Origin: a virus
Lineage: Duplodnaviria > Heunggongvirae > Uroviricota > Caudoviricetes
Length of the DNA: 64,000 nucleotides
IMG/VR virus record: IMGVR_UViG_3300005253_000530
Direction: 5' to 3' (one strand)
Below, one piece after another: positions 1 to 64,000 of the stretch (positions within the stretch are counted from its first letter, which is position 1; the number at the start of each line of letters is the position of its first letter). Under the pieces are notes generated by a model. That model had not been told where the DNA came from, did not search any database, and was given only the letters and a program-made list of their open reading frames with translations. The position numbers and the translations under genes are program-made.

Positions 1-397
1 CTCTCAAATTCTACTTCTCGTTTTTTATAAGGGAATATTTTACCACATTTACTACAGTGGCATCTTGTTGATATTAGTTCTGCTTGGGATTTTTTTGGCA
101 TCTTATTCTCCTATTGGCTAGCACCCCGGCTTATAGATAATTTTCTATTGTTTTGTATATAATACTCCATGTGTCTGTATTATAATGTTCTCGACTTACT
201 GTAAGATATATATGAGGCCCAAAATGACCATCATAGTCAATGTCAGATACACCATCGATGTCTATTAGTTGCCTATATAAAGGCTTTTCAGTGTCCATGT
301 CTTTACGCATGATATCTAATAGATTTTGTACTGATACTTCTAGTACATAATTAGTGGATGCTATTCGTGCTGTTATCATAGTAATCCTCTTTTCGTG

Positions 398-469
398 AGC
401 CGCTACGAGGACTCGAACCCCGTTCAGAGGTTTACAAAACCCCCGCTCTACCAGGTGAGCTATAGCGGC
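398..469 (-). tRNA. tRNA-Thr (anticodon UGU)
   Basis: Minus-strand cloverleaf GCCGCTA/TAGCGGC acceptor, D-arm TAGCTCACCTGGTAGAGC, anticodon stem GGGGU/ACCUC with loop UUUGUAA, T-arm CGGGG-TTCGAGT-CCTCG; read by eye. Confidence 0.75.
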
Positions 470-888
470 ATTTATTCATAGTCTTCTATGTATATTGTTT
501 TTACAAATGATACTACTTTTGTAGGGTGTGCAGAAAAATCTTTTAATACTTTGTCTTCAGCTACCCTTTCTGCTGCTTCTTCTTCAAAGTCTTCGACTGT
601 AGTGAATGTACTTTCCCATGTTCCGTCTGTAAAACATACAGCCACTTCAACATTGTGTTTTTTATAACCCATAGTAATTCTCCTTATAGTTTGCTCAAAT
701 CTATTTTTGAATCAAACCCTTTGATCATATTGCCTTCAAATATGGCAATAGATTCTTGTCCTAATGCTTTAGCCAATTCTCGTATACTTTGGCCTGCGAG
801 ATGTAATACTTCCGGGTCACCATCGGTCTCTCTTATACATACAACAAAATAGGCTTTTTCTTTTAACATGATGATTACTTTCCTTGTG

Positions 889-971
889 TGCCGATAGAGG
901 GAGTCGAACCCACACGCTTGTTAGGCACTGGTTTCTAGGACCAGCGTGTCTACCAATTCCACCACATCGGC
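889..971 (-). tRNA. tRNA-Leu (anticodon UAG), long variable arm
   Basis: GCCGATG acceptor, GGAATTGGTAGAC D-arm like bacterial tRNA-Leu, anticodon stem CUGGU/ACCAG loop CCUAGAA (C at position 33 is unusual), long variable arm, T-arm GGGTTCGACTCCC. Confidence 0.65.
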
Positions 972-1844
972 TAAATTTTTATTTATACATATCTTTCAGT
1001 TTTTTTAATAGTTTATCATCCTCCATACAATAGGGAGCGTTGAACGGCGTCATGACATTTAATAATAGTTGTACAAGTCTAAGATCGGGATTCTTGTTCC
1101 ATATTCTTTCTATTTCTTTTAGTATCTCTGGTATTCTTTTTGGATCTCTCATTTTTGATCCCCTTAGCTGACATAATTATTTCATCATAATTTTTATCAT
1201 CCGCTATTGCACCAGCAAATTCTCCGCCGATGTCTTCCATCCAATCTCCAAGATCTCCATCCCACATAGTGTTAAAAATATTGTCTTTTTTGTTTCCTTT
1301 TTTACCCACTATAGTTATGTTTACTTTTTTGATCGACATTTTAATTCTCCTTCATTTGAAACTTATTAAACCATTCTTCCAGTGTGTATATAGTTGGTGG
1401 AGATTCAAGCGGCGGGCATCTACCAGGACTAAACATACAGTCGCTAAATTCATGGTAGTAATCGTGAGATGCGAATCTAAGACCCATGAACATGAAATAA
1501 CCTCCTCTATCATACATAGTGCCACGGTTTTTGTAGATAGCTTTTGCCAGCTTCATAAAATCATATAAGCATTTCTTTTTTGATTTATATTCCAGTGGAA
1601 CAGTCATCTGTTCTTTGTGCCCGCCATCAACAACTGTACACCTCATTACTAGTTTCATAATTCTCCTTTATATACCCAGTAGCTTGTTCAATTTTTTAAT
1701 AGCATAATCATATTGACTTACATTTGCTGAGTATTCTGGATTCATAGATCCCATCATGTTTGCACCGTGTATTGCGTCCTTCTTTTCTTTCTTTATTTCA
1801 CGGATCATTGCTAATATCTTCTTTTCCATTTATAATCCTTCCTT

Positions 1845-1917
1845 TGCCAGCTCACGGAATCGAACCATATCCTTGGGTACTTCACGCCCTTATGCGGACC
1901 ACCTACACCAAGCTGGC
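1845..1917 (-). tRNA. atypical tRNA-like gene (good acceptor and T-arm, non-canonical D and anticodon arms; possibly Phe-GAA-like or pseudogene)
   Basis: Acceptor GCCAGCT/AGCTGGC perfect, U8, G18G19 present, T-arm UAUGG-TTCGATT-CCGUG; but D-stem does not pair and anticodon arm forms only GGG/CCC with a 9-nt loop CGUGAAGUA. Confidence 0.35.
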
Positions 1918-1925
1918 TTACATGT

Positions 1926-1999
1926 TCGGAGTAGTAGGATTCGAACCTACGGCCCTCGCGCCCCAAACGCGATGCGCTACCCGACTGCGCTATACTCCG
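1926..1999 (-). tRNA. tRNA-Pro (anticodon UGG)
   Basis: Acceptor CGGAGTA/TACTCCG, D-arm GCGC-AGTCGGGTA-GCGC, anticodon stem TCGCG/CGCGA loop UUUGGGG, T-arm GTAGG-TTCGAAT-CCTAC. Confidence 0.75.
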
Positions 2000-2007
2000 T
2001 TTATTTA

Positions 2008-2085
2008 TGGTCGGGGCGGTAGGATTCGAACCTACGGCCCTCGCGCTCCAGACGCGATGCTCTGCGCAGACTGAGCTACACCCCG
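2008..2085 (-). tRNA. tRNA-Pro-like (UGG) tandem paralog, genomically encoded CCA, atypical D- and anticodon loops
   Basis: Same anticodon stem and T-arm as the neighbouring Pro gene; loop UCUGGAG (C33); D-loop lacks GG; 3' end CGCCCCG-A-CCA encoded. Confidence 0.5.
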
Positions 2086-2856
2086 TTATATTTAACAACC
2101 ATCACCTAAATCTTTAGGATCTATACCATCCTCCCAATGATTATGATGTATGAATTCTATTTCATTTATTCTATGCCCGCCCACTCTATTGTAATCAAAT
2201 CCACCATCAACAAAGGTCTCAGCTGGGCAGCCACAACTTTGAAAATCATGACGGTACATTGAGTGTAATACTTTTTTACACGCTGGACATTTTATTTTTC
2301 CGCCTATAATAATTCTCCTTCCATTTTTTACTCATATTTTTACCACGATGCTCCAGCAGGATATTGTAAATAACATCCACATAGCGGGCATTCTACTTCA
2401 GTTATACTTTGCTCAATATTAAACTCAGTCTTACATTTTTCACAGCATATTTTTGTGCCTCCTGGAATATCATCAACAAAAAGCATATCTCTAACAAAAA
2501 GTATGTTTGGTTTGGTGTTTACTTTATTTGGTAGTCGAGATATTTTAACTTCATCGTGAGCAGATGGGGTTGCTTTTGACATAGCTTCATCAAATGTTGC
2601 AGCTTCCACATACCATGTTCTAACAACTTTAAGTTTAGCCATCCTAATTCTCCTTTTGTCTAGGTTTTTAATAGCTGTATTCTTTGGCAGTTGGCATTTT
2701 CCAAAAGATCAATGATCTCTTCTAGTGCTCTTACTTCTACTGTAGTTACGTCTGTGCCTAATATAGGCATAGCCACGCTTTCCATTTTTATCTCGTTCCT
2801 AATTTTTTCTGACATACTTTTTAATAATTCGATTCTATGCACTGTAATTCCTCCTT

Positions 2857-2929
2857 TGCTCCGACCGGGAATTGAACCCAGCTTTCTGCCTTGAGAGGGC
2901 AGTGTCCTAAACCGATAGACGACCAGAGC
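2857..2929 (-). tRNA. tRNA-Glu (anticodon CUC)
   Basis: Strong resemblance to bacterial tRNA-Glu (TCGTCTA...GGACAC, anticodon stem CTGCC/GGCAG loop CUCUCAA, T-arm CTGGG-TTCAATT-CCCGG). Confidence 0.7.
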
Positions 2930-3340
2930 TTACGATTTTTCAAGACTGCCCTGCAATCTTTGTATTACATGGACAAATCTTCTGTGCATACCATTAAGGG
3001 CTGATTTATACTCAGCGTCAGAATTGTAGTGATTATCTGCATTTAAGCATTTATCTAAGTGTAAGTCTGTGCAAGCTGAATCAAACAATTCTTTGAATCG
3101 TTTTTCTTCTATTTGTATAACTTTCATTTTAATTCTCCTTATAGACCATGCTCTTTTTACATATTGGGCACTCACTCAGTATTTTTTCACAGTTATCGCA
3201 GTCGCCGTGTTCGTCGCTATATGTGTACCCCGCTCCTTGATCCTCATCACAGTAACAATCTGAGACTTCCATCTTATGGTCATTGCCACAATTAACGCAT
3301 GTAATATCAAGAAGTCCTACTGACATGATAATCCTCCTTT

Positions 3341-3366
3341 TGCTCCGACCGATAGACGACCAGAGC
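3341..3366 (-). pseudogene. tRNA-Glu remnant (5' and 3' ends of the 2857..2929 gene joined, about 48 nt internal deletion)
   Basis: tgctccgacc|gatagacgaccagagc matches both ends of the tRNA-Glu(CUC) gene; the upstream RBS/gene-start context (aatcctcctttgctccgacc) is duplicated with it. Confidence 0.6.
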
Positions 3367-3658
3367 TTAATAAATCTTTTACTTTTACCAAATATTTGTT
3401 TCTTCTACATAAAGAACACTTCTAACGGGGATAAGTCTGTCACATGGGTCATCTCCTCCTGTTCCCCATTTTCCTATGACAAAAAAGCCTTGTTTACCCC
3501 ATCCCACTATTTCAACAGGGTCTATATTCCAATTGCGAGACCACTTGCTGCGTCCCCGCGCTTTATGTTTATCGTCAAAATATTGATATCCACAGTTATG
3601 CCTGTTTACCTCTACTTTTTCCCCGTTTATTAGTGTTAGCTTCATAATAATTCTCCTT

Positions 3659-3730
3659 TGCTTCCAGAGGGTATCGATCCCACTTCTGCGGGGTGAAGGC
3701 CCGCTATCCTAGCCAGTAGACGATGGAAGC
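3659..3730 (-). tRNA. tRNA-Glu (anticodon UUC)
   Basis: Acceptor GCTTCCA/TGGAAGC, Glu-type D-arm TCGTCTACTGGCTAGGA, anticodon stem GCGGG/CCCGC loop CCUUCAC, T-arm GTGGG-ATCGATA-CCCTC. Confidence 0.65.
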
Positions 3731-4131
3731 ATCTACTATATAAATGCTATACATATTAATGCGGCTATTATACTAATACCTATAAGTATAACAAGAACGT
3801 CATCAAATCCAAGTTTTCTTGGTTTATCCAATTCGTGAAAAAATCTATAATCTTCTGGATATATCATAATTTCTCCAATAAAAAAGGGATTCAGATTGTC
3901 TCTGAACCCCTTGGTGTTTTCTATGTTTCGTTTGTTTTATCCGGGATGTGGATCCGGATCCACCAAGGGATTTCCAATATGATTATCACGTTCTCTGAGC
4001 AAACTGGTGGCGGGCGTCCCTGTATATATAAATGAGACGGATAAACAACTCGGTTTTTGTTGCCTTAGTATGCTCGAAAACATTGTATCCTCCTTGGTTT
4101 AGTTGGTATTAATTTAGTATTGGTATATTAT

Positions 4132-4275
4132 GGTATATTAGGCCCTTCAGGTTTTCTACCACCACAAGGTTTTTTTGCTCCAGGGTCTGGATCAGTAATT
4201 GGTGGCCTCTTTATTGGTTTTTTTGTTCCATCGTCTGGTTCTTTTCTGTTTATTCTACCACCTCTTGGTTTCATT
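4132..4275 (-). CDS. small basic Pro/Gly/Lys-rich peptide (47 aa), strong RBS
   Basis: Own translation MKPRGGRINRKEPDDGTKKPIKRPPITDPDPGAKKPCGGRKPEGPNIP; preceded by AAGGAGGATACA-ATG; the identical RBS/start context is repeated at 4084 for a second small ORF. Confidence 0.4.
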
Positions 4276-4578
4276 GTATCCTCCTTGGTATTTTAGTGCT
4301 CTTTGTAGCACTCATATATATTATAGAACACAATTTCAATTTTGCTAGATTGTTTTTTGACTTTTTTCAAGAAAGGAGTTTGCCATCCAGCCGGTGTCTG
4401 TGCCAGCTGGACGACTTTGAAAGGAGTAAATCATGAAATAGAACAAATACCAAAACAAAACCAAGGAGTTACACCCCTTGTCACCAAATATTTTTATTTG
4501 GCCCACCCACTAAAATGTTATCCCGTTTTTTGTATGTTTTCTGCCCACCCACAAGTTTAATGTTATAGAGTTATAATG

Positions 4579-5259
4579 TTAGTTTTGTTTTCTATTATTA
4601 AAAGACACTCCTATGTAAGAAACGCCTTTTTCTTCTAATTTTTCGATACTCCATACATTGTTTGCTCCAGCAAACGTGGCAATAGATTCTAACTCATCTT
4701 TATCTATACCTTGTATAATTTCCAGCTTATCTTTTTCCTTTTCATCCATTTTTTCTATTGCCCGCTCGTTCTTAACTGCAAGCATTACATATGCATGAGA
4801 GCTATCTGTTCGTACTGATATGAGAGCTTCTTTAATAAGACTAGCTCTACTCATCATACATGGTAATCTTTCTAGTGAATCAGCTATTACAACAAAATCG
4901 TATGCTTCTATGTGTGGCTCTTTGTCATTACAATATGGTAAAAGAGGATCGAATACCTGTAAATCTATTTTGCTTGATATAGATATAGACATTAGATCTG
5001 ACAAGCACGAAGATTTTTGTGGTGCAAAAACTAATACACTACCAAATATAAGTTTCTTCTTAATCAATTCAGATAGTAATGATGTCTTTTGTTTCTTCTG
5101 GCCTTTTTTTAAGGAAACCCCGATTGCTTTGGCAAATTTTCCTTTATCTTTTTTATCTTCTTCGTGTTTTTCGTCATCCATGCGCCATATGTCTGTACTG
5201 TCTATAGTAAAAGGGCTACTATGACCATAATCAGATGAAGTATCGCTATATCTTCCCAT
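4579..5259 (-). CDS. hypothetical protein adjacent to DNA methyltransferase
   Basis: 226-aa ORF, 4-nt gap to MTase gene; no motif recognised. Confidence 0.5.
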   Translation of the reverse strand: MGRYSDTSSDYGHSSPFTIDSTDIWRMDDEKHEEDKKDKGKFAKAIGVSLKKGQKKQKTSLLSELIKKKLIFGSVLVFAPQKSSCLSDLMSISISSKIDLQVFDPLLPYCNDKEPHIEAYDFVVIADSLERLPCMMSRASLIKEALISVRTDSSHAYVMLAVKNERAIEKMDEKEKDKLEIIQGIDKDELESIATFAGANNVWSIEKLEEKGVSYIGVSFNNRKQN

Positions 5260-5262
5260 ATT

Positions 5263-6075
5263 TTAACCTTCCAGACCAGGAAATATTCTATTCTGATCAG
5301 TGTATTTTTGTATTCTCTTTATGGATCTGTTTGTATAGTCCTCACTAAGTTCGAAGCCTATCCATTGTCTTTCTAAAATTTCTGCTGCCAAACAAGTGGT
5401 TCCCATTCCTGAAAAGATATCTAATACTGTGTCTCCTTTGTAAGATAGCTGTTGTATAAGCCTCTTAGGTAGTTCTATCGGGAACATAGCAGGATGTTCA
5501 TACAGTTCATTCATACGAGATTCAGGAGCAAATTCCCATAAAGCCAGGCTATACTCAATAAACTCTTCCTTACTCACGGTTATATTTTCTTTCCGACCTG
5601 ATTTTTTTTGGCTTCCGTTACAAAATATCAGTATGTATTCAAAAGGGGTTGGAAATGAGGGATTGGATGGTGACTTCCAGCTACCCCACGCTGTTCTATT
5701 TCCTATCTGATTTTTGTTCCATATAATTACGGTCTTTATCAAATACCCCAACTCTTTTGTCATAAACTGAATGATATCTGTATGTGTAGGCACCGCCCCA
5801 TTTTTTCCGTCACCTATGTTTATGCATACTCTGCCGCCCTCTACCATTTTTGGCTTTAGAATGGCAAATATATTACATAGCCATCGTATATATTCTTGAT
5901 GATCTAAGTTATCGTTGTAAAGATCATATGGATTTTTATTGTACTTATTTTTTCCCAGATCTACATTATAAGGGGGACTACAAATAGTTATATCTATAGA
6001 TTCATCTGGTAGTTTGGGGATTAACTCTAAACAATCTCCACAGTGTATTTTATTTATCCAGTTTTGTATCGACAT
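5263..6075 (-). CDS. DNA methyltransferase, beta class (N4-cytosine or N6-adenine)
   Basis: Motif IV SPPY near N-terminus and motif I FSGMGTT near C-terminus (IV...I order). Confidence 0.8.
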   Translation of the reverse strand: MSIQNWINKIHCGDCLELIPKLPDESIDITICSPPYNVDLGKNKYNKNPYDLYNDNLDHQEYIRWLCNIFAILKPKMVEGGRVCINIGDGKNGAVPTHTDIIQFMTKELGYLIKTVIIWNKNQIGNRTAWGSWKSPSNPSFPTPFEYILIFCNGSQKKSGRKENITVSKEEFIEYSLALWEFAPESRMNELYEHPAMFPIELPKRLIQQLSYKGDTVLDIFSGMGTTCLAAEILERQWIGFELSEDYTNRSIKRIQKYTDQNRIFPGLEG

Positions 6076-6950
6076 TATATATATCTACCTCTTTTATCAC
6101 GATTTCTTTGTGCAGTGCCCCAATAGTATTCTAGATATTTGTTATCTATTAGATAATTAAATTTTTTATTCTTTCTTTCCATAAATATAGATGCATCTCT
6201 ATAAATATAATGGTAGAATGAAAGTATATTTTTTTTGCGTGTTAGAATAACATACCACAATTTATTTTTTGCTTTCTTATTCATATAGGGGGTGATTTGG
6301 CAGCCCTCCATACCTTCTCTTACTAGTATTTCTTTTATAAAAGACATAACACTTTTTGTACCAGCTATATTTAATATCGGAGCTGGATATTTAGATCTTT
6401 TTTGATACACAATAGATATACTACCGTCGCCATCAAAATATCCTCTTATAAAATGCTTTTGTAAGTTTACTGGTAATATTGTATCTTCTGGAAATGATAG
6501 TATCAAGGACTTTCTTGGCATACATCCTTTTGATATCAACGCTTTTACTAGTTTTTTGCTACCAATTTCTATTTGATATACATTAGTATTTTTAACAGGC
6601 TTAAATGGGTAATTTGAATTAAGACATTCATTAAATTTTATAAATATATCTTTGTCTCTTTTATGTTGTTTAAATGATAATGAATGGCTTGTGTCTTTTC
6701 TGATTCTTACACACCCATCAGCATATAAAAATCCTAGCCAATATGCTTTATGTTCTGTATTTATAGTTTCAAAATAAGTTTCATCTATTTCATATATTCT
6801 GGATGTATTCATCTCTATTTGATTTGAATACAATATTCTTCTGATAGGTGTTATAGATGTCTCTAGTATTTTGGCTACTTTGCGTAATGATCTACATTCA
6901 TTATATAATTTTATGACCTGCTTTTTATTCAATTCTATTATGGATGGCAT
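6075..6950 (-). CDS. LAGLIDADG homing endonuclease (two-motif, free-standing)
   Basis: Two LAGLIDADG motifs WLGFLYADGCV and FIRGYFDGDGSI; stop overlaps MTase start (TAATG). Confidence 0.8.
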   Translation of the reverse strand: MPSIIELNKKQVIKLYNECRSLRKVAKILETSITPIRRILYSNQIEMNTSRIYEIDETYFETINTEHKAYWLGFLYADGCVRIRKDTSHSLSFKQHKRDKDIFIKFNECLNSNYPFKPVKNTNVYQIEIGSKKLVKALISKGCMPRKSLILSFPEDTILPVNLQKHFIRGYFDGDGSISIVYQKRSKYPAPILNIAGTKSVMSFIKEILVREGMEGCQITPYMNKKAKNKLWYVILTRKKNILSFYHYIYRDASIFMERKNKKFNYLIDNKYLEYYWGTAQRNRDKRGRYI

Positions 6951-7079
6951 CTTTTACTAACCCCTCTTTGTTATGTAGGAGATGTTATAACATCCCCCCT
7001 ATAATAGAAAAGTTAGTTTATTGATAATATAATTTTGTGGCCAAATTCTCACTACGACCATGGTAGATATTATTTAGTT

Positions 7080-7496
7080 CTAACATATACCTATTACATG
7101 CCTTTCATCTATATATTTTAGTACACTGGTACAAATTGGACACTTCCAGGGAAACTTATTATTAGTTATGGTCACATAAGCAGCTCCCATGTCTCCAAAA
7201 CCAGTCATAGATTTATCTGTAGTAGCTTTCTTTAATGGGTTTGGGTAATATCTTTTGCTATTATGTTTAGAACATATCCAAAATCCAAAATTTTCATTAC
7301 CAAATATATTTTTCATAACTTTAGATGATATACTGGCTATATCCATTTTACTAGCACATAGGTGACAAAGCTTATCTTTGTCAAGTTCTTCTAATGAAGT
7401 AAAAATACCTTTCAGATAACCATTCATGTGTTCTACTTTAAGGTAGGCATTACACTTTATGCATTTATATTTTACTAGCATTGAATTTAATAACAT
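7080..7496 (-). CDS. Cys-rich zinc-finger protein, hypothetical
   Basis: Multiple CxxC pairs (CIKCNAY, CHLCASK, CPICTSV). Confidence 0.5.
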   Translation of the reverse strand: MLLNSMLVKYKCIKCNAYLKVEHMNGYLKGIFTSLEELDKDKLCHLCASKMDIASISSKVMKNIFGNENFGFWICSKHNSKRYYPNPLKKATTDKSMTGFGDMGAAYVTITNNKFPWKCPICTSVLKYIDERHVIGIC

Positions 7497-7511
7497 TTAT
7501 TACCCCCGCAA

Positions 7512-7548
7512 GGTGTGGGTGGGGGAGTTGAACCCCAACCCCCACACC
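7512..7548 (-). other. GC-rich tRNA-minihelix-like hairpin (acceptor-like 8-bp stem + T-arm-like TTCAACT loop), probable tRNA remnant
   Basis: GGTGTGGG..GGGG-TTCAACT-CCCC..CCCACACC; a second orphan T-arm (ATTGG-TTCAAGT-CCAAT) lies at about 7573-7600. Confidence 0.4.
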
Positions 7549-7700
7549 CCTTGCTGACATGAAAAAGCAATTGGACTTGAACCAATGACCGCTTACTAAG
7601 TATTCTCGCCAATACAATTTCCAACATTAACTTTTCAGCAGCTCTACTCTTCTGAGACTTACACTTTTCCTATATGAACTCTACAATGAGCAGAGTTTTG

Positions 7701-8102
7701 TTATAATTTTCGAGTGAATCCTTTGAGAAAAAAATCTCGGTTAGAATTATCGCAAGTACAGTTTGTGCTGTTCTTTATAACTGTTGCGACATTTCCACCT
7801 TCGATATATCTCTTTGTTAAATATCTATATTGTGACCACGATCTGCCACAATCTTTGCAGTACCAATCGAGTTCGTATCTATATCTGATATCTGTTGAAG
7901 AGATTGGTGTAGCTAGTTTCATTTCTGCGTGACGAACTACTGTCTTTGCTTTATGACATGTTGTACATGTATCCCCGACATGGTGTCTAATATTTTTTTC
8001 ATATACTTTTTCTATTTTTTCATGTAGTCCATAAACAGAATAACTTCCTGTTTTACCACATCCGTTACATATATATTGTACTATCATATCTTTTATTATC
8101 AC
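7701..8102 (-). CDS. Cys-rich zinc-finger protein, hypothetical
   Basis: CNGCGK, CTTCHK, CKDCGR motifs. Confidence 0.5.
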   Translation of the reverse strand: MIIKDMIVQYICNGCGKTGSYSVYGLHEKIEKVYEKNIRHHVGDTCTTCHKAKTVVRHAEMKLATPISSTDIRYRYELDWYCKDCGRSWSQYRYLTKRYIEGGNVATVIKNSTNCTCDNSNRDFFLKGFTRKL

Positions 8103-8449
8103 GGTAGGTCTTCCTTGCTCATATATGCTTCTGATTCTTTCATAGCATCTATTTCATGTTGCACTTCTTCCATATCATCTTTCATTTGTCTGCGAGCTTT
8201 AGCTGTAGCAATGTGCTTTCTTATTGTGTTGACTACGTGATTAAACAACTTTGGATTACCATTATAGAATAACCTGAGGTTTACATCATCTATTTTTTCT
8301 GGATTTACTTCTATGTTCTCAAGCTTTTCATCTACTAATCCTGATTCTTCTTCTCTAATAGATTCTTCAGCAAACCCCATGATACCACCCAATATTGCAG
8401 CATCTTGTATATCGAAGTCTCCATCATTATCAAAATCTAAGAAGCTCAT
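8099..8449 (-). CDS. acidic hypothetical protein
   Basis: 116-aa ORF, start overlaps upstream gene. Confidence 0.45.
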   Translation of the reverse strand: MSFLDFDNDGDFDIQDAAILGGIMGFAEESIREEESGLVDEKLENIEVNPEKIDDVNLRLFYNGNPKLFNHVVNTIRKHIATAKARRQMKDDMEEVQHEIDAMKESEAYMSKEDLP

Positions 8450-9422
8450 GATACTCTCCTATTATTTTCGGTGGGGCTATTTCGAACTTGACGATTAAGG
8501 TACGTTGCTTTTCCCTACTATAATTTCAGTACTTCCCTTCACCCGTACGCCCATGTTCACGCTTATCCCCAAACGCTTTAAAAAATATAAATATCCCGCC
8601 CCTAGCCCACTCGATCTCAATCCATGACACCACTCAATCAAATCAACGAGCTGCTACCCTCATTGGAATGAAACAGCACATACTAACGGCAAGTTACCCC
8701 GCTTTCTAGTATTAAGGTGTCGAATCATTATTGACTAAAATTTATTTAGGGACGCTCCTAGTCGTTATACAATAGATCATCGGTAGCGATAATAGAAAAC
8801 CGTTAGGTGTTCCGCACGATATCCTCCCAATTGTAAATACGTCCATCTTATATCTAATTTATTGTTTTACCTACATCTATAATGTTCAAATCACGGACAA
8901 CTCTCATTAAATCATCTTTTTCCTTTACTTTCATCACGAGATCTTCAGCCTTTGCAAGAATCATGGTAAGTATTTCTACTCGTCTATGAGATTCTAAAGC
9001 TTTAGAACACATTTGATGTTCAGGATTCCATAAGTCACAATAGTTTAAGGCACATTTATCACCCTTCATGGCTACACAAATTCCACTTCCATCCATAGCT
9101 TGCTCCTTACCAACTTACGCTGATTAAATAGTTTCCTGCTGGAATCTCTCCTTTTTTACATAAGTAACACAGCAGCATTCCAGTTTCATGGCAATCCCAT
9201 TTTTTTATTTCGAGCACTTTTTCCATCTCCTCTTCGTCCCACTTGTCTAACTCAGGCTCAACAGTTATACTCTTTTCCGAATCATTACTCATCTCCTCGG
9301 CTGCGACAAACTCATATTTTGGATCAAAACTGAATCTTTCCGTGAGAAACTCATCTAAGTCCCAACAGCTCACCTCAAGATACTTTTTTGTAGTTATTTT
9401 TAGCTTCATACTACTTTTCTCC

Positions 9423-10790
9423 CTATTTCAGTGCTGTGGATAAATATTTAGACACTTCCTCTATAAGAACGTCTCTTTGGTTCATCGATTGATCCTCTAT
9501 TACTATAGATAATAAATAGTTTAGTATATGACCTATAGTAGGACCAGGCTTCAAATTGAATTCTTCTATGAGTACGGTGCCATCTATATTCAGATCTTTA
9601 ACATGTAGCACTCTAGATTGATTATAGACTTGTTTTATACGTTTCTCAAAAGATATTTGTCTCGGTGATATTTCACTGAGATTTAGACCATTTGCTGCTC
9701 TGTCAGCTTTTCTTAGTAAAAATACTGGCATACGGCTTAGCTTTTTTATTTCTTTGTTCGAGATATGTATTTTAGCTATAAATCTGCGAACTGCTGCATC
9801 TGACCACCTATTAGGCTCATAGTTGTACATATGATTATATATTAGGTCAGATACTACTAATGCCATTTCTTTGTCGAATTTTAACCTTCTTAGTATGCGC
9901 CTCGCCATTTTTGCGCCGGTGACTTCATGATTATAGAACGTTACTTTATATTTGCCTCCTCTTACAACCTCTTCTCTTACCTGTGGCTTGCCGACATCAT
10001 GTAATAAAGCTGCTAATCTCAATACCAAGTCTCTTTCGGCATTACCACAAGCTGTTAAGCAATGAGTTAATACATCATATTTATGATATTTCCTGTTTTG
10101 TGTTACCCCGTCACATATACTTAGTTCAGGTATGATCATATGCATAAGACCTGAGTCGTGCATTGTTCTCAGATATTTTGAAGGCTTTTGGCTCATAACT
10201 ATTTTTATGAACTCAAATTTTATTCTATTTATAGATACTTTCTTTACTAATGCATGGTTTGATTTAATCGCATAAAATAAATTGCTATCTATTCTGTAAT
10301 TGAGGTGTGCTGCCAGCGACAGAGTTTCCATCATAATAGCTGGATTTTGTTTCGTAACTAGATCTGCCTTTCCAATGACTTTAATTTTTCTGTTCCGAAT
10401 ATCGTTTCGACCACGATAAATGTCTATAAGACCTTTTGGGCCTTTTGATGCTATAGGTAGATACATCGCATTTACTGTAAATGCCTTTTCTTTTGCATCC
10501 TCCTTTAATGTGAAATATGGACTATATTTACCTCTTTTCTTTGGATTCCGTATAATGAAATTTATGTCATCTGTGGAAAACGAGATACATCCCTTTAACT
10601 TCTCTATTTTTAGATTTTTACGATGCCGGCGTAAATATTTTGATACTGTTTGTAATGATATTTGTCTTACTACTATCTCTATTTTGGTGGACTTTTTTCG
10701 CCTCACAAGATTACAAACGTATCTGCCTGCATAATATATTTCAGCCGGAGTCTCCTTGTTTAGTTTCTTCAGTATTGATATTATTTTCAT
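9423..10790 (-). CDS. CCA-adding-enzyme/poly(A)-polymerase family protein with HD domain; head-domain catalytic motifs degenerate
   Basis: Class-II NTase body motifs FTVNAMYL, DIYRGRNDIRNRKIKVIG, ETLSLAAHLNYRID and HD motif LLHDVGKP; but GGxxRD...DxD replaced by AGRYVCN...KIEIV. Confidence 0.65.
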   Translation of the reverse strand: MKIISILKKLNKETPAEIYYAGRYVCNLVRRKKSTKIEIVVRQISLQTVSKYLRRHRKNLKIEKLKGCISFSTDDINFIIRNPKKRGKYSPYFTLKEDAKEKAFTVNAMYLPIASKGPKGLIDIYRGRNDIRNRKIKVIGKADLVTKQNPAIMMETLSLAAHLNYRIDSNLFYAIKSNHALVKKVSINRIKFEFIKIVMSQKPSKYLRTMHDSGLMHMIIPELSICDGVTQNRKYHKYDVLTHCLTACGNAERDLVLRLAALLHDVGKPQVREEVVRGGKYKVTFYNHEVTGAKMARRILRRLKFDKEMALVVSDLIYNHMYNYEPNRWSDAAVRRFIAKIHISNKEIKKLSRMPVFLLRKADRAANGLNLSEISPRQISFEKRIKQVYNQSRVLHVKDLNIDGTVLIEEFNLKPGPTIGHILNYLLSIVIEDQSMNQRDVLIEEVSKYLSTALK

Positions 10791-11604
10791 GTTTTATACG
10801 CGCTCCGTATTTTTTCACAAGTAAATCTTTCAGATTTTGTATTCTTATATGTAAAGTTGATGCTTCCACACCAAATGGGCCGCTTAGCTCTCTTTCAGTT
10901 TCTCCACCTACATAATGTCTGTACAATAGGTCGTAATCTTCCTCTGATAGACTTTCTTTTATTTCTTTCACAAACACAATGTTGGAGAAGGCTGAATCAT
11001 CTGTTGTGGCTGTTGCGGCTATGGTGTCCAGATTGGTATAAATTATTTCAGGAAAGGATACTGGAGAGAGCTCCGCACGCTCTAATAATTGTATAACTGA
11101 AGTATGAGATCTGTCAGCTAAATTTTGAATACTTTGCTGTATTCTGATAACATCCTCCATAAGAGATTCTTTGTTTTTTGGAGGATTGTCCTTATAATAT
11201 TCGGAAGCTGTCCATATATCTACAAAAGTTAACCGTCTAAGACCATCCATTTTTTCTAGAACTTTTTGTAGTGATTCTGTTAGATTTGCTGCATTCTTTA
11301 CATATTGAGGTATCTTTATATTGCTCCCTTGCGTGGTTATGTACTCACGAAGAGCGTCCTTGATTTTATAAATAGCATAAATTCTAAACTTCTCACTTCT
11401 TTCCCGCTCGAAATCTCTATAGGCTCTCGCCAAGCCGATTAGACCCTCCTGGCGCAGGTCTTCCTTGTCTACACCGGTAATAGCTGAAAGTTTATTTGAT
11501 AGAAAGCTGATGTCTTTCTCGTATTTTTTTAATAACTGTTCGGCCTGCTCCTTAGTATCTGCGAGAAAGTGCTTACTAAAAACTTCACCGTCACGTATTG
11601 GCAT
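10741..11604 (-). CDS. sigma-70 family RNA polymerase sigma factor
   Basis: Region 2 DLRQEGLIGLARAYRDFERERSEKFRIYAIYKIKDALREYI and region-4-like C-terminus. Confidence 0.8.
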   Translation of the reverse strand: MPIRDGEVFSKHFLADTKEQAEQLLKKYEKDISFLSNKLSAITGVDKEDLRQEGLIGLARAYRDFERERSEKFRIYAIYKIKDALREYITTQGSNIKIPQYVKNAANLTESLQKVLEKMDGLRRLTFVDIWTASEYYKDNPPKNKESLMEDVIRIQQSIQNLADRSHTSVIQLLERAELSPVSFPEIIYTNLDTIAATATTDDSAFSNIVFVKEIKESLSEEDYDLLYRHYVGGETERELSGPFGVEASTLHIRIQNLKDLLVKKYGARIKHENNINTEETKQGDSG

Positions 11605-12081
11605 GTTAACTCTCCTTTAGTTAAGTTGTCCTTTTATATTTGCTATAGTATTTAATATCTATAAATCATTTTTATGTTAGCCTGCCTCCTTTCTGCAACA
11701 TATCATATATAATACCGGAATAAATCAATTCTTCTCGTTCTGTCAATGGATATTTGTTAAATTTCTGTGCATTTAGGGGTGCTTCTAGTATTTGTAGGTT
11801 ATCTTGATGGTGTAAGCCCCCTTTACTAAGAGGAAGAATATGATCTATAACATATTTTTCTTTTTCAAGCTGTGTTCCTTTTTTTGTTCCGAATTATTAA
11901 TATAATATTTACTATTATACTCTGGATTATTTTGGTGCCATTGCTTCACATATTTACTTCTACAGTGCCTACACTACGAATTCCTGCGGCCCTTACTTTT
12001 ATTCCGCCAACTAAATTCCTCTATATCCTTTTCCTTTTCACACTTAGTACATATTTTTCTCGTCATGGTATATTATTAATA

Positions 12082-13125
12082 TTACATCTCCCTATCAAAA
12101 TTTCTTGGAATATCTACATAATCTCTTTTTATGGTTGATTTTATATGTCCATTATCGAGTAAATATTTTCTACCTTGGTCTGTTATTTTCCTTCCTTTTG
12201 GTGCTCGAAGAATTAGCCCTCGTTGTATAAGATATGGCTCCATAGTTTCAGATATAACTTTTGGTGACTCATTCAGTCGTACAGCTATGTTATCCAGCCC
12301 TATAGGATCTTCAACTTCGTACATCATTTTTAGCATACTAATATCTGTACTATTTAGACCGGTTTTATCAATTCCAAGCTCGCTGAATGTTACTATAGCT
12401 ACATCAGAGGTGACAGCCTCCCGATCAATAGCTGCAGCCATATCTCTACACCTTTCAAGTAAGCTGACCACAACCCTTGGTACTCCTCTGCCTCTCTTTG
12501 CGATTTCCAGTGCAGCTTTCTCGCTTATTTTCATTTTTAACCGCTCTGCATGTACAATAGCTATTTGTATAGACTCTTCTTGTGAATATGGCGTGAATAC
12601 AAATCGCATTTTAAATCTATCTCTAAACGGCTTACTTAACTTGCCGTCATTTGTAGTAGCACCTATTAGTGTAAATGCAGGGCTCCATCGTGTTCTTTCT
12701 GTAGCATCATTAAAAATGTCCAGTGGATCAGATTTCATTTCTCGACTAGTTACTGGTATATACCATTCTTCCATTAATACGCCCATATGTTCTTGGCCAG
12801 CCAGTGACAGGTTGTGTATTTCATCTATAAATATTATATTATGCCGGATACACTTGTCTTTCAGTTTTTTGCCGTATATATCATACCCAGTTCGATCGAA
12901 CTCTTCCACTATCTGTAATAGATCGGATCTACCTTTAATAGAATCACAGGCCACACTCGCAAATTTACCACTAGTTATATCGGCGATATATTTGGATGTA
13001 CTAGTTTTTCCACACCCAGCAGCTCCGCTCATGAGCATATGTGGTATTGATCTGTTTTCTTTGATAGCGGATTTTATAGCAATGTCTATCTGTACAAGAA
13101 TACCTTTATTACCAATCAATTTCAC
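12082..13125 (-). CDS. ruvB: RuvB-like AAA+ ATPase (Holliday-junction branch-migration helicase family)
   Basis: Walker A LMSGAAGCGKTS, Walker B IIFIDEIHNL, C-terminal winged helix ISETMEPYLIQRGLILRAPKGRKIT matching RuvB EPYLIQ..RTPRGR; GTG start with GAGGT RBS. Confidence 0.75.
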   Translation of the reverse strand: MKLIGNKGILVQIDIAIKSAIKENRSIPHMLMSGAAGCGKTSTSKYIADITSGKFASVACDSIKGRSDLLQIVEEFDRTGYDIYGKKLKDKCIRHNIIFIDEIHNLSLAGQEHMGVLMEEWYIPVTSREMKSDPLDIFNDATERTRWSPAFTLIGATTNDGKLSKPFRDRFKMRFVFTPYSQEESIQIAIVHAERLKMKISEKAALEIAKRGRGVPRVVVSLLERCRDMAAAIDREAVTSDVAIVTFSELGIDKTGLNSTDISMLKMMYEVEDPIGLDNIAVRLNESPKVISETMEPYLIQRGLILRAPKGRKITDQGRKYLLDNGHIKSTIKRDYVDIPRNFDREM

Positions 13126-13168
13126 GTAAGTACCTCACTTTTTTAGAATTCTACATATATTATAGAAT

Positions 13169-13197
13169 AATATAGACATTTTGCTAGCTTGTGTCAA
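13169..13197 (-). promoter_or_regulatory. sigma-70-like promoter upstream of ruvB-like gene (TTGACA-N17-TATATT on minus strand)
   Basis: -35 TTGACA at 13197..13192, 17-nt spacer, -10 TATATT at 13174..13169, about 40 nt upstream of start codon. Confidence 0.4.
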
Positions 13198-13209
13198 GTA
13201 AAAAATTCA

Positions 13210-14004
13210 TTATAATCCTGCGTATCCGCTATATCCATATACTTCTTCCATATGAGCTTGGTCCGTAGTTTCAGATTTGTCCCCTTTTTTTTCTCCTTCT
13301 TTTGGTTCTTTATCTGCTGGTATTTCAGCAAGTTTTGGAGCTTTGTAAGTACCCTCTTTAATAGCCTCTATCTTTGTTTTCATTCTCTCAATAGCACTAG
13401 ATATTGGATATTTTGTTGTTCTTCTTATCACAAAAGTTTCTATTTCTTTTTTCTTGTAGGTAGTGATAGGCCTATTATGATACGGAGCACCAGAATAAGC
13501 ATGGTTTACAGGGTTATAGGTTGCAGCTTTGCTAGTAGTTTTGTTAGCAGGTTTGTACGTAGGTTTTATATCGTCCTCTACTAGTTTCTTTGTCGCCTCT
13601 GGTACATTCGTATAACCATCTGTATCAATAAGTCCATTAGGGCGTAGCATATCGTACTCTTTTAGGGCTTCCTGGACACACGTCAGTCTTTCAATGTTCA
13701 CTTCTTCTTTATAGGCAGAATATTTAGTGTAAGAGCCATTTATATTGATTTCCATAAACTTGATCTCGTAATGGCTGAGATTTAGCATTTGAACTTCTTC
13801 ACCCTTCATCAGCCATACGAAAAGATCATTTTTATTGACCAATTGAACATTGATATCAACTAATCCACGCAAACCGAGGAAATACCCGGCAATTACTGGG
13901 CCTTTCTTGTCGGCTTTCGCCGTAAGCCCAACCACCACATATTTGATACCCTTAAGTTTCTCTGTTGTGAATGCTTTTTCTGTGACCATTTTTTCTCCTC
14001 GCAA
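13210..14004 (-). CDS. hypothetical protein
   Basis: 264-aa ORF in operon between ruvB-like and GNAT genes. Confidence 0.5.
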   Translation of the reverse strand: MRGEKMVTEKAFTTEKLKGIKYVVVGLTAKADKKGPVIAGYFLGLRGLVDINVQLVNKNDLFVWLMKGEEVQMLNLSHYEIKFMEININGSYTKYSAYKEEVNIERLTCVQEALKEYDMLRPNGLIDTDGYTNVPEATKKLVEDDIKPTYKPANKTTSKAATYNPVNHAYSGAPYHNRPITTYKKKEIETFVIRRTTKYPISSAIERMKTKIEAIKEGTYKAPKLAEIPADKEPKEGEKKGDKSETTDQAHMEEVYGYSGYAGL

Positions 14005-14404
14005 ATATTATAATATGTCTACCACGACCCCATCTTTTCCCTATAGGTCTCATACCTACCCGTAAATTATTCCTTATATTCGTGTGATTATCACTACCAA
14101 CAGCACCATATACAAATTCAGTAGTAGCCGCTTGAATGCCTTTTTCAAGTAGTTTTTTACCTAGTCCTCTTCTTCTATAATTAGGATGAACGCATAGGTG
14201 CTTGAGCTCAGTCGTAAGGCCATATTGCTCAAGCCCTATCACGCCCGTTATTATTTCTCCATCTAATTCTATTAGATATTTTACTGGACTAAGAAGTATT
14301 GAACTTTCGTTCAGTCGGGCCCATAGCTGATCTCCAGCATTGATCATATCTGCTATCTGTACAGCTATGTTCCTGGCACCGACTGTTAGTACAAATTTAC
14401 TCAT
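13952..14404 (-). CDS. GNAT family N-acetyltransferase
   Basis: Acetyl-CoA-binding motif LCVHPNYRRRGLGKKLLEKG. Confidence 0.75.
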   Translation of the reverse strand: MSKFVLTVGARNIAVQIADMINAGDQLWARLNESSILLSPVKYLIELDGEIITGVIGLEQYGLTTELKHLCVHPNYRRRGLGKKLLEKGIQAATTEFVYGAVGSDNHTNIRNNLRVGMRPIGKRWGRGRHIIIFARRKNGHRKSIHNRET

Positions 14405-14408
14405 TTAC

Positions 14409-15494
14409 TCACATGTCTCCCCTCATTAAGGCGGCTATTACGGCTTGTGCTTCTTCATCATTACGAACATTACGCATAACTCTGGTCATACCGCCATTAG
14501 GAGCCTCATCTGCTACTGCTGCACCAACCGCTCGGCCCCGTCTTGCTGCAGGCGCCGGTCTTGCTGCAGGACGTTCTTCTCTAGCAGGAGCCTCAATTTC
14601 ATTGATCTTGGCCCGGAATGCTTCCACATATTTCTGTAAAGCTGTTCCTTGTAGACCGGGGCCGCTGTTGATCTCGATAAGATAAGGGTTATTGTCCAAT
14701 CCAATTGCGCAATCGACCGCACCAAAGTCCAAACCGGTAACTTCTACGGACTTTATGGCCATAGCCTTCAATGCGTCTGAAACATTATTTAACGTGACGC
14801 CGGAAAACTTCCATCCCCTTTTGTTGCTTCGGACTATACGATCTGGCAGTTCAGCTTCCTTCACTAACAGGCTAAGAACATAATTCAAAGTGGATTCATC
14901 CAGATTTTGATTATTTTTCTGTGCATAATCTAGCACTTTTTCTTTACGCTGTGCGATCCAGCCGGCATCGGTCGGGTTTTCAACCTTCTTTACTGCATAT
15001 ATAACCTGACCAAAAGCCACATGGAGCCGATATTCGTCTTTGATGTCAATATAGTTCTGAAAATACTGGGCACCGTCATGAATGGCTCTTTCAACATGTT
15101 GCTTATTTAAACATGTCCAGAATCCTTTACCGCCCTGGTGAAAATTTGTGCGACCAACAAGCGGCAATTTGATGTCACTTCTCCGCCGGTCCATTGCAGC
15201 TATGACCTCATCAGCTCCGCAAAAGGCTGAGATAGCCGGTTTTGTCGCTCGATTTCCATACAAAGATGTCAATGTACTCATTTTGTTCCGGTTGTTTCGA
15301 ATTTTATCCGGGTGATTAAGTATGGTTGCGTTATCCAAACGTACAGCCGCATCTGTCTTGGCTCCCCATCCGATTATGATATCACCATTTTGGATACTCC
15401 GGGGCTTTGACTTTGTACCAGTTAATCCCAATGCGTCCGCTAAAGCCTGGCCGGTTACATCAGTTGCTCCACTAAACCAAATATATTTTGACAT
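14409..15494 (-). CDS. ATP-grasp ligase (RimK/alpha-L-glutamate-ligase-like) with GC-rich Ala/Arg/Pro-rich C-terminal tail
   Basis: ATP-grasp motifs EYRLHVAFGQV, GLDFGAVDCAIGLDNNPYLIEINSGPGLQG; last about 60 aa PAREERPAARPAPAARRGRAVGAAVADEAPNGG encoded by locally GC-rich DNA. Confidence 0.75.
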   Translation of the reverse strand: MSKYIWFSGATDVTGQALADALGLTGTKSKPRSIQNGDIIIGWGAKTDAAVRLDNATILNHPDKIRNNRNKMSTLTSLYGNRATKPAISAFCGADEVIAAMDRRRSDIKLPLVGRTNFHQGGKGFWTCLNKQHVERAIHDGAQYFQNYIDIKDEYRLHVAFGQVIYAVKKVENPTDAGWIAQRKEKVLDYAQKNNQNLDESTLNYVLSLLVKEAELPDRIVRSNKRGWKFSGVTLNNVSDALKAMAIKSVEVTGLDFGAVDCAIGLDNNPYLIEINSGPGLQGTALQKYVEAFRAKINEIEAPAREERPAARPAPAARRGRAVGAAVADEAPNGGMTRVMRNVRNDEEAQAVIAALMRGDM

Positions 15495-15764
15495 GTTATT
15501 TCTCCTTATTTTAATAGGTTAAAATCCCTTTCTACTCCACTCCTCCTATTTAGCTACCACCGTGTCTATACTGACAGGCGCTGTGACAACCGCTGTTATC
15601 TCGTCTTTTGCTGGGTTTGCAGTCATGGTGACAAAAGACTGACTATTAGGAAAGCTATAGCGTGCCTCAATATACTCTGCTATAGCCTGCAAGATATTAT
15701 CGTTCGTCAAAGTAAATATAGATTTCTCTTTATTGCCTAATAGTTCCATGTTATTCCCCCCTTG

Positions 15765-17108
15765 TTATATTATGAAATTACTATTACCAACCCATGTGTG
15801 CTTCAATCCTTTCTCCCTTTCATTCAGCACATTCTGAGGTAATCTAACTACCTCTATAAATTTATCTATATAATCAGCATACTCTCTGTATGTCTGTAAT
15901 GACCTGTATCTTGACTTTAGCTCATCGAAATAACTTTTTCTGAATTCTATTTCCCATTTATGTAATATATTTTGCATAGCTCCAGAGCTAGAAGTAGTAT
16001 TAAATGCCTTTGTAATTTCTATATTCTTCCATTGATCAAAAGACATATCGAAGAAAGTCAAATCAGTGTGGGCATACCAATCATCGGTCTCTTGGTGTTC
16101 TTCGGTCATAATCAAAGAATGCTTAAAATTACCATCTTCTAAGGCTCTAAAATATGCGTGAGCTATAGCTTTTACTGTGCCTATGACTATTCTGGCCAGT
16201 TCTGGATGAGTTAACCACTCACCACTTAAAGTACGATACTCTAATCTATTATGATCAGTCTTGTGATCTCCAAAGCGACCAAATGACTTTCTACGCTTCA
16301 TTCCATTCTTTTTACCATCAAGCTTCATCATTGGTACAGCTACATAATCGTCTAATATTCTTTGTAGACACGCGTACACTGCGTGTGAGTAATTACTACC
16401 AAATGAACTTATCTTTTGAGCTAAATTTGCTGGTGTCCCTAAATGTATGTGGCCTCCAACAGGCCAGTCCCTTCGACTGTTGTCAGGATCCGCACCCGAT
16501 TCATGCCCAGAATGGTTACACCCACCGACCCATTCATACAGAGCTATTAACTTTGTATTAGGGTGATTTGTTAGTATGCCATGTATATTACTTACAAAAT
16601 CTTCTACTAGTATCGCAGGCTTTGGCCTTAGTTCAGCCAATGGCCCGTCTGATCCGAGCTCGTCATTATGACTCAGATTATTTACTTTTGATGCATACAT
16701 TATGTTACCATCCTTATTAAATAACATAAACTCAGGGTCACCGCCTACTACTGTGTCCTCAACTGTATCTGCTAACCATATATTCTCTTTACTCCCGCTA
16801 CCGTTCTTACAGACATAGCTAAATATAGTAGAAGTTACAAAACCAACCCTTTCAAAATCGTCAGCACTCATAGATTCTTTAGCTTTTTTTAGATCTGAAG
16901 AGTAAGCTTGGAATATTTCGAGACTTTTACTTCTGTTTATTCGTCCATTTGTATCAGTATTAGGCCATACCTCTACAACTTTTTCATCAGCTAGCCCAAG
17001 ATTTTCTCTAGCTTTTACTCCTAGTCTGATCAGACCGTTTTCATTCCTATCATTCTTTCTGTTGGAATCCATTCGGTCTGATATGACTAATATTAATGGA
17101 GCTTTCAT
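15765..17108 (-). CDS. GCS2/glutamine-synthetase-like carboxylate-amine ligase (amidoligase), paralog B
   Basis: GGDPEFMLFNKDGN ... GSDGPLAELRPKP ... GGHIHLG; shared with 22726..23928 and 41042..42268. Confidence 0.6.
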   Translation of the reverse strand: MKAPLILVISDRMDSNRKNDRNENGLIRLGVKARENLGLADEKVVEVWPNTDTNGRINRSKSLEIFQAYSSDLKKAKESMSADDFERVGFVTSTIFSYVCKNGSGSKENIWLADTVEDTVVGGDPEFMLFNKDGNIMYASKVNNLSHNDELGSDGPLAELRPKPAILVEDFVSNIHGILTNHPNTKLIALYEWVGGCNHSGHESGADPDNSRRDWPVGGHIHLGTPANLAQKISSFGSNYSHAVYACLQRILDDYVAVPMMKLDGKKNGMKRRKSFGRFGDHKTDHNRLEYRTLSGEWLTHPELARIVIGTVKAIAHAYFRALEDGNFKHSLIMTEEHQETDDWYAHTDLTFFDMSFDQWKNIEITKAFNTTSSSGAMQNILHKWEIEFRKSYFDELKSRYRSLQTYREYADYIDKFIEVVRLPQNVLNEREKGLKHTWVGNSNFII

Positions 17109-17120
17109 ACGTCATCCCTC

Positions 17121-18944
17121 CTAACTTTTTGTTTCTTTTGCTTTCTTAATGACTTCTTTTACCTCTTTAATCATTTCTTGTTCTCGGGTATTAAATACTT
17201 CTGCTATTTTATCCATGTTCACTGAAATGTCACTTCCAGACACTGCGTTAAACAGTCTGGCTCTTGCACTAAGATTTTGGCCCTTTCCATTGCTAATACT
17301 TGAAGTCACATCATAGAATTTTGCAAGTGCTAGAACCATAGACTTCAATCCAGCTATATGACTTTCTCTGCGTTTAGATTTCTCGTCGTCAGCTGAAGAT
17401 GGGCCTTCTGATTTTTTCATAGCTGTTTCATATCCGGCCATGAACCCGTCCTTCCAGTTGATATTGAATGCTCTGTTGGCTACCATAACTATGCCAAGCT
17501 GTTCGGCTTTCTTCTCATTTTGAATATCTATAGCAGAAATAAGATCTTCCATGTTCCCATATCCCTTTTTATCTATAGGCATGTCAGTATATGCATTAGT
17601 AGCAGCTTCTATAATCTCTTTGGGATATTGCTTCATGTTAACTTCAGTTACTTTGATATCTTTTTCATCTATATCTATGACTTCATCATCTGATCCTTTA
17701 TTCTCAGTATATGTTGTTTTGTCATCGATATCCACCGAAGAGTCACTATCTTTTTGCTCAATAGTATCCTTGTCTCCATCATCAGTGTCTGATTTTTTAT
17801 TAGCTATTATCATTGCTGTTGTAGTAGATCCAGTGGTTGTATTCTTTACTGTTTTGACCTCGTCAGTATCTACAGATATAGCAGCAGACTCGTCATCTTG
17901 TATTTCAGTATCTCCAATTTTTACTACATACTTTTTCGTAATCTTATCAAATACTCTACGTGTTGGTTCTTCCTTTTTCTCATCGGGTTTATTATAAGAG
18001 TACGGCTTACCGTAATTTTTACCGGTGCTATATGTCGTAGCAGTTGTAGCTATCCATATTTTGCTACTTCGCTCTATTTTACTCCACTCACCTAGGTCAT
18101 CAATGGTAGTATCTTCTGTAACCTGCTGAGTCAAATCAAATATCATAGCGGAATCATCTGGCAGACTTTTCTTTTCAACAAGCTTTTTATTGAGAAAGGT
18201 TGGTAGATCCGAACCACAAAGCTCAGGATAATATCTAGGCCATCTTACATATCTGAAATGTATTTTATTCCAGAACTTTTCTTCAGATATTATTAGTAAT
18301 ATACCGTATTCTTTCAGCAGCACAAATTCTACAGGGCGACTATCACGAAATATTGGTACTTGATATGGGTTATCAGCATTGAACAGGGAGATTGCAAACT
18401 GACCATCTAGTCTATTTACTATATTTTGTATCATATTCATAGTAAATGGCTCTTTGCCACAGTTCGTGTAATGATCAAATAGCCTGAATATTGCTTCACT
18501 GTCTACTTTTCCATCTCGTTTGCATCCAAGCTTTTTGAATATTTCATCTGGATTCCTAATCACTCCATTATGAATGCCTATTAAATTACCAATTTTGATA
18601 GGGTGATTATTTTCATTGTCTTCTTTATCACCGGCTGTAGCAGCTCGACAATGTCCCAGAAAAATTCTACTAGGGGCTTTATGTTCTCTCCACACTTTTA
18701 ACAGGCTGCCGTACCATTCTTTCGATTCACCAAACATAGATAAGTAATCAGTGGCTCGTTGGCCTCTTTTTAATCCCATATATTTGCCATCATCGAACAA
18801 TATGGCTGCTCCTGTGGCATCTTTGCCTCTTTCTTCGGTGGCTATCAGCAGTTCGGTTGTGAAGTATTGCATTACCCCTTGCCTTACGATTTCGTCCTTT
18901 TCGCTTAATTTGCCGAATGCCAGTGCAACTACTATTCCGCACAT
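17121..18944 (-). CDS. class-II glutamine amidotransferase (Ntn, N-terminal Cys) with long low-complexity C-terminal extension
   Basis: MCGIVVALAFG N-terminus (catalytic Cys2), GHCRAATAG, Gn_AT_II-type core; Thr/Asp/Ser-rich linker then C-terminal domain. Confidence 0.7.
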   Translation of the reverse strand: MCGIVVALAFGKLSEKDEIVRQGVMQYFTTELLIATEERGKDATGAAILFDDGKYMGLKRGQRATDYLSMFGESKEWYGSLLKVWREHKAPSRIFLGHCRAATAGDKEDNENNHPIKIGNLIGIHNGVIRNPDEIFKKLGCKRDGKVDSEAIFRLFDHYTNCGKEPFTMNMIQNIVNRLDGQFAISLFNADNPYQVPIFRDSRPVEFVLLKEYGILLIISEEKFWNKIHFRYVRWPRYYPELCGSDLPTFLNKKLVEKKSLPDDSAMIFDLTQQVTEDTTIDDLGEWSKIERSSKIWIATTATTYSTGKNYGKPYSYNKPDEKKEEPTRRVFDKITKKYVVKIGDTEIQDDESAAISVDTDEVKTVKNTTTGSTTTAMIIANKKSDTDDGDKDTIEQKDSDSSVDIDDKTTYTENKGSDDEVIDIDEKDIKVTEVNMKQYPKEIIEAATNAYTDMPIDKKGYGNMEDLISAIDIQNEKKAEQLGIVMVANRAFNINWKDGFMAGYETAMKKSEGPSSADDEKSKRRESHIAGLKSMVLALAKFYDVTSSISNGKGQNLSARARLFNAVSGSDISVNMDKIAEVFNTREQEMIKEVKEVIKKAKETKS

Positions 18945-18946
18945 AT

Positions 18947-20188
18947 TTATACCTCCTCCTCTTCAAAAAGTTTCGTTTGTAAATAATCCGACCTACCCGT
19001 TACCTTCTCCTTTACGACTTTACTTTTGTTATTTTTGATATTTACATCATTCGGAATTTCTTTTGATATCTTATCCCTAACCAAGCTCATAGCTTTTGAT
19101 GAGCGCATGTCATGTGGTCTACGTATTGCTTCACCATCAATTGTAAACACATTTTCTTTAGATTTAGAAAACACAAATCTATAAGTGGCGGACTTCATTT
19201 TTGAGATTATGTCCTGCCCTTTAATTGACGAGTTTGTAATAAATACTTCCATACATATACCACTGGCTTTTTTAGAGTCAAATATTGGTAATACATCCCC
19301 TAATTCATAAAAGCTTATAGATACAATATCAGTTATTACTTTTACACGGTTGTGAGGATATTGAAAGAAACTTATATGGTGGGGATATGCTTTTGTCAAC
19401 ACACTATAAAAAGAATTTATATCCTCTAACATATACTTCAAGTTAGATGTACCGACTCCTGAAAATGTGTAGTTTATAAATCTATTACTTTGCAAGCGCT
19501 CAGATAATAGATCAGGGAAATTAGAAACATCAGAACTATTATGTACATCAGAAAGCCTATCTAATTCTGTATGTATGCCATTATCAAATATTAAAGGCAA
19601 TGATCCATCTATATAAAATTTTTTTGTATTTGTCGAATGGATGACATAGTCTATTGTAGCATTCCATATACTAAATGGAATAATAACATTTATATTATCT
19701 AAAGAGTTGGATAAAATGCTATTTGCTTTTGCCAAATCCTTTTTAGCTATGTGATATATATCTTTGGCTGTAGACTTCTTAGCTTCAGTGGGTATAGGCT
19801 TTTTAGGCTCAGGCTTTGAATTAGTTATTTTACCTGTAGTTATTTTACCTGTAATTGTTTTATTCGGAAGTCTTTCTTCATCCCCCCTTCCTTCGTAACA
19901 TGATAATCCTTCTACGTAACTGCGGACACCTCTATCACTTGTTGGTGATCTAGGCACAGGTCGACCAGATCCACTAGGTAAAATTGGTACCATTGTTGAC
20001 TTAGATAATTCCCAAGAATTATGTGAATTATTACGGCTAATTATACCATCATATACAACGAATGGTTGTATAATGGCAATACATGGAGTACCTACTGACA
20101 TATCGTCATATGTAGAAGTGGTGATACCGGCTATACAGTTATCTTCTGGATAAATTTCTTGTAAAAATTTTAGTTTCTCTACGTACAT
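18947..20188 (-). CDS. hypothetical protein in amidoligase operon
   Basis: 413-aa ORF, stop/start coupled to neighbours; ITGKITTGKIT short repeat. Confidence 0.5.
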   Translation of the reverse strand: MYVEKLKFLQEIYPEDNCIAGITTSTYDDMSVGTPCIAIIQPFVVYDGIISRNNSHNSWELSKSTMVPILPSGSGRPVPRSPTSDRGVRSYVEGLSCYEGRGDEERLPNKTITGKITTGKITNSKPEPKKPIPTEAKKSTAKDIYHIAKKDLAKANSILSNSLDNINVIIPFSIWNATIDYVIHSTNTKKFYIDGSLPLIFDNGIHTELDRLSDVHNSSDVSNFPDLLSERLQSNRFINYTFSGVGTSNLKYMLEDINSFYSVLTKAYPHHISFFQYPHNRVKVITDIVSISFYELGDVLPIFDSKKASGICMEVFITNSSIKGQDIISKMKSATYRFVFSKSKENVFTIDGEAIRRPHDMRSSKAMSLVRDKISKEIPNDVNIKNNKSKVVKEKVTGRSDYLQTKLFEEEEV

Positions 20189-20200
20189 TTACTACCTCCA

Positions 20201-21130
20201 TTAATATCCATTCATAATACAATTAGAACATACTCCTGCGTTACATTCAGACATCATGTCATATCCTGTATTGCATAGACTGCAATCATGTGCATTACTA
20301 TTACCCCCAATTTCTCTCCGTTTTCCAGCAGACCATGGATGCTTATAGTCGTCATTGTCTAAATCGAATTCTAATATTTTGCCAGTTTCCAGGTCTATTC
20401 TTACCCCGCTCATAGAGATGTCTATACTTTTACTGGTATGTGCAGGGTTTAGCCACTTAGAGTGCTCTAGAGATTCATTTAGTATGAATTTACTAGATGC
20501 AAAAACCATACTTCTTACATTTTTGTATATATATAATATTGCATTGGGATATGATAGTGCATTACTGAATAGAGTCAAATACCTTGGCATATCAGTGTGT
20601 ATAAAAGCACAAGCATATGATCCTGTCATCTCTCCGTGAGCAAGTTTTACTGCTTCAACTATTGTTTTGCCAGTAGAAATATGATAATCTATTAATCTAA
20701 ATATTATTTCACTATCTACTTGCCCCAGTCTGTTTATACAATCTGAATATTTACTAAATAAACTATCATCATTACCCACCATGCCATTATGTACTCCAAT
20801 AACTTTATTAGCTATTATCGGATGGTTGTTTTCATTTAAACGCTGAGTACCTTTAGTTTTTTGTCTTGTGTGCCCTATCATAGCTTTAAAGTTTTTAGCG
20901 CAGTTTATATTTTTTACGACGTCACTATATTCAGTAGTACGCACCAGCTTTGATCCTTTGAAAGCCTCTTTATATACAGAAACTTTTTCTTCTGTCAATA
21001 CACATATACCCGAAGCATCTTTACCTCTTGATTCTGATGCTTTAAGCAAATTATAAGTGGCTTTACGAAATGAATGAGCTTTATCATAAGAATTTGGCCC
21101 ATAGTTTATCAACCCAAATATTCCACACAT
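20201..21130 (-). CDS. class-II glutamine amidotransferase (Ntn, N-terminal Cys), short form
   Basis: MCGIFGLINYG N-terminus, GHTRQKT, NNHP motifs. Confidence 0.7.
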   Translation of the reverse strand: MCGIFGLINYGPNSYDKAHSFRKATYNLLKASESRGKDASGICVLTEEKVSVYKEAFKGSKLVRTTEYSDVVKNINCAKNFKAMIGHTRQKTKGTQRLNENNHPIIANKVIGVHNGMVGNDDSLFSKYSDCINRLGQVDSEIIFRLIDYHISTGKTIVEAVKLAHGEMTGSYACAFIHTDMPRYLTLFSNALSYPNAILYIYKNVRSMVFASSKFILNESLEHSKWLNPAHTSKSIDISMSGVRIDLETGKILEFDLDNDDYKHPWSAGKRREIGGNSNAHDCSLCNTGYDMMSECNAGVCSNCIMNGY

Positions 21131-21143
21131 AAAAGTATTTCTC

Positions 21144-22772
21144 CTATACAGACAACATGCATCCAGTAGAATCCGACCAGATCATTTCGCCTTCTCTCAT
21201 TTTTGTATCTACAAATAATTCAATTTCCTCTTTACTGACTGTATCAGTAAGATCTTCGTCTTCTGATAAGCACTTTTGGACTTCTATTACCCATTCATCA
21301 CAGCTTACGCAGTCATCAATTAGTTTTAGATCGATTATTTCACTCAACTTCACTTCTAATATATCTGTACTCTTTATTTCAACAGCTAGATCCTCTTCTA
21401 TTTCTTTCCATGTTTTTCCATCCATTAAGTGTAAGGAAGCAGGACGTTCGGCTAACTTAATAAGAATATTGTATGCTGGGCCTATCTTCAGTAATATACT
21501 TTTCAATTGATTTACTAGATCAAGGCTTTCTTCTACAAAGTACTGCGTATTGTCCAACAAATGTCTAGTATCACTCATGCGACTACTATCGTTATAATCA
21601 CCGCAGCCATTCAGGATTGTTTCTTTCATAGCCTTAGCCTTCTTCAACCAAGCCTCATCCCCAACTTTCAATAATCCGTATCTGCTTATTTCGACCGCCT
21701 TTATAACAATAGCATAATGTAAACAAGCCAAAGCTGCATAATAGGTGGGACACATAGTTGAATCCGCCTGCCTGAATTCAATATGAAATCTATCTATATC
21801 TCCACCACTAAACCTGGTTTTGTTATAATTGATAAATCCATATTTGTTGCCACCAGCATGTCTAGATACATCTTCAATAACACGCCTCATATCCTTTGTA
21901 ACGGGCGATACATCAAGGATACCTACTCTAAATTTTTCCCAGCGAGTCATGTGTCTGGGGTCACCTAGGGCTATGGTCATCCATGTTAATGCATTCTGAT
22001 ATCTCCTGCATAACTGATGAAAATTTGCAAGAACTATTTGGGGCATAGGTTTTTCTAATTCATTGGCCCCATCACCCTCATAATAACTGGTTAATACGTG
22101 CATATGGGAACCAGTTCTTTCGTTTAAATATCCACCATATTTTTCTACTTTATCCAATATTCTTTTGGACATTGTATAGAATTCCCAGAAGTCTACACGC
22201 CGGCCAACGGTTATAATCTCTACGCCTTTGTCACCAAGTAGAGAACCATCTGTTGTTATACCGACAACACCAGATGGGCCTACCTTACCGTATGTTTTAC
22301 TAGGCTGCAACTCCGTATTCAAATTTTGCCTAATGTGCTTTGGGTCCTTATTTATGTTATACTTTTTAGAACAACTACCACAGTTCTTATCGAAATGATT
22401 ACATGTAAAACACGCACTAATAAAATCCACACAAGTACTACCTATGCATGAGAACTCATATTTATTGCATTTTTTACACTTGTCTGGCTTACATTTTCGG
22501 CTTTGTGCTATACATGTATCATAGCATTTTTCTTTTTGACAGACTGGTGTATTAGTACATTCTTTCCAGCAGCCATCGCCTATACGAGTACAAGGACATT
22601 GTATATTATCACCTTTACAGGATCCTTTTTGATCTGGTAAGTTGAATTCAAATTCAATTCCAACTTTCAACAGTTTCCGCATTGATTCTTTCCAATATCT
22701 AGCCTCTGCTGCACCTAGTGCTGGTTTAGACGGATGACTGTAGAACTGCCATTTCTCTCTGTTGTTCCTCAT
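21144..22772 (-). CDS. Cys-rich GS/GCS2-like amidoligase-family protein
   Basis: N-terminal LLKVGIEFEFNL (GxExE strand of carboxylate-amine ligases) followed by a Cys-rich insert (about 25 Cys). Confidence 0.45.
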   Translation of the reverse strand: MRNNREKWQFYSHPSKPALGAAEARYWKESMRKLLKVGIEFEFNLPDQKGSCKGDNIQCPCTRIGDGCWKECTNTPVCQKEKCYDTCIAQSRKCKPDKCKKCNKYEFSCIGSTCVDFISACFTCNHFDKNCGSCSKKYNINKDPKHIRQNLNTELQPSKTYGKVGPSGVVGITTDGSLLGDKGVEIITVGRRVDFWEFYTMSKRILDKVEKYGGYLNERTGSHMHVLTSYYEGDGANELEKPMPQIVLANFHQLCRRYQNALTWMTIALGDPRHMTRWEKFRVGILDVSPVTKDMRRVIEDVSRHAGGNKYGFINYNKTRFSGGDIDRFHIEFRQADSTMCPTYYAALACLHYAIVIKAVEISRYGLLKVGDEAWLKKAKAMKETILNGCGDYNDSSRMSDTRHLLDNTQYFVEESLDLVNQLKSILLKIGPAYNILIKLAERPASLHLMDGKTWKEIEEDLAVEIKSTDILEVKLSEIIDLKLIDDCVSCDEWVIEVQKCLSEDEDLTDTVSKEEIELFVDTKMREGEMIWSDSTGCMLSV

Positions 22773-23928
22773 TACCTAGCAACCTCCAATTCAACTCTAT
22801 ATTTTCATTAAACCTTGCTTTTTTATGAGCGTAATTCAATATGTAGTCAAAATAATTTATTATTTGTGTCTGGTTATCTTTGAATCCTATCATCATAGAC
22901 AGATCGTTTAGTATTGCATCTATGTGTGACATGGACTTATTCATTGTTTCTGAAACTACGCTGTCATGTACTACATTTTCATTCGGTAAATTAGGGTATA
23001 GTTGTCTAAGATCTTTGTAATCTCTAAACCATATCTTTTTCCTAAATCTATCAGAATGAGCACTTAATCTACTCAGTATATCTTTCATAACAACTATACT
23101 TATAGACAAAATGCCAGATGAAAGTATAGGGTGCCGTAATAAGTGGCCTCCTGGTACTCTATACTCTAATGTCATCATGTCATGCCTGAAATCTCCAGGT
23201 TTACCATAATGACTGAATCTCTTAGATCGTCGATAGAAATCCTCGTTACCTTCAGGTAATACAGCTGGTATTCCAACGTAGTAATCCAGGACACTTACTA
23301 TATTTCCAAGTAAGGCGTGCATGTTTTGTAACATAAATTGTGGTAGTCCAAAATGTATGTGGTATCCAGCAGATGCATTATTACAATGGGAAGAAGCTTC
23401 CATTCTTATGTCTTGTTTTCTAAATAATACTCTGTTACTAATATGCTCATGTGCTCTGGCCATTAGTTTATACAATTCCTCTGATACACCTTTTTCCTTT
23501 AAACTTGGCCGTGGTCTTATCTCTGCCAGGCCACAATCACTCCCAACTTCTCCATAATGAGGAAAAAAGTGGCTTGCTGATACATTGAATCCGGTAGTCT
23601 TATTCACCAGAAAAAATTCCGGGTCACACCCTATAAGTATATCATCGGCTGGTTTTATACTTGATATTAGATTTAGATCCAATAAATCATGTGTGTCTGT
23701 ATTTACATATACGCTTTCATTGTCTTCAAAGGCGTCAATTTCATAAGCTGTTGATACTTGTAGTGCTATTGGTTCTCCATCTTTGCCGTTTAGGCATAAA
23801 AAAAGTCCGGGCTCTAACCCGAACTCTTCTCTCAATTTTAGGGGTATTCGTATCAACCTATTTTCAATAGACCCCAACGGAGATGTATCTTTCCCCATAG
23901 ATGGAGATACTTTTATCTTGAACCTCAT
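22726..23928 (-). CDS. GCS2/GS-like carboxylate-amine ligase (amidoligase), paralog A
   Basis: IGCDPEFFLVNKTTG ... GSDCGLAEIRPRP ... AGYHIHFG. Confidence 0.6.
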   Translation of the reverse strand: MRFKIKVSPSMGKDTSPLGSIENRLIRIPLKLREEFGLEPGLFLCLNGKDGEPIALQVSTAYEIDAFEDNESVYVNTDTHDLLDLNLISSIKPADDILIGCDPEFFLVNKTTGFNVSASHFFPHYGEVGSDCGLAEIRPRPSLKEKGVSEELYKLMARAHEHISNRVLFRKQDIRMEASSHCNNASAGYHIHFGLPQFMLQNMHALLGNIVSVLDYYVGIPAVLPEGNEDFYRRSKRFSHYGKPGDFRHDMMTLEYRVPGGHLLRHPILSSGILSISIVVMKDILSRLSAHSDRFRKKIWFRDYKDLRQLYPNLPNENVVHDSVVSETMNKSMSHIDAILNDLSMMIGFKDNQTQIINYFDYILNYAHKKARFNENIELNWRLLGNEEQQREMAVLQSSV

Positions 23929-23940
23929 ATGTTTCCTCCG

Positions 23941-24606
23941 CTAATATTGGATATCGTCCTCCTCAAGCCCACGGGCCTCCCTAGCACCTTTGTATAATCT
24001 GAGCAATCTTTCCACTTTAGATGCTGATGTTTTTTTTGCTACGTTTTTCTTCCATGCTCCTAGATTCATTTTCTTTAATTCTTCTCTCTTCTTTTTATAA
24101 TACACCAATTTCTTTGCGTCTTCCTTTTTCAGCAGAAACATTATCAAACCCTTGCCGTTACCGTTACTAGAACCATTCTCCCATGGCTTGAGTCCATAAG
24201 GGATGCCTCTTATTAGAAAGGACTCTTTTTTTTCAGAAATCGATGCCATTTCACGTTTGCTTACGTGTGTTACGAATTTGCATATATACCTCGCTGCTAT
24301 TTGTTTGACTATTGGACCATAACCAGCGGCTGTATTTAACTTATGCCAGTGATTGTCCTTACATACATTGGTGCGTGGATACACTATGGACTTAGCTGTT
24401 TTTTTGATACAGTCAACGGCAGCAACATAAGTTCTTCCGCTATGGTGGGTGGTCACATAAAATTCTACTAAGCATGGATATGTATGTGGATAATAGCTCA
24501 AATATCTACCTAGCTCTTCTGGATTACGAACCCGTATATCGGTTTTATCCTGCATATAGCTTATAGCTTGTTGCTCGTAGGCAGGTGGATCACTTACAAT
24601 TATCAC
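23941..24606 (-). CDS. hypothetical protein, paralog of 60210..61115
   Basis: Shared block YP.L..V.T...G...A..C.K..K..VYP.TN.C with the 301-aa ORF at 60210..61115. Confidence 0.5.
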   Translation of the reverse strand: MIIVSDPPAYEQQAISYMQDKTDIRVRNPEELGRYLSYYPHTYPCLVEFYVTTHHSGRTYVAAVDCIKKTAKSIVYPRTNVCKDNHWHKLNTAAGYGPIVKQIAARYICKFVTHVSKREMASISEKKESFLIRGIPYGLKPWENGSSNGNGKGLIMFLLKKEDAKKLVYYKKKREELKKMNLGAWKKNVAKKTSASKVERLLRLYKGAREARGLEEDDIQY

Positions 24607-24617
24607 AGCTTACTCTC

Positions 24618-26018
24618 CTATCCGTCTATTATCTTCATGCCTAGTAGTCGATAAGTCATCGCTCTGTGCATGAATTGATTTTTTAATATACCAATATTTT
24701 CATCTACATAATCATATATTATCGCGTCTTTTTTTCCCTCGCACGCTCTTTGTATCCTACCAACTGCCTGTTCTACTCTTGTCTTCTCCCTAAATGGTAA
24801 GGCTATGAATCCTCTATTTAGTTTTGGTACATCAAATCCCTCACCTAATAGTTCAAATGTAGTAATTAGAACTGTGGCTTCACCTCTTTCTATTTTTTCA
24901 ACTTGTTCGTTATTGTGTTTACGACTGTAGTCGCCGGTAGCTATTACTGCTTTATCCCAATAAGGGAGTAAAGTTTCTAGTATCATTTCGCAATATTGTT
25001 TTCTTGTATTTATTACTATGCAGTAATTTCCTTTAGTAGCTTCCCTATGTATATCTTGTACTATCATTGAGAGCCGAAGTTCGTTTGTTAATAACAACTC
25101 TGTAATGATATAAGGGAAATCATTTCCTTCCCATTTTTCTGATGGTACTATTCTTTTTACTACTATAGGAGTTATTATACTTCCTAATTTCTTTACTTCT
25201 TCTCGTGCTACTTTAGCATTAGGCAGTCCTATAGTCGCAAACATAACATTTTCTAACTTGTCACGCCTATATGGTGTGGCAGTGAGGCCATATAGGTAGT
25301 AACTTGAGAAATAACTAATTACTTCTAGGAATGTTGAGGCTGGTACATGGTGAGCTTCGTCTATTATTACAATACCAAATTTCTTACCAATTGCTAAAAG
25401 TTCGTCTTTTCTTCGTACCAGTGTAGGTATCATTCCTATAGTGATCCTATCTCCCAATTTCATCTTCCCGCCGCCGATAAATCCTATCTCATCCCTTGTT
25501 ATATCTGAAAAAGCAGGTGGGTGATCATCTGTACCTATAATTCTTTCGATAACTTGGTTCGATAGCCTATTCGTATGAGTAAGCCATAGCATTGATTGTC
25601 GAACTGAGGCAAACAGATCGAGGCCCATAATTGTTTTCCCAGACCCTGCTGGTGCTACTAGCATACCATTTGGATGACTTAACAAATTGAATTTAGCTCC
25701 ACGCTGGTATGGTCTTAGCTTTATATTGGATGAAATAGATATTGGCGGGGTAAGTATCCTATTATCCTTTATAGAAATATTTAGCCCTTGCCCTATAATA
25801 GAGTCTTCTATTATTTGTAAAAATCCTCTTGGTAGAACTATTCCATTTGGTAACCTCCTGTATAATTTTATATATTGTCTTATACTATTAGTATATCTAC
25901 CATATTTCATAGCTTCTTCGAACTTTGGATTATTAAATGTCAGCTGTTCTATAAACCAATCGGTTACATCCTTTGGTGCGTCTAAAAGTTTAAGTGAACT
26001 GTCTATTATCAACTTCAT
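24618..26018 (-). CDS. SF2 DEAH-box helicase (UvsW/XPB/type-III-res-like)
   Basis: LRPYQ, Walker A APAGSGKT, DEAH box IIDEAHH, motif III GLTATP, motif VI QAVGRIQR. Confidence 0.8.
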   Translation of the reverse strand: MKLIIDSSLKLLDAPKDVTDWFIEQLTFNNPKFEEAMKYGRYTNSIRQYIKLYRRLPNGIVLPRGFLQIIEDSIIGQGLNISIKDNRILTPPISISSNIKLRPYQRGAKFNLLSHPNGMLVAPAGSGKTIMGLDLFASVRQSMLWLTHTNRLSNQVIERIIGTDDHPPAFSDITRDEIGFIGGGKMKLGDRITIGMIPTLVRRKDELLAIGKKFGIVIIDEAHHVPASTFLEVISYFSSYYLYGLTATPYRRDKLENVMFATIGLPNAKVAREEVKKLGSIITPIVVKRIVPSEKWEGNDFPYIITELLLTNELRLSMIVQDIHREATKGNYCIVINTRKQYCEMILETLLPYWDKAVIATGDYSRKHNNEQVEKIERGEATVLITTFELLGEGFDVPKLNRGFIALPFREKTRVEQAVGRIQRACEGKKDAIIYDYVDENIGILKNQFMHRAMTYRLLGMKIIDG

Positions 26019-26019
26019 A

Positions 26020-26679
26020 TTATTTTGCTAGATAAGCATCTATTTGCTTCCCCCACTCTTCATCATTATCATTATAAAAGAATGCGGTAGTTACTTTCTT
26101 TCTCCTTTTTATTATCTTACTTTTTTTATGGTTTGTTGTAGCATAAAGTCCCGCTAATTTTAAAGAATTTCCAAATTTTTTACGCATTTTCCCGACTGTT
26201 TTCTTCACTTTTTTACGATCTTTTTTATCTTTTATGAGCTTGAGAGGATCATGCACCCTAATACTATATTCATCTCTTCCTACCATAAAGGTCTCTATAC
26301 CAGAGTACGATGCATATATCTGCATTCGTGTTTTGGGAGCAAGCTTAGCTCCACATTGTCCTATAAATGATTCATAACAAGCAATTTGGACTGATATATT
26401 TTGACATGGCCCACTACATCGCGGGCATGGGATTATACTATTGCAAAACGTTCCACAGAAGCCAGCATAAGTAAATAAATCCTTAAACTTCTTTTGATTA
26501 GTGAACCTAAGACCAATCATATACTGCATTTTTTTCCAGAAATCTTCTTTGTCTTTAGCATACTGAGCTAAGCAGAATTTAGGATCAATAGGTGGTCTAC
26601 ACATTGTGCATTTCACACATATATTCTCTGTGAATGCTTTTTTATAAAAATTCTGTCTTTCTTGGTGCCAATTATCCAT
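26020..26679 (-). CDS. Cys-rich hypothetical protein
   Basis: CVKCTMC, FCGTFC, CPRCSGPC clusters; basic C-terminus. Confidence 0.45.
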   Translation of the reverse strand: MDNWHQERQNFYKKAFTENICVKCTMCRPPIDPKFCLAQYAKDKEDFWKKMQYMIGLRFTNQKKFKDLFTYAGFCGTFCNSIIPCPRCSGPCQNISVQIACYESFIGQCGAKLAPKTRMQIYASYSGIETFMVGRDEYSIRVHDPLKLIKDKKDRKKVKKTVGKMRKKFGNSLKLAGLYATTNHKKSKIIKRRKKVTTAFFYNDNDEEWGKQIDAYLAK

Positions 26680-27748
26680 GATTATCCTTTATTGAACGAT
26701 TCTTTTACGTTTTTGCCGTCTGGCAATTTCCAGAACGTCCAACCACTCCTTCTTACCCCGCTTACGCCTTCAGCTGCTGCCGATAAACTTTCATATCTGG
26801 TAATACCAACATAGAAACCGCCGTCTTTGATATGCATAAAGTAATTTAATCCCTTAGTTGTGCCAGTTAGTACGGTACCTTCTGGAATTTCTACTCTATT
26901 TTCTTTTTTCTTTTTCTCAATAACAGCCCCAATGATTTTGTTTTTATCTGTATCTGCCTTATTTGCCAGATCTTTTACCATAGTGAACAAATTATCCAGA
27001 GAGCTGGTTAGAAAAGATACTCTTTGATCCAGACTCACTATCTTTTCTTCAGCAGTCTGAGGCTGTCTTTCTTCAACTTGAACCTCTTCAACATCAGCAT
27101 CATCTCCCAGAGCCACACATCTTACTTCCTCTTTAGCTACATCTTTAGTTATCATTACCCAGTCTCCTCATTTATTTCTTTAACTATATCCATCACTTTC
27201 CTACTGCGTTCCTCCATAAGTACTGTAATATAACTTATGTCAGGAAATAATAATGCTGGCAAGTCTTCTTTTTCAGATACTATCTTCTCCAACCTCTCAT
27301 GGGCTTCCGCTTCTGTGTCCGCGTCAACCTGTAATTCGTATATACCCATGGTTTTATATATTTTAGCGTGCCATTTTGGCATTTGTTTTCTCCTACTACA
27401 TTTTTATTTTATTCTTTTCACTTGGTGACAGGCTGTTTATTGCATGTTGAGCTTCCTTTATCTTGCGGGAGCTTTCTCTCTTTTCGCACATCTTTTTTTC
27501 CGATAGCCAGTACTTACATTTCTTTGGTATGTTGTCGTTTTCGAGTCTATAAGGAGGCAAGCCCTCTGTGGAGCTCGAACAAGTAGTGCCGCTGCCTTTT
27601 CCAAGCTTGGTCAGTTTCAGACAGTACGGTACATCATATCCGGCATTTGGGTCTGCATGATAGCATCTATCACAACGTATGAGTCCATTATCTTTACACA
27701 CTTTCTCTAGATGTCTCATATCAGTAGCACTACATATATCATCATCCA

Positions 27749-28312
27749 TCATCTTCTATATCTATCCTCCGGCTTTATGAAATTAGGATTGTCGTCCTTC
27801 CTTGCCATTATTTCTTTTACCTGATCAAAAGAAAGCGGGAAGAAATTGGTATTATCCACACTAATACAATGCCTTTTACCTGGTAAATTCAAGTCTTTGT
27901 GAGAATGCGCATATAGATGCCAACTGTTATAATGAGATCGAGCCCATGTATGCATGGCGTAATGACAGACTACAAGAAATTCATCATTCTTCTTGTCCAT
28001 CATATTTGACCATATATCATGGAAATGGCTGGCACGAGCGGACATCCACTTATCGTGATCTCCTCTTAAGAATATTTGACGACCATTTAGTCTAGAAATG
28101 TAACTATATGCATTATCATTGGAGTTTCTTGCTGCATATTGTTTAAACCAACAAAAATCGCCGGCATTGATAACTGTGTCATCCTTGCCTACAACCTCAT
28201 TGTGTTTGGCTATCATATCTTCATCCATTTCATTTTCATTTTTATATGGCCTATCACAATGTTCTATAATACGCCCATGGCCATAATGCTGGTCTGCAGT
28301 AAAAAAATACAT
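27749..28312 (-). CDS. calcineurin-like metallophosphoesterase
   Basis: Motifs DQHYGH, INAGDF, RGDHD. Confidence 0.7.
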   Translation of the reverse strand: MYFFTADQHYGHGRIIEHCDRPYKNENEMDEDMIAKHNEVVGKDDTVINAGDFCWFKQYAARNSNDNAYSYISRLNGRQIFLRGDHDKWMSARASHFHDIWSNMMDKKNDEFLVVCHYAMHTWARSHYNSWHLYAHSHKDLNLPGKRHCISVDNTNFFPLSFDQVKEIMARKDDNPNFIKPEDRYRR

Positions 28313-28644
28313 TATCTTGTAGAGTCTCCTTCATCCATTAATTTTAATATTTCATCCCCAGTTTCTCTTACCTTTATTTTGTTTCTATGTTGCCATCTTG
28401 CAGTGATTACTATTGTTCGATTACCATAGTTATCTTCCCTCTCAGGAATTATCTCCACTATATCTCTTCTGTTTATTACACGCCAGTCAATCCTATTATT
28501 ATACCCGGCTATATGTAAAGTTATCATATCATCTCTTAAATTCATTATCTTTCCCCTGTAAAAAAGTTTGGGTGCCCAGGAAGAATACATGAGAAACCTG
28601 GACACCCTTTGAAAGGAGGTATTACACCTAATGGTGTTCGCAGA

Positions 28645-28775
28645 CCCCTATATTAAAGTTAGGTGGTGTGGGTGGTAGGATTCAAACCTACGACCTTTCA
28701 GAACGCCTTTCCGTAGACGGCTGAGTGCTCCACTTATGAGCTACACCCCTTGTTCACCTAACTTTAATATAGGGG
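28645..28775. repeat. perfect 21-bp inverted repeat (cccctatattaaagttaggtg / cacctaactttaatatagggg) bracketing the tRNA-like gene
   Basis: Arms at 28645..28665 and 28755..28775, exact reverse complements. Confidence 0.85.
28664..28750 (-). tRNA. tRNA-like gene with encoded CCA and extra arm, anticodon not resolvable; enclosed by a perfect 21-bp inverted repeat
   Basis: D-arm TAGCTCATAAGTGGAGC with U8, T-arm GTAGG-TTTGAAT-CCTAC, 3' CACCCAC-A-CCA; acceptor pairs only 5 of 7. Confidence 0.35.
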
Positions 28776-29147
28776 CCTACTTTAAGAGGAAAAGTACACC
28801 TACTAATATTATAGAATAAAGTAGGAATTTTATTAACTAATAGGTCTATTATCTGTCCATATCCCACACATCTTTTTTGTCTTTCGGATTAACAGGTACT
28901 TTGACTAATACCGGGTAATCTGAGGAAGGATCCAACATTCGCTCAACCAGTTCTTCTGGACTAAATCTTTCTGTGGGATGAGAATAAAGTTCTATTTTAC
29001 CATCCTCACTTTCTTCTATATCACGGTGAAAGTAGCATTTTACCGCCTCTAGTGGATCTGTCCACGCACCATCTATACTTGTTTCAAACACTATCAAATA
29101 TATGTGGTCCATATTTGCTTTCCTTTCTATATGAAAATTTGTAAAAT

Positions 29148-29510
29148 CTAACCCATTGGCGGCCTACCAGTCGGTGCCGTAGATGGGCCACCGCCTGTAC
29201 CCTTGGGTTTGAATCCGAACCCTACACTTAGAACTGTGAACACATGATGATTCTGGCCTTCTGCCGTCCAAGCTTCATACTGGCATTCAATCCACAGCTC
29301 TTGGCCTTCTACCACATACTGTTCGATCAAATCAGCTTTCTTATCAGATGCAAACATGGGCACATCCACCGGTTTATCCACCCATTGTCCGTTTGCGTCG
29401 GGTCGTTTTTTATTAACAACGAGGTGAAAGAACGCTTGCTTTTTACCATCAGGCGACGAAATTTGCAATCCCTTAACCTTTCCGATAAACATTGTTTTAC
29501 TATAATCCAT
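29148..29510 (-). CDS. ssb: single-stranded DNA-binding protein (OB-fold SSB)
   Basis: MFIGKVKGLQISSPDGKKQAFFHLVVN...WIECQYEAW pattern typical of bacterial/phage SSB; Gly-rich tail. Confidence 0.7.
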   Translation of the reverse strand: MDYSKTMFIGKVKGLQISSPDGKKQAFFHLVVNKKRPDANGQWVDKPVDVPMFASDKKADLIEQYVVEGQELWIECQYEAWTAEGQNHHVFTVLSVGFGFKPKGTGGGPSTAPTGRPPMG

Positions 29511-29512
29511 AC

Positions 29513-32500
29513 TTAGTCTCCTTTAATTAGAATTTTGTCTATGTATGCTGCCAACTCTTCGTATGCGGCTCGCATGTTTTCAGTTGTCAGCACATTACGA
29601 ACTTTTATTTTCTTAGCCTTGATCCTATCTAATACATCCTCTACATCTTCTCTTTTCGACTTCAAGATTCTGAACAGCATGAAGCTGGGAAGATCCAACG
29701 GTGCAGATCGTAAATGGTCCAAGAGATTAAACGGGCCTAACAACGCCCTACTTGCGAAATATATCTTATTTTTCCTCCTTACAATGAAATTGATTATCTT
29801 GCTTCCTCTTCCTTCTTTTGCGGCTTGGTGAAAACTGACCAAATCCCATATCCTTAGACTGGCAGCCTCTAGAAGTATCAAATCGCATAGCAATTGGCTT
29901 GCCTCCCTGTCGAAACCCAGCCCAACCATCTTTTCTGTATCTGCGACACATATAGCATCTGTTGCCTCTTCCTGTAGAGATTTGATACCATGTTTTTGCC
30001 TAAAAACAGTATTACCAAGAAAATCCAGTAGGACTTCTAGATGTACATGACTTTCTGCTTCCGTATAAGGGACACAGCGCTCAACTATCCGCATTAGATT
30101 ATAAGCCAATGCAATTACCGGTCCAGTATGACTTTTTACACCAGTAGCTTTCCTTACAAGCTCCGCATGCTCCTCGTTAGTAGGTTTAGGAAATTTACAT
30201 ATCTGAAAATCGTCCAAAGTCATTTCCCTATGCTTAGGAACTTTCTTTGCATTCATACTCTCAATGATCCTATTACATAGATCGTTTGGTTCTCTCATCT
30301 CTTTGCGTAGTAATTCAATAGACGCAGGGTTATGAAAGGACGCTATAAATAGGCTGTCACCATCAAAATCAAGATTTTCAGAAGTAAGACTGTTTCCACT
30401 AACCCTTATGACATATTTACACTGTGGATCATTTGTGACTCTTACATATTGAGGACGTATGGACATGAATCCAAGACAAGGAAATCTTTCCACTAATACC
30501 ACATCCCCCGTCTTCACCTTTAGTGCTCGTGCCATATCACTATGAATTTCTATTGTATTTTTGGGCAAATTATCCACAACACAATGCTTCAGTTCAGTAG
30601 GATAGTCGTCCTCGTTGTCGGCTAGGGCAGCAGTTGCTCTACTGGAATAAGGATATCTTACTGCCATACCATATGTGCTTAGCTCCCCGTTCTTTCCACC
30701 CATCATCCTGGATACATTCTGAAAGTATCTTGTAACAGCTCTCATCAGTTCATTCTGATCATTTACATCTCCTGTTTCTATAAATTTATGAGAAGCTATT
30801 ACTATATGATTGACATATAGCCCAACGGTATTCAGTCCCCATTTACCAGACGGATGACGCCAGCACCTTCGAGATAGAGCATTGGGTATAAATATTGTAT
30901 TATAAATATACTCTATCTTCTGGCCCGGATCTAATATTTCTTGTGGTAGACCCATTGTATATGATTCTACATCTTCTTTGTCCACGATAGCCTGAAAGTA
31001 ACTTGGTATACGCAGTATAAATCCTTCTGGCATATATTCGTCATCAACTATAGTACCTTTGATATTAGCCAAATCGTGAAATATACCCTGGGTTGTATCC
31101 ACGCATGCCACATCTTTGGCATCAATTACTGGAATGCCAGCATCTATTTCACCCTTAGCAGACCTGAGAATGTCTATTCCGTCCTGCAACATGGATACTC
31201 CCTGCGAATAGGACATTATTTCTTCCAGCAGTGGGTTACCTTGGCCGAATCTGGTAGTCAGAGCCTTCATCTCTACATGACTGAACTTTAGCCCAGATGT
31301 CCTCAGTTCTCTGTTATTGGTTAGCTCTGTCCTATCTTCTTCCCACAACTGATCTTCCGGGTCCTTAGTTACTCCCCAAAACATCTTCCCCACTATTGCC
31401 TGAGATTCTCCAAAATATGTATCGATCATCGAAGTTCCATCTTTTGGGAATCCTTTGGATTCTAACGCTGCTTCAAGTTTAGATTTTTCCACCAAAATAT
31501 CATCTTTGACCACGATAGGAACATTTCCCTCATTTAAGTTATTTGCGAGAGCCTCAAGAATTTGACCAAAGTTCTTACGCTTATTGATAGATGTGCCAGA
31601 CATCATTACATCTATTTGCACTTCTTCACCGGTTCTTGGATCCACTTGATGCCCCAGGTCCATAAAGCGTATAATGCCTTTATTACCATGTAAATTAGAG
31701 AATTTACTACCATCCCTTAGAAATCTCTTCCCCTTCACAGTTACCACTACGAGCTTTATTTGTTCGCCATTCAGATCAGTTACAGTTCTGTTTACCTTTG
31801 TTATCTTTGCCTCATCACAACGCATATCCATCATAACTGGCTGACCATCTTTTGAAAATCCAAGCACATCCCCAGTTCTTACCTCTTTACCAGCCTTTGC
31901 AAGTATGTGATCACCATAGATGGCAAATCTCTTTGTTACTGTGTGTGATAACCCTCTGTGCCGGTTGTCTGCAAGAATTTGATCCTCGAAGTTTAGAACT
32001 GTATCGATAATAGCAGTTACCATGTTCCAGCCTTTTCTATCGATGCCTTTCTCAACCAGCTTTTGTATGGACTCAGACCTGATATTTGGTAACTCGTCGC
32101 CTTTCATCCCAAGAGTAGAATATAGATTTCTCTGGGGATTATGGTATTGTCCAAACGGAGTTATATCTCGTAGATCTGTGGTCATTAGATAGTTTTTATC
32201 AGACAACACACCGTCAGATAATCCTATAGCTGTCCACCCAAATTTACCGTAATATCTTTTGTTCTTGTCGACCTGGTACTCCAGTTTCTCGTTGGGATCA
32301 GATATATACTCGAAAACTGGGTCTATAATAATAAGCCGATGATTCATCGCCCAGCTATTCATATCTGTCTCATGTAGTGGCATAATGTTTATAACACTGT
32401 TTAACAGCCTCTGAGTCTCACTCACCATATACACCACTCGATCCCTGTCAAAGGACTTTACGATCTTGTGTACCATCGGACTACCACTCATTTGCGACGG

Positions 32501-33004
32501 TATAATTACATTTACATCTTCACAAAGTAGGCTTTCAACGATTTGATGAAAATTCATCTTTTTCTGCTCCCGCTCCAACCAGAAATCACACAATACTCTA
32601 ACGACATCGTTGTTCTTCAGAAATTCTATACCGTTCTTGCCTACCGTTGGAAGCGGTATTTGTAGACATTTTTCCACATCCTCTCGACTAAACTTAATCC
32701 ACAGAACATAATCAATTACTTCGGTAGTCATGATTATGCCGGCTTTAGTTATACTATTTATACGGTTAAATTCGGCTGCGATGTTGACCAGTAATAGGTC
32801 TGTACGTCTATCGAGAGTTTCCTGATCACAAATCTCCCTCTTTGCATGAGAGAGGAAAGCTTCATGCCGAGCAATCTCCTCCTTTAGCTGTATAACTCTC
32901 TCAAGCCTTTTTATTTCATTGTTTAACTTCTGAACACGGATATCCTTCTCGAGCTGGGATATCTCTGTATTCAGCGCCTTCATCATTTCTGTGTTATTAC
33001 TCAT
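29513..33004 (-). CDS. single-polypeptide two-barrel (multisubunit-type) DNA-dependent RNA polymerase, beta-like N-half + beta'-like C-half
   Basis: beta DPBB motifs RDGSKFSNLHGNKGII...NFGQILEA (cf. RpoB GRHGNKGV...NIGQILE); beta' motifs RFPCLGFMSIRPQYVRV...ENLDFDGDSLFIASFHNPASIELL (cf. RpoC NADFDGDQMAVHVPL); DFDGD encoded at about 30355..30378. Confidence 0.8.
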   Translation of the reverse strand: MSNNTEMMKALNTEISQLEKDIRVQKLNNEIKRLERVIQLKEEIARHEAFLSHAKREICDQETLDRRTDLLLVNIAAEFNRINSITKAGIIMTTEVIDYVLWIKFSREDVEKCLQIPLPTVGKNGIEFLKNNDVVRVLCDFWLEREQKKMNFHQIVESLLCEDVNVIIPSQMSGSPMVHKIVKSFDRDRVVYMVSETQRLLNSVINIMPLHETDMNSWAMNHRLIIIDPVFEYISDPNEKLEYQVDKNKRYYGKFGWTAIGLSDGVLSDKNYLMTTDLRDITPFGQYHNPQRNLYSTLGMKGDELPNIRSESIQKLVEKGIDRKGWNMVTAIIDTVLNFEDQILADNRHRGLSHTVTKRFAIYGDHILAKAGKEVRTGDVLGFSKDGQPVMMDMRCDEAKITKVNRTVTDLNGEQIKLVVVTVKGKRFLRDGSKFSNLHGNKGIIRFMDLGHQVDPRTGEEVQIDVMMSGTSINKRKNFGQILEALANNLNEGNVPIVVKDDILVEKSKLEAALESKGFPKDGTSMIDTYFGESQAIVGKMFWGVTKDPEDQLWEEDRTELTNNRELRTSGLKFSHVEMKALTTRFGQGNPLLEEIMSYSQGVSMLQDGIDILRSAKGEIDAGIPVIDAKDVACVDTTQGIFHDLANIKGTIVDDEYMPEGFILRIPSYFQAIVDKEDVESYTMGLPQEILDPGQKIEYIYNTIFIPNALSRRCWRHPSGKWGLNTVGLYVNHIVIASHKFIETGDVNDQNELMRAVTRYFQNVSRMMGGKNGELSTYGMAVRYPYSSRATAALADNEDDYPTELKHCVVDNLPKNTIEIHSDMARALKVKTGDVVLVERFPCLGFMSIRPQYVRVTNDPQCKYVIRVSGNSLTSENLDFDGDSLFIASFHNPASIELLRKEMREPNDLCNRIIESMNAKKVPKHREMTLDDFQICKFPKPTNEEHAELVRKATGVKSHTGPVIALAYNLMRIVERCVPYTEAESHVHLEVLLDFLGNTVFRQKHGIKSLQEEATDAICVADTEKMVGLGFDREASQLLCDLILLEAASLRIWDLVSFHQAAKEGRGSKIINFIVRRKNKIYFASRALLGPFNLLDHLRSAPLDLPSFMLFRILKSKREDVEDVLDRIKAKKIKVRNVLTTENMRAAYEELAAYIDKILIKGD

Positions 33005-33013
33005 AGCAGACTC

Positions 33014-34114
33014 CTATTTATGTTTTTCCTGTTTGAGCAACTTCTCTTCAAAAACTCGGGCAAGAGCCGCACTACTGGTGATTCCCTCCTTTCTTATAAA
33101 ACATATTCGGTCACACATGCTTACTAAATTGGAATTACTCATTGGTAAGAATCTTTTAATTTTTGCCAGTTTGGTATATGTATCGCCAGGGGTAAATATA
33201 GCTCTGAGTATTATAGAAAAGACAACATCAAATCTCCATGTGTAATCTAGCTTTACAATATCCCATCTACTATGTTCCCATACATCTCTAAATGAATCTG
33301 AAAAGCCCTTATTTATATTGTTAATTATATTATCATCTGAGCGATTTATGTGCATAAAAGACAATGTTTGAAATTCTCTTATTGTATCTATCAATCTTTT
33401 TTTGCTTCCGCTACTTAAATCTCTTCTGGATGGTAGATGTATAAAAGTACCAATCGGTGACTCTTTTATCTTAAACATTGGCAATAAGCCTACATAAAGT
33501 TTATTAGCTCTATCTTTTATAGTGCTATTAGCATCTGGGCTGGATACATGAGTAGCTAAGTTTGGCAATTCAAATATATGAGCATTTAGACATGGTGTCA
33601 TGGATCTAATCCATGCTTTTAGATCTGTTTGACCTATGTATTTTTTGTGTCCAGAGTGTATACTGGCTAATCCTATATGACCTACAGGTATTTTTACAAA
33701 AGTTTTTGCAGTTGTTTTACCAGATTTATTAGAAATTCTACTCCATAAGCCGTCAGCTCCATCTATATATGGTATATTGACTACATTACTTCCTGATACA
33801 AAATAGCCACACACAGTTAAAGGTATAATGTGTTTATTATATAAATAGAACTTTTTAGTCATTCCTGTAGTAAGTATTTTCTGTCGTAGATGGATATTCA
33901 TACCAAGATCTATAATTAGTTTTTTCCTTTCACATCTGGAGGGCTCTGTTGATTTGTCGGACTTATAGCTAGAGAATATGGCGTCTAACAAAATAAATCG
34001 GTCTGCATAGAATAGATACATATTATTCAAGTACCCAATATCACCCACGGAAGGATGATGCCTTTTGGAAGCAGAGCTTTCTGTTATAACTATCTTCTGA
34101 CCTCTGTAGAACAT
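33014..34114 (-). CDS. hypothetical protein downstream of RNAP
   Basis: 366-aa ORF; weak N-terminal similarity to next ORF. Confidence 0.5.
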   Translation of the reverse strand: MFYRGQKIVITESSASKRHHPSVGDIGYLNNMYLFYADRFILLDAIFSSYKSDKSTEPSRCERKKLIIDLGMNIHLRQKILTTGMTKKFYLYNKHIIPLTVCGYFVSGSNVVNIPYIDGADGLWSRISNKSGKTTAKTFVKIPVGHIGLASIHSGHKKYIGQTDLKAWIRSMTPCLNAHIFELPNLATHVSSPDANSTIKDRANKLYVGLLPMFKIKESPIGTFIHLPSRRDLSSGSKKRLIDTIREFQTLSFMHINRSDDNIINNINKGFSDSFRDVWEHSRWDIVKLDYTWRFDVVFSIILRAIFTPGDTYTKLAKIKRFLPMSNSNLVSMCDRICFIRKEGITSSAALARVFEEKLLKQEKHK

Positions 34115-34134
34115 AGGAATTATCCCTCCTGTAT

Positions 34135-35076
34135 TTATTCAGGGTATCTTTTATACTGATATCCCATTTTTTTCTTAGTAAATACTTTCTTACCTGATTT
34201 TAAGGCTTCTTGCTGTCTTGGACTTACCGGCAAAGAGCCAGATGGATTATCTTTGTACTCTTCTTCTCCCTCCTGTACAGATTTTAGATCGTTCTTCTTT
34301 TTTCTATAGTATGACAACACATCATTAATATGAATTTCTATATCTTTATACACTCGTACTGCATGTGATTTATAGTTTGCATCTCTGTCTTTCACTATAA
34401 CCATAGACATTATTATTTTATCCAGACACTCTTTGCGTATTGCTTGGTTATTAAACAAACTAAGATATGAATCTTCAAAAGACTTGTTTTTATTTTCTAC
34501 ATCATACTCCAGACCTCTTATAACACAGTATCCCATATATTCTGGACTCATAAGTCTTGGATCTTTATGTTCAATAAAGTCAGCTGCTCCTAGTAATAAA
34601 GGCATAGATACTAACTGATGTGATATCTTACCATGCCGTAATCTATTTAGATATAATGATAAGGCGGTAAAATAGCCAAGAAAATCCCAGGTGTCTATAT
34701 CTAACAAATTTTTACACTCTATATCAGTTGGTATTATTATAGATGCGCCAATTTCTTGTGTATCTATGGGCTCAAATCTATGTGCCCTACGTTTGTTAGA
34801 GTTTGGTCGAGGAAGTAATCCCTCAACAACTTGCACAGTGTCAAGAATTCCTCTATCTGATTCCTTTAATTGATCACTAGTAAACATTCGTGTAGAAAAC
34901 CCTAACACGCTTATTCTTCTTTTACCTTTTTTACCATATCTTGTGAATACAGATACCATTTGCCATGCATTATAGTTAAGTATAGAGTCCTGGCATACAA
35001 AATATCCTACAGAGCCAGCTTTGCATTGCCGGTTACTTTTCACAACCTCTATTTTTTGAGTTGGTCTTAATATCAT
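34135..35076 (-). CDS. hypothetical protein downstream of RNAP
   Basis: 313-aa ORF. Confidence 0.5.
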   Translation of the reverse strand: MILRPTQKIEVVKSNRQCKAGSVGYFVCQDSILNYNAWQMVSVFTRYGKKGKRRISVLGFSTRMFTSDQLKESDRGILDTVQVVEGLLPRPNSNKRRAHRFEPIDTQEIGASIIIPTDIECKNLLDIDTWDFLGYFTALSLYLNRLRHGKISHQLVSMPLLLGAADFIEHKDPRLMSPEYMGYCVIRGLEYDVENKNKSFEDSYLSLFNNQAIRKECLDKIIMSMVIVKDRDANYKSHAVRVYKDIEIHINDVLSYYRKKKNDLKSVQEGEEEYKDNPSGSLPVSPRQQEALKSGKKVFTKKKMGYQYKRYPE

Positions 35077-35358
35077 GTGTACACTATTCCTCCTCTTCTT
35101 CTGCCGCCACTTCTGGTGGATCTATCGAATTGTATTGTAAATAACTACCAAGTTCTGCTTGATCGGGTCTCACTTCTGGCTCCTCAGCCTCAATAGGCGC
35201 TCGTCCCATCTCTGTAGTATCAATACTAACTAGATCACCATCTGCATCCACTGAAACTACAGCATTCTGTTGTATTGAGTTTGTTGTAAATGCAGCATTT
35301 TGTAGTGTGTTCATTACAAGCGGATTACTACTATCTACATAGTTAAGACCGGTCTCAC

Positions 35359-36372
35359 CTAGGAAACTGTTGTTGTACTTAGATCATAAGATGTAGCTTC
35401 GACAGTAGGAATATGCAAGGAGCCAGCTCCTGATCTTAACTGGTTTTCTATTTGTTCAAGTGCCCATCTAAAATTATCAATGTTGAATACCAACATTCTA
35501 GAATATAGCTCTCTTCCATTGACGAATGTAAAGTTTACGCCTGTATCACTGTGTTCATCTGGTTTAACAAGTATATAGCTGGGTAAATCATTCATAACTA
35601 ACACAGAATAATAGGCTAAGTCTCCTGGGTTAATACGTTTTTTGAATTTTATACTACCGCCGACTACTTCATCAAGGTGTACTTTTATAAATCTAGTATT
35701 ATGGGAATACCATATGCGCATGTTCTGTAATTTCTGCACAATCGACGCTATCTCAGTTGATATAAGTTCTGTACTTTCTTGTTCCTTTTCTAAGTGCTGT
35801 CTCTTTACTACACTAGAAAGTATTATTAGTTCTATGAATTTATCAGGGACATCCTCACCATACTTTTCAACTATTCTTTGTAATTCTTGGCCGCTTAAAC
35901 CCTGTTGACACCTAGCCCATACATTTATGGATTTAACAGGCCATTTAGATATATCCGGCATTCTGGTGTTAACCTTTACTATGTCCATCTGTGACATAAA
36001 TTTTTCACTTGTCGATATTACTGCTCCATATATGTTTATGCCTAATACTTTTGTAGGAAATTTTTTGGTTAACAATATATCTTTTACATCGTTTATATTA
36101 AAGGTAACCTCTTTTCTACCTAATAAGCTAATCTTATTGTTATTGGTTCTGGAGATAGTATATTGAGTACTATCTACACAAGCTGCAAATAACCATACTC
36201 GCTTATCAGGCTGTCTAATAGATATTATCATAGATACTAATGGCATAAGTCCAGAAAGTTCGTTGTTATTATATGCTTTAATATTAGAATTTATGAAGAA
36301 TACGTCTCCAAGCTTGGCTTCTATTGCATCAGAAGCTGATCCTTGGGTTATACTAACAGTTGGTCGTTTCAT
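35359..36372 (-). CDS. hypothetical protein
   Basis: 337-aa ORF. Confidence 0.5.
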   Translation of the reverse strand: MKRPTVSITQGSASDAIEAKLGDVFFINSNIKAYNNNELSGLMPLVSMIISIRQPDKRVWLFAACVDSTQYTISRTNNNKISLLGRKEVTFNINDVKDILLTKKFPTKVLGINIYGAVISTSEKFMSQMDIVKVNTRMPDISKWPVKSINVWARCQQGLSGQELQRIVEKYGEDVPDKFIELIILSSVVKRQHLEKEQESTELISTEIASIVQKLQNMRIWYSHNTRFIKVHLDEVVGGSIKFKKRINPGDLAYYSVLVMNDLPSYILVKPDEHSDTGVNFTFVNGRELYSRMLVFNIDNFRWALEQIENQLRSGAGSLHIPTVEATSYDLSTTTVS

Positions 36373-36691
36373 GTTGTCTTCCTAATAATATAATCATTAT
36401 CATCCTCACATTTAAGACATTTATGATTACCCATGTATGACATATATCTTACAATGGGTGATATAAATATTTTCTGTGTGGTATCACCATAGTCTGATGT
36501 AGCTATTACAAATCTTTTATTATAGCAATCACTGGTTACTGAATTCATAGGCATACTGCCTGATGTAAATACCTTTCTACCGGCATCTGGGCTATTCATT
36601 ATTGCTCTACATTCCTCATTATTTATAAAACCTATCAATCTACCAGTCAATAATGGCTTGCTATTTTTCCATACTTTTACTCTGAGCATGT

Positions 36692-37171
36692 TTAGTCCTC
36701 ATACACATCTTTTTGTACTATGGTTTCGCCGGTTTTCTCAACCACCAAGGCTAAATCCATTTCTTCACCCATTATTACCGCAAAATCATCTATTGAAATA
36801 CCTTCGTCTGAATCTAGTGCTTTTTCTATGGAATCCGTTACTTCCTGTATATCATTGCATGGTTCCATAATTATAGAATTGCCTACATCATTCATAAGTA
36901 ACCATAACCGATTATCCTGCAGACTGCTGGCTGGGATTTTTACTGGTAATGCAAGAGGATCTAATACCCACCCATATATCAATATTACAGTACTGATATC
37001 ATCATGAGGGCCTATTAGGCATTCATCACTACATAGATATTTATCCAAATCGTTTTTCCACGATGATCCAATTATGATGTCGTTGATTTTAACTATGTAG
37101 ATACACTTATCTACTTTCTCATTAATTTCTTTTATTGTGTCCACTAAGCTATTACTAACTACCATTATCAA
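36692..37171 (-). CDS. hypothetical protein, distant paralog of 37712..38215
   Basis: Shared C-terminal block I(D/E)DFAV(I/L)(M/I)G. Confidence 0.45.
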   Translation of the reverse strand: MIMVVSNSLVDTIKEINEKVDKCIYIVKINDIIIGSSWKNDLDKYLCSDECLIGPHDDISTVILIYGWVLDPLALPVKIPASSLQDNRLWLLMNDVGNSIIMEPCNDIQEVTDSIEKALDSDEGISIDDFAVIMGEEMDLALVVEKTGETIVQKDVYED

Positions 37172-37709
37172 TTTCCTCCATTCTGTTTTCTTTGTAAAGC
37201 ATAAGAAACATATTGAACATTATTATGAATGCGGGAGAATAATTTTGTTCATTTTTTTCTACATCTGTGATAAGATCTTTAAGTGAGCAAGTTATTAATT
37301 CCTCTACTTCATCACATGATATTCTTACATCTTCTTTTTCCGGGTCTAATAGGTAGGTATATAATGCCACAAATTCATTACCAGTTTCTTCTGAAGGAGA
37401 CACTTTAGCTATATTAATAAGATCTGTTTTGTCTATATCTATACCTAACTCTTCTTTTGCCTCTCGTACTACAGCCTCTTGATACTTTTCTACTAAGCGG
37501 ACATGTCCAGAAACAGCTGAACTCCATTTCCCGCCGTTTTCTGTATGAGGAGCTTTTTTCTGTATAATAATTTTGCCGCCAAAAACTTCAATAATTAAAT
37601 GTATAGATCTGTGTAGCTTTCCTCCTCTGTGTAATTGTTCTTTATCTTTAACTGCATACATAAAATTATCATTGCCGTCAACTACGGCAAAAGATTCTTC
37701 ATGTATCAT
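37155..37709 (-). CDS. NUDIX hydrolase
   Basis: Nudix box SGHVRLVEKYQEAVVREAKEELGI (Gx5Ex7REUxEExGU). Confidence 0.75.
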   Translation of the reverse strand: MIHEESFAVVDGNDNFMYAVKDKEQLHRGGKLHRSIHLIIEVFGGKIIIQKKAPHTENGGKWSSAVSGHVRLVEKYQEAVVREAKEELGIDIDKTDLINIAKVSPSEETGNEFVALYTYLLDPEKEDVRISCDEVEELITCSLKDLITDVEKNEQNYSPAFIIMFNMFLMLYKENRMEEIDNGS

Positions 37710-37711
37710 TG

Positions 37712-38215
37712 TTATTCTCCTTTGTTTTCCATTCTTTCTAATCTTTTTTCTTCTATTTTATTTATAATCCTTGTTTTAATAATACCACTTAATCCAATAC
37801 CTATTAAAACGGCAAAATCTTCTATTTCCATATATGTGTGTGTAGCCATTGCAGCTTCTATATAATCTGTAGCTTCATGCATATATCCAAACTTACTTAC
37901 ACCAAACTCGTCATTCAGTACAAACACACTGGCTGATAGCGGCGGAGTAAACGGTAAATCAGCTGGGTCTGCTATTAGTACACGCATCACTGTCATATGT
38001 TCTGGATTTATTGGTTTGTCAAATATACGAAAATAATCAGAGTAAAATACAATATCTGATAGACAATCACATCCCACTATAGTCATATCTGTATTGTCAT
38101 TTGCTATCATTATACATGGTCTTTTGCCATGATGGGCATTTAATTCAGATATACTCATCATGACATTAACTACTGCAGTTTGTACAGTAATAGGAATTTT
38201 TTGTATCGTCGTCAT
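37712..38215 (-). CDS. hypothetical protein
   Basis: 167-aa ORF. Confidence 0.45.
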   Translation of the reverse strand: MTTIQKIPITVQTAVVNVMMSISELNAHHGKRPCIMIANDNTDMTIVGCDCLSDIVFYSDYFRIFDKPINPEHMTVMRVLIADPADLPFTPPLSASVFVLNDEFGVSKFGYMHEATDYIEAAMATHTYMEIEDFAVLIGIGLSGIIKTRIINKIEEKRLERMENKGE

Positions 38216-38217
38216 TA

Positions 38218-39015
38218 TTATTCCCCTGTTTTCTTTTCGACTAAAATCTTGTCTTCCTCGTACTTAATTCTTTTCTGAAAATTACTGGACACATCCGTGA
38301 TTAATGCTGATTGGATTTTCTTGAGTTCTCCCAATAGAACCTGCACATTATCAAACTGACCATCAGCGTGCAGCTTATTGTAGATATTCAGTACAAGAGT
38401 AGACGGCTCGATGTTATCGCGATCAGAAGCATATATAGCTCTTGATGTAGCTTCTACTTGATCGCAGAGCATCAGAATTAATGATTCCAAGGAATCTGGC
38501 CTACCAGTTTTATATCTAAACGCATTAATATTAGCTTTAGGGTCTTTAGACTTTGCTTTCTCAAATATAGATTGTACTGGACAGGTTCCATGGTGCTGGC
38601 TTACGATTCTTATTACATCATCAGGAAAACCATTTGCTACTAGAATAGTGACGGTGTCAGACACATGTCTTGTGATAAGCACGTAACTAACCCATGGTGG
38701 TAAGCCATCATGTATATTGTCTTTGCCTTGATTTTCTGTATATGATTCCGGAAACCACATTTTGCCAATATCATGGTATAGAGCGGACATTTGCAATTTA
38801 TGTGGATCTTTATCTACAGCTGCACAAACATTTTCTACTGAACCCATCAGAGATTGGTCATGTTTATGACTTCCCGGAGCTTTCTCTCGAAACTCTTTCA
38901 ATAAGTGAAATTTAGAATCCATAGGCCCAATTTTCTTGTCTTCTTTATCCTCATACACTTCTTGATCTGCTTCTACCATGGGACTTCCTCCTGCTATATC
39001 TTTGTACAAAGTCAT
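38218..39015 (-). CDS. HD-domain metal-dependent phosphohydrolase
   Basis: HD motif LYHDIGKMW and downstream His/Asp residues. Confidence 0.65.
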   Translation of the reverse strand: MTLYKDIAGGSPMVEADQEVYEDKEDKKIGPMDSKFHLLKEFREKAPGSHKHDQSLMGSVENVCAAVDKDPHKLQMSALYHDIGKMWFPESYTENQGKDNIHDGLPPWVSYVLITRHVSDTVTILVANGFPDDVIRIVSQHHGTCPVQSIFEKAKSKDPKANINAFRYKTGRPDSLESLILMLCDQVEATSRAIYASDRDNIEPSTLVLNIYNKLHADGQFDNVQVLLGELKKIQSALITDVSSNFQKRIKYEEDKILVEKKTGE

Positions 39016-39664
39016 GCATATCCATTTTTATGAAATCTTTTACCATAGTTAAATAATGTAGCCTAGCAGTAGAATTTATTGTCATAAACTCTGGGTGGTA
39101 TTGAACTCCCATCGAGTTGATTTTAGGGAATATTGCTGCCTCCACCTCTTCATCTGGTGGATTCTTTCTAGTACCTTTTGGGCCTATATATGCCGCAGAT
39201 CTTCTCGGCTCTGCCCAAGCTACAATTTCTGCATCTTTTCGTAGCTTCACTAGTTGGTGATGGGTACTTGTCACATCCATAAAAGAATCCATGTGGCTTA
39301 CATACACACCATGTTGTCTAGCTATACTATGATTGGTTATATGTTGATACATAGATCCACCAGCCATAACATTCAGGAATTGAAAACCACGGCATACACC
39401 AGTCATTTTTATATCATACTTTCTACAATAATCAAATATTTTTTTTTCGTACATATCACGTTTGAAATTCGTCATACATATTTTTCTTGGATCTTTCCCA
39501 TTGTAAAAATAGGGATGTATGTCCTCACCACCAGTAAATAATGCAAGCGATATTTTTTCTGGCGTCTTAATGAGTTTATCTACGCTCTTTGTAACGGATC
39601 CAACTTTATTGAGTAAATGTTTGTAAAGAGGATCTCCTCCAACTATTAGAATTTTATCCTTCAC
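38951..39664 (-). CDS. class-I glutamine amidotransferase-like / peptidase C26 (gamma-glutamyl hydrolase, PuuD-like)
   Basis: Catalytic Cys motif MTGVCRGFQFLNV and C-terminal His region GVQYHPE. Confidence 0.65.
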   Translation of the reverse strand: MKDKILIVGGDPLYKHLLNKVGSVTKSVDKLIKTPEKISLALFTGGEDIHPYFYNGKDPRKICMTNFKRDMYEKKIFDYCRKYDIKMTGVCRGFQFLNVMAGGSMYQHITNHSIARQHGVYVSHMDSFMDVTSTHHQLVKLRKDAEIVAWAEPRRSAAYIGPKGTRKNPPDEEVEAAIFPKINSMGVQYHPEFMTINSTARLHYLTMVKDFIKMDMHDFVQRYSRRKSHGRSRSRSV

Positions 39665-40754
39665 TTGTGATCTCCTTTTGCTTTGATGCTCTTTTATATT
39701 TTATTATTGATCTGCTTTTTAGGAATTTTGTTACATACATTCGGGATGTGGTATCTTCAGCAGCCATTATTGCCTTTATTATATCAGGATCTAATGCCTC
39801 ATATATGTTTATATTAGCATGTATGGCAGATATTTTACCAATAATAGATGAGCACAAGAAACTACTTGTGCATTGATGTGCTAAATTTTTATCGTGTTTC
39901 TTTGGGTTTGTTGCAAATCGTTGTAAACCTATCATCCAGCTTATATCAGTAGTAGCAGCTTCAATATTAGATAGCTTAGTCTTTGTTTTTTTGTACCTAC
40001 CAGTTTTTGGATTTATCAGTCGTGGAACTTCATTGTACTTTCTAAACACAGTTATAGTGTGGTGTTCAGTAGTACTAATAGCTATACGGCTCGCAAATAC
40101 ATAGGCAGCATAAAAGTTCATCTTACATTTATCAGTGAGGTATATCGCAACTCTAACAAGCCCAGGATCTTCCCTTAAAACTCTTAACATTGATAGGTAT
40201 AGATATAATTGAGCTTGAGTTAAATCTGTGAGATCCAATACTGCAGTACCCTTTCCAACTGCGTTGTGTTCATTATAAGAATAATTGCCATTACCCAGTT
40301 TAATAGGAAATTCAAACATTTCTATCAAATTTTCATCTATATAATCCGGTAGCATTTTATGCTCTTCAGCAAGCTGTATCCATCTGATACATTCTTCCAT
40401 ACTCAGCAGAATATTAGCACCAGGATTATAGTATTTTCGCTTTTTACTATAAGGCTCCTTAAGATAAATAGTATAAAATATTCGATTATATTTATCGCTT
40501 TGTTTGTATAATTTGCCTAATAACCCTGCAAAACACGCATGATTAGTGTTTTTCCAGATGTCCTTTGTATTTGAATCAATGTCATGTATATCATCTGGCA
40601 GCCTATCATCATGGAACAAGCCATATTCTGTATAGTTGATCCCAGGTGCATAGCTCATGTTTACTATATCTCTATCTATCCATGGTTTTTGCCTATGAAT
40701 GGATGGCAGTGTTTTTTTTACGCTATTGTCAGATCGTTCGTTGGCTGTTCGCAT
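39654..40754 (-). CDS. hypothetical protein
   Basis: 366-aa ORF. Confidence 0.5.
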   Translation of the reverse strand: MRTANERSDNSVKKTLPSIHRQKPWIDRDIVNMSYAPGINYTEYGLFHDDRLPDDIHDIDSNTKDIWKNTNHACFAGLLGKLYKQSDKYNRIFYTIYLKEPYSKKRKYYNPGANILLSMEECIRWIQLAEEHKMLPDYIDENLIEMFEFPIKLGNGNYSYNEHNAVGKGTAVLDLTDLTQAQLYLYLSMLRVLREDPGLVRVAIYLTDKCKMNFYAAYVFASRIAISTTEHHTITVFRKYNEVPRLINPKTGRYKKTKTKLSNIEAATTDISWMIGLQRFATNPKKHDKNLAHQCTSSFLCSSIIGKISAIHANINIYEALDPDIIKAIMAAEDTTSRMYVTKFLKSRSIIKYKRASKQKEITSEG

Positions 40755-41041
40755 GCGTTTTCTTTTTTCTCCTTTTCCGCAACTTCTATAAACATCAATT
40801 CGGTCATTCGGATTGCAGGTATGAGCTTGAATACAACATCTTTGCTAGTTGAATTATCTTCAATTCTGATAATATAATGTGATTCATCTCTTTGATTTAT
40901 ACCTTGATACCCATCCCTTTTAAAATAGATGTCTGTTACCACTAAGTCTTCCATACCAACAGGAGTTTTTCCAACTTCATAGGTAAAATCATTAGCTATT
41001 AAACATACAATTTTTTTCATAGTATTAATACCCCCTTTGTT

Positions 41042-42268
41042 TTAGTACAATTCTTTCAAAAGACTTGCTTGAAATTTCATAAAATCCTTATTATCCTTTA
41101 GCTTTTGATATGATCCCATTACCATGCCGCGGCTTGACCGAAAGTCGTTGTTTACACACCATTCCTTTTTTAGATCTTTATCAATTACACTATATACACC
41201 GTTTTCACGCATGTATTCAAATGAAGCCAATGAATGTACAATTTGACCTTCTGGGCCTTGTGGCGGATTTTCCCACGGCGAATGCCCTTCCTCTACGTAA
41301 CTTTGTATAGATCCTCTTAAAGATCCTATATGTAAAGGGTTACATGAAGACAGCCCTGTAGATGCAAGGTAGGGTCGCAGATTTTTCCATATTTTATCCG
41401 CTGTGATAATATCGCTCTCATCGATAACTCCACGAATAGTTTCTTCATCGAATCCTACGGCTTCTCTATAAGTTTCGTCCATGTTAATAGTCACCATTGA
41501 CCATGCCATTCTTGCCAATCCATATACTAATGATACGAACATTGGCGATTTTAGCCACCAGCAACTGGGAGTTCTGTACTCTATGCCATAAGGAGTCGGT
41601 CTAAAACATCCGGCTTTACCATATTTTGATCTTCTCAGTTTAGATCCATTGTCGTTATCAAGGCGCATTGTAGGTATGGTAAGTAGTAAATCCAAGAATC
41701 GTATAAGCCGAATATGCCCGTCTTCTGTTTTTGCAAGCTTGTACTCCGGCTGATCCTTCGATAGATACGGTGAAGACAATCCAAGGTGTATGTGACCACC
41801 GGCGTATCTATGTGGATGCTCAGAGGCGTCCATTTCTGGAGTGTTTGTGGTACATGTATAAGCATTGAAATCTGGTTCGCATCCAAATACACGTGCTTCT
41901 GGATCAGCTTTGTTTATAACTGACTCGCGGATTTTTTCAGCTGGAGAAAGAATAATTTGATGATTCTTTGGTATTCTATTATAAACTTCTCTCCATACCT
42001 TTTCGATATTACCTGCGAAGTATTCTCTACACGACTGATGAGCTACAGCCATCTCGGCCTGTATACCATCGAAAAACAGTCTGCTAAGTTTACCGTCCCT
42101 GGCTTGTACTTTTATAGGATCATTTTTGCTGGGGAAGAAATTATCAGCACTTCGCACCCGGCCTTTCTCATCACCTATAAAAAACTCTGGGTCTCCACCT
42201 ATCCTGGGTAAATAATTGACTTTGTATATTCTGCGTCCTATTTCCTTATCTATCTCCGAAATCTTCAT
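41042..42268 (-). CDS. GCS2/GS-like carboxylate-amine ligase (amidoligase), paralog C
   Basis: IGGDPEFFIGDEKG ... RYAGGHIHLG. Confidence 0.6.
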   Translation of the reverse strand: MKISEIDKEIGRRIYKVNYLPRIGGDPEFFIGDEKGRVRSADNFFPSKNDPIKVQARDGKLSRLFFDGIQAEMAVAHQSCREYFAGNIEKVWREVYNRIPKNHQIILSPAEKIRESVINKADPEARVFGCEPDFNAYTCTTNTPEMDASEHPHRYAGGHIHLGLSSPYLSKDQPEYKLAKTEDGHIRLIRFLDLLLTIPTMRLDNDNGSKLRRSKYGKAGCFRPTPYGIEYRTPSCWWLKSPMFVSLVYGLARMAWSMVTINMDETYREAVGFDEETIRGVIDESDIITADKIWKNLRPYLASTGLSSCNPLHIGSLRGSIQSYVEEGHSPWENPPQGPEGQIVHSLASFEYMRENGVYSVIDKDLKKEWCVNNDFRSSRGMVMGSYQKLKDNKDFMKFQASLLKELY

Positions 42269-42302
42269 TACTACATATCCTCCTTTTTATTCTTATTATT
42301 TT

Positions 42303-42980
42303 CTATTTCGTTAGTGCATCACGTATTCTATATGCACTTATTAAAACCTTGTTGACATACGGTATCTCATAGTATCTTTTTCCTTTTGGTAACTTTGTAC
42401 TTCCTGTATTGTAGCGATGTAGAGTCTTCACTACATTGAATTCAGCATGCTCATAGTATTCGCTGAATATAGCAATGCCAGATTTTATGTTTATATCTAT
42501 CCAGTATAAACTTCCTTCCTTTCTCGCACCATTTTCTAGTAGTGCAGGCTCCTTCTTCCACACCTTGTACCTTATTTGCATCAATCCTATTGCATCTTTA
42601 TTACTTTTAGCAAATGGATCAAATCTAGACTCTACCCACATTATAGCAGCTATAAGTATGGGGTCAATGCCGTTTCGGGGAGCTTCTTCAAGTATGTAAA
42701 GCACTATTTTTTCGGCGATCTTCCCGTCTAATTTGGGCTGAAAATCCATTATCACTCTTATCAATCCTTCCCTTAGTTCCTTTGATGCAGATAGCCTTAT
42801 GTTCATAGCGGTTTCATCGGCTGTTACTCTTTCCACCATTCTCAATTGTTGCCAATGGGATTTTTTCAGAGCTTTTGTATCAATAAATTGCCTATATCCT
42901 AGAAGTGCTACAATTAGCAAGAGACTTACAAGAAGTGTTATTGCAAGTGTTGATTTACTTACCCTTTTTGATTGTTCCAT
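42303..42980 (-). CDS. lytic transglycosylase (SLT domain) with N-terminal signal anchor
   Basis: SLT motif AIMWVESRFDPFAKSNKDAIGLMQI; N-terminal TM helix. Confidence 0.75.
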   Translation of the reverse strand: MEQSKRVSKSTLAITLLVSLLLIVALLGYRQFIDTKALKKSHWQQLRMVERVTADETAMNIRLSASKELREGLIRVIMDFQPKLDGKIAEKIVLYILEEAPRNGIDPILIAAIMWVESRFDPFAKSNKDAIGLMQIRYKVWKKEPALLENGARKEGSLYWIDINIKSGIAIFSEYYEHAEFNVVKTLHRYNTGSTKLPKGKRYYEIPYVNKVLISAYRIRDALTK

Positions 42981-43135
42981 GTTTGATCCTCCTCAATAGA
43001 ATATTTACCACACCACATTAGTCTACACCTTTTACCACAAATATCACATTTACCGTTTATGTCACCCGCATGTGTACGAGCATTACAATTTAATACATTT
43101 TTATCAGCTTCATGACACTTATGATATATAAACAT
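42959..43135 (-). CDS. small zinc-ribbon protein (58 aa), first of three tandem paralogs
   Basis: Own translation MFIYHKCHEADKNVLNCNARTHAGDINGKCDICGKR...; start overlaps stop of next paralog (ATGA). Confidence 0.45.
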   Translation of the reverse strand: MFIYHKCHEADKNVLNCNARTHAGDINGKCDICGKRCRLMWCGKYSIEEDQTWNNQKG

Positions 43136-43308
43136 CACGCACCAGCCTTTTTATATATAAGTTTATCATAACAAATACATTCGAAAGTAGGATTATGTAT
43201 TCCACAAATTTCGCATTTGCCCCATTCCAGAAAATGGTGTGCATATTCACCTAATTCACATTCTGTTACTTTTTCATCTCTATTGTGGCATTTTGCACAT
43301 ATTTTCAT
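43135..43308 (-). CDS. small zinc-ribbon protein (57 aa), second tandem paralog
   Basis: Own translation MKICAKCHNRDEKVTECELGEYAHHFLEWGKCEICGIHNPTFEC... Confidence 0.45.
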   Translation of the reverse strand: MKICAKCHNRDEKVTECELGEYAHHFLEWGKCEICGIHNPTFECICYDKLIYKKAGA

Positions 43309-43552
43309 TATTTTTTCCTCTTATCTTGAAGAATGGATCATTCCAGCTATTTGTGCTATGATATGGGCCCTTTTCACTATCACTATGTGACACATGCGCA
43401 TCATACCCGTAGCACGTATATACTGTTTGACCTTTTATACCACAAATATCACATTTTGTTACAAATCCAGCACATCCTATATGCATGGCCAGAGTATGTG
43501 GGCAGTTAGTTACATTTCTATCTTTTTCGTGACATGCTTTACATACGTCCAT
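43280..43552 (-). CDS. small zinc-ribbon protein (90 aa), third tandem paralog
   Basis: MDVCKACHEKDRNVTNCPH...KCDICGIKG shares the C.CH..D..V..C...KC.ICG pattern. Confidence 0.5.
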   Translation of the reverse strand: MDVCKACHEKDRNVTNCPHTLAMHIGCAGFVTKCDICGIKGQTVYTCYGYDAHVSHSDSEKGPYHSTNSWNDPFFKIRGKNNENMCKMPQ

Positions 43553-45564
43553 TATTTATATACCTATACCAAAAATATTGAGTATAAGATGAATAGTAGA
43601 AGAATCAACCAAATCAGCAATTCAACATCAATCCGTGACACCAAGTTCAGACCTATACCCTTTAAATGCATGAGTTTCTTTTTCATAATTAATACTCCCT
43701 TTATGTGAAAGTAAAGCGTATAGTGATTTAGTCATGGTTTTTCCTATTTCACTCAGCTCCTGATCTGCAACAGCACTTACCATAAATCCAAGCTTTTTAG
43801 TATCTATGCTTGACACCATAAATAAACTACTATTAGGAAATAAACTTATATAGCTAATAACCATTGTTATATCTGGCAGTTCTTTTTTACTACTTGTTAG
43901 TGTAAACTCTATACTATGTTTCTTTGGTAAGAATTTGACATTAGTTATATAATATTCCTCGATATCATCTGCTTTTATAATTTCTATTATTTTCATGTAT
44001 AAAACTCCTATGACCAAGCCAACATCATAAGTAAATTTTTTACTACTTCACTTTTTTCCTCTTTCATTGATCTTGCCAGTGTCACTGGTACTCTTATACC
44101 ACTTTCTGGGTCATCAAGACTATTTGTGATATTATCTATAATAAACTTGCCAGCTACTTTATGACATCTAAAGGTTAGCTTCATTGGTGGATAGTCGTTG
44201 AGGTAGTGTAGCATATCCATAATCACTGTTTGCTCTCTAGGATTATGAAGATTATATTTAGGCTTCTCCACATATATACTTGCTATATTATATTTTTCAA
44301 GGTCGTACCAAGTTATCCATTCCATTTCATGCTCCAACTACTATCCATTCTTCATGGGCTCTACCAAAAATTCTGTGTTCTCTTGAAACTTTTTGACTTT
44401 TTACCACTTCATTGAACCTTTTCTGTAGTTTAGGGTTCGTACATTGATTGCTACATAGTTTGCTTATACCCTCCATAGCATGATATTTGTAGCTGGATTT
44501 GTTGAATGTATCTTTCATAGGGAACCCTTTAAACATTTTGTTATAGTTGCGTAATAGTGGGTCCCAGTATTCTATAGTGGTATTAATTGTAGGTCTGTCG
44601 CCTACCACCACCCCTTCAACACTAAACTTCTTTATGTGTTTCATGATACTTTTATATAATCTGAGTCTATTGGTTGTAGAACTTCGCATTCCCCTGTGTG
44701 TATTAATTCTAAAGATCAGAGTAAATAGCGAAAGCATGTGAGGAGATCTCATCCACTTCTTTGATGCCACAAGCATATAAATTTTATCTCCATGTGAGTA
44801 AGGTTTTATAGGATAGGCTTTAGTAAGCATCCATTTATGTTCTTTTTCAACTATATTTAACATATGAATGGCGGCTTTTGTCCATTTATTCATCGTTTTT
44901 TGGTATCCTCTTTGTGTTTGTGGATGATTACTGCTTGACGCTATTTTTACTACTAGCCTGAGCTTATCCGTTGGTATAGTTCGTTTTGTTGTTCTACTTA
45001 TTACATCAAATATTCTACAGCAGAGAGTCTCTCGGCAGGTATCAAATCTACTGAGCTGTTTGACTTTGCCTTTGGCAGGGTGACTGCATAAAGCCCATTT
45101 TATAAAAGTATGGTCCTCTTGGCCGCCATAACTATACATGTTTGGATTTTTGTATTTTGATAAACTATATTTATATTTCATTTATAAACCTCTCCACTAC
45201 TTTTCTTCTATTTCCACACCACATAACCATGCCTCTATAATATACCATGGCATTTTATAGTAATTTCCACATGAAAATGGGGTAAATAATACTCTTAATT
45301 TATCTTTAAATGTAAATTGTTTTACAAAGAAAGGTATTTCATTGTGTTCTTCAAAAGCACTGATAGCCCAGTTGCGGCCGAAAGCTATTACACGCTCTCT
45401 ATACATAACGGTCTCCATATACTTTTGTAGTGCTAAATTTAAGCGGGCTATATTCCATGGATTCCATGGCGACCATTTTATATTCATGTATATTATTGTA
45501 GTATAATATACCACTATTGATATATAATATTTTATATACTTCATTTTCCTTAGTATCCTTTTTT

Positions 45565-45795
45565 TTATATTTCTATATCCCTTGGTAGTTTCTTAATTTC
45601 CCTTCTTGAGTCTCTGTATAGCTCTATTAGATACATTACTATTACTATGTAAAAGCCTATGCCAAAGAAAACGCCGGCTATAGCACCGACTACTATAAGA
45701 ATCGCCAAAGGTATCAGTATAGCTATTAATGCCCATGCTAATATGATTGCTAACACTCCAATAATTATCGTACTTATAATCTCAAGCACTATCAT
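45565..45795 (-). CDS. small two-TM membrane protein, holin-like
   Basis: 76 aa, two hydrophobic helices then charged C-terminus ELYRDSRREIKKLPRDIEI. Confidence 0.3.
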   Translation of the reverse strand: MIVLEIISTIIIGVLAIILAWALIAILIPLAILIVVGAIAGVFFGIGFYIVIVMYLIELYRDSRREIKKLPRDIEI

Positions 45796-46263
45796 GACTT
45801 CCTCCTTTATCTTCTTACTGGGTGGTATAGGTGTATATGAAGAGCTATAGCACCTATGTCCAGATTACTTTTGGCAGCTCCTATTAATTTGAGAGCTGTG
45901 TTAGGATCAGAATATATACACTGAAGAGCTGTCTTTAGTTGATTAATAGCGTTTTCCAGGGGTGTTTCTATTTTTTTGTTGCGTTCCATTATGATTTTTC
46001 TCCTCTATCCGCCACTTCTATCTTAGACACATAGTCTGATGAGCCATCATTGATAATGACTATTTGAAGACCGTAGATCTTTAATAACTTGTCTACGGAT
46101 TCAAGGCATACATCCGTCCGGTTATTATCACAAAATTTATAGATTGTGCCTTTGGTATCGCCATTATTTTCTTCTAGTTTGCGATCAAATTCCTTATATT
46201 CATCTGAGCCATATTCTGCTGTTCTCATATCTGTATCCTCCTTTTATCCATTTCTAAATAAGA

Positions 46264-46330
46264 ACTCTGGCTGATCATCTATCCAGATATTGGGTTCAAT
46301 ACCTAATTTCTTAAGAAAGTGCCATCATAG
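46264..46330 (-). pseudogene. remnant of HAD-like gene (copy of 49515..49808 with internal deletion and frame disruption)
   Basis: Encodes ...KLGIEPNIWIDDQPEFLFRNG* matching C-terminus of the 49515..49808 product and YDGTF in another frame; no start codon. Confidence 0.55.
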
Positions 46331-46366
46331 TCTACACATATAATAAATTGGCTCATTTCTTCTCCC

Positions 46367-46849
46367 TTAATCTTTATAAAGCTTTACTTTATATTCTTTA
46401 GACTTTATCTTATGGTAGTACTGTTCCACTTCTTTGACCCCGACAATTCTAAATCTACAAATATCATCTGGTGTTTCATCTTCTTCATTGAGCTTCCATG
46501 TAAGGCATTCTTCCGCTTCCTCTATTGTATCAACTAATCCTACTATGACTGGTTTAGCATCACCAGATGTATTAATTATTAAATAATAAGTAGGTTCTTC
46601 AGACTGCTCTAATGATAGGTTTAGTATAGATCTGCACTTTTTACAAGTAATTGCTCCAGCTAAAAGTGCTCTATCATTATCGGTTAGATTTGTATTATGA
46701 AGTATTGGTTCGTTTGCTAACCATATCCCACAAAACGAAGAAAATGAAGGGGAATGGTATGGATTATTGTTTTTATCTATATTTCTTTTTAATCCATGTG
46801 TTGTTTTATTTTTATATATATTACCTATGTAATCTTCTCTGATTTTCAT
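46367..46849 (-). CDS. hypothetical protein, paralog of 49801..50019
   Basis: N-terminus MKIREDYIGNIYKNKTTHGLK...FCG parallels MEIRKDYRGNITSGKTTHGLK...FCG. Confidence 0.5.
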   Translation of the reverse strand: MKIREDYIGNIYKNKTTHGLKRNIDKNNNPYHSPSFSSFCGIWLANEPILHNTNLTDNDRALLAGAITCKKCRSILNLSLEQSEEPTYYLIINTSGDAKPVIVGLVDTIEEAEECLTWKLNEEDETPDDICRFRIVGVKEVEQYYHKIKSKEYKVKLYKD

Positions 46850-49514
46850 GATTAACTTCCTTTATTCAATAGCTTATATACTATTAGTGTGCGTGTAACT
46901 TAGCTATTAAACGATCAATATTACAGACACATTCTTCGTGGTGGTTTAACATCTTACGGTATTCTTCTATTCTTTCTGTACCTACAGGGATCTTTTTAGA
47001 ACCCCATTTTCTTAGCTGCAGATCAAACAGATTTGCTTCACTTTGATGGTTATTTCTATCAGCCTTGAGACGGTCAACCATAAATTTTCTTTCAGACCCT
47101 GATAATTTAATAGGTACACTCATAAGTCTCCCCCCTTTTATTTAATAGTCTAATCAAGTCCCCAATGGTTTATGTGCTATTTCTTCTGCTTGCTTGAGTA
47201 TAGCAGCAAAGACAAAATCACTTCTATTTTCTGCTAATATGCCCATTTCATCGAAGAAATCATCCACTGTATAGTTTTCCAATAAGTCTGGATCATTTGT
47301 TTTCTTCAACCATTATTCAGCTAAGTTTTTACTCATGGCCATATCCCCCTTATTTTTACAGATAAACTGTTGATTCTTTCCCGTTCTTTTTTGCCTTTAT
47401 GACGATCTGTACTTTTTTAAGACTCATTTCTTTGCCTTCCCATAGCATTTTATTGGTATGTTTATGTATGGGCAATCTTCTATATAACATCTGTGAAATA
47501 AACTAACATCTGATGCGCACCTATTATTAGATTGTTTATATTCACATTCTTTACTATCCATCTTGAATACAACTACTTTGCGGTCCATCATCTCTTTACT
47601 CCCCTATAGCATTTTATTGGTATGTTTATGTGTGGGCAATCTTCCATGTTAGTCGTAAATGGAGCATGGAAAGTGTAGATAGATTTTTTAATTCTCCCAC
47701 TAGTCATGTCTTTACCCTCTCTCCACTCTCTATAAGTCAGTGGAGATAAGTGTGTACGCCCATGAACCCACATAACTTGACCCTTGCTGTCTCTAGCAAC
47801 CTTTATTAGTTTTTTCATTTCTTTACTCTCCTGTAATACTCCTTGGGATGTCTCTCCAGGAATTCCCCCTCTTAGAACTGATTGTTCTTCAGCACGAATT
47901 TTTCCATACTATTTATGGTTAGGTTTTTGCCATAATTTTTTCCCTTCTCATACACATGCTCCAACATGCCAATGATTTCTTCGGAGGTCAGTATCTCAGA
48001 GACAATTTCCTCTTCTGTCAACGCGGTGTGCTTGCCTTCGACCCAAATGTTTACTAGGTTGGTGTTACTCATATACTCTATTTGCGTGTAGTGAGGGTCT
48101 GTTATGTCCATCGTGTAGGATACGCTAAAGTATTTGCCCACCATAATATTCATGAAACTTCTGTTTTCCGGCCTATTTTCTTTGTCGATCCTTTTAAATT
48201 TATTTGGCATCTTAATTCTCCTATTTTTCATTTTTTTGACCTCTCTTTTACTTATTTTTCTGACCGATTTTTTCTCTTTATCTTTCTTTTCTGTTCTTAT
48301 TGTTATCAAATAGAAAATCCAGTAAAGCCATACAAGAGGGCCATGTGCTATAATAACCATCCGCTTAGTCTTGAAAAGTGTCGGAGTGTTAGAACCTATA
48401 AAAAAAGAAAACTCCTAAAATAGCCCACATACCAATTATACTTCCCATGTTTATACCCTCCTAACTATACCATAGTCTATCAGTACCTTCTTCCAATAAA
48501 GATGCCGTCTCATCACTAAGTATGTCGGCGATGTCAAAATCATCTGGCTCTCCTTCTATTGGCTTATTTTCAATCAGTTCGGATTCATACAGGTCTCTGA
48601 TATTTTCTTGTAATTTAAGCAAGTCATTGAGATACCTGGCCACTGCTTTGGCCATAATCTTAGCGTTATGAATATTATGTGGCCCTCCGCCACCCATGTC
48701 TATTACCTCACCGTCCTTTGCATCAATTAGACCGAAGCCTATTTCTTGTTTCATGATTTATCTCCCTTATGAATATTCCATAATCTATATCTTCCTATCT
48801 ACTTCTTTGTAATCATATAGTGATCTTGCATTAATGTTTTTACTGGTTTATTTTCCTTTATTGATATTCTGTCTGCCCACCCATCTCCTAATGGGCAGGA
48901 AACAGGCTCTACTTCCAAAGTAAGGCCGCTTTCGAATTCCAGGATAAAGCCACGGTCATATCCAAAAGGGTCATGAGCGGTTACTTTTTTGACCGTCTGG
49001 CCCTCAGCCTTTATCATGACCCTCGCTTTCAATGCCAATCAGTTTTATTCCCGCCCTCTTTTCAGCTTGGTCTTTATAATATTTATATATCTCCCCTTTT
49101 AAGTTCACTTCTCTTCTCATAAAACATCCGCCGGGAAAAACATTCCCATTTCTTTCTATGTATTTACAAGAAGTATATCCTTCTTTATATATTGTTAAGT
49201 ATAAGCAAAAGCCGGTCTCGGTCCCATCAGTTGATCCTTTTATACAAGCAGGAGCTGAAATACAGCATACGCCGCATCTAATACATTTTGTGTACTTTGG
49301 CATTATTACTAACCTCCCATAGATAAACTATGGATTAGTTTCTACTATTTTCTTCACTCTTTTGCATTTCTTGTATTTTAATAATATGATGAGCTTCTTT
49401 CTGAAAAACATTTCCGCATCAGCAACTTTTGCTCGCGTGACAGCCGTTGTTTGCTCATAAGCAGATTCCATTATAGTTTTGTCAAGTATGTTATCATCAT
49501 GTTTACAAAACATG

Positions 49515-49808
49515 TCATGTCCCCCTTTGTCCGTCTCTGAATAAAAACATAGGCAGGTCATCTATCCATATATTGGGTTCAATGCCTTGTTCTTTAAGAA
49601 AAGGTAGTTTGGCTCTACGGCTTGTGAATATTACTTCACATAGTTTGCCTATGGATTCTAATACTTCTTTTCCCTCATACTCATATCGCATAGTAGCACA
49701 GATGACGCGGTGTCCTGCTTTTTTAGCGGCGACAACAAAATCTGTCAACAGCTCTGGGATAGCACTGAATGTACCGTCGTAGTCTATGCATATAATAAGT
49801 TTACTCAT
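49515..49808 (-). CDS. small HAD-superfamily-like hydrolase
   Basis: Motif I IICIDYDGTFS (DxDGT) and C-terminal IWIDD. Confidence 0.45.
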   Translation of the reverse strand: MSKLIICIDYDGTFSAIPELLTDFVVAAKKAGHRVICATMRYEYEGKEVLESIGKLCEVIFTSRRAKLPFLKEQGIEPNIWIDDLPMFLFRDGQRGT

Positions 49809-50019
49809 TTATACTTTTACATGTCTTACAAGTAATTTTTCTAGCCATAGCTTTTCTTTTGTCTTCAAGCCACAAATCGTTTGCAAGAGGTATCTTTGTT
49901 GGGCTAACACGAATATGTCCGCAAAACGAAAAATGTGTCTCATCATCTGCGGCTGCTTTTAGCCCGTGTGTTGTTTTACCACTTGTAATATTACCTCTGT
50001 AATCTTTTCTTATTTCCAT
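49801..50019 (-). CDS. hypothetical protein, paralog of 46367..46849
   Basis: See paralog. Confidence 0.45.
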   Translation of the reverse strand: MEIRKDYRGNITSGKTTHGLKAAADDETHFSFCGHIRVSPTKIPLANDLWLEDKRKAMARKITCKTCKSINE

Positions 50020-52312
50020 GATAATCCTCCTTTATTCTATACCTTTTCAGCTAAAACATCTGGCGAGCGAAATATCCTATAATTGGATTTCCATTTATAG
50101 CAGCCTACCGAACAATCTATATGTCCTTTTACAGCTATCTTAGCCAACTTTTCTTCTAGTTCTCCCTTATTGAAACACATTGTTGTCGTACCTCTATCTT
50201 GTATGATATAGACATCTGCACGTTCTATATCTAAGCACTCTATTTCTAATGCCGCGTCTTCTAATTGATCACACATGATAATACCTCCTTTATTCGATAG
50301 TTTAGTCAGGTTCTGGATAGCACAGACACAAATTAGGCAATATAAATACCTTCCTTTTAGCATCGTATTCGAAATCTATTATACTAACTGTGCATTCATT
50401 GCCGTAATGCTTATCCGCCTCAAAGCGGATCATAGCTTCAGGATTTTTCTGTAGAAGCTTTATAAGATCTTTTGATTTTAATGCCATACCTAACCTCTTT
50501 TATCCTTTTAACCATCTACCTAGTTTTTGAGCACCAAGTACTATTGGTGTTATTATCCACATTAGTGGCCCACAAGCTATAATAGCGACAACGTTCTTAT
50601 ATAGATCTTCAGCGGGCAGTGTTTTATCTATGTAGAAAGCACCGGCCGTTATTGCGCCAACTATTGTCCAAAGTATAAGTATTACATACAGCATATCTAA
50701 CCTCCTTTATTCAACGGTTTGTCCTCCTAATACAATACTTCTTTCGAAGTAGCAGAACCGCATTTGGCCCCTTATCTGTTCTGTTCTCTATAAATTACGA
50801 TCTGAGTATAATACCGTCCCAATATATGCAAGATCCTGCTTGCTTATACTGTTTGCAGAACTCATATGCCTGAGCAAATGGTATAAATCCGAATAGGACA
50901 TTTTCTAATCGGTTGGTTCTTTCCTTGACAAACATTTTGTCCTTCATTAATTGAGCAAGTATTTGCGCCTCAATAATTCCGAACGAGATAACTGGGCCAT
51001 TCTTGTACCGAAGGTATGAATGTAGAATAAATCTATTTTCCTTGGATCCTTCCCATATGCGTCTGATCATACCCTCTATATCTGGCACATAGTCTGAATT
51101 CTGGTCTTCCAGTTTGATTGTAAATGTTCTGAAGTTACAGTTCCATTGTACTCTTGGGAATAGAGAGCCAAGGAGCTCGTCTGAAAAACTGAACCGTTTC
51201 AAGAACGGCCTCACCATCTTTATATAGTCCTCCTTACTTTCTCTTGCCCTAATTACTTCACCTAATCTTGACATATCTAATCTCCTTATTTCAAAAATTT
51301 TTGCGGGTAAAGAACGACGCCTTGGATGCTAATCAACACTTTCAATGTTCTTATCTGAAATAATTTTCTTTACTTCGTTCTCCATATTCTCATAATGATC
51401 CATGAGAGTTTCATTGATTCTATTTAGTTTTTCTTGAATAAGTTCTACTGCTTTCTCCTTTATTCGTCTGTCATCTTGTTTTTCTAAGTCTTTAAAGGTT
51501 TTGAGTAACGGAAGTTCAATTCCTTCGATTGTAAGTTTGATATCCCATTTGCCGTCTTTTGGGCGATCCATGCTATTTATAATTTTACGGCCAGACTGTT
51601 TATCTTTTAAAGTTATTGCATGAATAAAAAACCAATCAAAGAGAGAGTTTTCCTTTCGTATATCATCATAGCTGATTTTCATGACAATCCTCCTTTATTC
51701 AATAGGTTTATGTCTCCGCTATATCACAATTATCACATATATCTCTGCAATCGTGGAAGGTGGTTTCTTTCAATACAAATTCCTTATCGTTGGCAACAAT
51801 CTCTATTGTTACTCTATCACCAGGCTCGAAAGCTTGATTAACCATAGCGCCTTCTAATATCTTTTCTATGAAATCTCCACGCCATGTAGTAGCCTGGATT
51901 TTTGACTTACCGTCAGGGCCTTTTACCTCTGTTCTTGCTTTATATTCACCATATTTCATGATTATATCCCCATTTAATTTCCTATATGTACATAAAGATC
52001 TACTAATGTTTTTATGCCAGTTTCTTTACAACATTTGTCGCACAACATATGCATTTCGTCGCTATCTATTATTGTTACTACCCAGAACCACCTTGGCTGA
52101 GCTATTTCACGCCCAATATGTCCTTCTTCTAGTACTATTGGCCGGTTATCATCACGGCATTGATCTTTATTATTCCAATCTACCTTGGCTATATGTATCT
52201 TACCATTCATATATGACCCGCCAACTATAATGCATTCATAAGTAATGCCGGTTTTATGTATATTAGTTTTGTCTCGAACCTTGTTACATTCGAATATTTC
52301 CATAATACACTC

Positions 52313-53200
52313 CTATAAATACTTATATATCAATATTTCCAGATCTTTCAACAGCTGTTTCTCATCAAACGGCTTAAAGATAGCTTTTTCTAAGCTACCA
52401 TAGTGCATCTCCAGACATTCCAGTAGTAATGCTTTGATAGCTCCTTCATCTGGGGAATGTTGTAGCTTACTTTTAGTGTATAGTTCTTCTAAGGATTTCT
52501 CCTTCATTTCGAAGTACTCTACTATCTGGTGCTGTTTCCATTCACCCCGCCGGATAGATTTTAACTGCTCTCTGTTTCTTTCCAGATCTAAGTCCGCCTC
52601 CATCAAGATCTGTTCCACTTCGTTAAGTAAGCGAACAACATGATAGGCAAACTTCACATCGTATCCATATTTTTCTACTAGCTCTTTTCTTTTACCCTCA
52701 GGGTTCTTGGTGTTCATCTTGTGCATCTGACCATATGCGTAGCCTTTGAACTTATGCCAAGATCCCTTATGTAAGAACATTTTTCGGTTTTCACGAACAT
52801 GTTCACCTATCTGAGTGGAATGTATGATACATCTTCTTGGAACGAACAAGCTGTCTATCATATTGGGATTGTTGTCCATACATAACTGAAAGAACTTTAC
52901 TATATTATAGATAGCCAGATCATATTGAATATGTCGTCCATCATTTGAATCTATGTGGTGTTGTTGGTATTGTTCAAATTTCTTTTTCTGCCTACCAAAT
53001 CCTTGGATCTCTCCAGCTAAATGTGGGAATATTAGATCTTTTGGGGGTATAGCAAATCCATATACATCCATATCAGAGTTATCAGAGGAGGCCCCATAAG
53101 CTGTAGATCCCATTATACACTCATAATGTATATTATTTTTGAGGAATGTGGGCGGAGTTATAAGTCCTTTACTGATTAGTATGTCAACTAATGATCCCAT
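52313..53200 (-). CDS. Pol-beta-superfamily nucleotidyltransferase (minimal NTase core + helical C-terminal domain)
   Basis: IMGSTAYGASSDNSDMDVYGF fits GS-x9-13-DxD NTase signature. Confidence 0.6.
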   Translation of the reverse strand: MGSLVDILISKGLITPPTFLKNNIHYECIMGSTAYGASSDNSDMDVYGFAIPPKDLIFPHLAGEIQGFGRQKKKFEQYQQHHIDSNDGRHIQYDLAIYNIVKFFQLCMDNNPNMIDSLFVPRRCIIHSTQIGEHVRENRKMFLHKGSWHKFKGYAYGQMHKMNTKNPEGKRKELVEKYGYDVKFAYHVVRLLNEVEQILMEADLDLERNREQLKSIRRGEWKQHQIVEYFEMKEKSLEELYTKSKLQHSPDEGAIKALLLECLEMHYGSLEKAIFKPFDEKQLLKDLEILIYKYL

Positions 53201-53295
53201 CTTAATTCTCCTCTTCTTCTATTACAGTAATAAGATTGTCGCCTTCGTAATGAGCTTTACCGTGAGATACTTTGTTATATATTTCAGTTATCCAT

Positions 53296-53433
53296 TCAGC
53301 TGTCTATATTATCTTTAGCTTGTTCCATCAGCTTCAGTGCAAATTTAGAATCAGAGTATATAGATTGCATAGCTACCTCTAATTGTTTAATAGATCTTTG
53401 TATTGCTCTTTCTATTTTTATATTACGTTCCAT
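53296..53433 (-). CDS. small protein (44 aa), paralog of 45807..45989
   Basis: Own translation MERNIKIERAIQRSIKQLEVAMQSIYSDSKFALKLMEQAKDNIDS vs MERNKKIETPLENAINQLKTALQCIYSDPNTALKLIGAAKSNLD. Confidence 0.45.
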   Translation of the reverse strand: MERNIKIERAIQRSIKQLEVAMQSIYSDSKFALKLMEQAKDNIDS

Positions 53434-53698
53434 AATATTTATCTTTGTTATTCCTTTCTTTTCTTTTCTTTTCCATCAAAAACTCATCTTCCTTTTCCTT
53501 CCAGGTCCAACTTGTATACCAATTCAACTGAACATAGTTTGTTACACCACAATGTTTGCAAACAAATTCGGACTCTATATTTTTTTCCATTATATATCCG
53601 TCGGCATTGGCTTTTGCATCAGGCACTATGTCGTATTCAAATGGCGTAATCATGCTATCATGTAACCAACCACACTTTGCGCATTTAATCCTCATCAT
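53423..53698 (-). CDS. zinc-ribbon protein, copy 1 of duplicated module
   Basis: MMRIKCAKCGWLHDS...CKHCG; paralog of 58480..58662. Confidence 0.55.
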   Translation of the reverse strand: MMRIKCAKCGWLHDSMITPFEYDIVPDAKANADGYIMEKNIESEFVCKHCGVTNYVQLNWYTSWTWKEKEDEFLMEKKRKERNNKDKYYGT

Positions 53699-53707
53699 AA
53701 ACCTCCA

Positions 53708-53944
53708 TTATTCCTGTACAGTTTTACAACAGTAGATCCACCTAATGTAACGTATTTCCTTTATCAATGCCTTATATAGGGACATTTTACGCACAAGTAG
53801 CTCATCATACCCCCACTCATCAAGCACTTTTTTGAGTGCAAACGCGGCCATGTTTATAATAAAAAACGTTGCCAGCGCGACAATAAGTAATGGTTTGTTA
53901 GTTTTCATTAATAGTTCTCCCCGGGACATTTTTGGTTCGGGCAT
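53708..53944 (-). CDS. small membrane protein, copy 1 of duplicated module (true start probably MKTNKPLL)
   Basis: One TM helix; about 80% nucleotide identity to 58700..58957 over the core. Confidence 0.5.
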   Translation of the reverse strand: MPEPKMSRGELLMKTNKPLLIVALATFFIINMAAFALKKVLDEWGYDELLVRKMSLYKALIKEIRYIRWIYCCKTVQE

Positions 53945-54821
53945 ACAGTATCCATTCCATCATTCTCTGGGAACCATGCTCCGCAATCCGGGCAAAACTC
54001 GTCTTCGTGTTCTTGGTACCAGTCGATAAAGTCCAGATTAGTATCAAAATCTTTGTTAATTAATACCATATCCGATTCTGGTACCCATGCCATCCCACCA
54101 TCAGCAGTGTTGGGATCTTTTCTTTTAAAATCTTTCACCCCTTTACCAAGAAGCATTACAGAAAAGTCGCTTTGGCTTCTTTCAACTAAAAGAACTTCAC
54201 GTCCTCCAAAACTTTCTCGCCATGAGCTTTCATTAGCAAAAAATCTAGGCCCTGTTTGTTTTGGCTTTTCTTTGATAGTTAGAATACGAGCCCGACAGCC
54301 AATAGTAAGTCGTTGTTTCTTTTTCATCATAATTCTCCTATAGACCGATTAGAAACCATTTTGCACATAATCCCAGCATAAATTGCATGCTCTACAAGTT
54401 CTATCTGATGCTGACTCACCCTCGCACATACAAACCAAATCTTGGCCACATATTGGACAGATTCTGACATTGACACAGCGTTTTTCGTATTCACGCTGTT
54501 TGACTTTCTTAAGTATCTCAGCTTTTTCTTTTTCCGTGACATACTTTCCTCTAATTTGCATTCCCAGCAAAATAGCCTTAATACTTGTGTTCATCATAAT
54601 CCTCCCCCATTGTCTTTCCACTATAAATGTTCTGGTTTTATCGCAAAAACTGCTTATAAAATTTATTGTACTTAACCATACTATGCATTACTTTCCTACA
54701 GTTTTTACATGTAACTTTCTTACCAGACCGTTTTGCGTGACTTATGTTTATTCCACACATCGCTAAATATTCCCTATTAATCCCCTGCCTCAAATGTACT
54801 TTGTTAAGTTTGCAGAACATA

Positions 54822-56192
54822 TTATAGTCCTCCCATTGTAAATGCTCTAAGTATTAGTTCGTACATTAGTTTATCGTTGGTAGGGTCCAGTTCGTTATCT
54901 ATTATATGATCTTCTACCTGCTGTATGATCTGGCCTACGATTGGCCCAGGTTTTATACCTACGATCTCCATTACTCTTTTTCCACTTACCAGCTTTTTTG
55001 GTTTTTTAGTTACTTGGTCATGCCACTTCTCTGTAATTTCATATACCCGCTTCATTTCTTCTTCAAACTTGCCTTTATGTTTGAACTTTTCACCTCGACA
55101 AAACTCGTCCACTCTGGCAACCTCGGCCAGTACATCAAAATTCCCACTACCTACAAGTCTGGCAATTTTAGACGGCTTCATCTCTGATAGGTAGTGTAGT
55201 TTCATATGGTTTGCAGCTGCAAATACAATACTTTCTTTATGATACAGGCTGAATTTAAGCCTATCACATATATCGGCTGCCATCTTTGCACTATGGTATT
55301 CATGTCTTTTATAAGTAGGGTTTCCATCTATTTCTTCGAAAGTGACACATTTGCCTATATCATGTAAAAGGACAGCTATCTTGTAGATAGGATCTCCTTC
55401 CTTCATTAGATTAAGACATGCTATCACATGACCAAAAACGGTCGGGCTTTCAGGATGATACTCCATATTGTGTTCAAAGCATTTCATATCCCATACTTCC
55501 GGAAGTATCAGCTTAAGTAATCCTAAATCATCAAGTATAAGTATAAATCTTGCAAACTGAAGACCGGACTTTTTAGCAGCTTTTATTATTTCCACACGTA
55601 TTCTTTCTGGTGTGACCTTATGTATGAGTTCAGATAGATCTATTACAGCTTGCTTGGTTCTTTCGCCCAAAAAAAAACCTTCGAAGGCTGCAAATCTCGC
55701 TGCCCGTATCATTCTTAAGTGATCTTCTTGAAATCTCTTATAGGGATCTCCTACTGCTCTAACCAGCTTACTTTGTATGTCTGCTGTGCTACCTACATAG
55801 TCTATAAAAACTCCATTACTATCGAGACCAAGAGCATTTATAGTGAAATCTCTTCTGACAACATCCTGCTTGAAATCATTCACTATTTCTACACTGTCAG
55901 GGCGTCTACCATCCTTATACTCACCATCTGAGCGAAACTGAGCCACTTCAAACATAAACTCGGCCCATCTGACTGTGAGTATACCAAAGTTTTTGGACTT
56001 TCCTATATTGTAGGCCGTAAAGTTCTTTTCCAGGATTTCTATTGGGCAATTAGTGGCTATATCCACATCATTACTTACTTTATCAAGCATAAGATCTCTC
56101 GGTGTGCCTCCCACTATGTAAGCCTTATATCCAAGCTCTTCTATTCTTTTCAGGAGGTCTATACCAGTATCTAATAGATTGTTAGTTTTCAT
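54822..56192 (-). CDS. cca: tRNA nucleotidyltransferase (CCA-adding enzyme) with HD domain, catalytic motifs intact
   Basis: YIVGGTPRDLMLDKVSNDVDIAT (GGxxRD + DxD), RDFTINAL, ... LLHDIGK HD motif. Confidence 0.8.
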   Translation of the reverse strand: MKTNNLLDTGIDLLKRIEELGYKAYIVGGTPRDLMLDKVSNDVDIATNCPIEILEKNFTAYNIGKSKNFGILTVRWAEFMFEVAQFRSDGEYKDGRRPDSVEIVNDFKQDVVRRDFTINALGLDSNGVFIDYVGSTADIQSKLVRAVGDPYKRFQEDHLRMIRAARFAAFEGFFLGERTKQAVIDLSELIHKVTPERIRVEIIKAAKKSGLQFARFILILDDLGLLKLILPEVWDMKCFEHNMEYHPESPTVFGHVIACLNLMKEGDPIYKIAVLLHDIGKCVTFEEIDGNPTYKRHEYHSAKMAADICDRLKFSLYHKESIVFAAANHMKLHYLSEMKPSKIARLVGSGNFDVLAEVARVDEFCRGEKFKHKGKFEEEMKRVYEITEKWHDQVTKKPKKLVSGKRVMEIVGIKPGPIVGQIIQQVEDHIIDNELDPTNDKLMYELILRAFTMGGL

Positions 56193-56668
56193 AGCTCTCC
56201 TTCATCCTCCTCCCACTCCTCGTAGAGTTCTCCTTCTATGTCTACGATTTTGAAACTGGTACGTATTTTTAATCCAAAGGTACTAAATTCTTTTTGAAAA
56301 AATATACCTGGATAATCATCATCTATCCAGTAATATGTGTCATGATCTATTTCGTACGACTCTTCGTCTGCCATAACAATAGTATGATTTTGAGCATGAA
56401 ATACATCCACTTCCTTATAAGTACCGTACTCATATCTTACTGGTACAACTAAACATAATATTACACTAAGTGCCGTAACTACTATTAAAACTGTAAAACC
56501 GCACCACATTATCTTTTCGCCTATTATTTGATTCTGGTGTTGTTGATTCCGAACACTAATACCAGACAACAGTTTGTGACGGCTATATCCTTGTAAAGTC
56601 ATGTTATATCCGAATGCAATAGCCATTATGCTTACGGATATAAGTATTATTGATATTAGCATTATCAT
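56189..56668 (-). CDS. membrane protein (2 TM), translationally coupled to cca
   Basis: Hydrophobic N-terminal and central helices; acidic C-terminus. Confidence 0.45.
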   Translation of the reverse strand: MIMLISIILISVSIMAIAFGYNMTLQGYSRHKLLSGISVRNQQHQNQIIGEKIMWCGFTVLIVVTALSVILCLVVPVRYEYGTYKEVDVFHAQNHTIVMADEESYEIDHDTYYWIDDDYPGIFFQKEFSTFGLKIRTSFKIVDIEGELYEEWEEDEGEL

Positions 56669-57005
56669 TATAAGATCCTTCTATTTATTCTATATTACAC
56701 CTATAATCTACCTTCTTCGTAATGTCCGGTACCACTATCTTGCCGCCTTTGATTATTAGCATAGCTGATCCTTCTTCGCAGTTTAAATCTTCAAGCCACT
56801 CTAAGGGATTATCTACACCACCAGTAAGGGCTTCAACAAACTTCGTGGTTTCATTCGTGTGTGTATCTAACCAGGCTATGAGTTCTTTTTTAGTGAGCTC
56901 GATTATAATTATTTCACCATCTGCCTCTACTAATATGACATGATAAATTTCTTCTGCCATCTCCTGGTCCTCCTGTATATCTTTTATATTACGAAAGTAC
57001 TCATC

Positions 57006-57039
57006 AAAAAAAAAGCCGGGAGTCGTTGTAACGACCCCC
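57006..57039 (-). terminator. rho-independent terminator downstream of SPFH gene
   Basis: Minus strand GGGGGTCGTTACAACGACTCCC hairpin (9-bp stem, 1 mismatch, UACA loop) followed by nine U. Confidence 0.7.
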
Positions 57040-57071
57040 AGCCTTACTTAACAGTCATAACCTGCAAGCGT

Positions 57072-57953
57072 TTACTTACCTATATTGATTAATGGCGTGG
57101 CCTGTGAGGCGCCGTCGGTAATAATGATCGTGTTTCCGTCTATTTTATCGTACAATTTGAGCTTGGCCTCAATTTCTCTCAGCCGGAGATACTCTTTGGT
57201 CAACGACTTGCCCATCACAAGATTATATGTGGCTTCTGCCTCGGCTTCTGCTGCCCTCGTGATCTTCATTTGCTGAGCGATCTTCAATCTGTTCTTCACT
57301 TGTAGTAGCTTGATGGCCTGAGTGGCTTTCTCCCTGCCGATCTCAATCTCTCGCTCTTTCTTAAGGGTCATAGCCCTGGTAATGACGGGGGGATAATCAA
57401 GGTTGGAAGTTACCACCATTGTGATCTCAACTGGAGTACCTTTAACAGCAAGCAATAATTCGTCACGGATAGCCTTTTCGATCTCTTTCCTGTTCTTTCG
57501 GATGTCCGTGGTGTTATACCTTGATACGATACTACGAGCAATGGATACGGCAGGCTTTTGGACATAGGTGTTGTATAGATGCCCAAACGCAAGTCTACCG
57601 GAGTCGCCGATCCATCTGATCTTTGCGCCTTGGCGCTTTAGAACCGCCTTGAGACTTTTACCGTCCTGGATTTTGAGCCTGGATCTTATTTCGAGATCAA
57701 ATTTCATATTCAAATCGTCCAAGCACAGCACTTCCATCTTCTCCGTTTTTGTGACCTCTTCCATTGACACCAATATCATACGGTCTCTATTATAGGCCGT
57801 GTGGTTACCCGGCTGCAACACTTTACCGGTTAAACCATCAGGGGTTTGAACCATACCAATATATCCAGGCGGCACACGCTCGGTACATCCGGCGAACACG
57901 ATAAACAATGCTAAAACTGCAATAAGTGTCATAAATCTTGTAAATATTTTCAT
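57072..57953 (-). CDS. SPFH/band-7 (stomatin/prohibitin/HflKC-like) lipoprotein
   Basis: Signal peptide with lipobox FAGC; SPFH core and coiled-coil C-terminus; local GC content clearly above genome background. Confidence 0.7.
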   Translation of the reverse strand: MKIFTRFMTLIAVLALFIVFAGCTERVPPGYIGMVQTPDGLTGKVLQPGNHTAYNRDRMILVSMEEVTKTEKMEVLCLDDLNMKFDLEIRSRLKIQDGKSLKAVLKRQGAKIRWIGDSGRLAFGHLYNTYVQKPAVSIARSIVSRYNTTDIRKNRKEIEKAIRDELLLAVKGTPVEITMVVTSNLDYPPVITRAMTLKKEREIEIGREKATQAIKLLQVKNRLKIAQQMKITRAAEAEAEATYNLVMGKSLTKEYLRLREIEAKLKLYDKIDGNTIIITDGASQATPLINIGK

Positions 57954-57981
57954 GGGAATATCCTCCTATTCCTGTTTAAGG

Positions 57982-58419
57982 TTATTGGTTTTGATACTTT
58001 TTCTTGATTTCATCAAGATAAGCATCTGCCTCTTCCTGTTCAGCCTTGAAGCCTTCTCTCTGTTTCTTCAAGAACGGATTGACTTTGGCCTCGGCTTCCT
58101 TTTGGATCTCAGCCGGTGTCTTCATATCCGGCGCTTTGTCTACATATTCCATTACGCCGATGTCTGAAGGCAGTTCTTGCGGTGGTGTTCCTGGGCCAAA
58201 TGCGCTGAGGGTAGCAAATAAAAATGCAGCCAAAACGAATGATTTAAACGCTAACCATTTCGTATATGACTTCCATAATCCGTCCTCATCTCGTAAGCTT
58301 ACATAGAGCCTATAGACGGCTATCAATACCCACACACCAAGTAGGATGTAGATAAGGATCTTTAGAAACATTACCCATCCTACTAACCCAGTGCCGATGT
58401 TCAGCAACCAATCTAACAT
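57982..58419 (-). CDS. polytopic membrane protein, probable partner of SPFH protein (NfeD/YqiJ-like role)
   Basis: 3-4 TM helices then charged C-terminus; same GC-elevated block, immediately upstream of SPFH gene. Confidence 0.45.
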   Translation of the reverse strand: MLDWLLNIGTGLVGWVMFLKILIYILLGVWVLIAVYRLYVSLRDEDGLWKSYTKWLAFKSFVLAAFLFATLSAFGPGTPPQELPSDIGVMEYVDKAPDMKTPAEIQKEAEAKVNPFLKKQREGFKAEQEEADAYLDEIKKKYQNQ

Positions 58420-58479
58420 ATTATCCCTCCTTTCTGTTTTTTAGACAAGTTTTATATAGATATACAGTAGGCGTACATC

Positions 58480-58662
58480 TTATTTTCCTATTGTATACCA
58501 TATGATACTTATCTTGTTAACTAGTCCACACTTCCCACACACAAACTTTGAATTTGATCTCTTCCAATTAGAAGACACTTGTCTGGAAGGAACAACGTCA
58601 TATTTGAACGGAGTTGATGTACTATCGTGCATATGCCCACACTTTGCACATTCTATTCTCAT
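58480..58662 (-). CDS. zinc-ribbon protein, copy 2 of duplicated module
   Basis: MRIECAKCGHMHDS...CGKCG. Confidence 0.55.
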   Translation of the reverse strand: MRIECAKCGHMHDSTSTPFKYDVVPSRQVSSNWKRSNSKFVCGKCGLVNKISIIWYTIGK

Positions 58663-58699
58663 TTTCTTACCTCCTTTTAAGTTTTTCTATAACCTTCTC

Positions 58700-58957
58700 C
58701 TATGCTTGTGTAGTTTTACGGCGGTATATGTCCTTAATATAAAGCACCTCATATTTTAATGTTTTAAATAAAGATTGACTGCTTATTAATAGTTCACCAT
58801 ATTCCCACTCATCAAGCACTTTTTTAAGTATAAATGCCGTCATATTTACAATAAAAAATAATAGTAGTGCAACAATAAGCAATGGTTTGTTAGTTTTCAT
58901 CATAATCCTCCCCTGGACATTTCTGATTTGGACATACAGTATCCATTCTATTTTCAT
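58700..58957 (-). CDS. small membrane protein, copy 2 of duplicated module
   Basis: MKTNKPLLIVALLLFFIVNM...; N-terminal extension is out-of-frame remnant of a 140-aa gene's 3' end. Confidence 0.5.
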   Translation of the reverse strand: MKIEWILYVQIRNVQGRIMMKTNKPLLIVALLLFFIVNMTAFILKKVLDEWEYGELLISSQSLFKTLKYEVLYIKDIYRRKTTQA

Positions 58958-60209
58958 TTATTCACCTCCTCCGTTGCTGAACGCTATCTGGGATAGACTT
59001 TTTCCGTCCCAGGCCCTCACTATACTGGGGTGTATCTGAGGCTCTAAATTGTCACTGTTATTGAAATATATTAAAGCTCTGCCTATTTTTTCCTCTATCC
59101 ATTCCGGATTCTTACCTATAAGGGATTGCTCATGGTAGTCTCGTACAAGATGTATTTTAGCAGCTAATCCAGCTTCTCTACCCCAGTACTCTTGCGCTAA
59201 CAGAATGCCTCTTTTATTATGCAAAAAAGTTCGGTGATATTCGGTAAATGTACCAACATCAAATACTTCTGCATATTGATCAAGAAATTTATGAACTTTC
59301 TCGAATGGTCTACCTAATAAGGCTTTACAATCTTTACAATGGTCTTCTATTTGGGCCATACCCATACTCCTTATCTGGTATAATCCACTTCATACTCACC
59401 ATCGTCAAACCAATATTGGTTGATGGTCTCATGGCCTGTCACTGTCAATAGCCCTCGTTTCGTATTGATACTATGGCTTCGTATTTCGTAAACATTGAAT
59501 AAAGCTTCAGCATTATCTCCGTTCGTTATCAAAACGAATCCTGATACATAGTCCAGTACAACTGTTCTGCCATTAGGCCCCGCCATACAGGAAAAGTTTA
59601 CCAATCTGATAGACTTATAGTTGTCACTTTTTGTGAATTTGGTAAGTATTTCTGTTGAATCGTCTATAAGTTCGCCTATTGTTTTATTTTTGTAGTTTTC
59701 TGGCATTTATTTTTCCTCCTTAGTTCCTTCTACATTGCTCGTGCAAGCATAGCCATTATAGATATTGATGCTATACTTAATACAAGTGCTATACATATTG
59801 CTGCCACCGTCGCTCCGGCTATCAGCGCGATAGAATCATAGATTCTTATTCTTTTATCCTGCTTAATGATTCTATTCATACGATTTATTCTATTTATACG
59901 AGAGAATATTATGGATCGATAGGGTCTCATTTTATTCCTGTTTATTGTCACACTCTGAGCAGATAAGGTGGTCTGTTACTTCAGATAATTTCTCGCCACA
60001 TACTATACAATAGGGGTGATAGCATGACTTCTCTATCTTAACAGGAAATGCTGGGTGTCTGTAGTGTTCTGAATTCTCCATTATTTCTTCTCCCTTGTAA
60101 CTCTGCAAAGATATTGTCGATCATTTCCTCATCGTACTCATCAATATAGGATTGTTGCAAAGCACTGGCAATAATATATAAATCAGTATTCTTAGGCATG
60201 TCTTCCTCC

Positions 60210-61115
60210 TTATCCTAACATAGCTCTTTTTAGAAGACTTTGATTTACACTATCGCGCAGTACTTCTTGTGGAAATCGCCTTGCATTTGTTCGTCTTTGA
60301 GCTTTTCTCCAGTCAGTGAATGCCCTAAGAGTACGACTTATATAATTACGTTTATCATTATCTCTAACGTTTTCTAAGTCTCCATTCATCTCTATGTTCA
60401 TATTATCTAATTCATGCTGCTCGCGGAATACAAAATCGCTCTCCACAGCCTGGACAAATCTAATTATACCAGGAGTACTGGCTGATAGATTTATTACCAT
60501 ATGGCCTCTGTATATATTACGTATGGGTACAGCCTGCCGTTGTACTATTACTGTTGGTTGTGTTTGCGTTATTTCCTGTGAAAGACTGGGTGCTATTACC
60601 ATCTTAGATTTTTTCGGTGGCTTATAATATATCAGTTTCTTTGCTGTATAAAGTGGTAATACTATCGGCCTAAACAGCCTAGTTTTTCTAGCTGTGGTAG
60701 TATTTATATATGTATAAAGAACAGGAAAAGCTTCATTCATATTACAAATACGATGCACTTTATCAAGTATTCTTGTTTGTACGCGATCAATTTCCATATC
60801 AGCTGGTCTAAGATCTACATTGATTAATTCCCATAGAGTATTCTTATTCTCAACAAATCGAAAACTATTTGCACCACGACACTTATTTGTACTTGGATAT
60901 ACTAGTCTTTTAGCTTCAGTCTTATAGCAGTAAATATACGCAAATCGTGGTACACTACCATAGTTATAAGTTAATACAACGGCCTCTAAACATGGATATC
61001 TATAAGGTACATGAACGTCAGTGCCTGGACGGTGATATCGAGTATTCCCTTCAACAACCCATACCTCTTTTGTATGTCTTACAACATCATTTGAGTCTTT
61101 TATTAATCTAAACAC
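60210..61115 (-). CDS. hypothetical protein, paralog of 23941..24606
   Basis: Shared YPCLE...VYPSTNKC block. Confidence 0.5.
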   Translation of the reverse strand: MFRLIKDSNDVVRHTKEVWVVEGNTRYHRPGTDVHVPYRYPCLEAVVLTYNYGSVPRFAYIYCYKTEAKRLVYPSTNKCRGANSFRFVENKNTLWELINVDLRPADMEIDRVQTRILDKVHRICNMNEAFPVLYTYINTTTARKTRLFRPIVLPLYTAKKLIYYKPPKKSKMVIAPSLSQEITQTQPTVIVQRQAVPIRNIYRGHMVINLSASTPGIIRFVQAVESDFVFREQHELDNMNIEMNGDLENVRDNDKRNYISRTLRAFTDWRKAQRRTNARRFPQEVLRDSVNQSLLKRAMLG

Positions 61116-61881
61116 TGTCTAGCTCCTTCACGAGCTGTTCACTTATTTTCTCTAACCTTTTCCGCAATAGTTCTTTTGCAGCTTCGCTTAGGTTAGAAAG
61201 ATGCCCACAATAACTACGGCTATGATATTTATAGTTATTACTTACATTTACATAGCTGTGGACTTCACATGCTAGATTATTCCATGGAAATCTTAGTACA
61301 AAGTGTAGGTCCAGCAAGTCATTAGGATTTGTAGCTGGTACTGTTATTTGTACCCGAGCTATTTTGAGCTGTTCCACCAGTCCTTTAGTTATTTCGCCCA
61401 TCATTTCTATTCGTTCCCCTTAGTGTAATTTAGTACTTGCTGGAACAGCGGACTCTATTTTGTCTTTAAGGTTATTTATTTTATCTGAGTAAGACAAAAC
61501 TATACTTGAGATTTCTGTCATTGATTCTGTCATCCAGCTAGCGCTAGCATTCATCACCTTTTCTTCGATATATGATGAATGACCTACAAACTTTTTACCA
61601 ACATCAGATTTGTAGAACTTTATCAGTTTCTTCAAATCTCTTTTACTAAATATTTCTGCATAGGTAGCGGCAGTAGCTCTAGTTAGCACAAGCACACCGT
61701 CAATGAAAACCCCGTTTATATCATTGGCAAGTTCTGGCATATCAAGAACATTTTTGGCAGCTGTAAATATTGAGCTATCATTTTTTATAATTTGTAAAGC
61801 CCTGTGGAATTTTTCATACATCCCCATTACTCCCATCAGCTTCAGAGCTAATTGCATTTCTTTTAAGCTCATATTGTTCTC

Positions 61882-62316
61882 CTATATAATTGCTATTGGC
61901 CCTTTTCTAGCAGCCTCACCTTTTTCTTTTTTAGTGGCTGATTTACACCACTCTTTCCAATCCTTTATTTTCGTCAGTCCCTGGACGTCACCGCAATAGG
62001 TATAAATTATTGCTGGGCCTTTCAGTGTCTTGATAGTATTGCGCTCATATAATCCAGTATGGACGCCCTCTATTGCATCCATTATTTCGAGTATGCCCTC
62101 TTCTTGTAACTTGCTAACATACAGCTCCCACACCTCGGCTATAATACTATCGCCTTCGCTTAATTTGGCCCCAGGAACATTACCAACTACATACATGGCG
62201 ATTCCGCCCAGCTCTCTCAAATCCATAGAATGCGATTTTGCCATATTTTTAAAGGATTCAATCCAATCATGTAACTGACCGCCTACTCTAAACGATCCAT
62301 ATACAGCTATTCTCAT
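61882..62316 (-). CDS. gamma-glutamyl cyclotransferase-like (AIG2/GGCT fold) protein
   Basis: N-terminal MRIAVYGSFRVGG (YGS motif) and downstream AEVWEL Glu. Confidence 0.55.
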   Translation of the reverse strand: MRIAVYGSFRVGGQLHDWIESFKNMAKSHSMDLRELGGIAMYVVGNVPGAKLSEGDSIIAEVWELYVSKLQEEGILEIMDAIEGVHTGLYERNTIKTLKGPAIIYTYCGDVQGLTKIKDWKEWCKSATKKEKGEAARKGPIAII

Positions 62317-63028
62317 ATTGGCCTCCTCTTACATGCCTGTGTATTTTATATATTCCCCATGGGAGAATTCTTCGACTGATTGCTTAGTGAGTTTAAGAAA
62401 CTCTTTTAATGTCAGTATATGCTCTTTGAGATCTATACTTGAGAGTGGTAAATATGCCACGCTATCTCCTTCTCTAGTGGCCCAGCAAGTATATTCTGGA
62501 GTCTTCTTATAGCTCGGAAGGACACCCACTGGTCCACCACGATAAAGATTTCGCCATATCTTCCTTGTATATTTGTCTTCTGGAAAACTTTTGATGACAA
62601 ATCTATTTGATTCTTTTTGGACAATGTGGCCCGAAAAATAGGTTATTATTTCGTGCATGCAGAAATGGAACTCACTACGATCAAATAGAGATGCTAGAAT
62701 AACGAGAGGAAAGCCGAATATCCTACGCCAATTAAGTATAAATCTGCCATAAGACATATTGTCGTTATAGACATGAGCAACAATATTTTTCATAATATTT
62801 TCTCCAATCTTCTATATTTAACTTAGGTTTTGTTAGATGTATTTGCCGCAAGACAAACCTTTACCGTTTTCTACAGACTTAATCATGCGGTTCAGCGTAT
62901 TTAATTCAAAGGACAACCGCTTAGCCTCCAGTAAGGACTTCCACTCGTCTACTTGTTCAAGCCCTTTTAGTTTTTTGAGTTCAAGAGCTTTCAATAGTAT
63001 TTCTGTTTCTAATTTAGTTAGCTGCATG

Positions 63029-63442
63029 TCATCCTCCTATAGATGTATTATATACATACACTGCAAGATTCTTACTCTTCGCAGCTTTTATCATGTCTCT
63101 AGTGCCACGAGATTCTCCGTCCCATACAGCGATTAGAACATCACCATACTGAGCCATTTTCTCATTTCGCTGGAAACCAGCCCGGGCATTGTATTGTTTA
63201 CCAAATTTATTAGTTCGGATCAGAGCATTAGGAACAGTAATATCGTCCCACAATGCAGGAAATGGTTCAACCTTGACTCCATGTTCTAGAGCCCACTGTT
63301 CGCCAAGAGTATCAACTCCACCTGCACAGCCTGAAACTATTTCGGTTATTTGGATATTATATTTGGATAGTGTGTTTGATATGACAGCTGAGACTAGCTG
63401 ATAATTCATGATTTGTCGGCTACCGGCTATTATAACCTTCAT
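63029..63442 (-). CDS. SLOG-superfamily Rossmann protein (LOG/DprA-like, DUF2493-type)
   Basis: IIAGSR...SGCAGGVDTLGEQWA...VWDGESRGT glycine-rich loops. Confidence 0.45.
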   Translation of the reverse strand: MKVIIAGSRQIMNYQLVSAVISNTLSKYNIQITEIVSGCAGGVDTLGEQWALEHGVKVEPFPALWDDITVPNALIRTNKFGKQYNARAGFQRNEKMAQYGDVLIAVWDGESRGTRDMIKAAKSKNLAVYVYNTSIGG

Positions 63443-64000
63443 CGCCTATACTCCCAAGGAATCTTGACACAAAAATACAAAGGCCAGCTGATTACGTAAT
63501 AAACGAGTTTAATTAAGCGGCCGGGTACAGCAGGAAGCCTATCAAAAAACTCGCCCAACCTTGTGTGGTGTGTCCTTGTAGCAAAATAACCTACACTCCC
63601 ATCCGCACGAGCACTCTCATAGTTGATATATTTGTGTGAAGTGCTGTGGAATATATTGTGTGGTTCCCACGATAATAGTTTATTAATACGTTTTACTAGT
63701 TTCTTCATTTTAAAACCTTTTACTGATGAAAATAGCTTGTACAAATAGCTGCCCTGGTGGCACCAGCAGGATACCCTCAAACCCTTATTCCGTCCCAAGG
63801 ATTTTTATTTGTGAGATAAATCCTTTGCCCTGACTAATTAAGCCTGAACCCTATATCCTTCACTCGCTGGTTGTCCAGCCGCCATTAGGGGGGGTTTTTG
63901 CTGATCTTTATCACTATTTATACAAGTCTGTTTGATGAGTTATTAGCCTTTAAGGTGTTGTGATATATCGGTGGTGATATTCACTTCATCCAAAAGCATA

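Follow-up and report, generated by a model that had tools for sequence, protein, structure and literature searches.

Results

An ATP-grasp ligase in a conserved gene module

The window, by which we mean the whole 64,000-nt stretch of Caudoviricetes DNA analyzed here, carries on its minus strand a gene for an ATP-grasp carboxylate-amine ligase that is distantly related to RimK and LysX, and whose catalytic core is followed by an Ala/Arg/Pro-rich linker and a terminal helix-turn-helix hairpin (Table 1). The gene belongs to a module of fixed order (an unknown 542-aa protein, GATase, GATase, COOH-NH2 ligase, ATP-grasp, GNAT) that is conserved in the loci L001-L009, and its 3' end is abutted by the GNAT gene in all tail-bearing loci. 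Linkage of an ATP-grasp gene to a PF14395 ligase and a class-II glutamine amidotransferase, the mark of phiEco32-type modules, is thus found here as well. The GNAT, which resembles RimI at sub-threshold scores only, starts with an ATG at position 14404, 4 nt past the ATP-grasp stop codon, and the putative Shine-Dalgarno sequence for it, which can be read within codons R358-G359-D360 of the ligase, would explain the "RGD" ending of close relatives. Other neighboring genes encode a RuvB-like ATPase, a helicase, a sigma-like protein and a CCA-adding enzyme. Because all tail-bearing loci represent one phage lineage, the co-occurrence of the tail with the GNAT and the other module genes is confounded by shared descent.

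Table 1 Features of the ATP-grasp locus, in window coordinates
Feature	Position	Strand	Basis
ATP-grasp carboxylate-amine ligase, distant RimK/LysX-like, 361 aa	14409..15494	-	ORF, PF08443, phrog_2599, AF2/Foldseek
Catalytic core, aa 1-301, last helix 283-301	14592..15494	-	End of homologue and PDB matches, AF2 secondary structure
Disordered Ala/Arg/Pro-rich linker, aa 302-334, basic half then acidic half	14493..14591	-	GC1/2/3, pLDDT, family alignment
RGRAVGA motif inside the linker, aa 319-325	14520..14540	-	Family consensus [RK][RA]AVGA[D/E/A]
Helix-turn-helix hairpin, aa 335-361, GMTRVMRNVRNDEEAQAVIAALMRGDM	14412..14492	-	Conservation, AF2
Candidate Shine-Dalgarno for GNAT, AGGGGAGAC	14415..14423	-	Read from sequence
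Spurious antisense ORF, 90 aa	14413..14685	+	Wholly antisense to conserved coding region
Spurious antisense ORF, 64 aa	14445..14639	+	As for the 90-aa ORF
GNAT acetyltransferase, directly downstream	13952..14404	-	Pfam Acetyltransf_1, E=1.5e-10
COOH-NH2 ligase type 2, directly upstream	15765..17108	-	PF14395, E=1.6e-25
GATase_6 genes	17121-18944; 20201-21130		Pfam match

The assignment of the core is supported by a match to Pfam RimK (PF08443) that passes the curated threshold (30.5 bits, cutoff 21) and by a match to phrog_2599 (E=1.4e-32). AF2 models the core at pLDDT >90, and Foldseek returned 595 PDB matches at E<=1e-3, of which the best 50 are all ATP-grasp ligases (ArgX/LysX, RimK, PsnB, MdnC, Ddl); the predicted fold is that of an ATP-grasp enzyme. 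The family is recognized by a catalytic acidic residue and an ExN motif at the end of the kinase-like domain (PMC4431377), which here are D261, E274 and N276 (AVDC...IEINSGPG), invariant in 40 aligned sequences. The enzyme is not RimK proper by the NCBIfam models (TIGR00768, rimK_fam, 38 versus a cutoff of 143.4; S6-Glu ligase equivalog NF007764, 22.7 versus 331), nor does it fall in the R2K clade of ATP-grasp proteins (CDC123/R2K.2/R2K.3, PMC4431377), with PF18299 (R2K_2) scoring 16.8 bits against 26.2 and no stretch passing alone. Megablast of positions 13900-15800 against GenBank phages gave no match, and tblastn found only relatives of <30% identity. Matches to known phages and to PDB entries end at about residue 289-305.

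The GC-rich segment is written in native codons

[quoted passage not shown] The enrichment is real (53.6% GC in 14409-14600 versus 36.9% for the whole window), but the GC-rich core comprises only ~100 nt (14493-14591, aa 302-334; ~62.5% GC), and the last 81 nt of the gene (14412-14492) have 45.7% GC. A sliding-window analysis confirmed the peak, the best 90-nt window starting at 14503 and reaching 64.4% GC (z ~4.7; window mean 0.369, sd 0.059). The spike ranks first or second at every window size from 60 to 192 nt and, as its sole rival (~1894-2085) is a tRNA-Phe/Pro/Pro cluster, it is the strongest in the window outside these tRNA genes. The peptide quoted as the terminus, PAREERPAARPAPAARRGRAVGAAVADEAPNGG, corresponds to residues 303-335 and is in fact the linker; 27 further residues, GMTRVMRNVRNDEEAQAVIAALMRGDM, follow it and make up the most conserved part of the tail.

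The GC excess of the linker is confined to codon positions 1 and 2 (GC1/2/3 of 0.875/0.781/0.219 versus 0.446/0.349/0.305 for the ORFs of the genome). The linker is GC-rich because it is built from GCN, CGN, CCN and GGN codons, while the third positions keep the AT-rich preference of the phage; its GC content expected from the amino acids and the genome-wide codon usage is 0.633, and the observed value is 0.625. The relative in L001 shows the same pattern (60% GC in the linker, GC3 0.19).

From this composition, the original prediction had proposed a recent acquisition or fusion. A spike of 62-64% GC in a window of 36.9% GC and the existence of remote phage homologues without the tail would suit a module taken from a GC-richer source, but the linker GC3 lies at or below the genome mean (0.22 versus 0.31), amino acids and native codons fully predict the composition, none of the 122 full-length homologues, which reach down to 41% identity, lacks the tail, the divergence of linker fourfold sites resembles that of the core, and a tail-only profile gives no donor family. 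A recent foreign origin of the segment is accordingly refuted, and its remaining probability is extremely low: of the two signs expected of a horizontally acquired island, atypical GC3 or codon usage and patchy presence among close relatives, neither was found. Moreover, the tail remains Ala/Arg/Pro-rich down to ~50% identity, and such retention across homologues had been named as the outcome that would speak against acquisition. As to related phages with a tail-less ATP-grasp enzyme, they exist among the remote phiEco32-type proteins (25-29% identity) but not among the 122 full-length homologues at 41-100% identity. A foreign origin of the entire gene was also considered, given a core GC3 of 0.42, and set aside, this value ranking only about 10th of 67 ORFs (+1.2 sd, not significant). 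The case calls for caution in that a sharp GC spike in an AT-rich phage gene can come wholly from an Ala/Arg/Pro-rich disordered linker, and a GC3 check decides such cases fast.

The two plus-strand ORFs that had been noted as spurious are both present. The chance that they are real overlapping genes that account for the composition is negligible, even though both frames are open and relatives too have antisense open frames of 61-112 codons over the linker. Fourfold-degenerate sites of the minus-strand frame diverge freely between the window and L001 in the linker (7/20, 35%) as in the core (28/104, 27%), the linker varies by indels that would disrupt an antisense protein, and antisense stops become rare where the sense frame uses many GCN, CGN and CCN codons.

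A variable, charge-segregated linker

The homologues P0001-P0120 are nearly all 349-390 aa long and cover 98-100% of the query, and conservation was assessed over 122 full-length homologues of 41-100% identity. The architecture of core, variable linker and 27-aa hairpin is found in 122/122, in genomes of 30-42% GC. Within one subfamily of phage ATP-grasp enzymes the whole tail has passed down by vertical descent and, because it is absent from the remote phiEco32-type enzymes (244-281 aa, ending at the core), it was added long ago, at the root of this subfamily. A scan of genome contigs found the family only on MAG contigs of unrelated taxa, which point to no particular host.

In the 122-sequence alignment, pairwise identity is 0.59 for the core, 0.21 for the linker and 0.405 for the hairpin. 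The linker is 23-66 aa long, its family-wide composition is 27% Ala, 12% Arg and 9% Pro, and AF2 assigns it a pLDDT of 36-55 (<50 for residues 317-334); with low complexity, low predicted order, fast change by substitution and indel, and retained composition, it has the hallmarks of a disordered linker. In relatives of at least 50% identity it is Ala/Arg/Pro-rich, with an RRAVGA(D/E) motif between a basic and an acidic half, and the mean net charge in the family changes from +4.7 on the N-terminal side of the AVGA motif to -2.9 on the C-terminal side. More distant relatives (41-48% identity) have Lys/Ser/Thr/Ala-rich linkers and keep the hairpin. An AVGA-like motif occurs in 110/122 homologues, with A322 and G324 conserved in at least 90% and the glycine present in 107/107 motif-centered contexts; the following residue is D/E in ~53% of sequences and Glu in ~23%. 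Within the six-frame translation of the window, AVGA was found nowhere besides the ATP-grasp tail, and when the regex search was extended to L001 and L002, again over six frames, the L001 ATP-grasp tail was the only addition. Prohead-protease-type cleavage sites are of the [S/A/G]-x-E kind; cleavage of this type at AVGA(D/E) was considered and dropped given the low frequency of Glu after the motif. Taken together, the properties of the linker suggest a flexible tether with segregated charges.

The basic half of the linker might instead bind nucleic acid or the ribosome and target the ligase to the ribosome, tRNA or DNA-bound proteins, with the hairpin as an accessory. A positive charge ahead of the motif is seen in 96% of homologues, Lys/Ala/Pro-rich stretches such as KKAAAPKVAAKG, which we take to resemble histone-H1-like tails, occur in divergent relatives, several neighboring genes handle nucleic acids, and the enzyme and the GNAT are RimK-like and RimI-like, respectively, albeit only at sub-threshold scores. 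We nevertheless regard this as unlikely: the adjacent acidic half largely offsets the positive charge, some divergent linkers (L027, L028, L030) are short or Ser/Thr-rich with little charge, and it is the hairpin rather than the basic segment that is most conserved. Counting against the tether model, both the conserved order of charges, basic and then acidic, and the AVGA motif exceed what a purely passive tether explains.

A conserved autonomous hairpin

The terminal 27 residues are conserved at M340 (112/122), V343 (115/122), E348 (118/122) and A349 (117/122), and combine a conserved S/T/N-D/P-E-E helix N-cap box with a hydrophobic face; the hairpin is retained at 41-48% identity. Two classes of hairpin, NVRxDEEARAVI and NAVxSPEEARRVL, are distinguished. 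AF2 predicts helices at 334-341 and 346-357, both with a pLDDT of ~75 in the full-length model. Modeled alone, the tail still gives the hairpin at a pLDDT of ~91, and the hairpin prediction is therefore independent of the core. No residues of the protein covary more strongly than those inside the hairpin (z 8-13). MI/APC analysis of hairpin-core pairs (Neff ~87) yields only weak scattered pairs of z <=5.3, and their slight enrichment at residues 213-216 and 285-301 is not interpretable. The 3-5 residues at the C-terminus vary.

These data bear on the possibility that the tail is a substrate or pseudosubstrate in cis, by self-ligation onto the C-terminus or onto tail carboxylates, or an active-site autoinhibitor. 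The closest solved folds ligate onto carboxylates of proteins or peptides (ArgX/LysX onto LysW, RimK onto RpsF, PsnB onto its precursor), an acidic patch of the tail (D/P346-E347-E348 and the D/E after AVGA) is conserved, and the tether is flexible and long enough for the active site. The C-terminal residue, however, is acidic in only 13/122 sequences and its neighbors vary, E348 has a structural role in a canonical helix N-cap box, only about half of the sequences have D/E after AVGA, hairpin-core covariation is not strong, and residues 317-334 are left unplaced by AF2. The self-modification substrate put forward by the original prediction thus fared poorly, and a role in cis is in our view distinctly unlikely.

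Among the ORFs from all six frames of the window and of 25 loci, a local hairpin HMM recognized ATP-grasp orthologues only, and the idea that the motif is shared with other proteins of the cluster was rejected on this ground. Searched against 1.84 billion representative proteins, the tail-only profile retrieved seven fragments of the family and three generic PPR/TPR-like repeat proteins. Since nothing outside the family matches except these generic repeats, the tail has no precedent as a portable docking domain; occurrence of the same module on other proteins, by which a portable docking or targeting domain would be recognized, was not observed. Foldseek of the 44-aa tail model, which is too small for this purpose, gave no PDB match.

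The P22 scaffolding protein has a C-terminal helix-loop-helix and encapsulin cargo a short peptide, both of which target capsids, and the anatomy of an enzyme, a disordered Pro/Ala-rich linker and a short conserved C-terminal element is matched by the ligase. The hairpin might, by this analogy, be a capsid or scaffold targeting signal that packages the ligase into the virion, to be injected along with the DNA. We consider this very unlikely, as the motif is on no other protein of the window or the loci and the gene sits among replication- and transcription-type genes rather than recognizable structural genes.

Discussion

Our results lead us to favor, with slightly better than even confidence, a model whereby a disordered linker written in native codons tethers a conserved docking hairpin to a RimK/LysX-like core as part of a vertically inherited tail. 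In this model, the linker, first basic and then acidic, would act as a flexible tether, and the hairpin would be a docking module that binds in trans to another subunit of a ligase oligomer, to an enzyme of the module or to a target protein, thereby holding the ligase near its partner or substrate. The partner probably belongs to the amidoligase/GATase/GNAT module, and the first candidate would be the translationally adjacent GNAT. The suggestion of the original prediction that the tail might be a docking element thus agrees with the anatomy of a disordered tether and an autonomous conserved hairpin, from which docking itself is inferred.

It is tempting to speculate, although we would give it very little credence, that the hairpin is a dedicated address tag that either builds a multi-enzyme protein-tagging machine from the ATP-grasp enzyme, the GNAT, the COOH-NH2 ligases and the GATases or loads the enzyme into the capsid, with the clade-specific RRAVGA(D/E) as a second recognition or processing site. 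If the capsid-loading version were true, the ligase would enter the cell together with the DNA and, much as T4 Alt does, modify host proteins as infection begins.

The variable tether, the RRAVGA motif and the conserved alpha-hairpin define a module that was previously undescribed on this subfamily of phage RimK/LysX-like ligases, which themselves are part of a strictly conserved and functionally uncharacterized amidoligase/GATase/GNAT module of large environmental phages. If the hairpin docks, it provides an experimental handle on the partners or targets of the module, by pull-downs with the 27-aa peptide and by deletion of the tail.

The passages of PMC10580990 and PMC7824862 that cite Iyer et al. 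2009 place the phiEco32-type ATP-grasp enzymes in amidoligase/GATase clusters. These enzymes (PHROG 2599, annotated "ribosomal protein S6 glutaminyl transferase") share the ATP-grasp core with the protein described here (tblastn, 24-29% identity over aa 1-299) and are likewise linked to a COOH-NH2 ligase (PF14395) and class-II GATases. They differ in ending at the core, without linker or hairpin, and in belonging to clusters that have neither the GNAT and the 542-aa protein nor the second set of ligase and GATase.

The substrate of RimK proper is ribosomal protein S6, which receives Glu at its C-terminal Glu-Glu. This S6 poly-alpha-L-glutamate ligase (PDB 5zct, 5zk6, 7qyr, 7qys, 4iwx) is both the best PDB sequence match (E=6.5e-07) and a top fold match, but identity is only 14-16% and the PDB matches stop at the core, at profile position ~303, so that a comparable linker and hairpin is not seen in any solved structure. 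LysX/ArgX (PDB 3vpb, 3vpd, 5k2m) are the top Foldseek matches (E=1e-12, TM 0.56/0.70) and extend a small carrier protein by an amino acid at its C-terminal Glu; identity to them is 12-14%, and the C-terminus of the phage enzyme itself is neither conserved nor acidic. A LysW-like carrier with a conserved acidic C-terminus was not found beside the ATP-grasp gene. A 67-aa ORF (15546-15749) was considered for this role and rejected, being absent from L001 and L002 and lacking an acidic C-terminus.

The graspetide (RiPP) ligases PsnB and MdnC have a similar fold (with a weak match to TIGR04187) and bind a helical leader peptide, an example of a short conserved helix that docks onto an ATP-grasp enzyme. 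There the helix is on a separate precursor and activates in trans, whereas the phage hairpin is fused via a linker, and no precursor peptide gene is evident at the ATP-grasp locus. Finally, we note that the alpha-hairpin repeats of PPR/TPR-like proteins (e.g., TLMNKASSFEEAKDLLDLM) match the pattern of the hairpin. PPR/TPR proteins carry tandem arrays of 6-7 or more repeats while the phage tail has a single isolated hairpin, and the likeness probably reflects structural convergence rather than homology.

Results

The ATP-grasp ligase carries a disordered, fast-evolving and vertically inherited linker between the ligase core and a conserved, autonomous α-hairpin, and the GC spike at its gene is an effect of the linker's amino acid composition. 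The 361-aa protein matches the Pfam RimK domain with 30.5 bits (cutoff, 21) and phrog_2599 with E=1.4e-32, and its nearest solved folds by structure comparison are ArgX/LysX, RimK, and the graspetide ligase PsnB, each of which ligates onto protein or peptide carboxylates. RimK sequence matches end where the catalytic core ends; NCBIfam scores far under the cutoffs exclude the enzyme from RimK proper, and it also scores under the threshold of the R2K_2 family model. Functions of phage amidoligase, GATase, and ATP-grasp genes exist by proposal only, ranging from cell-wall to host-protein modification (PMC10580990, PMC4431377, PMC7824862).

Coordinates of the ATP-grasp gene and of other features in the window
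Feature	Position	Strand	Basis
ATP-grasp ligase gene, 361 aa	14409-15494	minus	ORF, Pfam RimK and phrog_2599 matches
GC-rich stretch (linker), aa 302-334, 62.5% GC	14493-14591	minus	composition
C-terminal 27 residues after linker, 45.7% GC	14412-14492	minus	composition
Plus-strand ORF	14413-14685	plus	open frame present
Plus-strand ORF	14445-14639	plus	open frame present
GNAT gene 3' end, overlapping the next ORF (264 aa)	13952-14004
Spacer, 270 nt	15495-15764
67-aa ORF in spacer	15546-15749
607-aa GATase gene	17121-18944
Seven tRNA genes (Thr, Leu, Phe, Pro, Pro, Glu, Glu)	397-3731	minus
CCA-adding-like gene	9423-10790		L001 orthologue with PolyA_pol and HD domains
CCA-adding-like gene	54822-56192

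The original prediction described the last ~190 nt of the gene as a GC-rich terminal tail. GC-richness is confirmed (53.6% in 14409-14600 versus 36.9% in the whole window), but it is confined to the linker, whose quoted peptide corresponds to residues 303-335, and 27 residues follow before the protein ends. The top 90-nt window starts at 14503 (64.4% GC, z ~4.7), and for all window sizes from 60 to 192 nt the region is among the top two; because the sole comparable island (~1894-2085) is a tRNA-Phe/Pro/Pro cluster, the linker is the strongest GC spike among the protein-coding sequence. When synonymous codons for the linker's amino acids were drawn from genome-wide usage, the predicted GC was 63.3% versus 62.5% observed, and the codons for Ala, Arg, Pro, and Gly (GCN, CGN/AGR, CCN, GGN) thus fully explain the spike. 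GC1, GC2, and GC3 are 0.875, 0.781, and 0.219 in the linker (aa 303-334) versus 0.446, 0.349, and 0.305 in the 29 long ORFs of the window, the linker's third positions being at least as AT-rich as the phage elsewhere. Linkers of two related loci behave similarly (L001, 60% GC with GC3 0.19; L005, 56% GC with GC3 0.38 versus 0.44 in its core). GC3 of the ATP-grasp core is 0.42, higher than genome codon usage predicts (0.30), and reaches 0.44-0.63 in L001, L002, and L005-L007, loci that have no locus-wide GC3 baseline for comparison; the gene's GC3 is about the 10th highest among 67 ORFs and is no significant outlier. The compositional anomaly is in itself unremarkable.

Both plus-strand ORFs are present as originally claimed and arise as a by-product of sense codons unable to yield antisense stop codons. 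The chance that they are real antisense genes is negligible: between the window and L001, fourfold-degenerate sites differ at 35% in the linker versus 27% in the core, and these sites show no constraint on the linker DNA from an overlapping antisense gene or RNA structure.

Conservation of the tail

A search over 5.8 billion proteins gave 564 matches; of these, the top 120 measure 349-390 aa with few exceptions and have 98-100% query coverage and 49-100% identity. Alignments of 40 and 122 sequences both display a single architecture: a core terminating in KIxEIE, a linker that varies in length (23-66 aa, median 38; Ala 27%, Arg 12%, Val 10%, Pro 9%), and a conserved C-terminal segment with the consensus G[LM]xxxMxNVxx[DP]EEARxV[IL]xxLM. 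Pairwise identity averages 0.59, 0.21, and 0.405 for core, linker, and C-terminal segment, respectively. In the linker, 110 of 122 sequences have the short motif [RK][RA]AVGA[D/E/A], preceded by a basic part (mean charge +4.7, positive in 96%) and followed by an acidic one (-2.9, negative in 90%); that the basic half targets nucleic acid or the ribosome seems unlikely.

Relatives at 41-48% identity, on IMG/VR contigs of 45-269 kb (L004-L009) and on MAG contigs (L027-L030), retain a recognisably similar hairpin, e.g. KVKLMSDMVAAADEEEASVLGNIFKKMFG; their linkers are rich in Lys, Ser, Thr, Ala, and Pro and have no AVGA motif, and those from low-GC genomes are not GC-rich. The Ala/Arg/Pro composition persists to ~50% identity. 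The sole relatives found without a tail are remote phiEco32-type phage enzymes (244-281 aa, 25-29% identity), which stop at the core; all full-length relatives compared at no less than 41% identity bear it. The tail is thus intrinsic to the ATP-grasp subfamily, the outcome that the original prediction had named as its refutation, and, compared with the phiEco32-type enzymes, it is an old extension.

A hairpin HMM run on every ORF from six-frame translation of the window and of 25 related loci matched ATP-grasp orthologues only. A profile of the AVGA-to-end segment gave 10 matches among 1.84 billion representative proteins, seven belonging to this family, whole or as fragments, and three being PPR/TPR-like repeat proteins, whose repeat unit resembles a generic α-hairpin; neither search yielded a donor family or another carrier of the tail, and Foldseek with the tail model returned zero matches. 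Native codon usage in the linker, the same architecture throughout the 122-sequence alignment, and retention of the hairpin at 41-48% identity refute the recent acquisition or fusion first proposed, and a recently acquired tail is extremely improbable.

The tail-bearing family also occurs on MAG contigs labelled Atribacteria, Muribaculaceae, Parcubacteria, Sulfurimonas, and Woesearchaeota (L026-L030). These are most likely mis-binned phage contigs, and their taxa therefore give no host.

Structure and possible function of the tail

In the AlphaFold2 model of the full protein (40-sequence alignment), the core is confident (pLDDT >90), the linker is disordered (block mean pLDDT 48, 36, and 55; residues 317-334 <50), and two helices lie at the terminus (334-341 and 346-357, pLDDT ~75). 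The prediction of the hairpin is self-contained and independent of core contacts because residues 318-361 modelled alone (35-sequence alignment) yield the same helix-turn-helix at pLDDT ~91. Covariation inside the hairpin is the strongest of the whole protein (z 8-13), and pairs between hairpin and core are weak and dispersed (z no higher than 5.3). Its conservation pattern is structural: M340 (112/122), V343 (115/122), E348 (118/122), and A349 (117/122) are conserved, and a capping box, S/T/N345-D/P346-E347-E348, opens helix 2.

We suggest that the tail is a flexible tether holding out a docking hairpin that would bind in trans to another ligase subunit, a module partner (GNAT first), or a substrate protein. 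This reading, somewhat better than even, retains the originally proposed docking element as the most plausible function. The other original proposal, self-modification with the tail as cis substrate or pseudosubstrate, is quite improbable given that the extreme C-terminus varies in sequence and closes with an acidic residue in just 13 of 122 sequences. Loading of the enzyme into the capsid by the tail is very unlikely. The ending MRGDM of the window and its closest relatives overlaps AGGGGAG in the DNA, which could be the ribosome-binding site of the GNAT gene, starting 4 nt beyond the ATP-grasp stop codon. The finding has modest value in that it describes a C-terminal module, so far uncharacterised, of a subfamily of phage ligases.

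Gene module and other features

In all tail-bearing loci, gene order is strictly conserved: unk542, GATase, (unk413), GATase-607, COOH-NH2 ligase, ATP-grasp, GNAT, (unk264), RuvB-like ATPase, sigma-like protein, and CCA-adding enzyme. GNAT adjoins the ATP-grasp 3' end in every one, and near the genes of tail-less relatives lie no more than one ligase and one GATase. By itself, this correlation names no partner because all tail-bearing loci share one phage lineage.

The 607-aa GATase (611-615 aa in L001 and L002) is a second module enzyme with a long disordered linker, in which some 150 aa of acidic low-complexity sequence, rich in Asp, Glu, Ser, Thr, and Lys, separate an N-terminal amidotransferase domain from a C-terminal helical region. 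The spacer between the COOH-NH2 ligase and ATP-grasp genes holds a 67-aa ORF for which no family match was found; this spacer is a lineage-specific insertion because the gap is 27 nt in L001 and 14 nt in L002, and the ORF is absent from both. The GNAT gene overlaps the 264-aa ORF by 38-53 nt according to which start codon is taken, and the same 38-nt overlap was called in L001.

Five large ORFs in 29513-40754 (1163, 366, 313, 337, and 366 aa) and a 301-aa ORF at 60210-61115 gave no PHROG match at E<=1e-5. With the closest relative contigs reaching 270 kb, the data suggest a poorly sampled, possibly jumbo, phage lineage. The phage has three COOH-NH2 ligase paralogues, two of them, at 41042-42268 and 22726-23928, further to the one named above (one of 408 aa, phrog_3815 at 3e-43; the other of 400 aa, with an L001 orthologue bearing PF14395), and two separate CCA-adding-like tRNA nucleotidyltransferase genes in 64 kb. 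Among its seven tRNA genes, the Phe/Pro/Pro trio (within 1845-2085) is the highest GC island of the window.

Follow-up and report, generated by a model that had tools for sequence, protein, structure and literature searches.

A tRNA Look-Alike without an Anticodon, Closed by a Long Helix, in an Uncultured Phage

On the minus strand of a 64,000-nucleotide stretch of phage DNA, called the window in what follows, lies an element which is a tRNA look-alike and does not decode. As it has no anticodon and both of its ends are contained in a stem of 20–26 bp, it is not a working tRNA; sealed in such a duplex, the RNA cannot be aminoacylated or read a codon. The interpretation put forward here, which is held with roughly even confidence, is that of a lineage-specific structured RNA derived from a tRNA, which is probably processed by RNase III and would serve as a tRNA-shaped scaffold or decoy, the function being the conjectural part. 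Seven sequence variants of the element are found in related metagenome contigs, and they fall into two architectures. The long type has a 26-bp stem, an internal loop, and ACA-CCA, and the short type, which is present in the contigs L096 and L104, has one continuous helix of 20–23 bp with no CCA and no discriminator.

The Closing Helix

The element is enclosed by an inverted repeat with arms of 24 nt at 28642–28665 and 28755–28778, which are 96% complementary and separated by a spacer of 89 nt. The exact inverted 21-mers which the first-pass annotation had described on both sides of it are confirmed as the perfect core of this repeat (28645–28665 and 28755–28775). In the window the 21-mer is found in these two arms only, with 0 occurrences expected from shuffles, and the stem is the longest inverted repeat at a separation of up to 300 nt anywhere in the window. 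An 18-mer of the arm maps to a single locus in the window and all 104 fetched loci and is absent from IMG/VR. One other long inverted repeat came up in a scan of all loci; it belongs to L029, is unrelated and A/T-rich, and lies within a coding region.

The minus-strand RNA from 28636 to 28784 folds with −70.1 kcal/mol (z = −8.9 against dinucleotide shuffles) into the 26-bp closing helix, a 6 × 4 internal loop, and then a cloverleaf. This bears out the earlier proposal of a tRNA-like gene which lacks a clean anticodon arm and is clamped by the inverted repeat. The parts of the element are the following.

28755–28780, minus strand: closing (leader) helix, 5′ strand, GUAGGCCCCUAUAUUAAAGUUAGGUG, identical in all long-type copies
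28749–28754, minus strand: internal loop, 5′ side, AACAAG, from the MFE fold, containing the unpaired tRNA positions 1-2
28667–28750, minus strand: tRNA-like core (positions 1–73), from Rfam RF00005 and near-identity to tRNA-Pro; folds alone as a cloverleaf
28744–28750 and 28668–28674, minus strand: acceptor, part of the core
28727–28741, minus strand: D arm, part of the core
28697–28725, minus strand: extended arm replacing the anticodon arm, CUCAG-C-CGUCU-ACGGAA-AGGCG-UU-CUGAA, 29 nt
28692–28696, minus strand: variable loop AGGUC, part of the core
28675–28691, minus strand: T arm, part of the core
28664–28666, minus strand: encoded CCA after A73, long-type copies only, with C75-A76 paired inside the closing helix
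28640–28665, minus strand: closing (trailer) helix, 3′ strand, CACCUAACUUUAAUAUAGGGGUCUGC

The basal 14 nt of the leader strand are common to the short-type copies and to L008, a relative without the element, and UAGGGGUCUGCGAACACCA of the trailer strand is invariant across all loci, L008 included. The 5′ side of the internal loop has a 1-nt insertion in L101, and the loop is missing from the short-type copies, where the acceptor stem passes directly into the closing helix. The duplex enclosing the tRNA-like RNA has a length of 26 bp in the window copy and of 23 bp in that of L096, both within the length of RNase III stems (about 20 bp or more).

The stem does not resemble an intrinsic terminator. 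No U-run follows it on either strand, as the minus strand continues with GCGAACACC and the plus strand with ACUUUAAGAGG, and a separate terminator is located at 28560–28607, so that the bidirectional terminator suggested earlier is not supported. A generic repeat or terminator was rejected for the same lack of a U-run and because the arms are unique in the window, the 104 loci, and IMG/VR. A resemblance of GTTAGGT and ACCTAAC to the R′ and R″ boxes of an integron attC-like site was likewise considered; as neither the stem end at which these motifs lie nor their order is the right one, it is taken as a coincidence.

The tRNA-Like Core

The Rfam tRNA model RF00005 matches the minus strand at 28667–28750 with 33.7 bits, above the gathering threshold of 29 (E = 0.003 for the whole window). 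The match appears only under permissive filters; Rfam with default filters and ARAGORN both miss the element. This covariance match comes without a standard anticodon, and neither a standard tRNA with a clear anticodon nor a generic terminator repeat was found. The anatomical details given in the first-pass annotation are all correct, including U8 and the D stem GCUC/GAGC, a canonical T arm (GUAGG-UUUGAAU-CCUAC), an acceptor stem which pairs in five of seven positions (the mismatches are A1·C72 and G2·A71), and 34 nt, by the present count about 35, between the D and T arms. The overlap of the CCA with the repeat was also rightly seen, as C75-A76 lie within the 3′ arm. The encoded CCA itself is present in the window and is not a conserved feature, since the copies in L096 and L104 are devoid of discriminator and CCA.

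The Extended Arm

In place of the anticodon arm the element has a hairpin of 4-5 bp, a 1 × 2 internal loop, another 5 bp, and the hexaloop ACGGAA, with neither a 7-nt loop nor U33. In the RF00005 match 18 nt stand in the anticodon loop where the model expects 6, and the loop region measures 19 nt (23 nt in L096). The stems are unchanged in six of the seven variants, the remaining one, L104, having one U·G altered to U·U, and the apex shows a 4-nt insertion in L096 and a C to U exchange in L104. A likeness of the apex to a sarcin-ricin loop or boxB was unconvincing by eye, and the 4-nt insertion is tolerated exactly there.

A genuine decoding tRNA, which would either contain a short intron in its anticodon loop or be a class-II-like tRNA-Asp(GUC) and which would mature by RNase III, RNase P, and splicing, is hardly credible, even with an Rfam score above the gathering threshold and the A73-CCA of the long type. 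ARAGORN at standard settings made no tRNA call at the element, irrespective of whether introns were allowed, and a standard tRNA was rejected on the missing ARAGORN and default-Rfam matches together with the missing anticodon loop. In none of the seven variants did enumeration of excisions give a 7-nt loop having both U33 and R37. The predicted arm, with its 1 × 2 internal loop and terminal hexaloop, contains no bulge-helix-bulge of the archaeal intron type (3-4-3, i.e., two 3-nt bulges with 4 bp between them), and an intron-containing tRNA was therefore rejected as well. Only when ARAGORN was relaxed, with a lower threshold and introns allowed, was a tRNA-Asp(GUC) called, and this in L096 alone and with C33 and U37; as the call depends on a private 4-nt insertion, it is regarded as an artefact. 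The acceptor of a decoding tRNA, with 7 bp and a free discriminator and 3′ end, is found in neither architecture. In the long type five of seven pairs are formed and C75-A76 are buried. In the short type the duplex of 20–23 bp is continuous with the acceptor stem, so that no canonical tRNA end could form, and discriminator, CCA, and a single-stranded 5′ leader for RNase P are all missing. No tmRNA was detected by the tmRNA mode of ARAGORN or by Rfam.

Kinship with the Phage tRNA-Pro(UGG)

The best non-self match of R1, a covariance model of the element, is a tRNA gene of the same phage.

2008–2085, minus strand: tRNA-Pro(UGG) with encoded CCA, 31.3 bits with model R1

In the alignment the two genes share GGGGUGUAGCUCA, GAGCA, CGUAGGUU(C/U)GAAUCCUACC, and A73-CCA. 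Common to both are the 5′ strand of the acceptor (GGGGUG), U8-A9, the D stem GCUC/GAGC, A26, the T arm GUAGG-UUNGAAU-CCUAC, A73, and the encoded CCA. Where the tRNA has the anticodon arm UCGCG-UCUGGAG-CGCGA, the element has its 29-nt hairpin without an anticodon. The element differs further by loss of the pairs 1-72 and 2-71 in the long type, by a change of C56 to U, by a shorter D loop, and, unlike tRNA-Pro(UGG), by ends which are closed with a long helix. As the acceptor, D, and T arms are near-identical, the element is probably a tRNA-Pro paralogue; by this sequence comparison the tRNA-Pro(UGG) at 2008–2085 is its closest relative and likely the parent of its core.

In blastn of INPHARED phages no match to the element was obtained. 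From four patterns scanned against IMG/VR three remained unmatched, and the D-arm pattern found just two unrelated tRNA-like genes (L011 and L012); a scan of IMG/VR with the phage RNAP protein returned nothing. The models R1 and R2 were run over about 1.1–1.2 Mb, made up of 80 metagenome loci of the RNAP family and other relatives, and besides L010, which is the same as L013 and carries the element, they hit ordinary tRNAs only. A host tRNA or att site as the origin was rejected, as a 20-mer of the hairpin had no match in GTDB, where a 22-mer of the T arm matched only one unrelated 3′ fragment of a tRNA.

Variants, Covariation, and Loss

Conserved in all seven variants are the cloverleaf core, the extended arm, and the long closing helix; the CCA is not. 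With CCA, discriminator, and internal loop all dispensed with in part of the variants, a free acceptor end is not required. Standard pairs occupy 97.5% of the pair cells in the seven variants, compared with 38–49% when the partners are slid. Between the long and the short type the length changes on both arms, and each type is still fully paired. Stem substitutions to G·U or U·G occur at 3-70, 4-69, 6-67, and 50-64, the C·A at 27-43 becomes U-A, and the positions 1-72 and 2-71 are paired in the short type. Outside the latter two pairs, four of the six noted single-base stem changes keep or create pairing and two break a pair, namely A5·C68 in L010 and L093 and the U·U in the upper stem of L104. 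The identity elements of the D and T arms, U8, A14, U54-A58, and G53-C61, are intact throughout. Only in the closing helix is there true two-sided covariation, which represents essentially one evolutionary event. As the D stem is invariant and the sole stem change in the extended arm breaks its pair, neither of these helices gains support from covariation.

Between the window and L010 the element is 96.4% identical, compared with 80–84% for the flanking genes and 76% for the upstream spacer. In L101 the SSB is just 79% identical, and the cassette together with its spacer is nearly identical all the same. This high identity between lineages may be due to recent recombination of the cassette and not to selection. 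The element is missing from the close relatives L007, L008, L094, and L097, which argues that it is dispensable, and microhomology is seen at the junctions of loss (TAGG in L008, TTC in L094). About 80 more distant relatives are also without it.

The Cassette and Its Locus

The element is part of a small cassette which occupies a mosaic spot after the SSB gene. A TATAAT-like box comes first in it, followed by the RNA, then a hairpin, and last an intrinsic terminator. In the window and L010 it follows orf87, and in L101, L096, and L104 it comes directly after SSB. Its further parts in the window are given below.

28801–28836, minus strand: promoter-like site, −35 TTAATA at 28836–28831 and −10 TATAAT at 28813–28808, 10 of 12 consensus matches
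28624–28637, minus strand: small hairpin 2, ACACC-AUUA-GGUGU, immediately behind the closing helix in the fold of the intergenic RNA
28611–28621, minus strand: putative anti-Shine-Dalgarno-like tract UACCUCCUUUC, unpaired in the fold
28560–28607, minus strand: intrinsic terminator predicted by the fold, GGGUGUCCAGG, a 16-nt loop, CCUGGGCACCC, and then AAACUUUUUU

The sequence T(A/G)TAATATTAGTA(A/G)G is found upstream of every element copy aligned (window, L101, L010, L096, and L104). The promoter-like motif has one exact match in the window and is not recurrent there; as L010 and L096 do not share the −35 box, the site is a putative promoter. Hairpin 2 is conserved in the window, L008, L096, and L104, and the tract UACCUCCUUUC in L008, L096, and L104. 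The terminator lies about 35 nt downstream of the closing stem and ahead of a 77-aa ORF; with a loop of more than 8 nt it is missed by a simple terminator scan. Changes in its stem preserve the pairing, as in L007 (GCCUAGG/CCUAGGC) and L096 (GGGCGUCUAGG/CCUAGGCGCCC). The terminator or its start follows the element in the window, L096, and L104; L010 diverges downstream, and L101 stops at the contig end. A link to the upstream 87-aa ORF had been suspected from joint presence in the window and L010 and joint absence from L007 and L008. It was rejected, as the ORF occurs in L094 in the absence of the element, and the element in L096, L101, and L104 in the absence of the ORF.

Proposed Processing and Function

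The element is probably the product of a duplication of the tRNA-Pro(UGG) which this phage itself encodes, and would now be a stand-alone gene for a structured, non-decoding RNA. The acceptor-proximal pairs, the D arm, the 5-nt variable loop, and the T arm of the tRNA body would have been kept, and the anticodon arm exchanged for the conserved irregular hairpin of 29 nt. Transcription of the minus strand would either be driven by the TATAAT-like box, which lies some 27 nt ahead of the stem, or arrive as read-through from the RNAP-SSB operon, and would end at the conserved intrinsic terminator at 28560–28607. Near-perfect duplexes of 20 bp or more belong to the substrates which bacterial RNase III cuts, so that the inverted repeat is most likely a processing stem as in the precursors of rRNA and T4 tRNAs. 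Cleavage by a host RNase III, if the host has one, would set free a compact RNA of tRNA shape with a helical stub. In the weakest step of the proposal, the tRNA body would act as a nuclease-resistant scaffold or as a tRNA mimic, and the conserved hairpin or the tRNA elbow would be presented to a partner. Candidate partners are a host factor which recognises tRNAs, such as a tRNA-targeting defence nuclease, or a tRNA-repair enzyme of the phage. This would make the element an accessory “RNA moron” outside the translation apparatus. A processing stem and a decoy had both been among the possibilities raised earlier; both are viable and jointly give the best explanation.

Stems processed by RNase III are present in rRNA operons and in transcripts of the phages T4 and T7, and a role of RNase III in the processing of T4 tRNAs was reportedly described by Pragai and Apirion in 1981. 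Like these, the element has a leader-trailer duplex of at least 20 bp around a stable RNA within a longer transcript; it differs in enclosing a single tRNA-sized mimic in place of rRNA or functional tRNA, and by this analogy its cleavage is a prediction. Ponchon and Dardel in 2007 are said to have engineered a “tRNA scaffold” whose anticodon stem-loop gives way to a chosen hairpin, which is thereby stabilised in vivo. Both have a tRNA body with an intact elbow and a longer, foreign hairpin as the anticodon arm. The element, in contrast, is natural, and its acceptor end is shut by the long helix. Its hairpin has a stem unchanged in six of seven variants and a variable apex, and may be the functional module.

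A bolder and rather doubtful possibility is that the element is the first representative of a hitherto undescribed class of tRNA-derived phage RNAs excised by RNase III, in which an intact tRNA elbow on a double-stranded stalk presents a dedicated hairpin. These would act as non-cleavable decoys or inhibitors of a host tRNA-targeting nuclease, or as Y-RNA-like adaptors for phage RNA-repair enzymes. If this holds, the role of the element would be that of a cofactor, made of RNA, in anti-defence or RNA repair and not that of a component of translation.

Alternative Explanations

A decaying tRNA-Pro pseudogene beside a palindrome would have no function at all, and its conservation would reflect recent recombination of co-occurring phages and hitch-hiking with the hairpin at the stem base. 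This is unlikely, although several observations are in line with it: the acceptor is imperfect (5/7) with a further mismatch in L010 and L093, the element has been lost repeatedly at the microhomology junctions named above, the stem base and the flanks are invariant even in L008 where the tRNA-like part is gone, and the cassette has clearly been exchanged among lineages. Decay, however, would not be expected to leave the cloverleaf intact and the closing helix, with 20 bp or more, fully paired in both architectures, in spite of indels on both arms. The balance of stem changes (four of six keeping or creating pairs, two breaking them), a replacement arm which is a well-formed hairpin and not a product of random decay, and the D- and T-arm identity elements retained in every variant speak against it too.

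A role at the DNA level is improbable. The element would then be a cruciform site for recombination, replication, or protein binding, or a MITE-like unit whose terminal repeats flank a tRNA-derived core. An inverted repeat with 21 perfect base pairs and a spacer of 89 bp would suit such a role, as would the presence/absence polymorphism among close relatives at a mosaic hot spot and the short-type arms CCCCTATATAGGGG, which are themselves palindromic so that the arms are also direct repeats. A MITE or Correia-like element, however, would not be confined to one copy per genome segment at the same locus, constantly downstream of SSB or orf87, with arms that lack any match in IMG/VR, and no target-site duplication is found in long-type copies. 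The “empty” site of L008 retains a complete arm, which fits deletion by microhomology and not an unoccupied insertion site. Conservation includes the asymmetric core, whose RNA-type structure is limited to the gene-sense strand, model R1 scoring 169 bits on this strand and 44 on the other. From the earlier idea of a mobile or recombination site the recombination-prone mosaic spot survives and the MITE-like element does not.

Quite improbable is a Y-RNA-like adaptor of the type of Yrn1 from Deinococcus, in which a ring protein, of the Ro60/Rsr type or another, would be bound by the long helix and an effector, for instance an exoribonuclease, would be held by the tRNA-like module, within an RNA-repair or decay toolkit of the phage. 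In Yrn1 of Deinococcus radiodurans the helix formed by the ends carries a tRNA-like domain whose “anticodon” arm has a 6-nt loop (Chen et al. 2014, PMC4201824). The element has this topology and not the permuted one of YrlA (PMC4201824), including the end helix typical of Y RNAs; both RNAs are modular, with D and T arms in normal order and a 6-nt loop on the “anticodon” arm, and both are non-decoding and probably tRNA-derived. Phages contain Y RNAs, 22 of them in the same study (PMC4201824), some jumbo phages have TROVE proteins with a tRNA-like partner (PMC7824862), and the phage studied here has RlaP and CCA-adding enzymes. Unlike Y RNAs, the element matches no Rfam Y RNA family even at E ≤ 10, its 5′ strand is free of the Ro-binding motif GNCGAAN0-1G, its helix is a perfect duplex of 20–26 bp without a bulge, and its “anticodon” arm has roughly double the usual length. 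A TROVE (Ro60/Rsr) gene, expected for a Y RNA within about 4 kb on the same strand, was found neither among the called genes within ±6 kb nor, by Pfam or PHROGs, among the 37 ORFs scanned in the window, a 64-kb part of a genome of roughly 270 kb.

Implications and Phage Context

The tRNA-derived, non-decoding RNA preferred here indicates that a jumbo phage can recycle its own tRNA gene into a structurally constrained RNA with sealed ends. Annotation of phages routinely covers tRNAs, and whatever the detectors miss is ignored. The arms race centred on tRNAs comprises anticodon and variable-loop nucleases on the host side and tRNAs, CCA-adding enzymes, RlaP, and RNA ligases on the phage side. 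If expressed and used as a decoy or scaffold, the element would add an RNA-based player to it, and the engineered tRNA scaffold would have an equivalent in nature. Ready-made controls for experiments exist in the two architectures, of which one has and the other lacks internal loop and CCA, and in the relatives with a natural deletion.

The phage has 7 tRNAs, two enzymes of the CCA-adding type, and RlaP, and in a comparative review of jumbo phages such tRNA-biology genes are read as counter-measures to host RNases (PMC7824862). The ORFs of two phage nucleotidyltransferases are located at 9423–10790 and 54822–56192. The source of the DNA is an uncultured jumbo phage from marine sediment.

Structure of the Element

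The element proved to be a structurally coherent, tRNA-Pro-derived, non-decoding RNA element on the gene-sense strand. A tRNA-like gene clamped by a perfect 21-bp inverted repeat had been proposed in the first-pass annotation, and this was borne out, with arms, spacer, D and T arms, a 5/7 paired acceptor and CCA all recovered. From the interpretation attached to it, the tRNA-like nature and the lack of a clean anticodon were supported, while the readings as terminator and as mobile element were not.

Element and inverted repeat
28642-28665 / 28755-28778 (plus strand coordinates): inverted-repeat arms, 24 nt each, 96% complementary
28645-28665 / 28755-28775: perfect part of the arms, 21 nt
28667-28750, minus: tRNA-like core, Rfam RF00005, 33.7 bits (gathering score 29), E = 0.003 for the whole window

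The arms are separated by a spacer of 89 nt. They are the only occurrences of their 21-mer in the 64-kb window (0 expected from shuffles) and form its longest inverted repeat among those with arms within 300 nt. All adjoining genes as well as the tRNA-like reading are on the minus strand. Permissive filters were needed for the RF00005 match; ARAGORN and Rfam with default filters found seven ordinary tRNAs at 397-3731 and made no call at the element. The RF00005 alignment contains U8-A9, a D stem GCUC/GAGC, a variable loop of 5 nt (AGGUC) and the T arm GUAGG-UUUGAAU-CCUAC. The acceptor, paired in five of seven positions, is followed by A73 and CCA at 28666-28664, and the anticodon loop region has 18 nt versus 6 expected by the model.

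An RNA of 149 nt (28784 down to 28636) folds with -70.1 kcal/mol (z = -8.9). The predicted fold comprises a 26-bp closing helix, a 6x4 internal loop (AACAAG / ACAC), a 5-bp acceptor, D arm, T arm and, in place of the anticodon arm, an extended arm of 4-5 bp, a 1x2 loop, 5 bp and the hexaloop ACGGAA. The cloverleaf is also formed when the core is folded on its own.

Relation to tRNA-Pro

The best non-self matches of R1, a covariance model of the element, were both tRNA-Pro(UGG) genes of the phage (31.3 bits at 2010-2089 and 28.6 bits at 1925-2002). Alignment of the element with tRNA-Pro 2008-2085 showed GGGGUG-UA-GCUC-A, GAGC-A and C-GUAGG-UU(C/U)GAAU-CCUAC-C in common, together with A73 and the encoded CCA. 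No CCA follows any of the other six tRNAs of the cluster. The anticodon arm is wholly different. The simplest history would be duplication of tRNA-Pro followed by replacement of its anticodon arm.

The tRNA cluster (397-3731, minus) consists of seven genes, for Thr, Leu, Phe, Pro (two) and Glu (two), and the D loop of tRNA-Pro 2008-2085 is without the usual GG. Two IMG/VR jumbo-phage contigs contain tRNA-like genes with the D arm of the element (GUAGCUCAAAAGUGGAGCA; L011:503-576 and L012 ~1700-1780, both minus). Their anticodon loop is UUUACAU and their T loop, UGCAAAA, is aberrant; ARAGORN made no call on them.

Occurrence among Relatives

In six contigs of the window's own population the element is the same as in the window, except for two loop substitutions in L003. 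Further copies, sought via polymerase, 87-aa ORF and SSB homologues, contig look-ups and R1, were found in the related contigs L010 (identical to L013, L099 and L100), L093, L101 (identical to L102), L096 and L104. This gives seven distinct sequences, five of the long type including the window and two of a short type (L096, L104). The short type has only CCCCUAUAUAGG / CCUAUAUAGGGG as arms and is without internal loop, discriminator and CCA, and its closing helix is continuous with the acceptor stem as a single 20-23 bp duplex. The apical loop has 10 nt in L096 versus 6 nt. In every copy a duplex of at least 20 bp encloses the ends of the element.

The element is absent from several close relatives. 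In L008/L009 one arm is left as an 11-bp hairpin and the junction falls on a TAGG microhomology, the expected trace of a deletion across the palindrome. L094 has kept the 87-aa ORF, with ~300 nt gone between TTC repeats, and L007 and L097/L098 have different small ORFs at the same position. Among 80 metagenome loci retrieved by way of the polymerase family (at 40-90% identity, ~1.1 Mb) the element occurred only in L013, the second copy of the L010 contig, and in none of the more distant relatives. The arm 18-mer, the hairpin 20-mer and the T-arm/acceptor 26-mer were all absent from IMG/VR, and the hairpin 20-mer from the GTDB species genomes. Owing to these absences the element can be regarded as limited to one narrow clade, so far a small one of uncultured jumbo phages. 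INPHARED yielded no nucleotide match to the region. Within a mosaic hot spot the element travels as a cassette, which follows the 87-aa ORF in some contigs and sits immediately behind the SSB gene in others; it is not linked to the 87-aa ORF.

Surroundings of the element
28849-29112 and 28312-28545, minus: 87-aa ORF and 77-aa ORF, with the element in the spacer between them
28836-28808, minus: sigma-70-like site TTAATA-17-TATAAT, 5' of the element
28624-28637, minus: small hairpin (hairpin 2), 3' of the element
28611-28621, minus: unpaired anti-Shine-Dalgarno-like tract UACCUCCUUUC, between hairpin 2 and terminator
28560-28607, minus: terminator, 11-bp hairpin and U-run, in front of the 77-aa ORF

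A TATAAT-like box is present upstream of every copy, and a terminator or its start follows 3' in the window, L096 and L104, which are all the copies with unreplaced, available downstream sequence. The terminator hairpin before the 77/79-aa ORF differs in sequence among relatives with its pairing kept (e.g. GUCCAGG/CCUGGGC vs GCCUAGG/CCUAGGC); counterparts are at L007:9331-9380, L008:4284-4332 and L096:1159-1204, the latter with an additional hairpin ahead of it. The UACCUCCUUUC tract is conserved in L008, L096 and L104. Its opposite strand has a strong GGAGG and then the ATG of a 15-codon ORF reaching into the element, which in L004 coincides with a JGI gene call of 15 residues and is probably not a real gene. 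In L010 (8075-8140) and L093 (600-670) the element is followed by AAGGAG, ATG and an 18-codon hydrophobic mini-ORF (MKRLKFWLSVRLIAWLIS), then by a 125-aa ORF. This L010-type replacement marks a recombination breakpoint 17 nt past the closing helix.

Sequence Constraint

Standard pairs made up 97.5% of the pair cells of the seven variants, versus 38-49% when the 3' partners were slid by 1-3 columns. The number of two-sided-change cells and the covariation score were each reached by 0 of 500 column shuffles, the count of pairs with two-sided change by 18 of 500, while further pair types were no more numerous than in shuffles (count reached in 308 of 500). The two-sided changes are confined to the closing helix and go back to the difference between long and short type, in essence a single event, symmetric on both arms. 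The strongest sign that the closing helix itself is selected is that both outcomes are perfectly paired. Outside this helix stem changes are one-sided and mostly conservative: G-C to G.U (pairs 3-70 and 4-69), U-A to U.G (6-67 and 50-64) and C.A to U-A (27-43). Pairs 1-72 and 2-71 are paired in the short type and unpaired in the long type. Pairing is lost through two changes: L010/L093 have A5.C68, and in L104 a U.G of the upper stem has become U.U. No variation occurs in the D stem, and in the extended arm six of the seven variants share all 20 stem nucleotides, with one substitution in L104; these two parts lend the fold no covariation support. Even so, the extended arm ranks with the best conserved parts of the element.

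Identity between the window and L010 is 96.4% for the element, compared to 80-84% for the polymerase, SSB and 87-aa genes and 76% for the upstream spacer. In part this may be due to recent cassette exchange; L101 has a near-identical cassette beside an SSB of only 79% identity.

Identity and Possible Function

No possible excision within the loop region (19 nt, in L096 23 nt) left a 7-nt loop with U33 and purine 37 in any variant, and a bulge-helix-bulge motif is absent, which rules out an intron-bearing tRNA. ARAGORN with introns allowed made no call on the variants at normal stringency. At a lowered threshold it called only the L096 copy, as tRNA-Asp(GUC) with C33 and U37, which was judged an artefact of an alternative stem built from a 4-nt insertion private to L096. 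A tmRNA was likewise rejected, ARAGORN in tmRNA mode finding nothing in the element, as were an intrinsic terminator, the stem being without a U-run after it, and a MITE, the element being present in single copy at a single locus. Membership of the Y RNA families was dismissed in view of the lack of a Ro-binding motif, a bulged helix, an Rfam match and, within 6 kb on either side and among the 37 window ORFs scanned, a TROVE gene.

Transcription would yield either a separate unit of ~240 nt or a polymerase-SSB operon transcript with the element in its 3' part, and RNase III would cut the closing duplex, as it would any near-perfect duplex of such length in a bacterium having the enzyme. The product would be a stable tRNA-shaped RNA. 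As the short type dispenses with CCA, discriminator and internal loop, its function is independent of a canonical free acceptor end and of RNase P maturation. The elbow-forming core, the long hairpin replacing the anticodon arm and the stalk are kept in all variants. This layout is that of a scaffold or mimic, with a topology like that of Yrn1-type Y RNAs (PMC4201824) and an anticodon arm replaced as in engineered tRNA scaffolds.

Candidate end-repair genes
9423-10790 and 54822-56192, minus: CCA-adding / poly(A)-polymerase-type nucleotidyltransferases with HD domains, two paralogues
52313-53200, minus: RlaP, an RNA-ligase-associated Pol-beta nucleotidyltransferase
38218-39015, minus: separate HD protein

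Together these genes look like a tRNA/RNA end-repair toolkit; neither an RNA ligase nor RtcB was recognised among the window ORFs scanned. In a comparative review of jumbo phages tRNA-repair genes are seen as counter-measures to host RNases (PMC7824862). Speculatively, a function in a tRNA-centred conflict with the host is most plausible, favoured by the phage's tRNA-repair genes, the variable accessory spot and the repeated loss. The RNA might lure a tRNA-recognising nuclease as a decoy, or assist repair enzymes as their cofactor or adaptor, either being consistent with the anatomy. The main rival reading is a neutral pseudogene, which would account for the losses and for the imperfect acceptor stem but leaves unexplained why full pairing is maintained in two architectures and why the replacement hairpin is well formed and near unchanged. 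Non-coding RNAs derived from and mimicking tRNA are a known phenomenon, to which the element adds a new architecture; its anatomy is clear and unusual, and the natural variants offer a direct experimental handle.

Other Features of the Phage

The window is part of an uncultured jumbo-type phage of marine sediment; contigs with the identical SSB protein were found in PRJNA259156 samples, and an LCGC14 name is attached to one protein. The RNA polymerase (29513-33004, minus) combines beta and beta' domains in one polypeptide of 1163 aa, with matches to Rpb2 domain 6 (beta) and Rpb1 domain 2 (beta'). A homologue search at E<=1e-10 gave 382 proteins, from metagenomes of sediment and other sources; IMG/VR contains no close relative. 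The window also encodes an SSB-like protein, a helicase and a phosphoesterase.

Regions 14409-23928 and 41042-42268 (minus) encode three phiEco32-like COOH-NH2 ligase paralogues, two glutamine-amidotransferase-domain proteins and a RimK-like ATP-grasp protein, which may form a peptide or metabolite amidoligase system; large ORFs amid this cluster (413 and 542 aa) had no Pfam or PHROG match. Another perfect 21-bp inverted repeat (TTTTTAGCTTTATTTTTTTCA) occurs at L029:7528-7548 / 7639-7659 with a 90-nt spacer, nearly the geometry of the element. It is A/T-rich, without tRNA-like content, and lies within the lysine-rich C-terminal coding part of a homologue of window ORF 26020-26679.

Follow-up and report, generated by a model that had tools for sequence, protein, structure and literature searches.

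The region described here lies within a window of 64,000 nucleotides (the whole stretch of DNA that was analysed) from an uncultured jumbo phage, the genome of which exceeds 200 kb. A fused beta-beta' RNA polymerase gene (29513..33004) is predicted on the minus strand, as are all of the features described below; it encodes a chain of 1163 amino acids (132 kDa, pI 6.1) and starts with an ATG, with a Shine-Dalgarno sequence (AGGAG) 6 nt 5' of it. An earlier sequence-only reading had placed a block of beta motifs in the N-terminal half of this ORF and a block of beta' motifs in its C-terminal half, and all of the strings that it quoted are present: RDGSKFSNLHGNKGII at residues 430-445, NFGQILEA at 478-485, RFPCLGFMSIRPQYVRV at 840-856 and LDFDGDSLFIASFHNPASIELL at 878-899. 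The motif order is colinear with Escherichia coli beta 645-674, 797-821 and 1057-1114, followed by beta' 330-353 and 458-475; only about 200 residues separate the last beta motifs from the beta' barrel, and both barrels lie in one uninterrupted ORF, here and across the family. The compactness remarked upon in that reading is likewise borne out, the chain having 42% of the length of E. coli beta plus beta' (1163 versus 2749 residues).

The chain opens with a coiled-coil extension (residues 1-86; 32747..33004) that is specific to the window's subclade; its helices (4-54 and 61-86) are predicted with lower confidence in the structure model, and alignments to remoter homologues begin only at residues 87-114. 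The beta-like half (about residues 90-600; 31205..32737) contains MPLHETD (208-214), resembling IPFLEHD of beta, NFEDQIL (338-344), resembling NFEDSIL of beta with its E813 and D814, and SGLKFSHVEMKAL (570-582). The core of its double-psi beta-barrel (residues 397-533; 31406..31816) is matched by the Pfam model RNA_pol_Rpb2_6 (E 4.5e-11, 42.9 bits, cut-off 23.4). When the family profile was compared with PDB sequences the top match was a bacterial beta subunit (E 1.6e-7), hhalign aligned it to E. coli beta 1047-1120 with a probability of 86%, and residues 426-484 align with E. coli beta 1057-1114 at a z of 12 relative to shuffles. The motif RDGSKFSNLHGNKGII (31670..31717) carries the predicted catalytic lysine pair, assigned from conservation and from alignment to E. 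coli beta, where K434 and K442 correspond to K1065 and K1073; both lysines are retained in 21 of 21 distant representatives (identity down to 33%), six of which have AA or SA in place of the HG of HGNKG. Between NFEDQIL and this motif lies a short, all-beta insert (residues 354-428; 31721..31945) with no predicted flap-tip helix, which may be a reduced flap-like SBHM domain, a remnant of the beta flap. A by-eye assignment of HNPQRNLYS as the beta fork loop was rejected (local alignment z 0.2), the pairing of MPLHETD with IPFLEHD being the better match.

In the beta'-like half (about residues 700-1163; 29516..30907), RRCWRH (712-717) is followed by a helical hairpin (726-768) that sits where the beta' clamp helices would be, by VRYPYSSRA (782-790), which resembles RVDYSGRS, and by ERFPCLGF (839-846), which resembles NRAPTLH. 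The second double-psi beta-barrel (residues 796-885; 30350..30619) is matched by RNA_pol_Rpb1_2 (E 3.2e-6, 27.9 bits, cut-off 25.3) and contains DFDGD (879-883; 30356..30370), the putative Mg2+-binding aspartate triad identified by motif and conservation; its context is NLDFDGD as against NADFDGD in cellular enzymes, and DxDGD is kept in all 21 distant representatives, again at identities down to 33%. Beyond the barrel, the model contains a 35-residue helix (943-977; 30074..30178), which holds the invariant GVKSHTGPVIALAYNLMR and in which columns 954-972 are invariant across 41 sequences, making it a candidate bridge helix. A helical hairpin (983-1019; 29948..30058; helices 983-1005 and 1011-1019) has at its tip the residues Q1003-K1004-H1005-G1006, invariant in the same 41 sequences and kept as QKHG in 16 of the 21 distant representatives, and is a candidate trigger loop. 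Alignment to beta' chains spans about 400 residues, and the C-terminal 280 residues belong to the same polymerase chain; outside the barrel, hmmsearch and hhalign found nothing in common with E. coli beta', and its regions F and G have no sequence-level match.

Among aligned homologues, RNA_pol_Rpb2_6 was matched in 41 of 41 and RNA_pol_Rpb1_2 in 39 of 41. Positions D879, D881, G882, D883, K434, N441, K442, G443, E340, D341, Q342, R840 and P842 are invariant throughout the 41 sequences, so that the residues predicted to form the active site are under strict conservation. Both Pfam models score above their cut-offs, and the motifs are therefore not chance matches. Together with a predicted structure of good overall quality (pLDDT 85.8, pTM 0.79), these data support the presence in one chain of two double-psi beta-barrels, one of beta type and one of beta' type, with an intact predicted active site. 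The two-barrel interpretation offered earlier thus holds for sequence, profile and predicted structure: the motif blocks do not fail to map onto two barrels in the model, and profile searches do not come back without a polymerase match.

The three ORFs between 33014 and 36372, previously described as lying immediately downstream of the polymerase gene, are in fact 5' of it, because the gene is on the minus strand; the real next ORF (29148..29510, 120 aa) encodes an SSB-like OB-fold protein (PHROG 44, E 3.3e-4; Pfam SSB 21.3 bits, under the cut-off of 26). Its start lies 2 nt past the polymerase stop codon, its Shine-Dalgarno sequence is inside the 3' end of the polymerase gene, and it comes next after the polymerase in 15 loci. 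On the 5' side, ORF A (33014..34114; 366 aa, pI 9.8) ends 9 nt from the polymerase start codon, a distance of 3-58 nt in most loci, and encodes a fast-evolving protein with an N-terminal beta domain and a C-terminal helical domain. ORF B (34135..35076; 313 aa, pI 9.3), whose position 5' of ORF A is conserved, is a paralogue of ORF A over its N-terminal 140-175 or so residues (hhalign probability 95.9%, E 6.5e-9). These are followed by an acidic ORF (35084..35314; 76 aa, pI 4.05), which in a relative with 88% identity forms a single ORF with the ORF C homologue; by ORF C itself (35359..36372; 337 aa), which lies outside the conserved block; by ORF D (36369..36689; 106 aa, pI 9.3), a conserved small ORF found in 14 loci and additionally in MAG loci; by ORF E (36692..37171), a paralogue of ORF F; and by ORF F (37712..38215; 167 aa), which opens the block. 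Of the 21 loci in which the available sequence reaches far enough 5' of the polymerase, 13 show the complete order F-D-B-A-polymerase and 4 more show part of it, and the conserved order continues into the SSB-like gene.

The earlier suggestion that these three neighbours are specificity or accessory factors fares unevenly: A and B are widely conserved, and remain candidates, whereas iterative profile searches found ORF C in close relatives only (the window and two other loci). Compared with the polymerase, A and B are evolving at a much higher rate, and neither could be detected in a divergent subclade (L015-L018). The predicted fold of ORF A is not a recognisable one and matches neither sigma factors, nor gp68/gp226, nor polymerase subunits, so that 'specificity factor' is still a guess. 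The wider setting is non-structural, with a superfamily-2 helicase, NUDIX and HD proteins, RuvB and amidoligases in addition to the SSB-like ORF.

The polymerase family comprises about 380 proteins in some 30 clusters at 50% identity; it is discrete, its members are unnamed and wholly unannotated in public data, and their source names read only 'hypothetical protein'. Thirteen IMG/VR viral contigs, the longest of 298 kb, carry it, as do further contigs of 270 and 327 kb. Searches of 50,697 GenBank phage records by tblastn and megablast returned no cultured-phage relative at E 1e-5, and chance matches at E 10. Among 185,579 species genomes only five matches were found, each on a short MAG contig binned to unrelated phyla, a pattern that suggests mis-binned phage DNA and gives no indication of the host. 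The best BFVD match is a 798-aa protein of phage ME3, which is probably related to YonO-like enzymes, given the kinship of ME3 to phage 0305phi8-36 (PMC7824862).

A sigma-70-family protein of 287 aa is encoded elsewhere in the window, some 18 kb beyond the polymerase gene on that strand (10741..11604), and matches PHROG 351 (E 1e-15), Pfam Sigma70_r2 (30.5 bits, cut-off 24) and TIGR02937 (48.8 bits, cut-off 42.9); homologues occur on contigs equal in length to eight of the polymerase-bearing contigs. The 'sigma independence' raised in the sequence-only reading is consequently a question for two polymerases, that of the host and that of the phage. A search for a non-sigma70 promoter motif, as that reading proposed, gave no candidate in the window. 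Enrichment of k-mers in 32 intergenic regions recovered nothing beyond the Shine-Dalgarno sequence AAGGAGG and AGTATAAT, a word resembling the sigma-70 -10 box (4 of its 6 copies intergenic); a scan for consensus promoters and terminators found 71 where 80.5 were expected, at or under the shuffle level, and three candidate promoter words that were inspected had no shared context.

Taken together, sequence and structure model make it probable that the gene encodes an active DNA-dependent RNA polymerase of a jumbo phage, a reduced beta-beta' fusion that most likely acts outside the virion on middle or late genes. [quoted passage not shown] Since the gene lies among genes for replication and nucleotide metabolism and not among virion genes, the enzyme is most likely a non-virion polymerase made after infection; the window covers 64 kb out of more than 200 kb, and packaging in the virion is still conceivable. 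The polymerase would transcribe one class of phage genes, middle or late, without help from the host enzyme; the latter, possibly redirected by the phage sigma, would serve the remaining genes. Promoter specificity probably depends on a partner, for which the basic A/B pair and then the SSB-like protein would be the leading candidates.

How much of the work the chain does unaided is where the nearest alternatives diverge. It is unlikely, though deserving of real weight, that the chain is only a catalytic core in which A, B and perhaps D and F act as stable subunits replacing lost modules (the clamp, the lobes, and the alpha-dimer- or Rpb3/Rpb11-like assembly platform), such that the enzyme would be inactive or non-specific without its A/B partners. 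The non-virion polymerases of AR9 and phiKZ do require a fifth, non-sigma-like subunit to initiate (PMC7598289). The tight spacing between ORF A and the polymerase and the conserved F-D-B-A-polymerase order would fit such an assembly, as would the basic character of A and B and their paralogy, a property of the platform subunits of cellular enzymes as well; gene order is conserved across the whole region, helicase and ligases included, and adjacency by itself therefore says little about partners. A self-contained minimal core that uses the phage sigma is a good deal less probable still, as is its variant in which the fold-orphan A/B pair forms a new heterodimeric initiation factor; here the sigma, co-inherited with the polymerase, would bind through the retained helical hairpin that takes the place of the beta' clamp helices.

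We consider it improbable that the polymerase serves replication and not expression, by making RNA primers or opening an origin on SSB-coated single-stranded DNA, roles for which models are provided by the host polymerase at the origins of filamentous phages and by the polymerase of T7 at that phage's primary origin. Its translational coupling to the SSB-like gene, the superfamily-2 helicase and RuvB nearby, and the failure to find a DnaG-type or archaeo-eukaryotic primase among the window ORFs scanned (a set that leaves out some small ORFs) all point that way, but a primase may sit elsewhere in the more than 200 kb of genome, of which 64 kb is covered, and an SSB beside a polymerase fits a transcription cofactor equally well, as in the use of SSBs in phage N4 transcription. 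To our knowledge, no cellular-type two-barrel polymerase has a dedicated primase role. The non-virion polymerase of AR9, for its part, is able to start specifically on single-stranded DNA (PMC7598289). Membership of a known single-chain two-barrel family (YonO, crAss gp66, QDE-1-like or P23-45 gp64/gp96) is very improbable and has largely been refuted already: for YonO, the hhalign probability against the family profile is 0.07%, and the phage distributions are disjoint, none of the 40 phage records with tblastn relatives of YonO being shared with the present family. Hardly credible, finally, is the idea that the protein has become an inactive remnant or uses its two barrels for another chemistry, as a PolD-like DNA polymerase would; the high divergence of the family and the AA or SA substitutions in HGNKG would favour it.

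The catalytic core of all cellular transcription is an assembly of about 400 kDa, the size of which hampers both dissection and engineering. The preferred interpretation, of an active reduced fusion, would provide a naturally pared, single-gene, 132-kDa version that appears to keep the barrels, the FED motif, the lysine pair and the aspartate triad and, judging from the model, probable remnants of the bridge helix, trigger loop and flap. If active, it would offer a tractable minimal model of the nucleotide-addition cycle in cellular-type polymerases, a new measure of how much reduction and fusion beta and beta' tolerate, and a compact orthogonal transcription module, all from a family with neither a name nor a studied member. 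Were the sigma pairing true, it would be the smallest sigma-dependent holoenzyme known and the first phage-encoded polymerase with a true sigma. Jumbo phages have been described as carrying either a split multisubunit polymerase without sigma or a sigma without polymerase (PMC7598289, PMC13282480), and the occurrence of both in one phage lineage breaks that dichotomy.

Comparison with known enzymes begins with the two-barrel superfamily, in which the chain is placed by a beta'-type barrel with the DxDGD triad and a beta-type barrel with two conserved basic residues. Its similarity to cellular beta and beta' extends beyond DxDxD to both Pfam models and to the NFED, IPFLEHD-like and RVDYSGRS-like motifs. 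With bacterial RpoB and RpoC it shares the beta-then-beta' order of the rpoBC operon and the catalytic motifs NFED, K...HGNKG, NFGQILE, R.P.L and N.DFDGD; natural full-length RpoB-RpoC fusions exist in Helicobacter and Wolbachia. It is not an orthologue of either subunit (NCBIfam rpoB models TIGR02013, 28.6 bits, cut-off 801, and TIGR03670, 35.6 bits, cut-off 811; 42% of the length of the two subunits). It has lost most lineage inserts, and chain size and limited aligned length suggest that most clamp, jaw and secondary-channel elements are absent as well. YonO, encoded by the B. subtilis prophage SPbeta, is also a DNA-dependent RNA polymerase with two barrels in one chain, of about 100 kDa, and transcribes the late genes of its phage (PMC5467207). 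The SBHM flap insert is reported to be lacking in YonO-type and RdRP-type enzymes (PMC7824862). YonO has been described as lying very far from cellular enzymes, whereas in the present family both halves match cellular Pfam models. The gp66 of crAss phage phi14:2 and gp96/gp64 of P23-45 are also single-chain two-barrel phage polymerases, with DFDGD or DFDxD, and the crAss gp66 type (a very large protein with a QDE-1-like core, packaged in the virion, its gene in the structural module) does not fit. By sequence and model, YonO, crAss gp66 and QDE-1 all stand much further from the cellular enzyme than the present chain does.

Among enzymes of jumbo phages, the non-virion polymerases of phiKZ and AR9 have beta and beta' each split, over four or five genes, and recognise promoters through a fifth subunit, gp68 or gp226, with sigma homologues reported absent (PMC7598289, PMC13282480). 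Here, in contrast, there is one fused gene and a phage sigma-70-family protein, and no gp68/gp226-like fold was recognised in ORF A, the one modelled among ORFs A, B, D and F; PHROG models of phiKZ/AR9-type subunits match the polymerase weakly (E about 1e-5). The phages designated mReC by Weinheimer and Aylward are defined by beta and beta' as separate proteins, 800 aa or longer, with NADxDGD (PMC7481178), and differ from the single chain with NLDFDGD described here. Clade 1 of the superfamily contains the cellular-type multisubunit polymerases and their fused derivatives (PMC10770324), and it is to this clade that the sequence similarity of the phage chain to cellular beta and beta' points. 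The closest likeness, by description only, is K2ORF6p of the Kluyveromyces lactis plasmid pGKL2, a chain of about 1000 aa with beta and then beta' regions, shortened spacers and much of the clamp lost, which groups with cellular-type multisubunit enzymes and not with YonO or RdRP, and whose fusion was called 'not known to be present in any other' polymerase (PMC6211774). The phage chain is likewise a single beta-then-beta' polypeptide with a probably reduced clamp. The yeast enzyme, however, is eukaryotic and cytoplasmic, with a proposed origin shared with poxvirus polymerases, whereas the carrier here is a tailed jumbo phage; its beta' C-terminal regions reside in the separate 132-aa K2ORF7p, whereas the post-barrel regions of the phage enzyme are in the same chain; and its partners are a capping enzyme and a helicase, whereas the window shows no capping enzyme.

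The ORF at 29513..33004 (minus strand), which opens with an ATG 6 nt downstream of an AGGAG ribosome-binding site, is a fused beta-beta' polymerase gene whose product comprises 1163 aa (132 kDa, pI 6.1). The sequence-only reading of one chain harboring both a beta and a beta' barrel is supported in its core: all four motif strings that it quoted are found in the protein (aa 430-445, 478-485, 840-856 and 878-899), and two Pfam models, the homologues and an alignment to E. coli beta agree that they are other than chance resemblances. RNA_pol_Rpb2_6 aligns over aa 397-533 (E 4.5e-11, 42.9 bits; cut-off 23.4) and RNA_pol_Rpb1_2 over aa 796-885 (E 3.2e-6, 27.9 bits; cut-off 25.3), the former being found in 41/41 and the latter in 39/41 of the aligned homologues, and residues 426-484 align to E. 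coli beta 1057-1114 with z = 12 over shuffles and an hhalign probability of 86%. Both points on which that reading had staked itself were tested: the motif blocks map onto two barrels in the predicted structure, and profile searches return RNA polymerase matches. Its description of the chain as compact is likewise apt, the protein being 42% of the length of E. coli beta plus beta' (2749 aa).

Along the chain, the beta domains precede those of beta'. The beta-like half contains MPLHETD (aa 208-214), which resembles IPFLEHD of E. coli (z 2.9), NFEDQIL (aa 338-344), which resembles NFEDSIL with E813/D814 (z 2.4), and the lysine motif K434...HGNK442G together with NFGQILEA. In the beta'-like half, VRYPYSSRA resembles RVDYSGRS, ERFPCLGF resembles NRAPTLH, and NLDFDGD resembles NADFDGD (z 2.7). 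Predicted secondary structure and colinearity suggest further assignments: the all-beta segment between NFED and the lysines (354-428) may be a reduced flap SBHM lacking its tip helix, a hairpin (726-768) appears to stand in place of the beta' clamp helices, a 35-residue helix (943-977) is a candidate bridge helix, and a hairpin with an invariant QKHG tip (983-1019) is a candidate trigger loop. Residues 1-86 are a putative coiled coil, specific to the subclade of the window.

A word-indexed search returned 382 homologues, almost all of 1000-1200 aa, among which the only name is ‘hypothetical protein’. An exhaustive search of 1.84 billion representatives gave just 101 matches, some 30 of them full-length clusters reaching down to 33% identity; below these the scores fall to weak, barrel-only matches, a drop that shows the family to be discrete. 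Members are borne by 13 viral contigs of IMG/VR, the longest 298 kb, and by contigs measuring 270, 189 and as much as 327 kb; the 270-kb contig is ERZ23499028 scaffold_58, with 88% identity. The window itself resembles a jumbo phage in gene content: on a single strand it has seven tRNAs, two CCA-adding-type enzymes, RlaP, RuvB, helicase, NUDIX, HD and SLT, along with a methyltransferase, an endonuclease, GATases and three COOH-NH2 ligases of the phiEco32 type; on these grounds the carrier appears to be a jumbo phage. A search of deposited phage genomes found no relatives of the polymerase. Only five matches were obtained from 185,579 species genomes, each on a short MAG contig and in unrelated phyla, which suggests mis-binned phage DNA; these GTDB contigs (L026-L030, 16-39 kb) were binned with Arcobacteraceae, Woesearchaeota, Stahlbacteria, Patescibacteria and Altiarchaeales, in MAGs that they almost certainly contaminate as phage DNA. 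The sole hint of a host is the presence of strong AAGGAGG ribosome-binding sites.

Several other gene groups accompany the polymerase gene. Genes for peptide or metabolite amidoligases form a large cluster (13952..24606 and 38951..42268, minus strand) that is conserved around the polymerase gene in the distant relatives L002, L005 and L007 and includes the phiEco32-type ligases (15765..17108, 22726..23928 and 41042..42268), GATase_6 proteins (17121..18944 and 20201..21130), a Peptidase_C26/GATase (38951..39664), a RimK-type ATP-grasp protein (14409..15494) and a GNAT protein (13952..14404); a GGACT gene lies at 61882..62316. An RNA-repair or tRNA kit (397..3731, 9423..10790, 52313..53200 and 54822..56192, minus strand) combines tRNA genes for Thr, Leu, Phe, Pro (two) and Glu (two) with the RlaP nucleotidyltransferase and two HD-domain enzymes of the CCA-adding/poly(A)-polymerase type. 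At 5263..6950 (minus strand) a DNA methyltransferase (PHROG 67, E 2.5e-53) adjoins an endonuclease (PHROG 4645, E 9.6e-59), and the two may form a phage-borne restriction-modification or DNA-modification pair.

Three ORFs (33014..36372) had been proposed as specificity or accessory factors ‘downstream’ of the polymerase; because the gene lies on the minus strand, they are in fact upstream. Iterative profile searches of gene order at 23 loci identified a conserved same-strand series: ORF F (37712..38215; ~170 aa), ORF D (36369..36689; ~110-145 aa), ORF B (34135..35076; ~230-320 aa), ORF A (33014..34114; ~260-366 aa), the polymerase, and an SSB-like ORF (29148..29510; ~120 aa). F, D, B and A were all detected in 13 of the 21 loci whose upstream sequence sufficed, and in part in four more; in L015-L018, a divergent subclade with ORFs of comparable size and position, profiles detected none of them. 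ORF C (35359..36372), the third of the proposed factors, is confined to close relatives. ORFs A and B are paralogous to each other (hhalign 95.9%, E 6.5e-9), basic (pI 9.8 and 9.3) and fast-evolving, with 65% identity in A against 88% in the polymerase. The model of ORF A (pLDDT 83.4) matched generic helical bundles alone, with no match to sigma, gp68/gp226 or polymerase subunits, and A, B, C, D and F were left unnamed by every library searched.

A 76-aa acidic ORF (35084..35314, minus strand) and ORF C are separated by a 44-nt gap in the window, and their homologues form a single 430-aa protein in the relative L001 (88% identical), which reflects either a genuine split or else a frameshift or assembly discrepancy. 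ORF E (36692..37171) and ORF F, both on the minus strand, encode acidic proteins paralogous to one another (27% identity, E 8e-6) and lie on either side of a NUDIX gene (37155..37709, minus strand), and an ORF of this type is single-copy in most relatives. In the 45%-identical relative L002, an insertion 3 kb upstream of the polymerase gene places a TnpB/Cas12f-like gene (5662..6726, minus strand; OrfB_IS605 and Cas12f1-like_TNB) on the strand opposite to it.

The window also encodes, at 10741..11604 (minus strand), a sigma-70-family protein of 287 aa (PHROG 351, E 1e-15; Sigma70_r2, 30.5 bits, cut-off 24; TIGR02937, 48.8 bits, cut-off 42.9). Contigs bearing its homologues are equal in size to eight of the polymerase-bearing contigs (21403, 27500, 34675, 38448, 51856, 66414, 91997 and 189212 bp), and thus the two genes travel together. 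According to reviews, a jumbo phage carries either split polymerases of its own and no sigma, or sigma factors but no polymerase (PMC7598289, PMC13282480); both occur in the present lineage, an exception to that ‘sigma or own polymerase’ rule.

The most probable reading is of an active DNA-dependent RNA polymerase in a single chain, and confidence is high that the protein is a genuine catalytic two-barrel enzyme. Its motif residues are invariant across 41 sequences, and DxDGD and both lysines are kept in 21/21 representatives of the full-length clusters, with identities as low as 33%. That it is inactive, or performs some other chemistry, is barely credible. Membership in a known single-chain family is very improbable. 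In structural comparison over ~400 aligned residues, the model scored 14.0 against RPA1, 12.8 against rpo147, 12.6 against Sulfolobus A' and 11.4 against M. tuberculosis beta', all beta'/Rpb1-type chains; the known single-chain two-barrel enzymes lay lower than the best of these (QDE-1 13.3, P74-26 gp62 10.1, P23-45 gp96 9.6), and crAss gp66 (6VR4) was absent from the best 60 matches.

The surrounding replication and nucleotide-metabolism genes suggest that the enzyme is non-virion and produced after infection; it would transcribe a middle or late class of genes, leaving the remainder to the host polymerase, possibly with the phage sigma; an active polymerase and this role, taken jointly, are likely. 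A search of the window for promoter motifs yielded none. Priming of replication on SSB-coated DNA is an improbable alternative; the SSB-like ORF does begin 2 nt past the polymerase stop codon, and its ribosome-binding site falls within the polymerase gene. A somewhat less doubtful proposal, compatible with a transcribing polymerase, is that ORFs A and B are required as stable subunits: only 9 nt separate the end of A from the polymerase start codon. Adjacency is weak evidence of a functional link, since the entire region is syntenic, helicase and ligases included.

The family is an unannotated phage group of compact cellular-type beta-beta' fusions, placed in the first clade, that of cellular-type multisubunit polymerases and their fused derivatives (PMC10770324); YonO, crAss gp66 and the P23-45 enzymes differ from it in clade. 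The best viral structural match (BFVD) is A0A172Q0S6, an uncharacterised 798-aa protein (Foldseek E 5e-17, TM 0.35/0.48, 12% identity, 827 aligned columns) of vB_AbaM_ME3, a cultured 235-kb Acinetobacter jumbo phage (locus L023); annotated as hypothetical, it too is probably a single-chain two-barrel polymerase. Metagenomes also hold larger one-chain fusions (P0208, P0217, P0219 and P0220, 1403-2296 aa; loci L024 and L025 are in the same set), with strong Pfam matches to Rpb2_6/Rpb2_7 and then Rpb1_1/2/3/5; P0219 neighbors TPR, response-regulator, sigma-54-activator and cell-wall hydrolase genes, and P0213 (1413 aa, by Pfam a beta barrel only) lies close to a Cas_APE2256 gene.

The phiKZ and AR9 enzymes are split, whereas the present one is fused; relative to bacterial RpoB and RpoC it is massively reduced, and its NCBIfam scores are ~30 bits where the cut-offs are at least 800. 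The closest architecture, judged from its published description, is that of the yeast virus-like-element polymerase K2ORF6p, a chain of ~974 aa in which beta precedes beta' and most of the clamp is gone, and whose authors considered the fusion unknown in any other polymerase (PMC6211774). Unlike the phage chain, that enzyme is eukaryotic, has the beta' C-terminus in a small subunit of its own and has a capping partner. Because non-canonical two-barrel polymerases are known to be diverse, the phage family is no conceptual surprise; to specialists it should be attractive both as a case that departs from the ‘sigma or own polymerase’ rule and as a minimal model enzyme.

Follow-up and report, generated by a model that had tools for sequence, protein, structure and literature searches.

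Which function could be served by a phage locus in which a carboxylate-amine ligase, a gamma-glutamyl-hydrolase-like peptidase, an HD protein and a NUDIX enzyme lie close together? The question is raised by positions 36692-42268 of a 64,000-nucleotide stretch of viral DNA (IMG/VR record IMGVR_UViG_3300005253_000530, here called the window), which comes from an uncultured large phage from marine sediment whose host is a bacterium. The original prediction described these genes as a co-directional block and, together with a first operon, as part of a regulated cycle of amide-linked modification. The genes of the block do share the minus strand, but so does every gene of the window, and promoter-like and terminator-like sites were no more frequent than in shuffled sequence and none of them bounds the block, so that co-directionality is uninformative here. 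Genes are packed or overlapping from the SLT gene (42980) down to that of the RNA polymerase (29513), and the block is cut arbitrarily out of one long, dense array. The block holds eight genes, against the four named before; those previously unmentioned are p100 (40718-41020), p366 (39654-40754), p167 (37712-38215) and p157/159 (36692-37165/37171). The named genes are real and not chance open reading frames, since each has a Shine-Dalgarno sequence and a conserved counterpart, of 60-83% amino-acid identity, in a 270-kb relative. Pfam bore out all the predicted domains (GCS2-like ligase, C26/class-I GATase, HD, NUDIX and GGCT-like), and PHROGs concurs. The features considered are:

36692..37165, minus strand, p157/159, paralog of p167
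37155..37709, minus strand, NUDIX hydrolase (Pfam NUDIX)
37712..38215, minus strand, p167, paralog of p157/159
38218..38979, minus strand, soluble, stand-alone HD-domain protein of PgpH type (Pfam HD)
38951..39664, minus strand, C26-type class-I glutamine amidotransferase-fold hydrolase, PuuD/SpuA/Lin1909-like (Pfam Peptidase_C26)
39654..40754, minus strand, p366, a new protein family
40718..41020, minus strand, p100, small ORF conserved in the clade, of no known family
41042..42268, minus strand, ligase C, phiEco32-type COOH-NH2 ligase type 2 of the GS/GCS2 superfamily, 408 aa (Pfam PF14395)
42303..42980, minus strand, membrane-anchored SLT lytic transglycosylase directly upstream of ligase C (Pfam SLT, 1.2e-15)
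61882..62316, minus strand, GGACT/AIG2-like gamma-glutamyl(amine) cyclotransferase (Pfam PF06094, phrog_2520)

Ligase C matches PF14395 (3.7e-14, 53 bits, cutoff 25) and, across residues 22-297, phrog_3815 (3.3e-43), and it retains the family-invariant residues H159, D193, R212, G217, G220, E230 and R232. Relative to the usual 265-290-aa phage forms it carries a C-terminal extension of ~110 aa; its identity is 82% to the copy in clade relative L069 and 44% to that in L076. A sequence search detected no solved structure for the PF14395 family. The enzyme had been counted as a fourth GCS2-like ligase, a count that was not reproduced: the window contains three PF14395 ligases (15765-17108, 22726-23928 and 41042-42268), all mutually paralogous. 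A possible fourth protein of the GS superfamily is p542, perhaps a divergent Amidoligase_2, which hhalign matched to that family with a probability of 65% and Pfam did not confirm. The two other ligases and p542 belong to the first operon (13952..23928), whose genes are homologous to those of the Zobellviridae module and whose two class-II GATases are likewise paralogous:

13952-14404, minus strand, GNAT (Pfam)
14409-15494, minus strand, RimK-like ATP-grasp (Pfam)
15765-17108, minus strand, ligase A (Pfam, PF14395)
17121-18944, minus strand, class-II GATase (Pfam)
18947-20188, minus strand, protein without assigned function
20201-21130, minus strand, class-II GATase, second copy (Pfam)
21144-22772, minus strand, p542, possibly a divergent Amidoligase_2 (hhalign)
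22726-23928, minus strand, ligase B (Pfam, PF14395)

The C26 protein scores higher with Peptidase_C26 (7.9e-22, 78.5 bits) than with class-I GATase (6.7e-8, 32.8 bits), matches phrog_7218 (4.3e-35) and aligns its motifs with those of PDB entries 3fij, 7d4r and 6vtv (PuuD). The proposed catalytic stretch MTGVCRGFQ contains the nucleophile Cys91 (39392-39394), and with His190 (39095-39097) and Glu192 (39089-39091) the triad is intact, as it is in 69-70 of the 71 phage family members; the CRG motif is present in 68 of the 71. The nearest PDB and NCBIfam neighbours are Lin1909, 7d4r, PuuD and gamma-glutamyl-CDP-amidate hydrolase, the last being the best in NCBIfam, with scores that remain far under the cutoffs for both PuuD (22 bits against 266) and gamma-glutamyl-CDP-amidate hydrolase (37.7 against 250). 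Because of the higher C26 score, the conserved CRG and these neighbours, the protein is grouped by its sequence with the stand-alone gamma-glutamyl-amide hydrolases of this fold. The GGACT protein (PF06094, 2.9e-7, 31.5 bits, cutoff 22.8) has the YGS motif and a catalytic Glu83 (62068-62070), which aligns with the LDDFE glutamate of mouse GGACT (1vkb) and is invariant throughout the phage family. Its gene lies 19.6 kb away from ligase C; the connection with the ligase system that had been proposed for it does hold elsewhere, at 14 of 60 ligase loci, in CW02 (gp16), in UFV-P2 (ORF29) and in L076, where a GGCT-like gene is found 4.4 kb from the ligase.

These 60 loci are unrelated viral ligase loci in which a C26 homolog was sought within 10 kb. 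Such a homolog was present in 52, directly upstream of the ligase and in every case on its strand, with a median of 829 nt between the two gene centres; further companions were ATP-grasp (40/60), class-II GATase (~37/60) and Amidoligase_2 (32/60), while NUDIX and HD, sought outside the clade, and MazG were each found at 0/60. Annotations of the isolated phages O4, IME234, CW02, GAP52 and UFV-P2 include this module, and in Zobellviridae the canonical module adjoins MazG-like pyrophosphatases and a primase. At the core of this known phage amidoligase module stands the pair of ligase and C26, and a literature search found no experimental study of what the module does. The window departs from this canonical arrangement, C26 followed directly by the ligase, in that the ligase comes first and two genes have been inserted between them; the clade shares the order ligase, p100, p366, C26, HD, (NUDIX). 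The cassette from ligase to HD is present in L069, L070, L076, L080 and L082, down to ~31-51% identity, and in four of these five relatives the C26 and HD genes overlap. Within a single clade such conservation may reflect inherited synteny and not selection for linkage, since the genes downstream as far as the RNA polymerase are also collinear. The SLT protein has a hydrophobic anchor at its N-terminus; an SLT gene stands before the ligase in L069, L070, L072/73 and L082, and L076 has none in that position.

The two inserted genes share 37 nt at the end of p100. The p100 product, acidic in its C-terminal part, found no match in Pfam, PHROG and NCBIfam profile searches; an ORF of 96-103 aa occupies its position in L069, L070, L071, L072, L076, L080 and L082, four of these counterparts are alignable with it by sequence, and BLAST gave 28% identity (E 3.5e-5) with the L076 ORF. 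The p366 protein, probably an enzyme, belongs to a family of ~200 members with conserved residues that include C74, N90, R191, E195, H231-H232, R238, D288 and C301; it had no match in Pfam and PDB sequence searches and bears a weak resemblance to the PafA and Dop fold. At the other end of the block, the NUDIX protein (1.6e-12, 48.1 bits) has an intact Nudix box, GHVRLVEKYQEAVVREAKEELGI, and by sequence falls in an IDI/YfcD/NUDX1-like branch, its closest PDB entries being IDI (4e-6), NUDX1, DR0079 and YfcD; every score against the NCBIfam equivalogs was far under the cutoff. An IDI-type isomerase was considered and rejected, a serine standing in place of IDI Cys67. Its identity is 83% to the L069 copy and 42% to the L076 copy, and it is absent from L082. 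A homolog of p157/159, the likely start of which is the ATG at 37165, follows NUDIX in L069 and L076; p167 is missing in L076 and is therefore probably a lineage-specific duplicate.

The HD protein had been assigned to general nucleotide metabolism, and its relationships point elsewhere. The ORF (38218-39015, Pfam HD 49.4 bits) most likely starts at 38979, after AGGAGG, giving a protein of 253 aa whose gene overlaps that of C26 by 29 nt. With phmmer its residues 25-241 match 6-221 of the 222 of chain 4s1b, the HD domain of Lmo1466/PgpH (7e-27), and H40, H69, D70, H105, H129, H130 and D173 correspond to all seven PgpH metal ligands (H514, H543, D544, H580, H604, H605 and D648). The protein also matches HDIG TIGR00277 of NCBIfam, and no transmembrane segment was found in its sequence; among 50,697 phage records only eight match it, all unannotated and mostly short fragments. 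A PgpH-type domain with its seven ligands makes the protein a candidate c-di-AMP or cyclic-dinucleotide phosphodiesterase, for which c-di-AMP specificity is suggested by ~30% identity to PgpH, itself c-di-AMP-specific. In Listeria phage production is suppressed by high c-di-AMP, and among jumbo phages both HD-superfamily phosphodiesterases and Nudix enzymes count as recognised counter-nucleotide themes.

The explanation that we favour, with a probability of about 0.5, is that the genes form two functional units, a linear amide pathway (ligase C, p100, p366 and C26) and a pair, HD and NUDIX, that removes nucleotide signals. The amide unit would also include the upstream ATP-grasp protein, ligases A and B, the class-II GATases and the distant GGACT, and would be a split and rearranged clade version of the module of phiEco32, LUZ24 and PA11/Zobellviridae type. 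The GS-fold and ATP-grasp ligases would couple a carboxylate, most likely glutamyl, to an amine at the expense of ATP; the PuuD-like Cys-His-Glu hydrolase would then cut the gamma-glutamyl amide, and GGACT, where present, would take the glutamyl group off as 5-oxoproline. Ligation followed by removal would make the glutamyl group a transient handle or nitrogen carrier, and the pathway would end in a small amide-linked metabolite or a modified host molecule, with cell-envelope precursors as the leading candidate target. In the other unit, the soluble HD protein, a binuclear-metal phosphodiesterase of PgpH type, would most likely convert c-di-AMP or a related cyclic dinucleotide to the linear dinucleotide and NUDIX would most likely cut a nucleoside-diphosphate-X compound, the two jointly removing host nucleotide signals. 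The sequence in which the steps would follow one another, all of the substrates and a coupling between the two units, if any, are inferred, and the linear pathway is drawn by analogy. The persistent adjacency and gene overlap of C26 and HD may also indicate a nucleotide-linked substrate common to both proteins, and the division in two would then be less sharp.

A hydrolase that edits or undoes what the ligase has made would be compatible with this gene content as well. The regulated cycle originally preferred to biosynthesis, in which the ligases write gamma-glutamyl marks on a protein or metabolite and C26 and GGACT erase them so as to control host or phage functions, is in our view distinctly unlikely. 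Ligases and intact gamma-glutamyl-removing enzymes do co-occur in the window, C26 and GGCT recur with ligases across phages, p366 faintly recalls the fold of PafA and Dop, a known writer and eraser, and glutathionylspermidine synthetase/amidase offers a precedent for a regulated synthetase/amidase pair. However, C26 is the adjacent partner of the ligase in most loci and not an added eraser, a pattern of sequential steps, and linear pathways typically place a ligase beside a gamma-glutamyl remover, so that the pairing does not imply a regulatory cycle. In PuuA/PuuD and EgtA/EgtC the gamma-glutamyl group is attached first and removed at a later step of a linear pathway, and in butirosin biosynthesis BtrG strips a protective gamma-glutamyl group. 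In addition, no regulator, sensor or candidate target was found, and the genes form one constitutively co-oriented array with internal control signals not above chance. The gene content would equally fit a glutaminase that supplies ammonia to a ligase. C26 would then be the glutamine-hydrolysing half of a two-component amidotransferase and the GS-fold ligase would amidate an ATP-activated carboxylate, possibly of a peptidoglycan precursor as with MurT/GatD. The class-I GATase fold and triad of C26, its tight adjacency to the ligase, typical of glutaminase/synthetase subunit pairs, the class-II GATases of the module and the transglycosylase gene before the ligase in four clade contigs would agree with this, as would the cell-wall modification proposed by Iyer et al. 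2009, as cited in PMC10580990. The affinity of C26 with stand-alone hydrolases, the two genes that separate it from the ligase in the clade and the involvement of GGACT, which points toward gamma-glutamyl-amine intermediates, nevertheless render this alternative rather unlikely.

Two further proposals deserve less credit. Hypermodification, with ligases adding an amino acid or polyamine to a base or nucleotide, C26 and GGACT trimming it, and HD and NUDIX clearing unmodified or competing nucleotides, would agree with the position of amide enzymes next to nucleotide hydrolases in the clade and to MazG-like pyrophosphatases and primase in Zobellviridae, and gamma-glutamyl-CDP-amidate hydrolase is a C26 enzyme that acts on a nucleotide-linked gamma-glutamyl amide. 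It is very improbable given that no hydroxymethylase, base kinase or glycosylase-type transferase gene was found within the window, that HD matches a cyclic-dinucleotide phosphodiesterase and not a dNTPase, that MazG is missing from the surveyed loci and that C26 scores so far under the cutoff for that hydrolase. Still less probable is a Pup-like system in which p100 would be the tag or carrier, ligase C and a PafA/Dop-fold p366 would conjugate it via the glutamyl carboxylate, and the remnants of isopeptides would be cleared or recycled by C26 and GGACT: sequence and profile comparisons of p366 with PafA/Dop gave no similarity, its conserved Cys, His-His, Arg, Glu and Asp have no obvious match to a GS-type metal/ATP site, and a Pup-like C-terminus is absent.

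The two-unit reading can be set against the systems that it resembles. Butirosin BtrJ/BtrG likewise combines an ATP-grasp ligase with an AIG2/GGCT-fold enzyme, the gamma-glutamyl group being added and then removed within a linear biosynthesis; homology is only at the fold or family level, and the window has neither carrier protein nor aminoglycoside genes and keeps GGACT 19.6 kb from ligase C. In MurT/GatD an ATP-dependent ligase and a class-I GATase-fold partner act on a carboxylate of lipid II. The likeness would be one of logic, MurT having a Mur-ligase fold and not a GS fold and GatD belonging to a CobB/CobQ-type branch; a cell-wall context is plausible in the window because the SLT gene adjoins. 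PuuA/PuuD and PauA/SpuA pair a GS-fold ATP-dependent ligase with a C26 Cys-His-Glu gamma-glutamyl-amide hydrolase, as the window does, and the solved structures closest to its C26 include PuuD (6vtv) and 7d4r; in contrast, the window ligase belongs to PF14395 and not to the GlnA-type family, and no oxidase or dehydrogenase genes lie between ligase and hydrolase. The HD catalytic domain aligns over its whole length with that of PgpH from Listeria monocytogenes (PDB 4S1B; E 7e-27) and shares the seven metal ligands, whereas the phage protein is soluble, phage-encoded and devoid of the extracellular 7TMR-HDED and transmembrane parts. Closest is the phage amidoligase module of phiEco32, LUZ24/PaP3 and PA11/Zobellviridae, a prediction ascribed to Iyer et al. 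2009, which has, like the window, a COOH-NH2 ligase type 2, a C26/class-I GATase, a class-II GATase, a RimK-like ATP-grasp and an AIG2/GGCT-like gene; of the window proteins, ligase C and C26 correspond most closely to gp55 and gp58 of O4. The window version differs in being split over three places (14-24 kb, 38.9-42.3 kb and 61.9 kb), in having three type-2 ligase paralogs and no clear Amidoligase_2, in its reversed ligase-C26 order with p100 and p366 between, in a ligase of ~410 aa and not ~270, and in the PgpH-type HD and NUDIX that follow, a combination found at 0/60 of the other loci. The window genes are a version of the widespread, uncharacterised phage amidoligase module that is rearranged and specific to the clade.

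The block at 36692-42268 is most likely composed of two functional units, an amidoligase gene set (unit A) and the pair formed by an HD and a NUDIX hydrolase (unit B). Pfam and PHROGs agree, down to the same names, on the ligase, C26, HD and NUDIX enzymes that the original prediction had placed there, although the block contains eight genes and not four.

Genes of the block in order of transcription
42268-41042, minus strand: ligase C, COOH-NH2_lig (PF14395), Pfam 53 bits, cutoff 25
41020-40718, minus strand: p100, second gene
40754-39654, minus strand: p366, third gene
39664-38951, minus strand: C26, Peptidase_C26 (PF07722) 78.5 bits, cutoff 20.5; class-I GATase (PF00117) 32.8 bits, cutoff 22.8
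38979-38218, minus strand: HD, Pfam 49.4 bits
38215-37712, minus strand: p167, between HD and NUDIX
37709-37155, minus strand: NUDIX, Pfam PF00293, 48.1 bits
37165-36692, minus strand: p157/159, last gene of the block

Each gene is preceded by a Shine-Dalgarno sequence, C26 proteins of identical sequence are encoded on six contigs assembled independently from a marine-sediment metagenome (PRJNA259156), and p366 corresponds to the deposited entry LCGC14_0682520; with the Pfam and PHROGs assignments, these data show that the block is real. The HD gene most likely starts at 38979. The same-strand arrangement claimed for the block was observed but is uninformative, because all genes of the 64-kb window lie on the minus strand, promoter-like and terminator-like sites in the window are at or below shuffle expectation, and tight gene packing runs on from the SLT gene down to the RNA polymerase at 29513. 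Just upstream of SLT, three tandem Cys-rich paralogs of 57-90 aa with a zinc-ribbon-like CxxC...CxxC pattern are encoded (42959-43552, minus strand), with a homolog in the relative contig L076. The Rfam scan of the window returned tRNAs only, and the PADLOC defence-system scan marginal matches only. The stretch 36000-43000 had no Megablast match among 50,697 phage records, and the IMG/VR search yielded no closely related contig, no close C26 homolog and no p366 relative. No fold match was obtained for p167 and p159, for which the alignment was shallow and the model mediocre, and the similarity suggesting a shared N-terminal domain in four ORFs downstream of the block was not significant.

Ligase C matched phrog_3815 (3.3e-43) and, at about 30% identity, 311 phage records. 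Residues H159, D193, R212, G217, G220, E230 and R232 are invariant across 24 PF14395 family members, ligase C included, and no solved structure of the family was detectable by sequence. Ligase C is a predicted ATP-dependent carboxylate-amine ligase of the GS/GCS2 superfamily. The window encodes three PF14395 ligases (A at 15765-17108, B at 22726-23928, and C), one fewer than predicted. In the C26 protein the Cys-His-Glu triad, chosen beforehand as the point on which its assignment would stand or fall, is present: C91 within GVCRGFQ and H190 and E192 within YHPE match the corresponding motifs in Lin1909 (3fij) and 7d4r, and the triad is kept in 69-70 of 71 phage homologs. Every equivalog score was far under its cutoff, and the sequence affinity favours the stand-alone gamma-glutamyl-amide hydrolase branch over ammonia-channelling glutaminases. 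The C26 C-terminus (38951-38998) is a basic Arg/Ser-rich tail, RYSRRKSHGRSRSRSV, partly encoded in the overlap with the start of HD; among the relatives only the closest, L069, retains it, and it is therefore probably without functional importance.

The window proteins were searched against the ORFs of 60 unrelated viral loci encoding a ligase homolog. A C26 homolog lay within 10 kb of the ligase in 52 of the 60, always on the same strand. Other companions were ATP-grasp (40 loci), class-II GATase (about 37), Amidoligase_2 (32) and GGACT (14). NUDIX, HD, p366 and the other uncharacterised ORFs of the block were found in none of the 60, even at relaxed thresholds. The original prediction had placed HD and NUDIX functionally with gamma-glutamyl chemistry, and this is not supported. 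A MazG-type pyrophosphatase, considered as a recurrent neighbour of the module, was rejected (0/60 loci).

The predicted link of a GGCT-like gene to the ligase system fared better. The GGACT/AIG2-like gene (61882-62316, minus strand; PF06094 31.5 bits, cutoff 22.8) has, besides the 14 ligase loci, counterparts in Salinivibrio phage CW02, phage UFV-P2 and L076. It carries the N-terminal YGS(L) motif, and the phage family shows no variation at Y6, G7 and E83. The family profile pairs Glu83 ("MDAIEG") with the Glu in LDDFE of mouse GGACT (1vkb), so that the catalytic Glu is present, whereas E. coli YtfP has Arg at this position. Thus neither the C26 nor the GGCT check proposed with the original prediction refuted it. 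Around the gene lie a YAcAr/SLOG-family protein, a DUF2059 protein and an SPFH/Band-7 protein (63029-63442, 61420-61872 and 57072-57953, minus strand); SLOG/YAcAr domains of jumbo phages have been tied to NAD/ADP-ribose-derived signalling.

Within its own clade the block is part of a conserved cassette, which was traced through contigs carrying members of the p366 family.

Gene order around p366-family members in relative contigs (percentages give p366 identity to the window)
L069 (270-kb contig), p366 63%: SLT, ligase, p100, p366, C26, HD, p167, NUDIX, p157, p106 ... RNA polymerase
L070, p366 64%: order of L069 up to HD, then contig end
L072/L073, p366 45%: order of L069 up to C26, then contig end
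L076, p366 31%: GGACT (4.4 kb upstream) ... CCA-adding enzyme, ligase, p100-like, p366-like, C26, HD, NUDIX; SLT and p167 absent
L080, p366 about 33%: ligase, 96-aa ORF, p366-like, C26, HD, 172-aa ORF, NUDIX
L082, p366 about 31%: SLT, ligase, 96-aa ORF, p366-like, C26, HD; without NUDIX
L079 and L081, p366 remote: ligase, C26 and HD absent nearby

The conserved unit that these orders define starts with a ligase of roughly 410 aa and an ORF of roughly 100 aa, continues with p366, C26 and HD, and usually has NUDIX next. C26 runs into HD by an overlap of 29-62 nt, both in the window and in four of five relatives. Like p366, the other L076 proteins have diverged far from those of the window, with identities of 44% for the ligase, 44% for C26, 51% for HD, 42% for NUDIX and 54% for the RNA polymerase. 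Inherited synteny may account for part of the conservation of the cassette, given that collinearity extends downstream to the RNA polymerase. The latter, always downstream of the cassette, is a protein of 1163 aa (29513-33004, minus strand) that combines Rpb2 domain 6 (beta-like) and Rpb1 domain 2 (beta'-like), and so looks like a compact fused beta/beta' enzyme.

The p366 family, with 204 homologs in an exhaustive HMMER search, has no Pfam match and no PDB sequence match. Its conserved polar residues (C74, N90, R191, E195, H231-H232, R238, D288 and C301) form an enzyme-like set, and the predicted model is confident and has no close known fold. The possibility that p366 is a divergent ligase was rejected at the sequence level (hhalign 2.7% against type-2 ligases and 0.1% against Amidoligase_2); what remains is a weak structural resemblance to the Pup ligase/depupylase (PafA/Dop) fold. 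p366 may be a divergent form of the uncharacterised ORF that precedes C26 in canonical modules: two weak HMM matches in canonical loci occupy the position directly upstream of C26, and the hhalign probability was 19-43% with four clusters of ORFs from that position and under 1% with the largest cluster. The BFVD matches are weak and fall on uncharacterised proteins of module-carrying phages; one of them, gp029 of Cronobacter phage GAP52, adjoins the ligase of that phage directly upstream. The remote member in L081 (Logan ERR15087771 contig, 49,960 bp) has no ligase or C26 nearby, and therefore the family is not confined to the amidoligase cassette; its neighbours there are genes for Macro, two metallophosphoesterase, peptide deformylase, GGACT and TROVE/Ro60 proteins.

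The chief refinement of the earlier annotation concerns the HD protein, a PgpH-type domain and candidate c-di-AMP phosphodiesterase by homology. Residues 25-241 matched the full HD domain of Listeria Lmo1466/PgpH (PDB 4s1b) with an E value of 7e-27, and all seven metal ligands of PgpH (H514, H543, D544, H580, H604, H605 and D648) are conserved as H40, H69, D70, H105, H129, H130 and D173. The substrate of PgpH is c-di-AMP, from which it yields 5'-pApA, and c-di-GMP is left uncleaved. It has an N-terminal 7TMR-HDED and seven-transmembrane receptor module, which the phage protein lacks; the latter has 253 aa and is free of hydrophobic segments, its highest Kyte-Doolittle score over 19 residues being 1.22. 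Only 8 of the 50,697 phage records were matched, unannotated and mostly short fragments. A survey of jumbo phages interpreted HD-superfamily phosphodiesterases, Nudix and YAcAr/SLOG proteins as counter-nucleotide systems, the HD types named being HD-GYP and alarmone types. The NUDIX protein contains the Nudix box GX5EX7REUXEEXGU as GHVRLVEKYQEAVVREAKEELGI. Its nearest relatives are IDI, NUDX1 and YfcD, with all equivalog scores far under cutoff. Assignment as a type 1 isopentenyl-diphosphate isomerase was rejected, the score to NF002995 being 48 bits against a cutoff of 127, and Ser occupying the position of Cys67, the catalytic residue of IDI.

Elsewhere the window has a rich tRNA/RNA-repair set, located at 397-3731, 9423-10790, 54822-56192 and 52313-53200 (minus strand). 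It consists of an RlaP nucleotidyltransferase, a pair of paralogous CCA-adding enzymes that carry HD domains, and seven tRNA genes, one each for Thr, Leu and Phe and two each for Pro and Glu; in L076 the CCA-adding enzyme adjoins the ligase. An N6/N4 DNA methyltransferase adjoins a LAGLIDADG homing endonuclease, and a sigma-70 region-2 protein and a RuvB-like AAA+ ATPase are also encoded (5263-6950, 10741-11604 and 12082-13125 for these genes, minus strand). Two copies of a two-gene segment lie about 5 kb from each other (53423-53944 and 58480-58957, minus strand; 48-63% protein identity), and small-ORF paralogs pair 45807-45989 with 53296-53433 and 46367-46849 with 49801-50019.

How the enzymes of the block work together can be read in several ways. 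The co-occurrence of ligases with enzymes removing gamma-glutamyl groups had been taken as a sign of a reversible, regulated modification cycle. C26 is a constant neighbour of the ligase, and pairs of a ligase and a remover are the signature of linear pathways: PuuA/PuuD and EgtA/EgtC are such pairs, and in the butirosin pathway BtrG is the remover. Together with the position of C26 on the hydrolase branch, this makes a reversible cycle less likely and argues for a linear pathway in unit A, in which a glutamyl group would be ligated and later removed. A glutamine-dependent amidotransferase pair of the MurT/GatD kind is likewise less probable than two separate units, as are nucleotide hypermodification and Pup-like tagging. 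In unit B, HD and NUDIX would hydrolyse nucleotide signals. For both units the chemistry and the substrates are inferred, as is any coupling between the two.

Under another interpretation, the ligase, p100, p366, C26 and PgpH-type HD of this clade would form one functional machine instead of two units. In one version the GS-fold ligase and p366 may conjugate a nucleotide-derived molecule or an envelope precursor through a gamma-glutamyl or amide link, and C26 and the HD phosphodiesterase may process the product; in another, destruction of host c-di-AMP may be coupled to amide modification of envelope or osmolyte machinery controlled by c-di-AMP. This interpretation as a whole is improbable. 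If true, it would be the first known phage system targeting c-di-AMP signalling, and would give a biochemical role to the long-uncharacterised phage amidoligase module, carried by hundreds of sequenced phages including therapeutic Pseudomonas and E. coli phages. Should HD hydrolyse c-di-AMP, phages would interfere with an essential bacterial second messenger, a topical question because phage production in Listeria falls when c-di-AMP accumulates and decoy cyclic-nucleotide defences exist. Newly described defences also involve c-di-AMP-type molecules. The clade offers new handles on the module, namely the p366 family, a small conserved partner ORF and the persistent link, often by gene overlap, to a PgpH-type HD. 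If HD and NUDIX are mere neighbours, what the window adds is a well-documented but ordinary example of a module already known.

That module is the phage amidoligase module of phiEco32, LUZ24 and PA11/Zobellviridae. Iyer et al. 2009 described it by comparative genomics and, as cited in PMC10580990, proposed cell-wall modification and superinfection exclusion; our literature search found no experimental study of the module or of a PF14395 ligase. In phage O4 it comprises C26 (gp58), GAT-II (gp56), ligase (gp55), amidoligase (gp53) and ATP-grasp (gp52). It is also annotated in Vibrio phage IME234 and in GAP52, in CW02 with an AIG2 gene, and in UFV-P2 with an AIG2/GGCT gene after ATP-grasp. Like these phages, the window has an ATP-grasp (14409-15494) and class-II GATases (17121-18944 and 20201-21130), homologous to the O4 and IME234 genes and 18-27 kb from ligase C. 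Its only Amidoligase_2 candidate is p542 (21144-22772, minus strand; hhalign probability 65% over 150 columns of the phage Amidoligase_2 profile, no Pfam match even at E<=10), a possible fourth GS-superfamily protein that may be the missing type-1 amidoligase. The window carries a variant of this known module. The median ligase-C26 distance of 829 nt, centre to centre, in the 60-locus survey places C26 directly upstream of the ligase in the canonical module, whereas in the window the two genes, linked within 1.4 kb, stand in the order ligase, p100, p366, C26, reversed and interrupted. The pieces occupy three places, with ATP-grasp, ligases A and B and the two class-II GATases at 14-24 kb, ligase C and C26 at 38.9-42.3 kb and GGACT at 61.9 kb, and therefore represent a split version of the known module.
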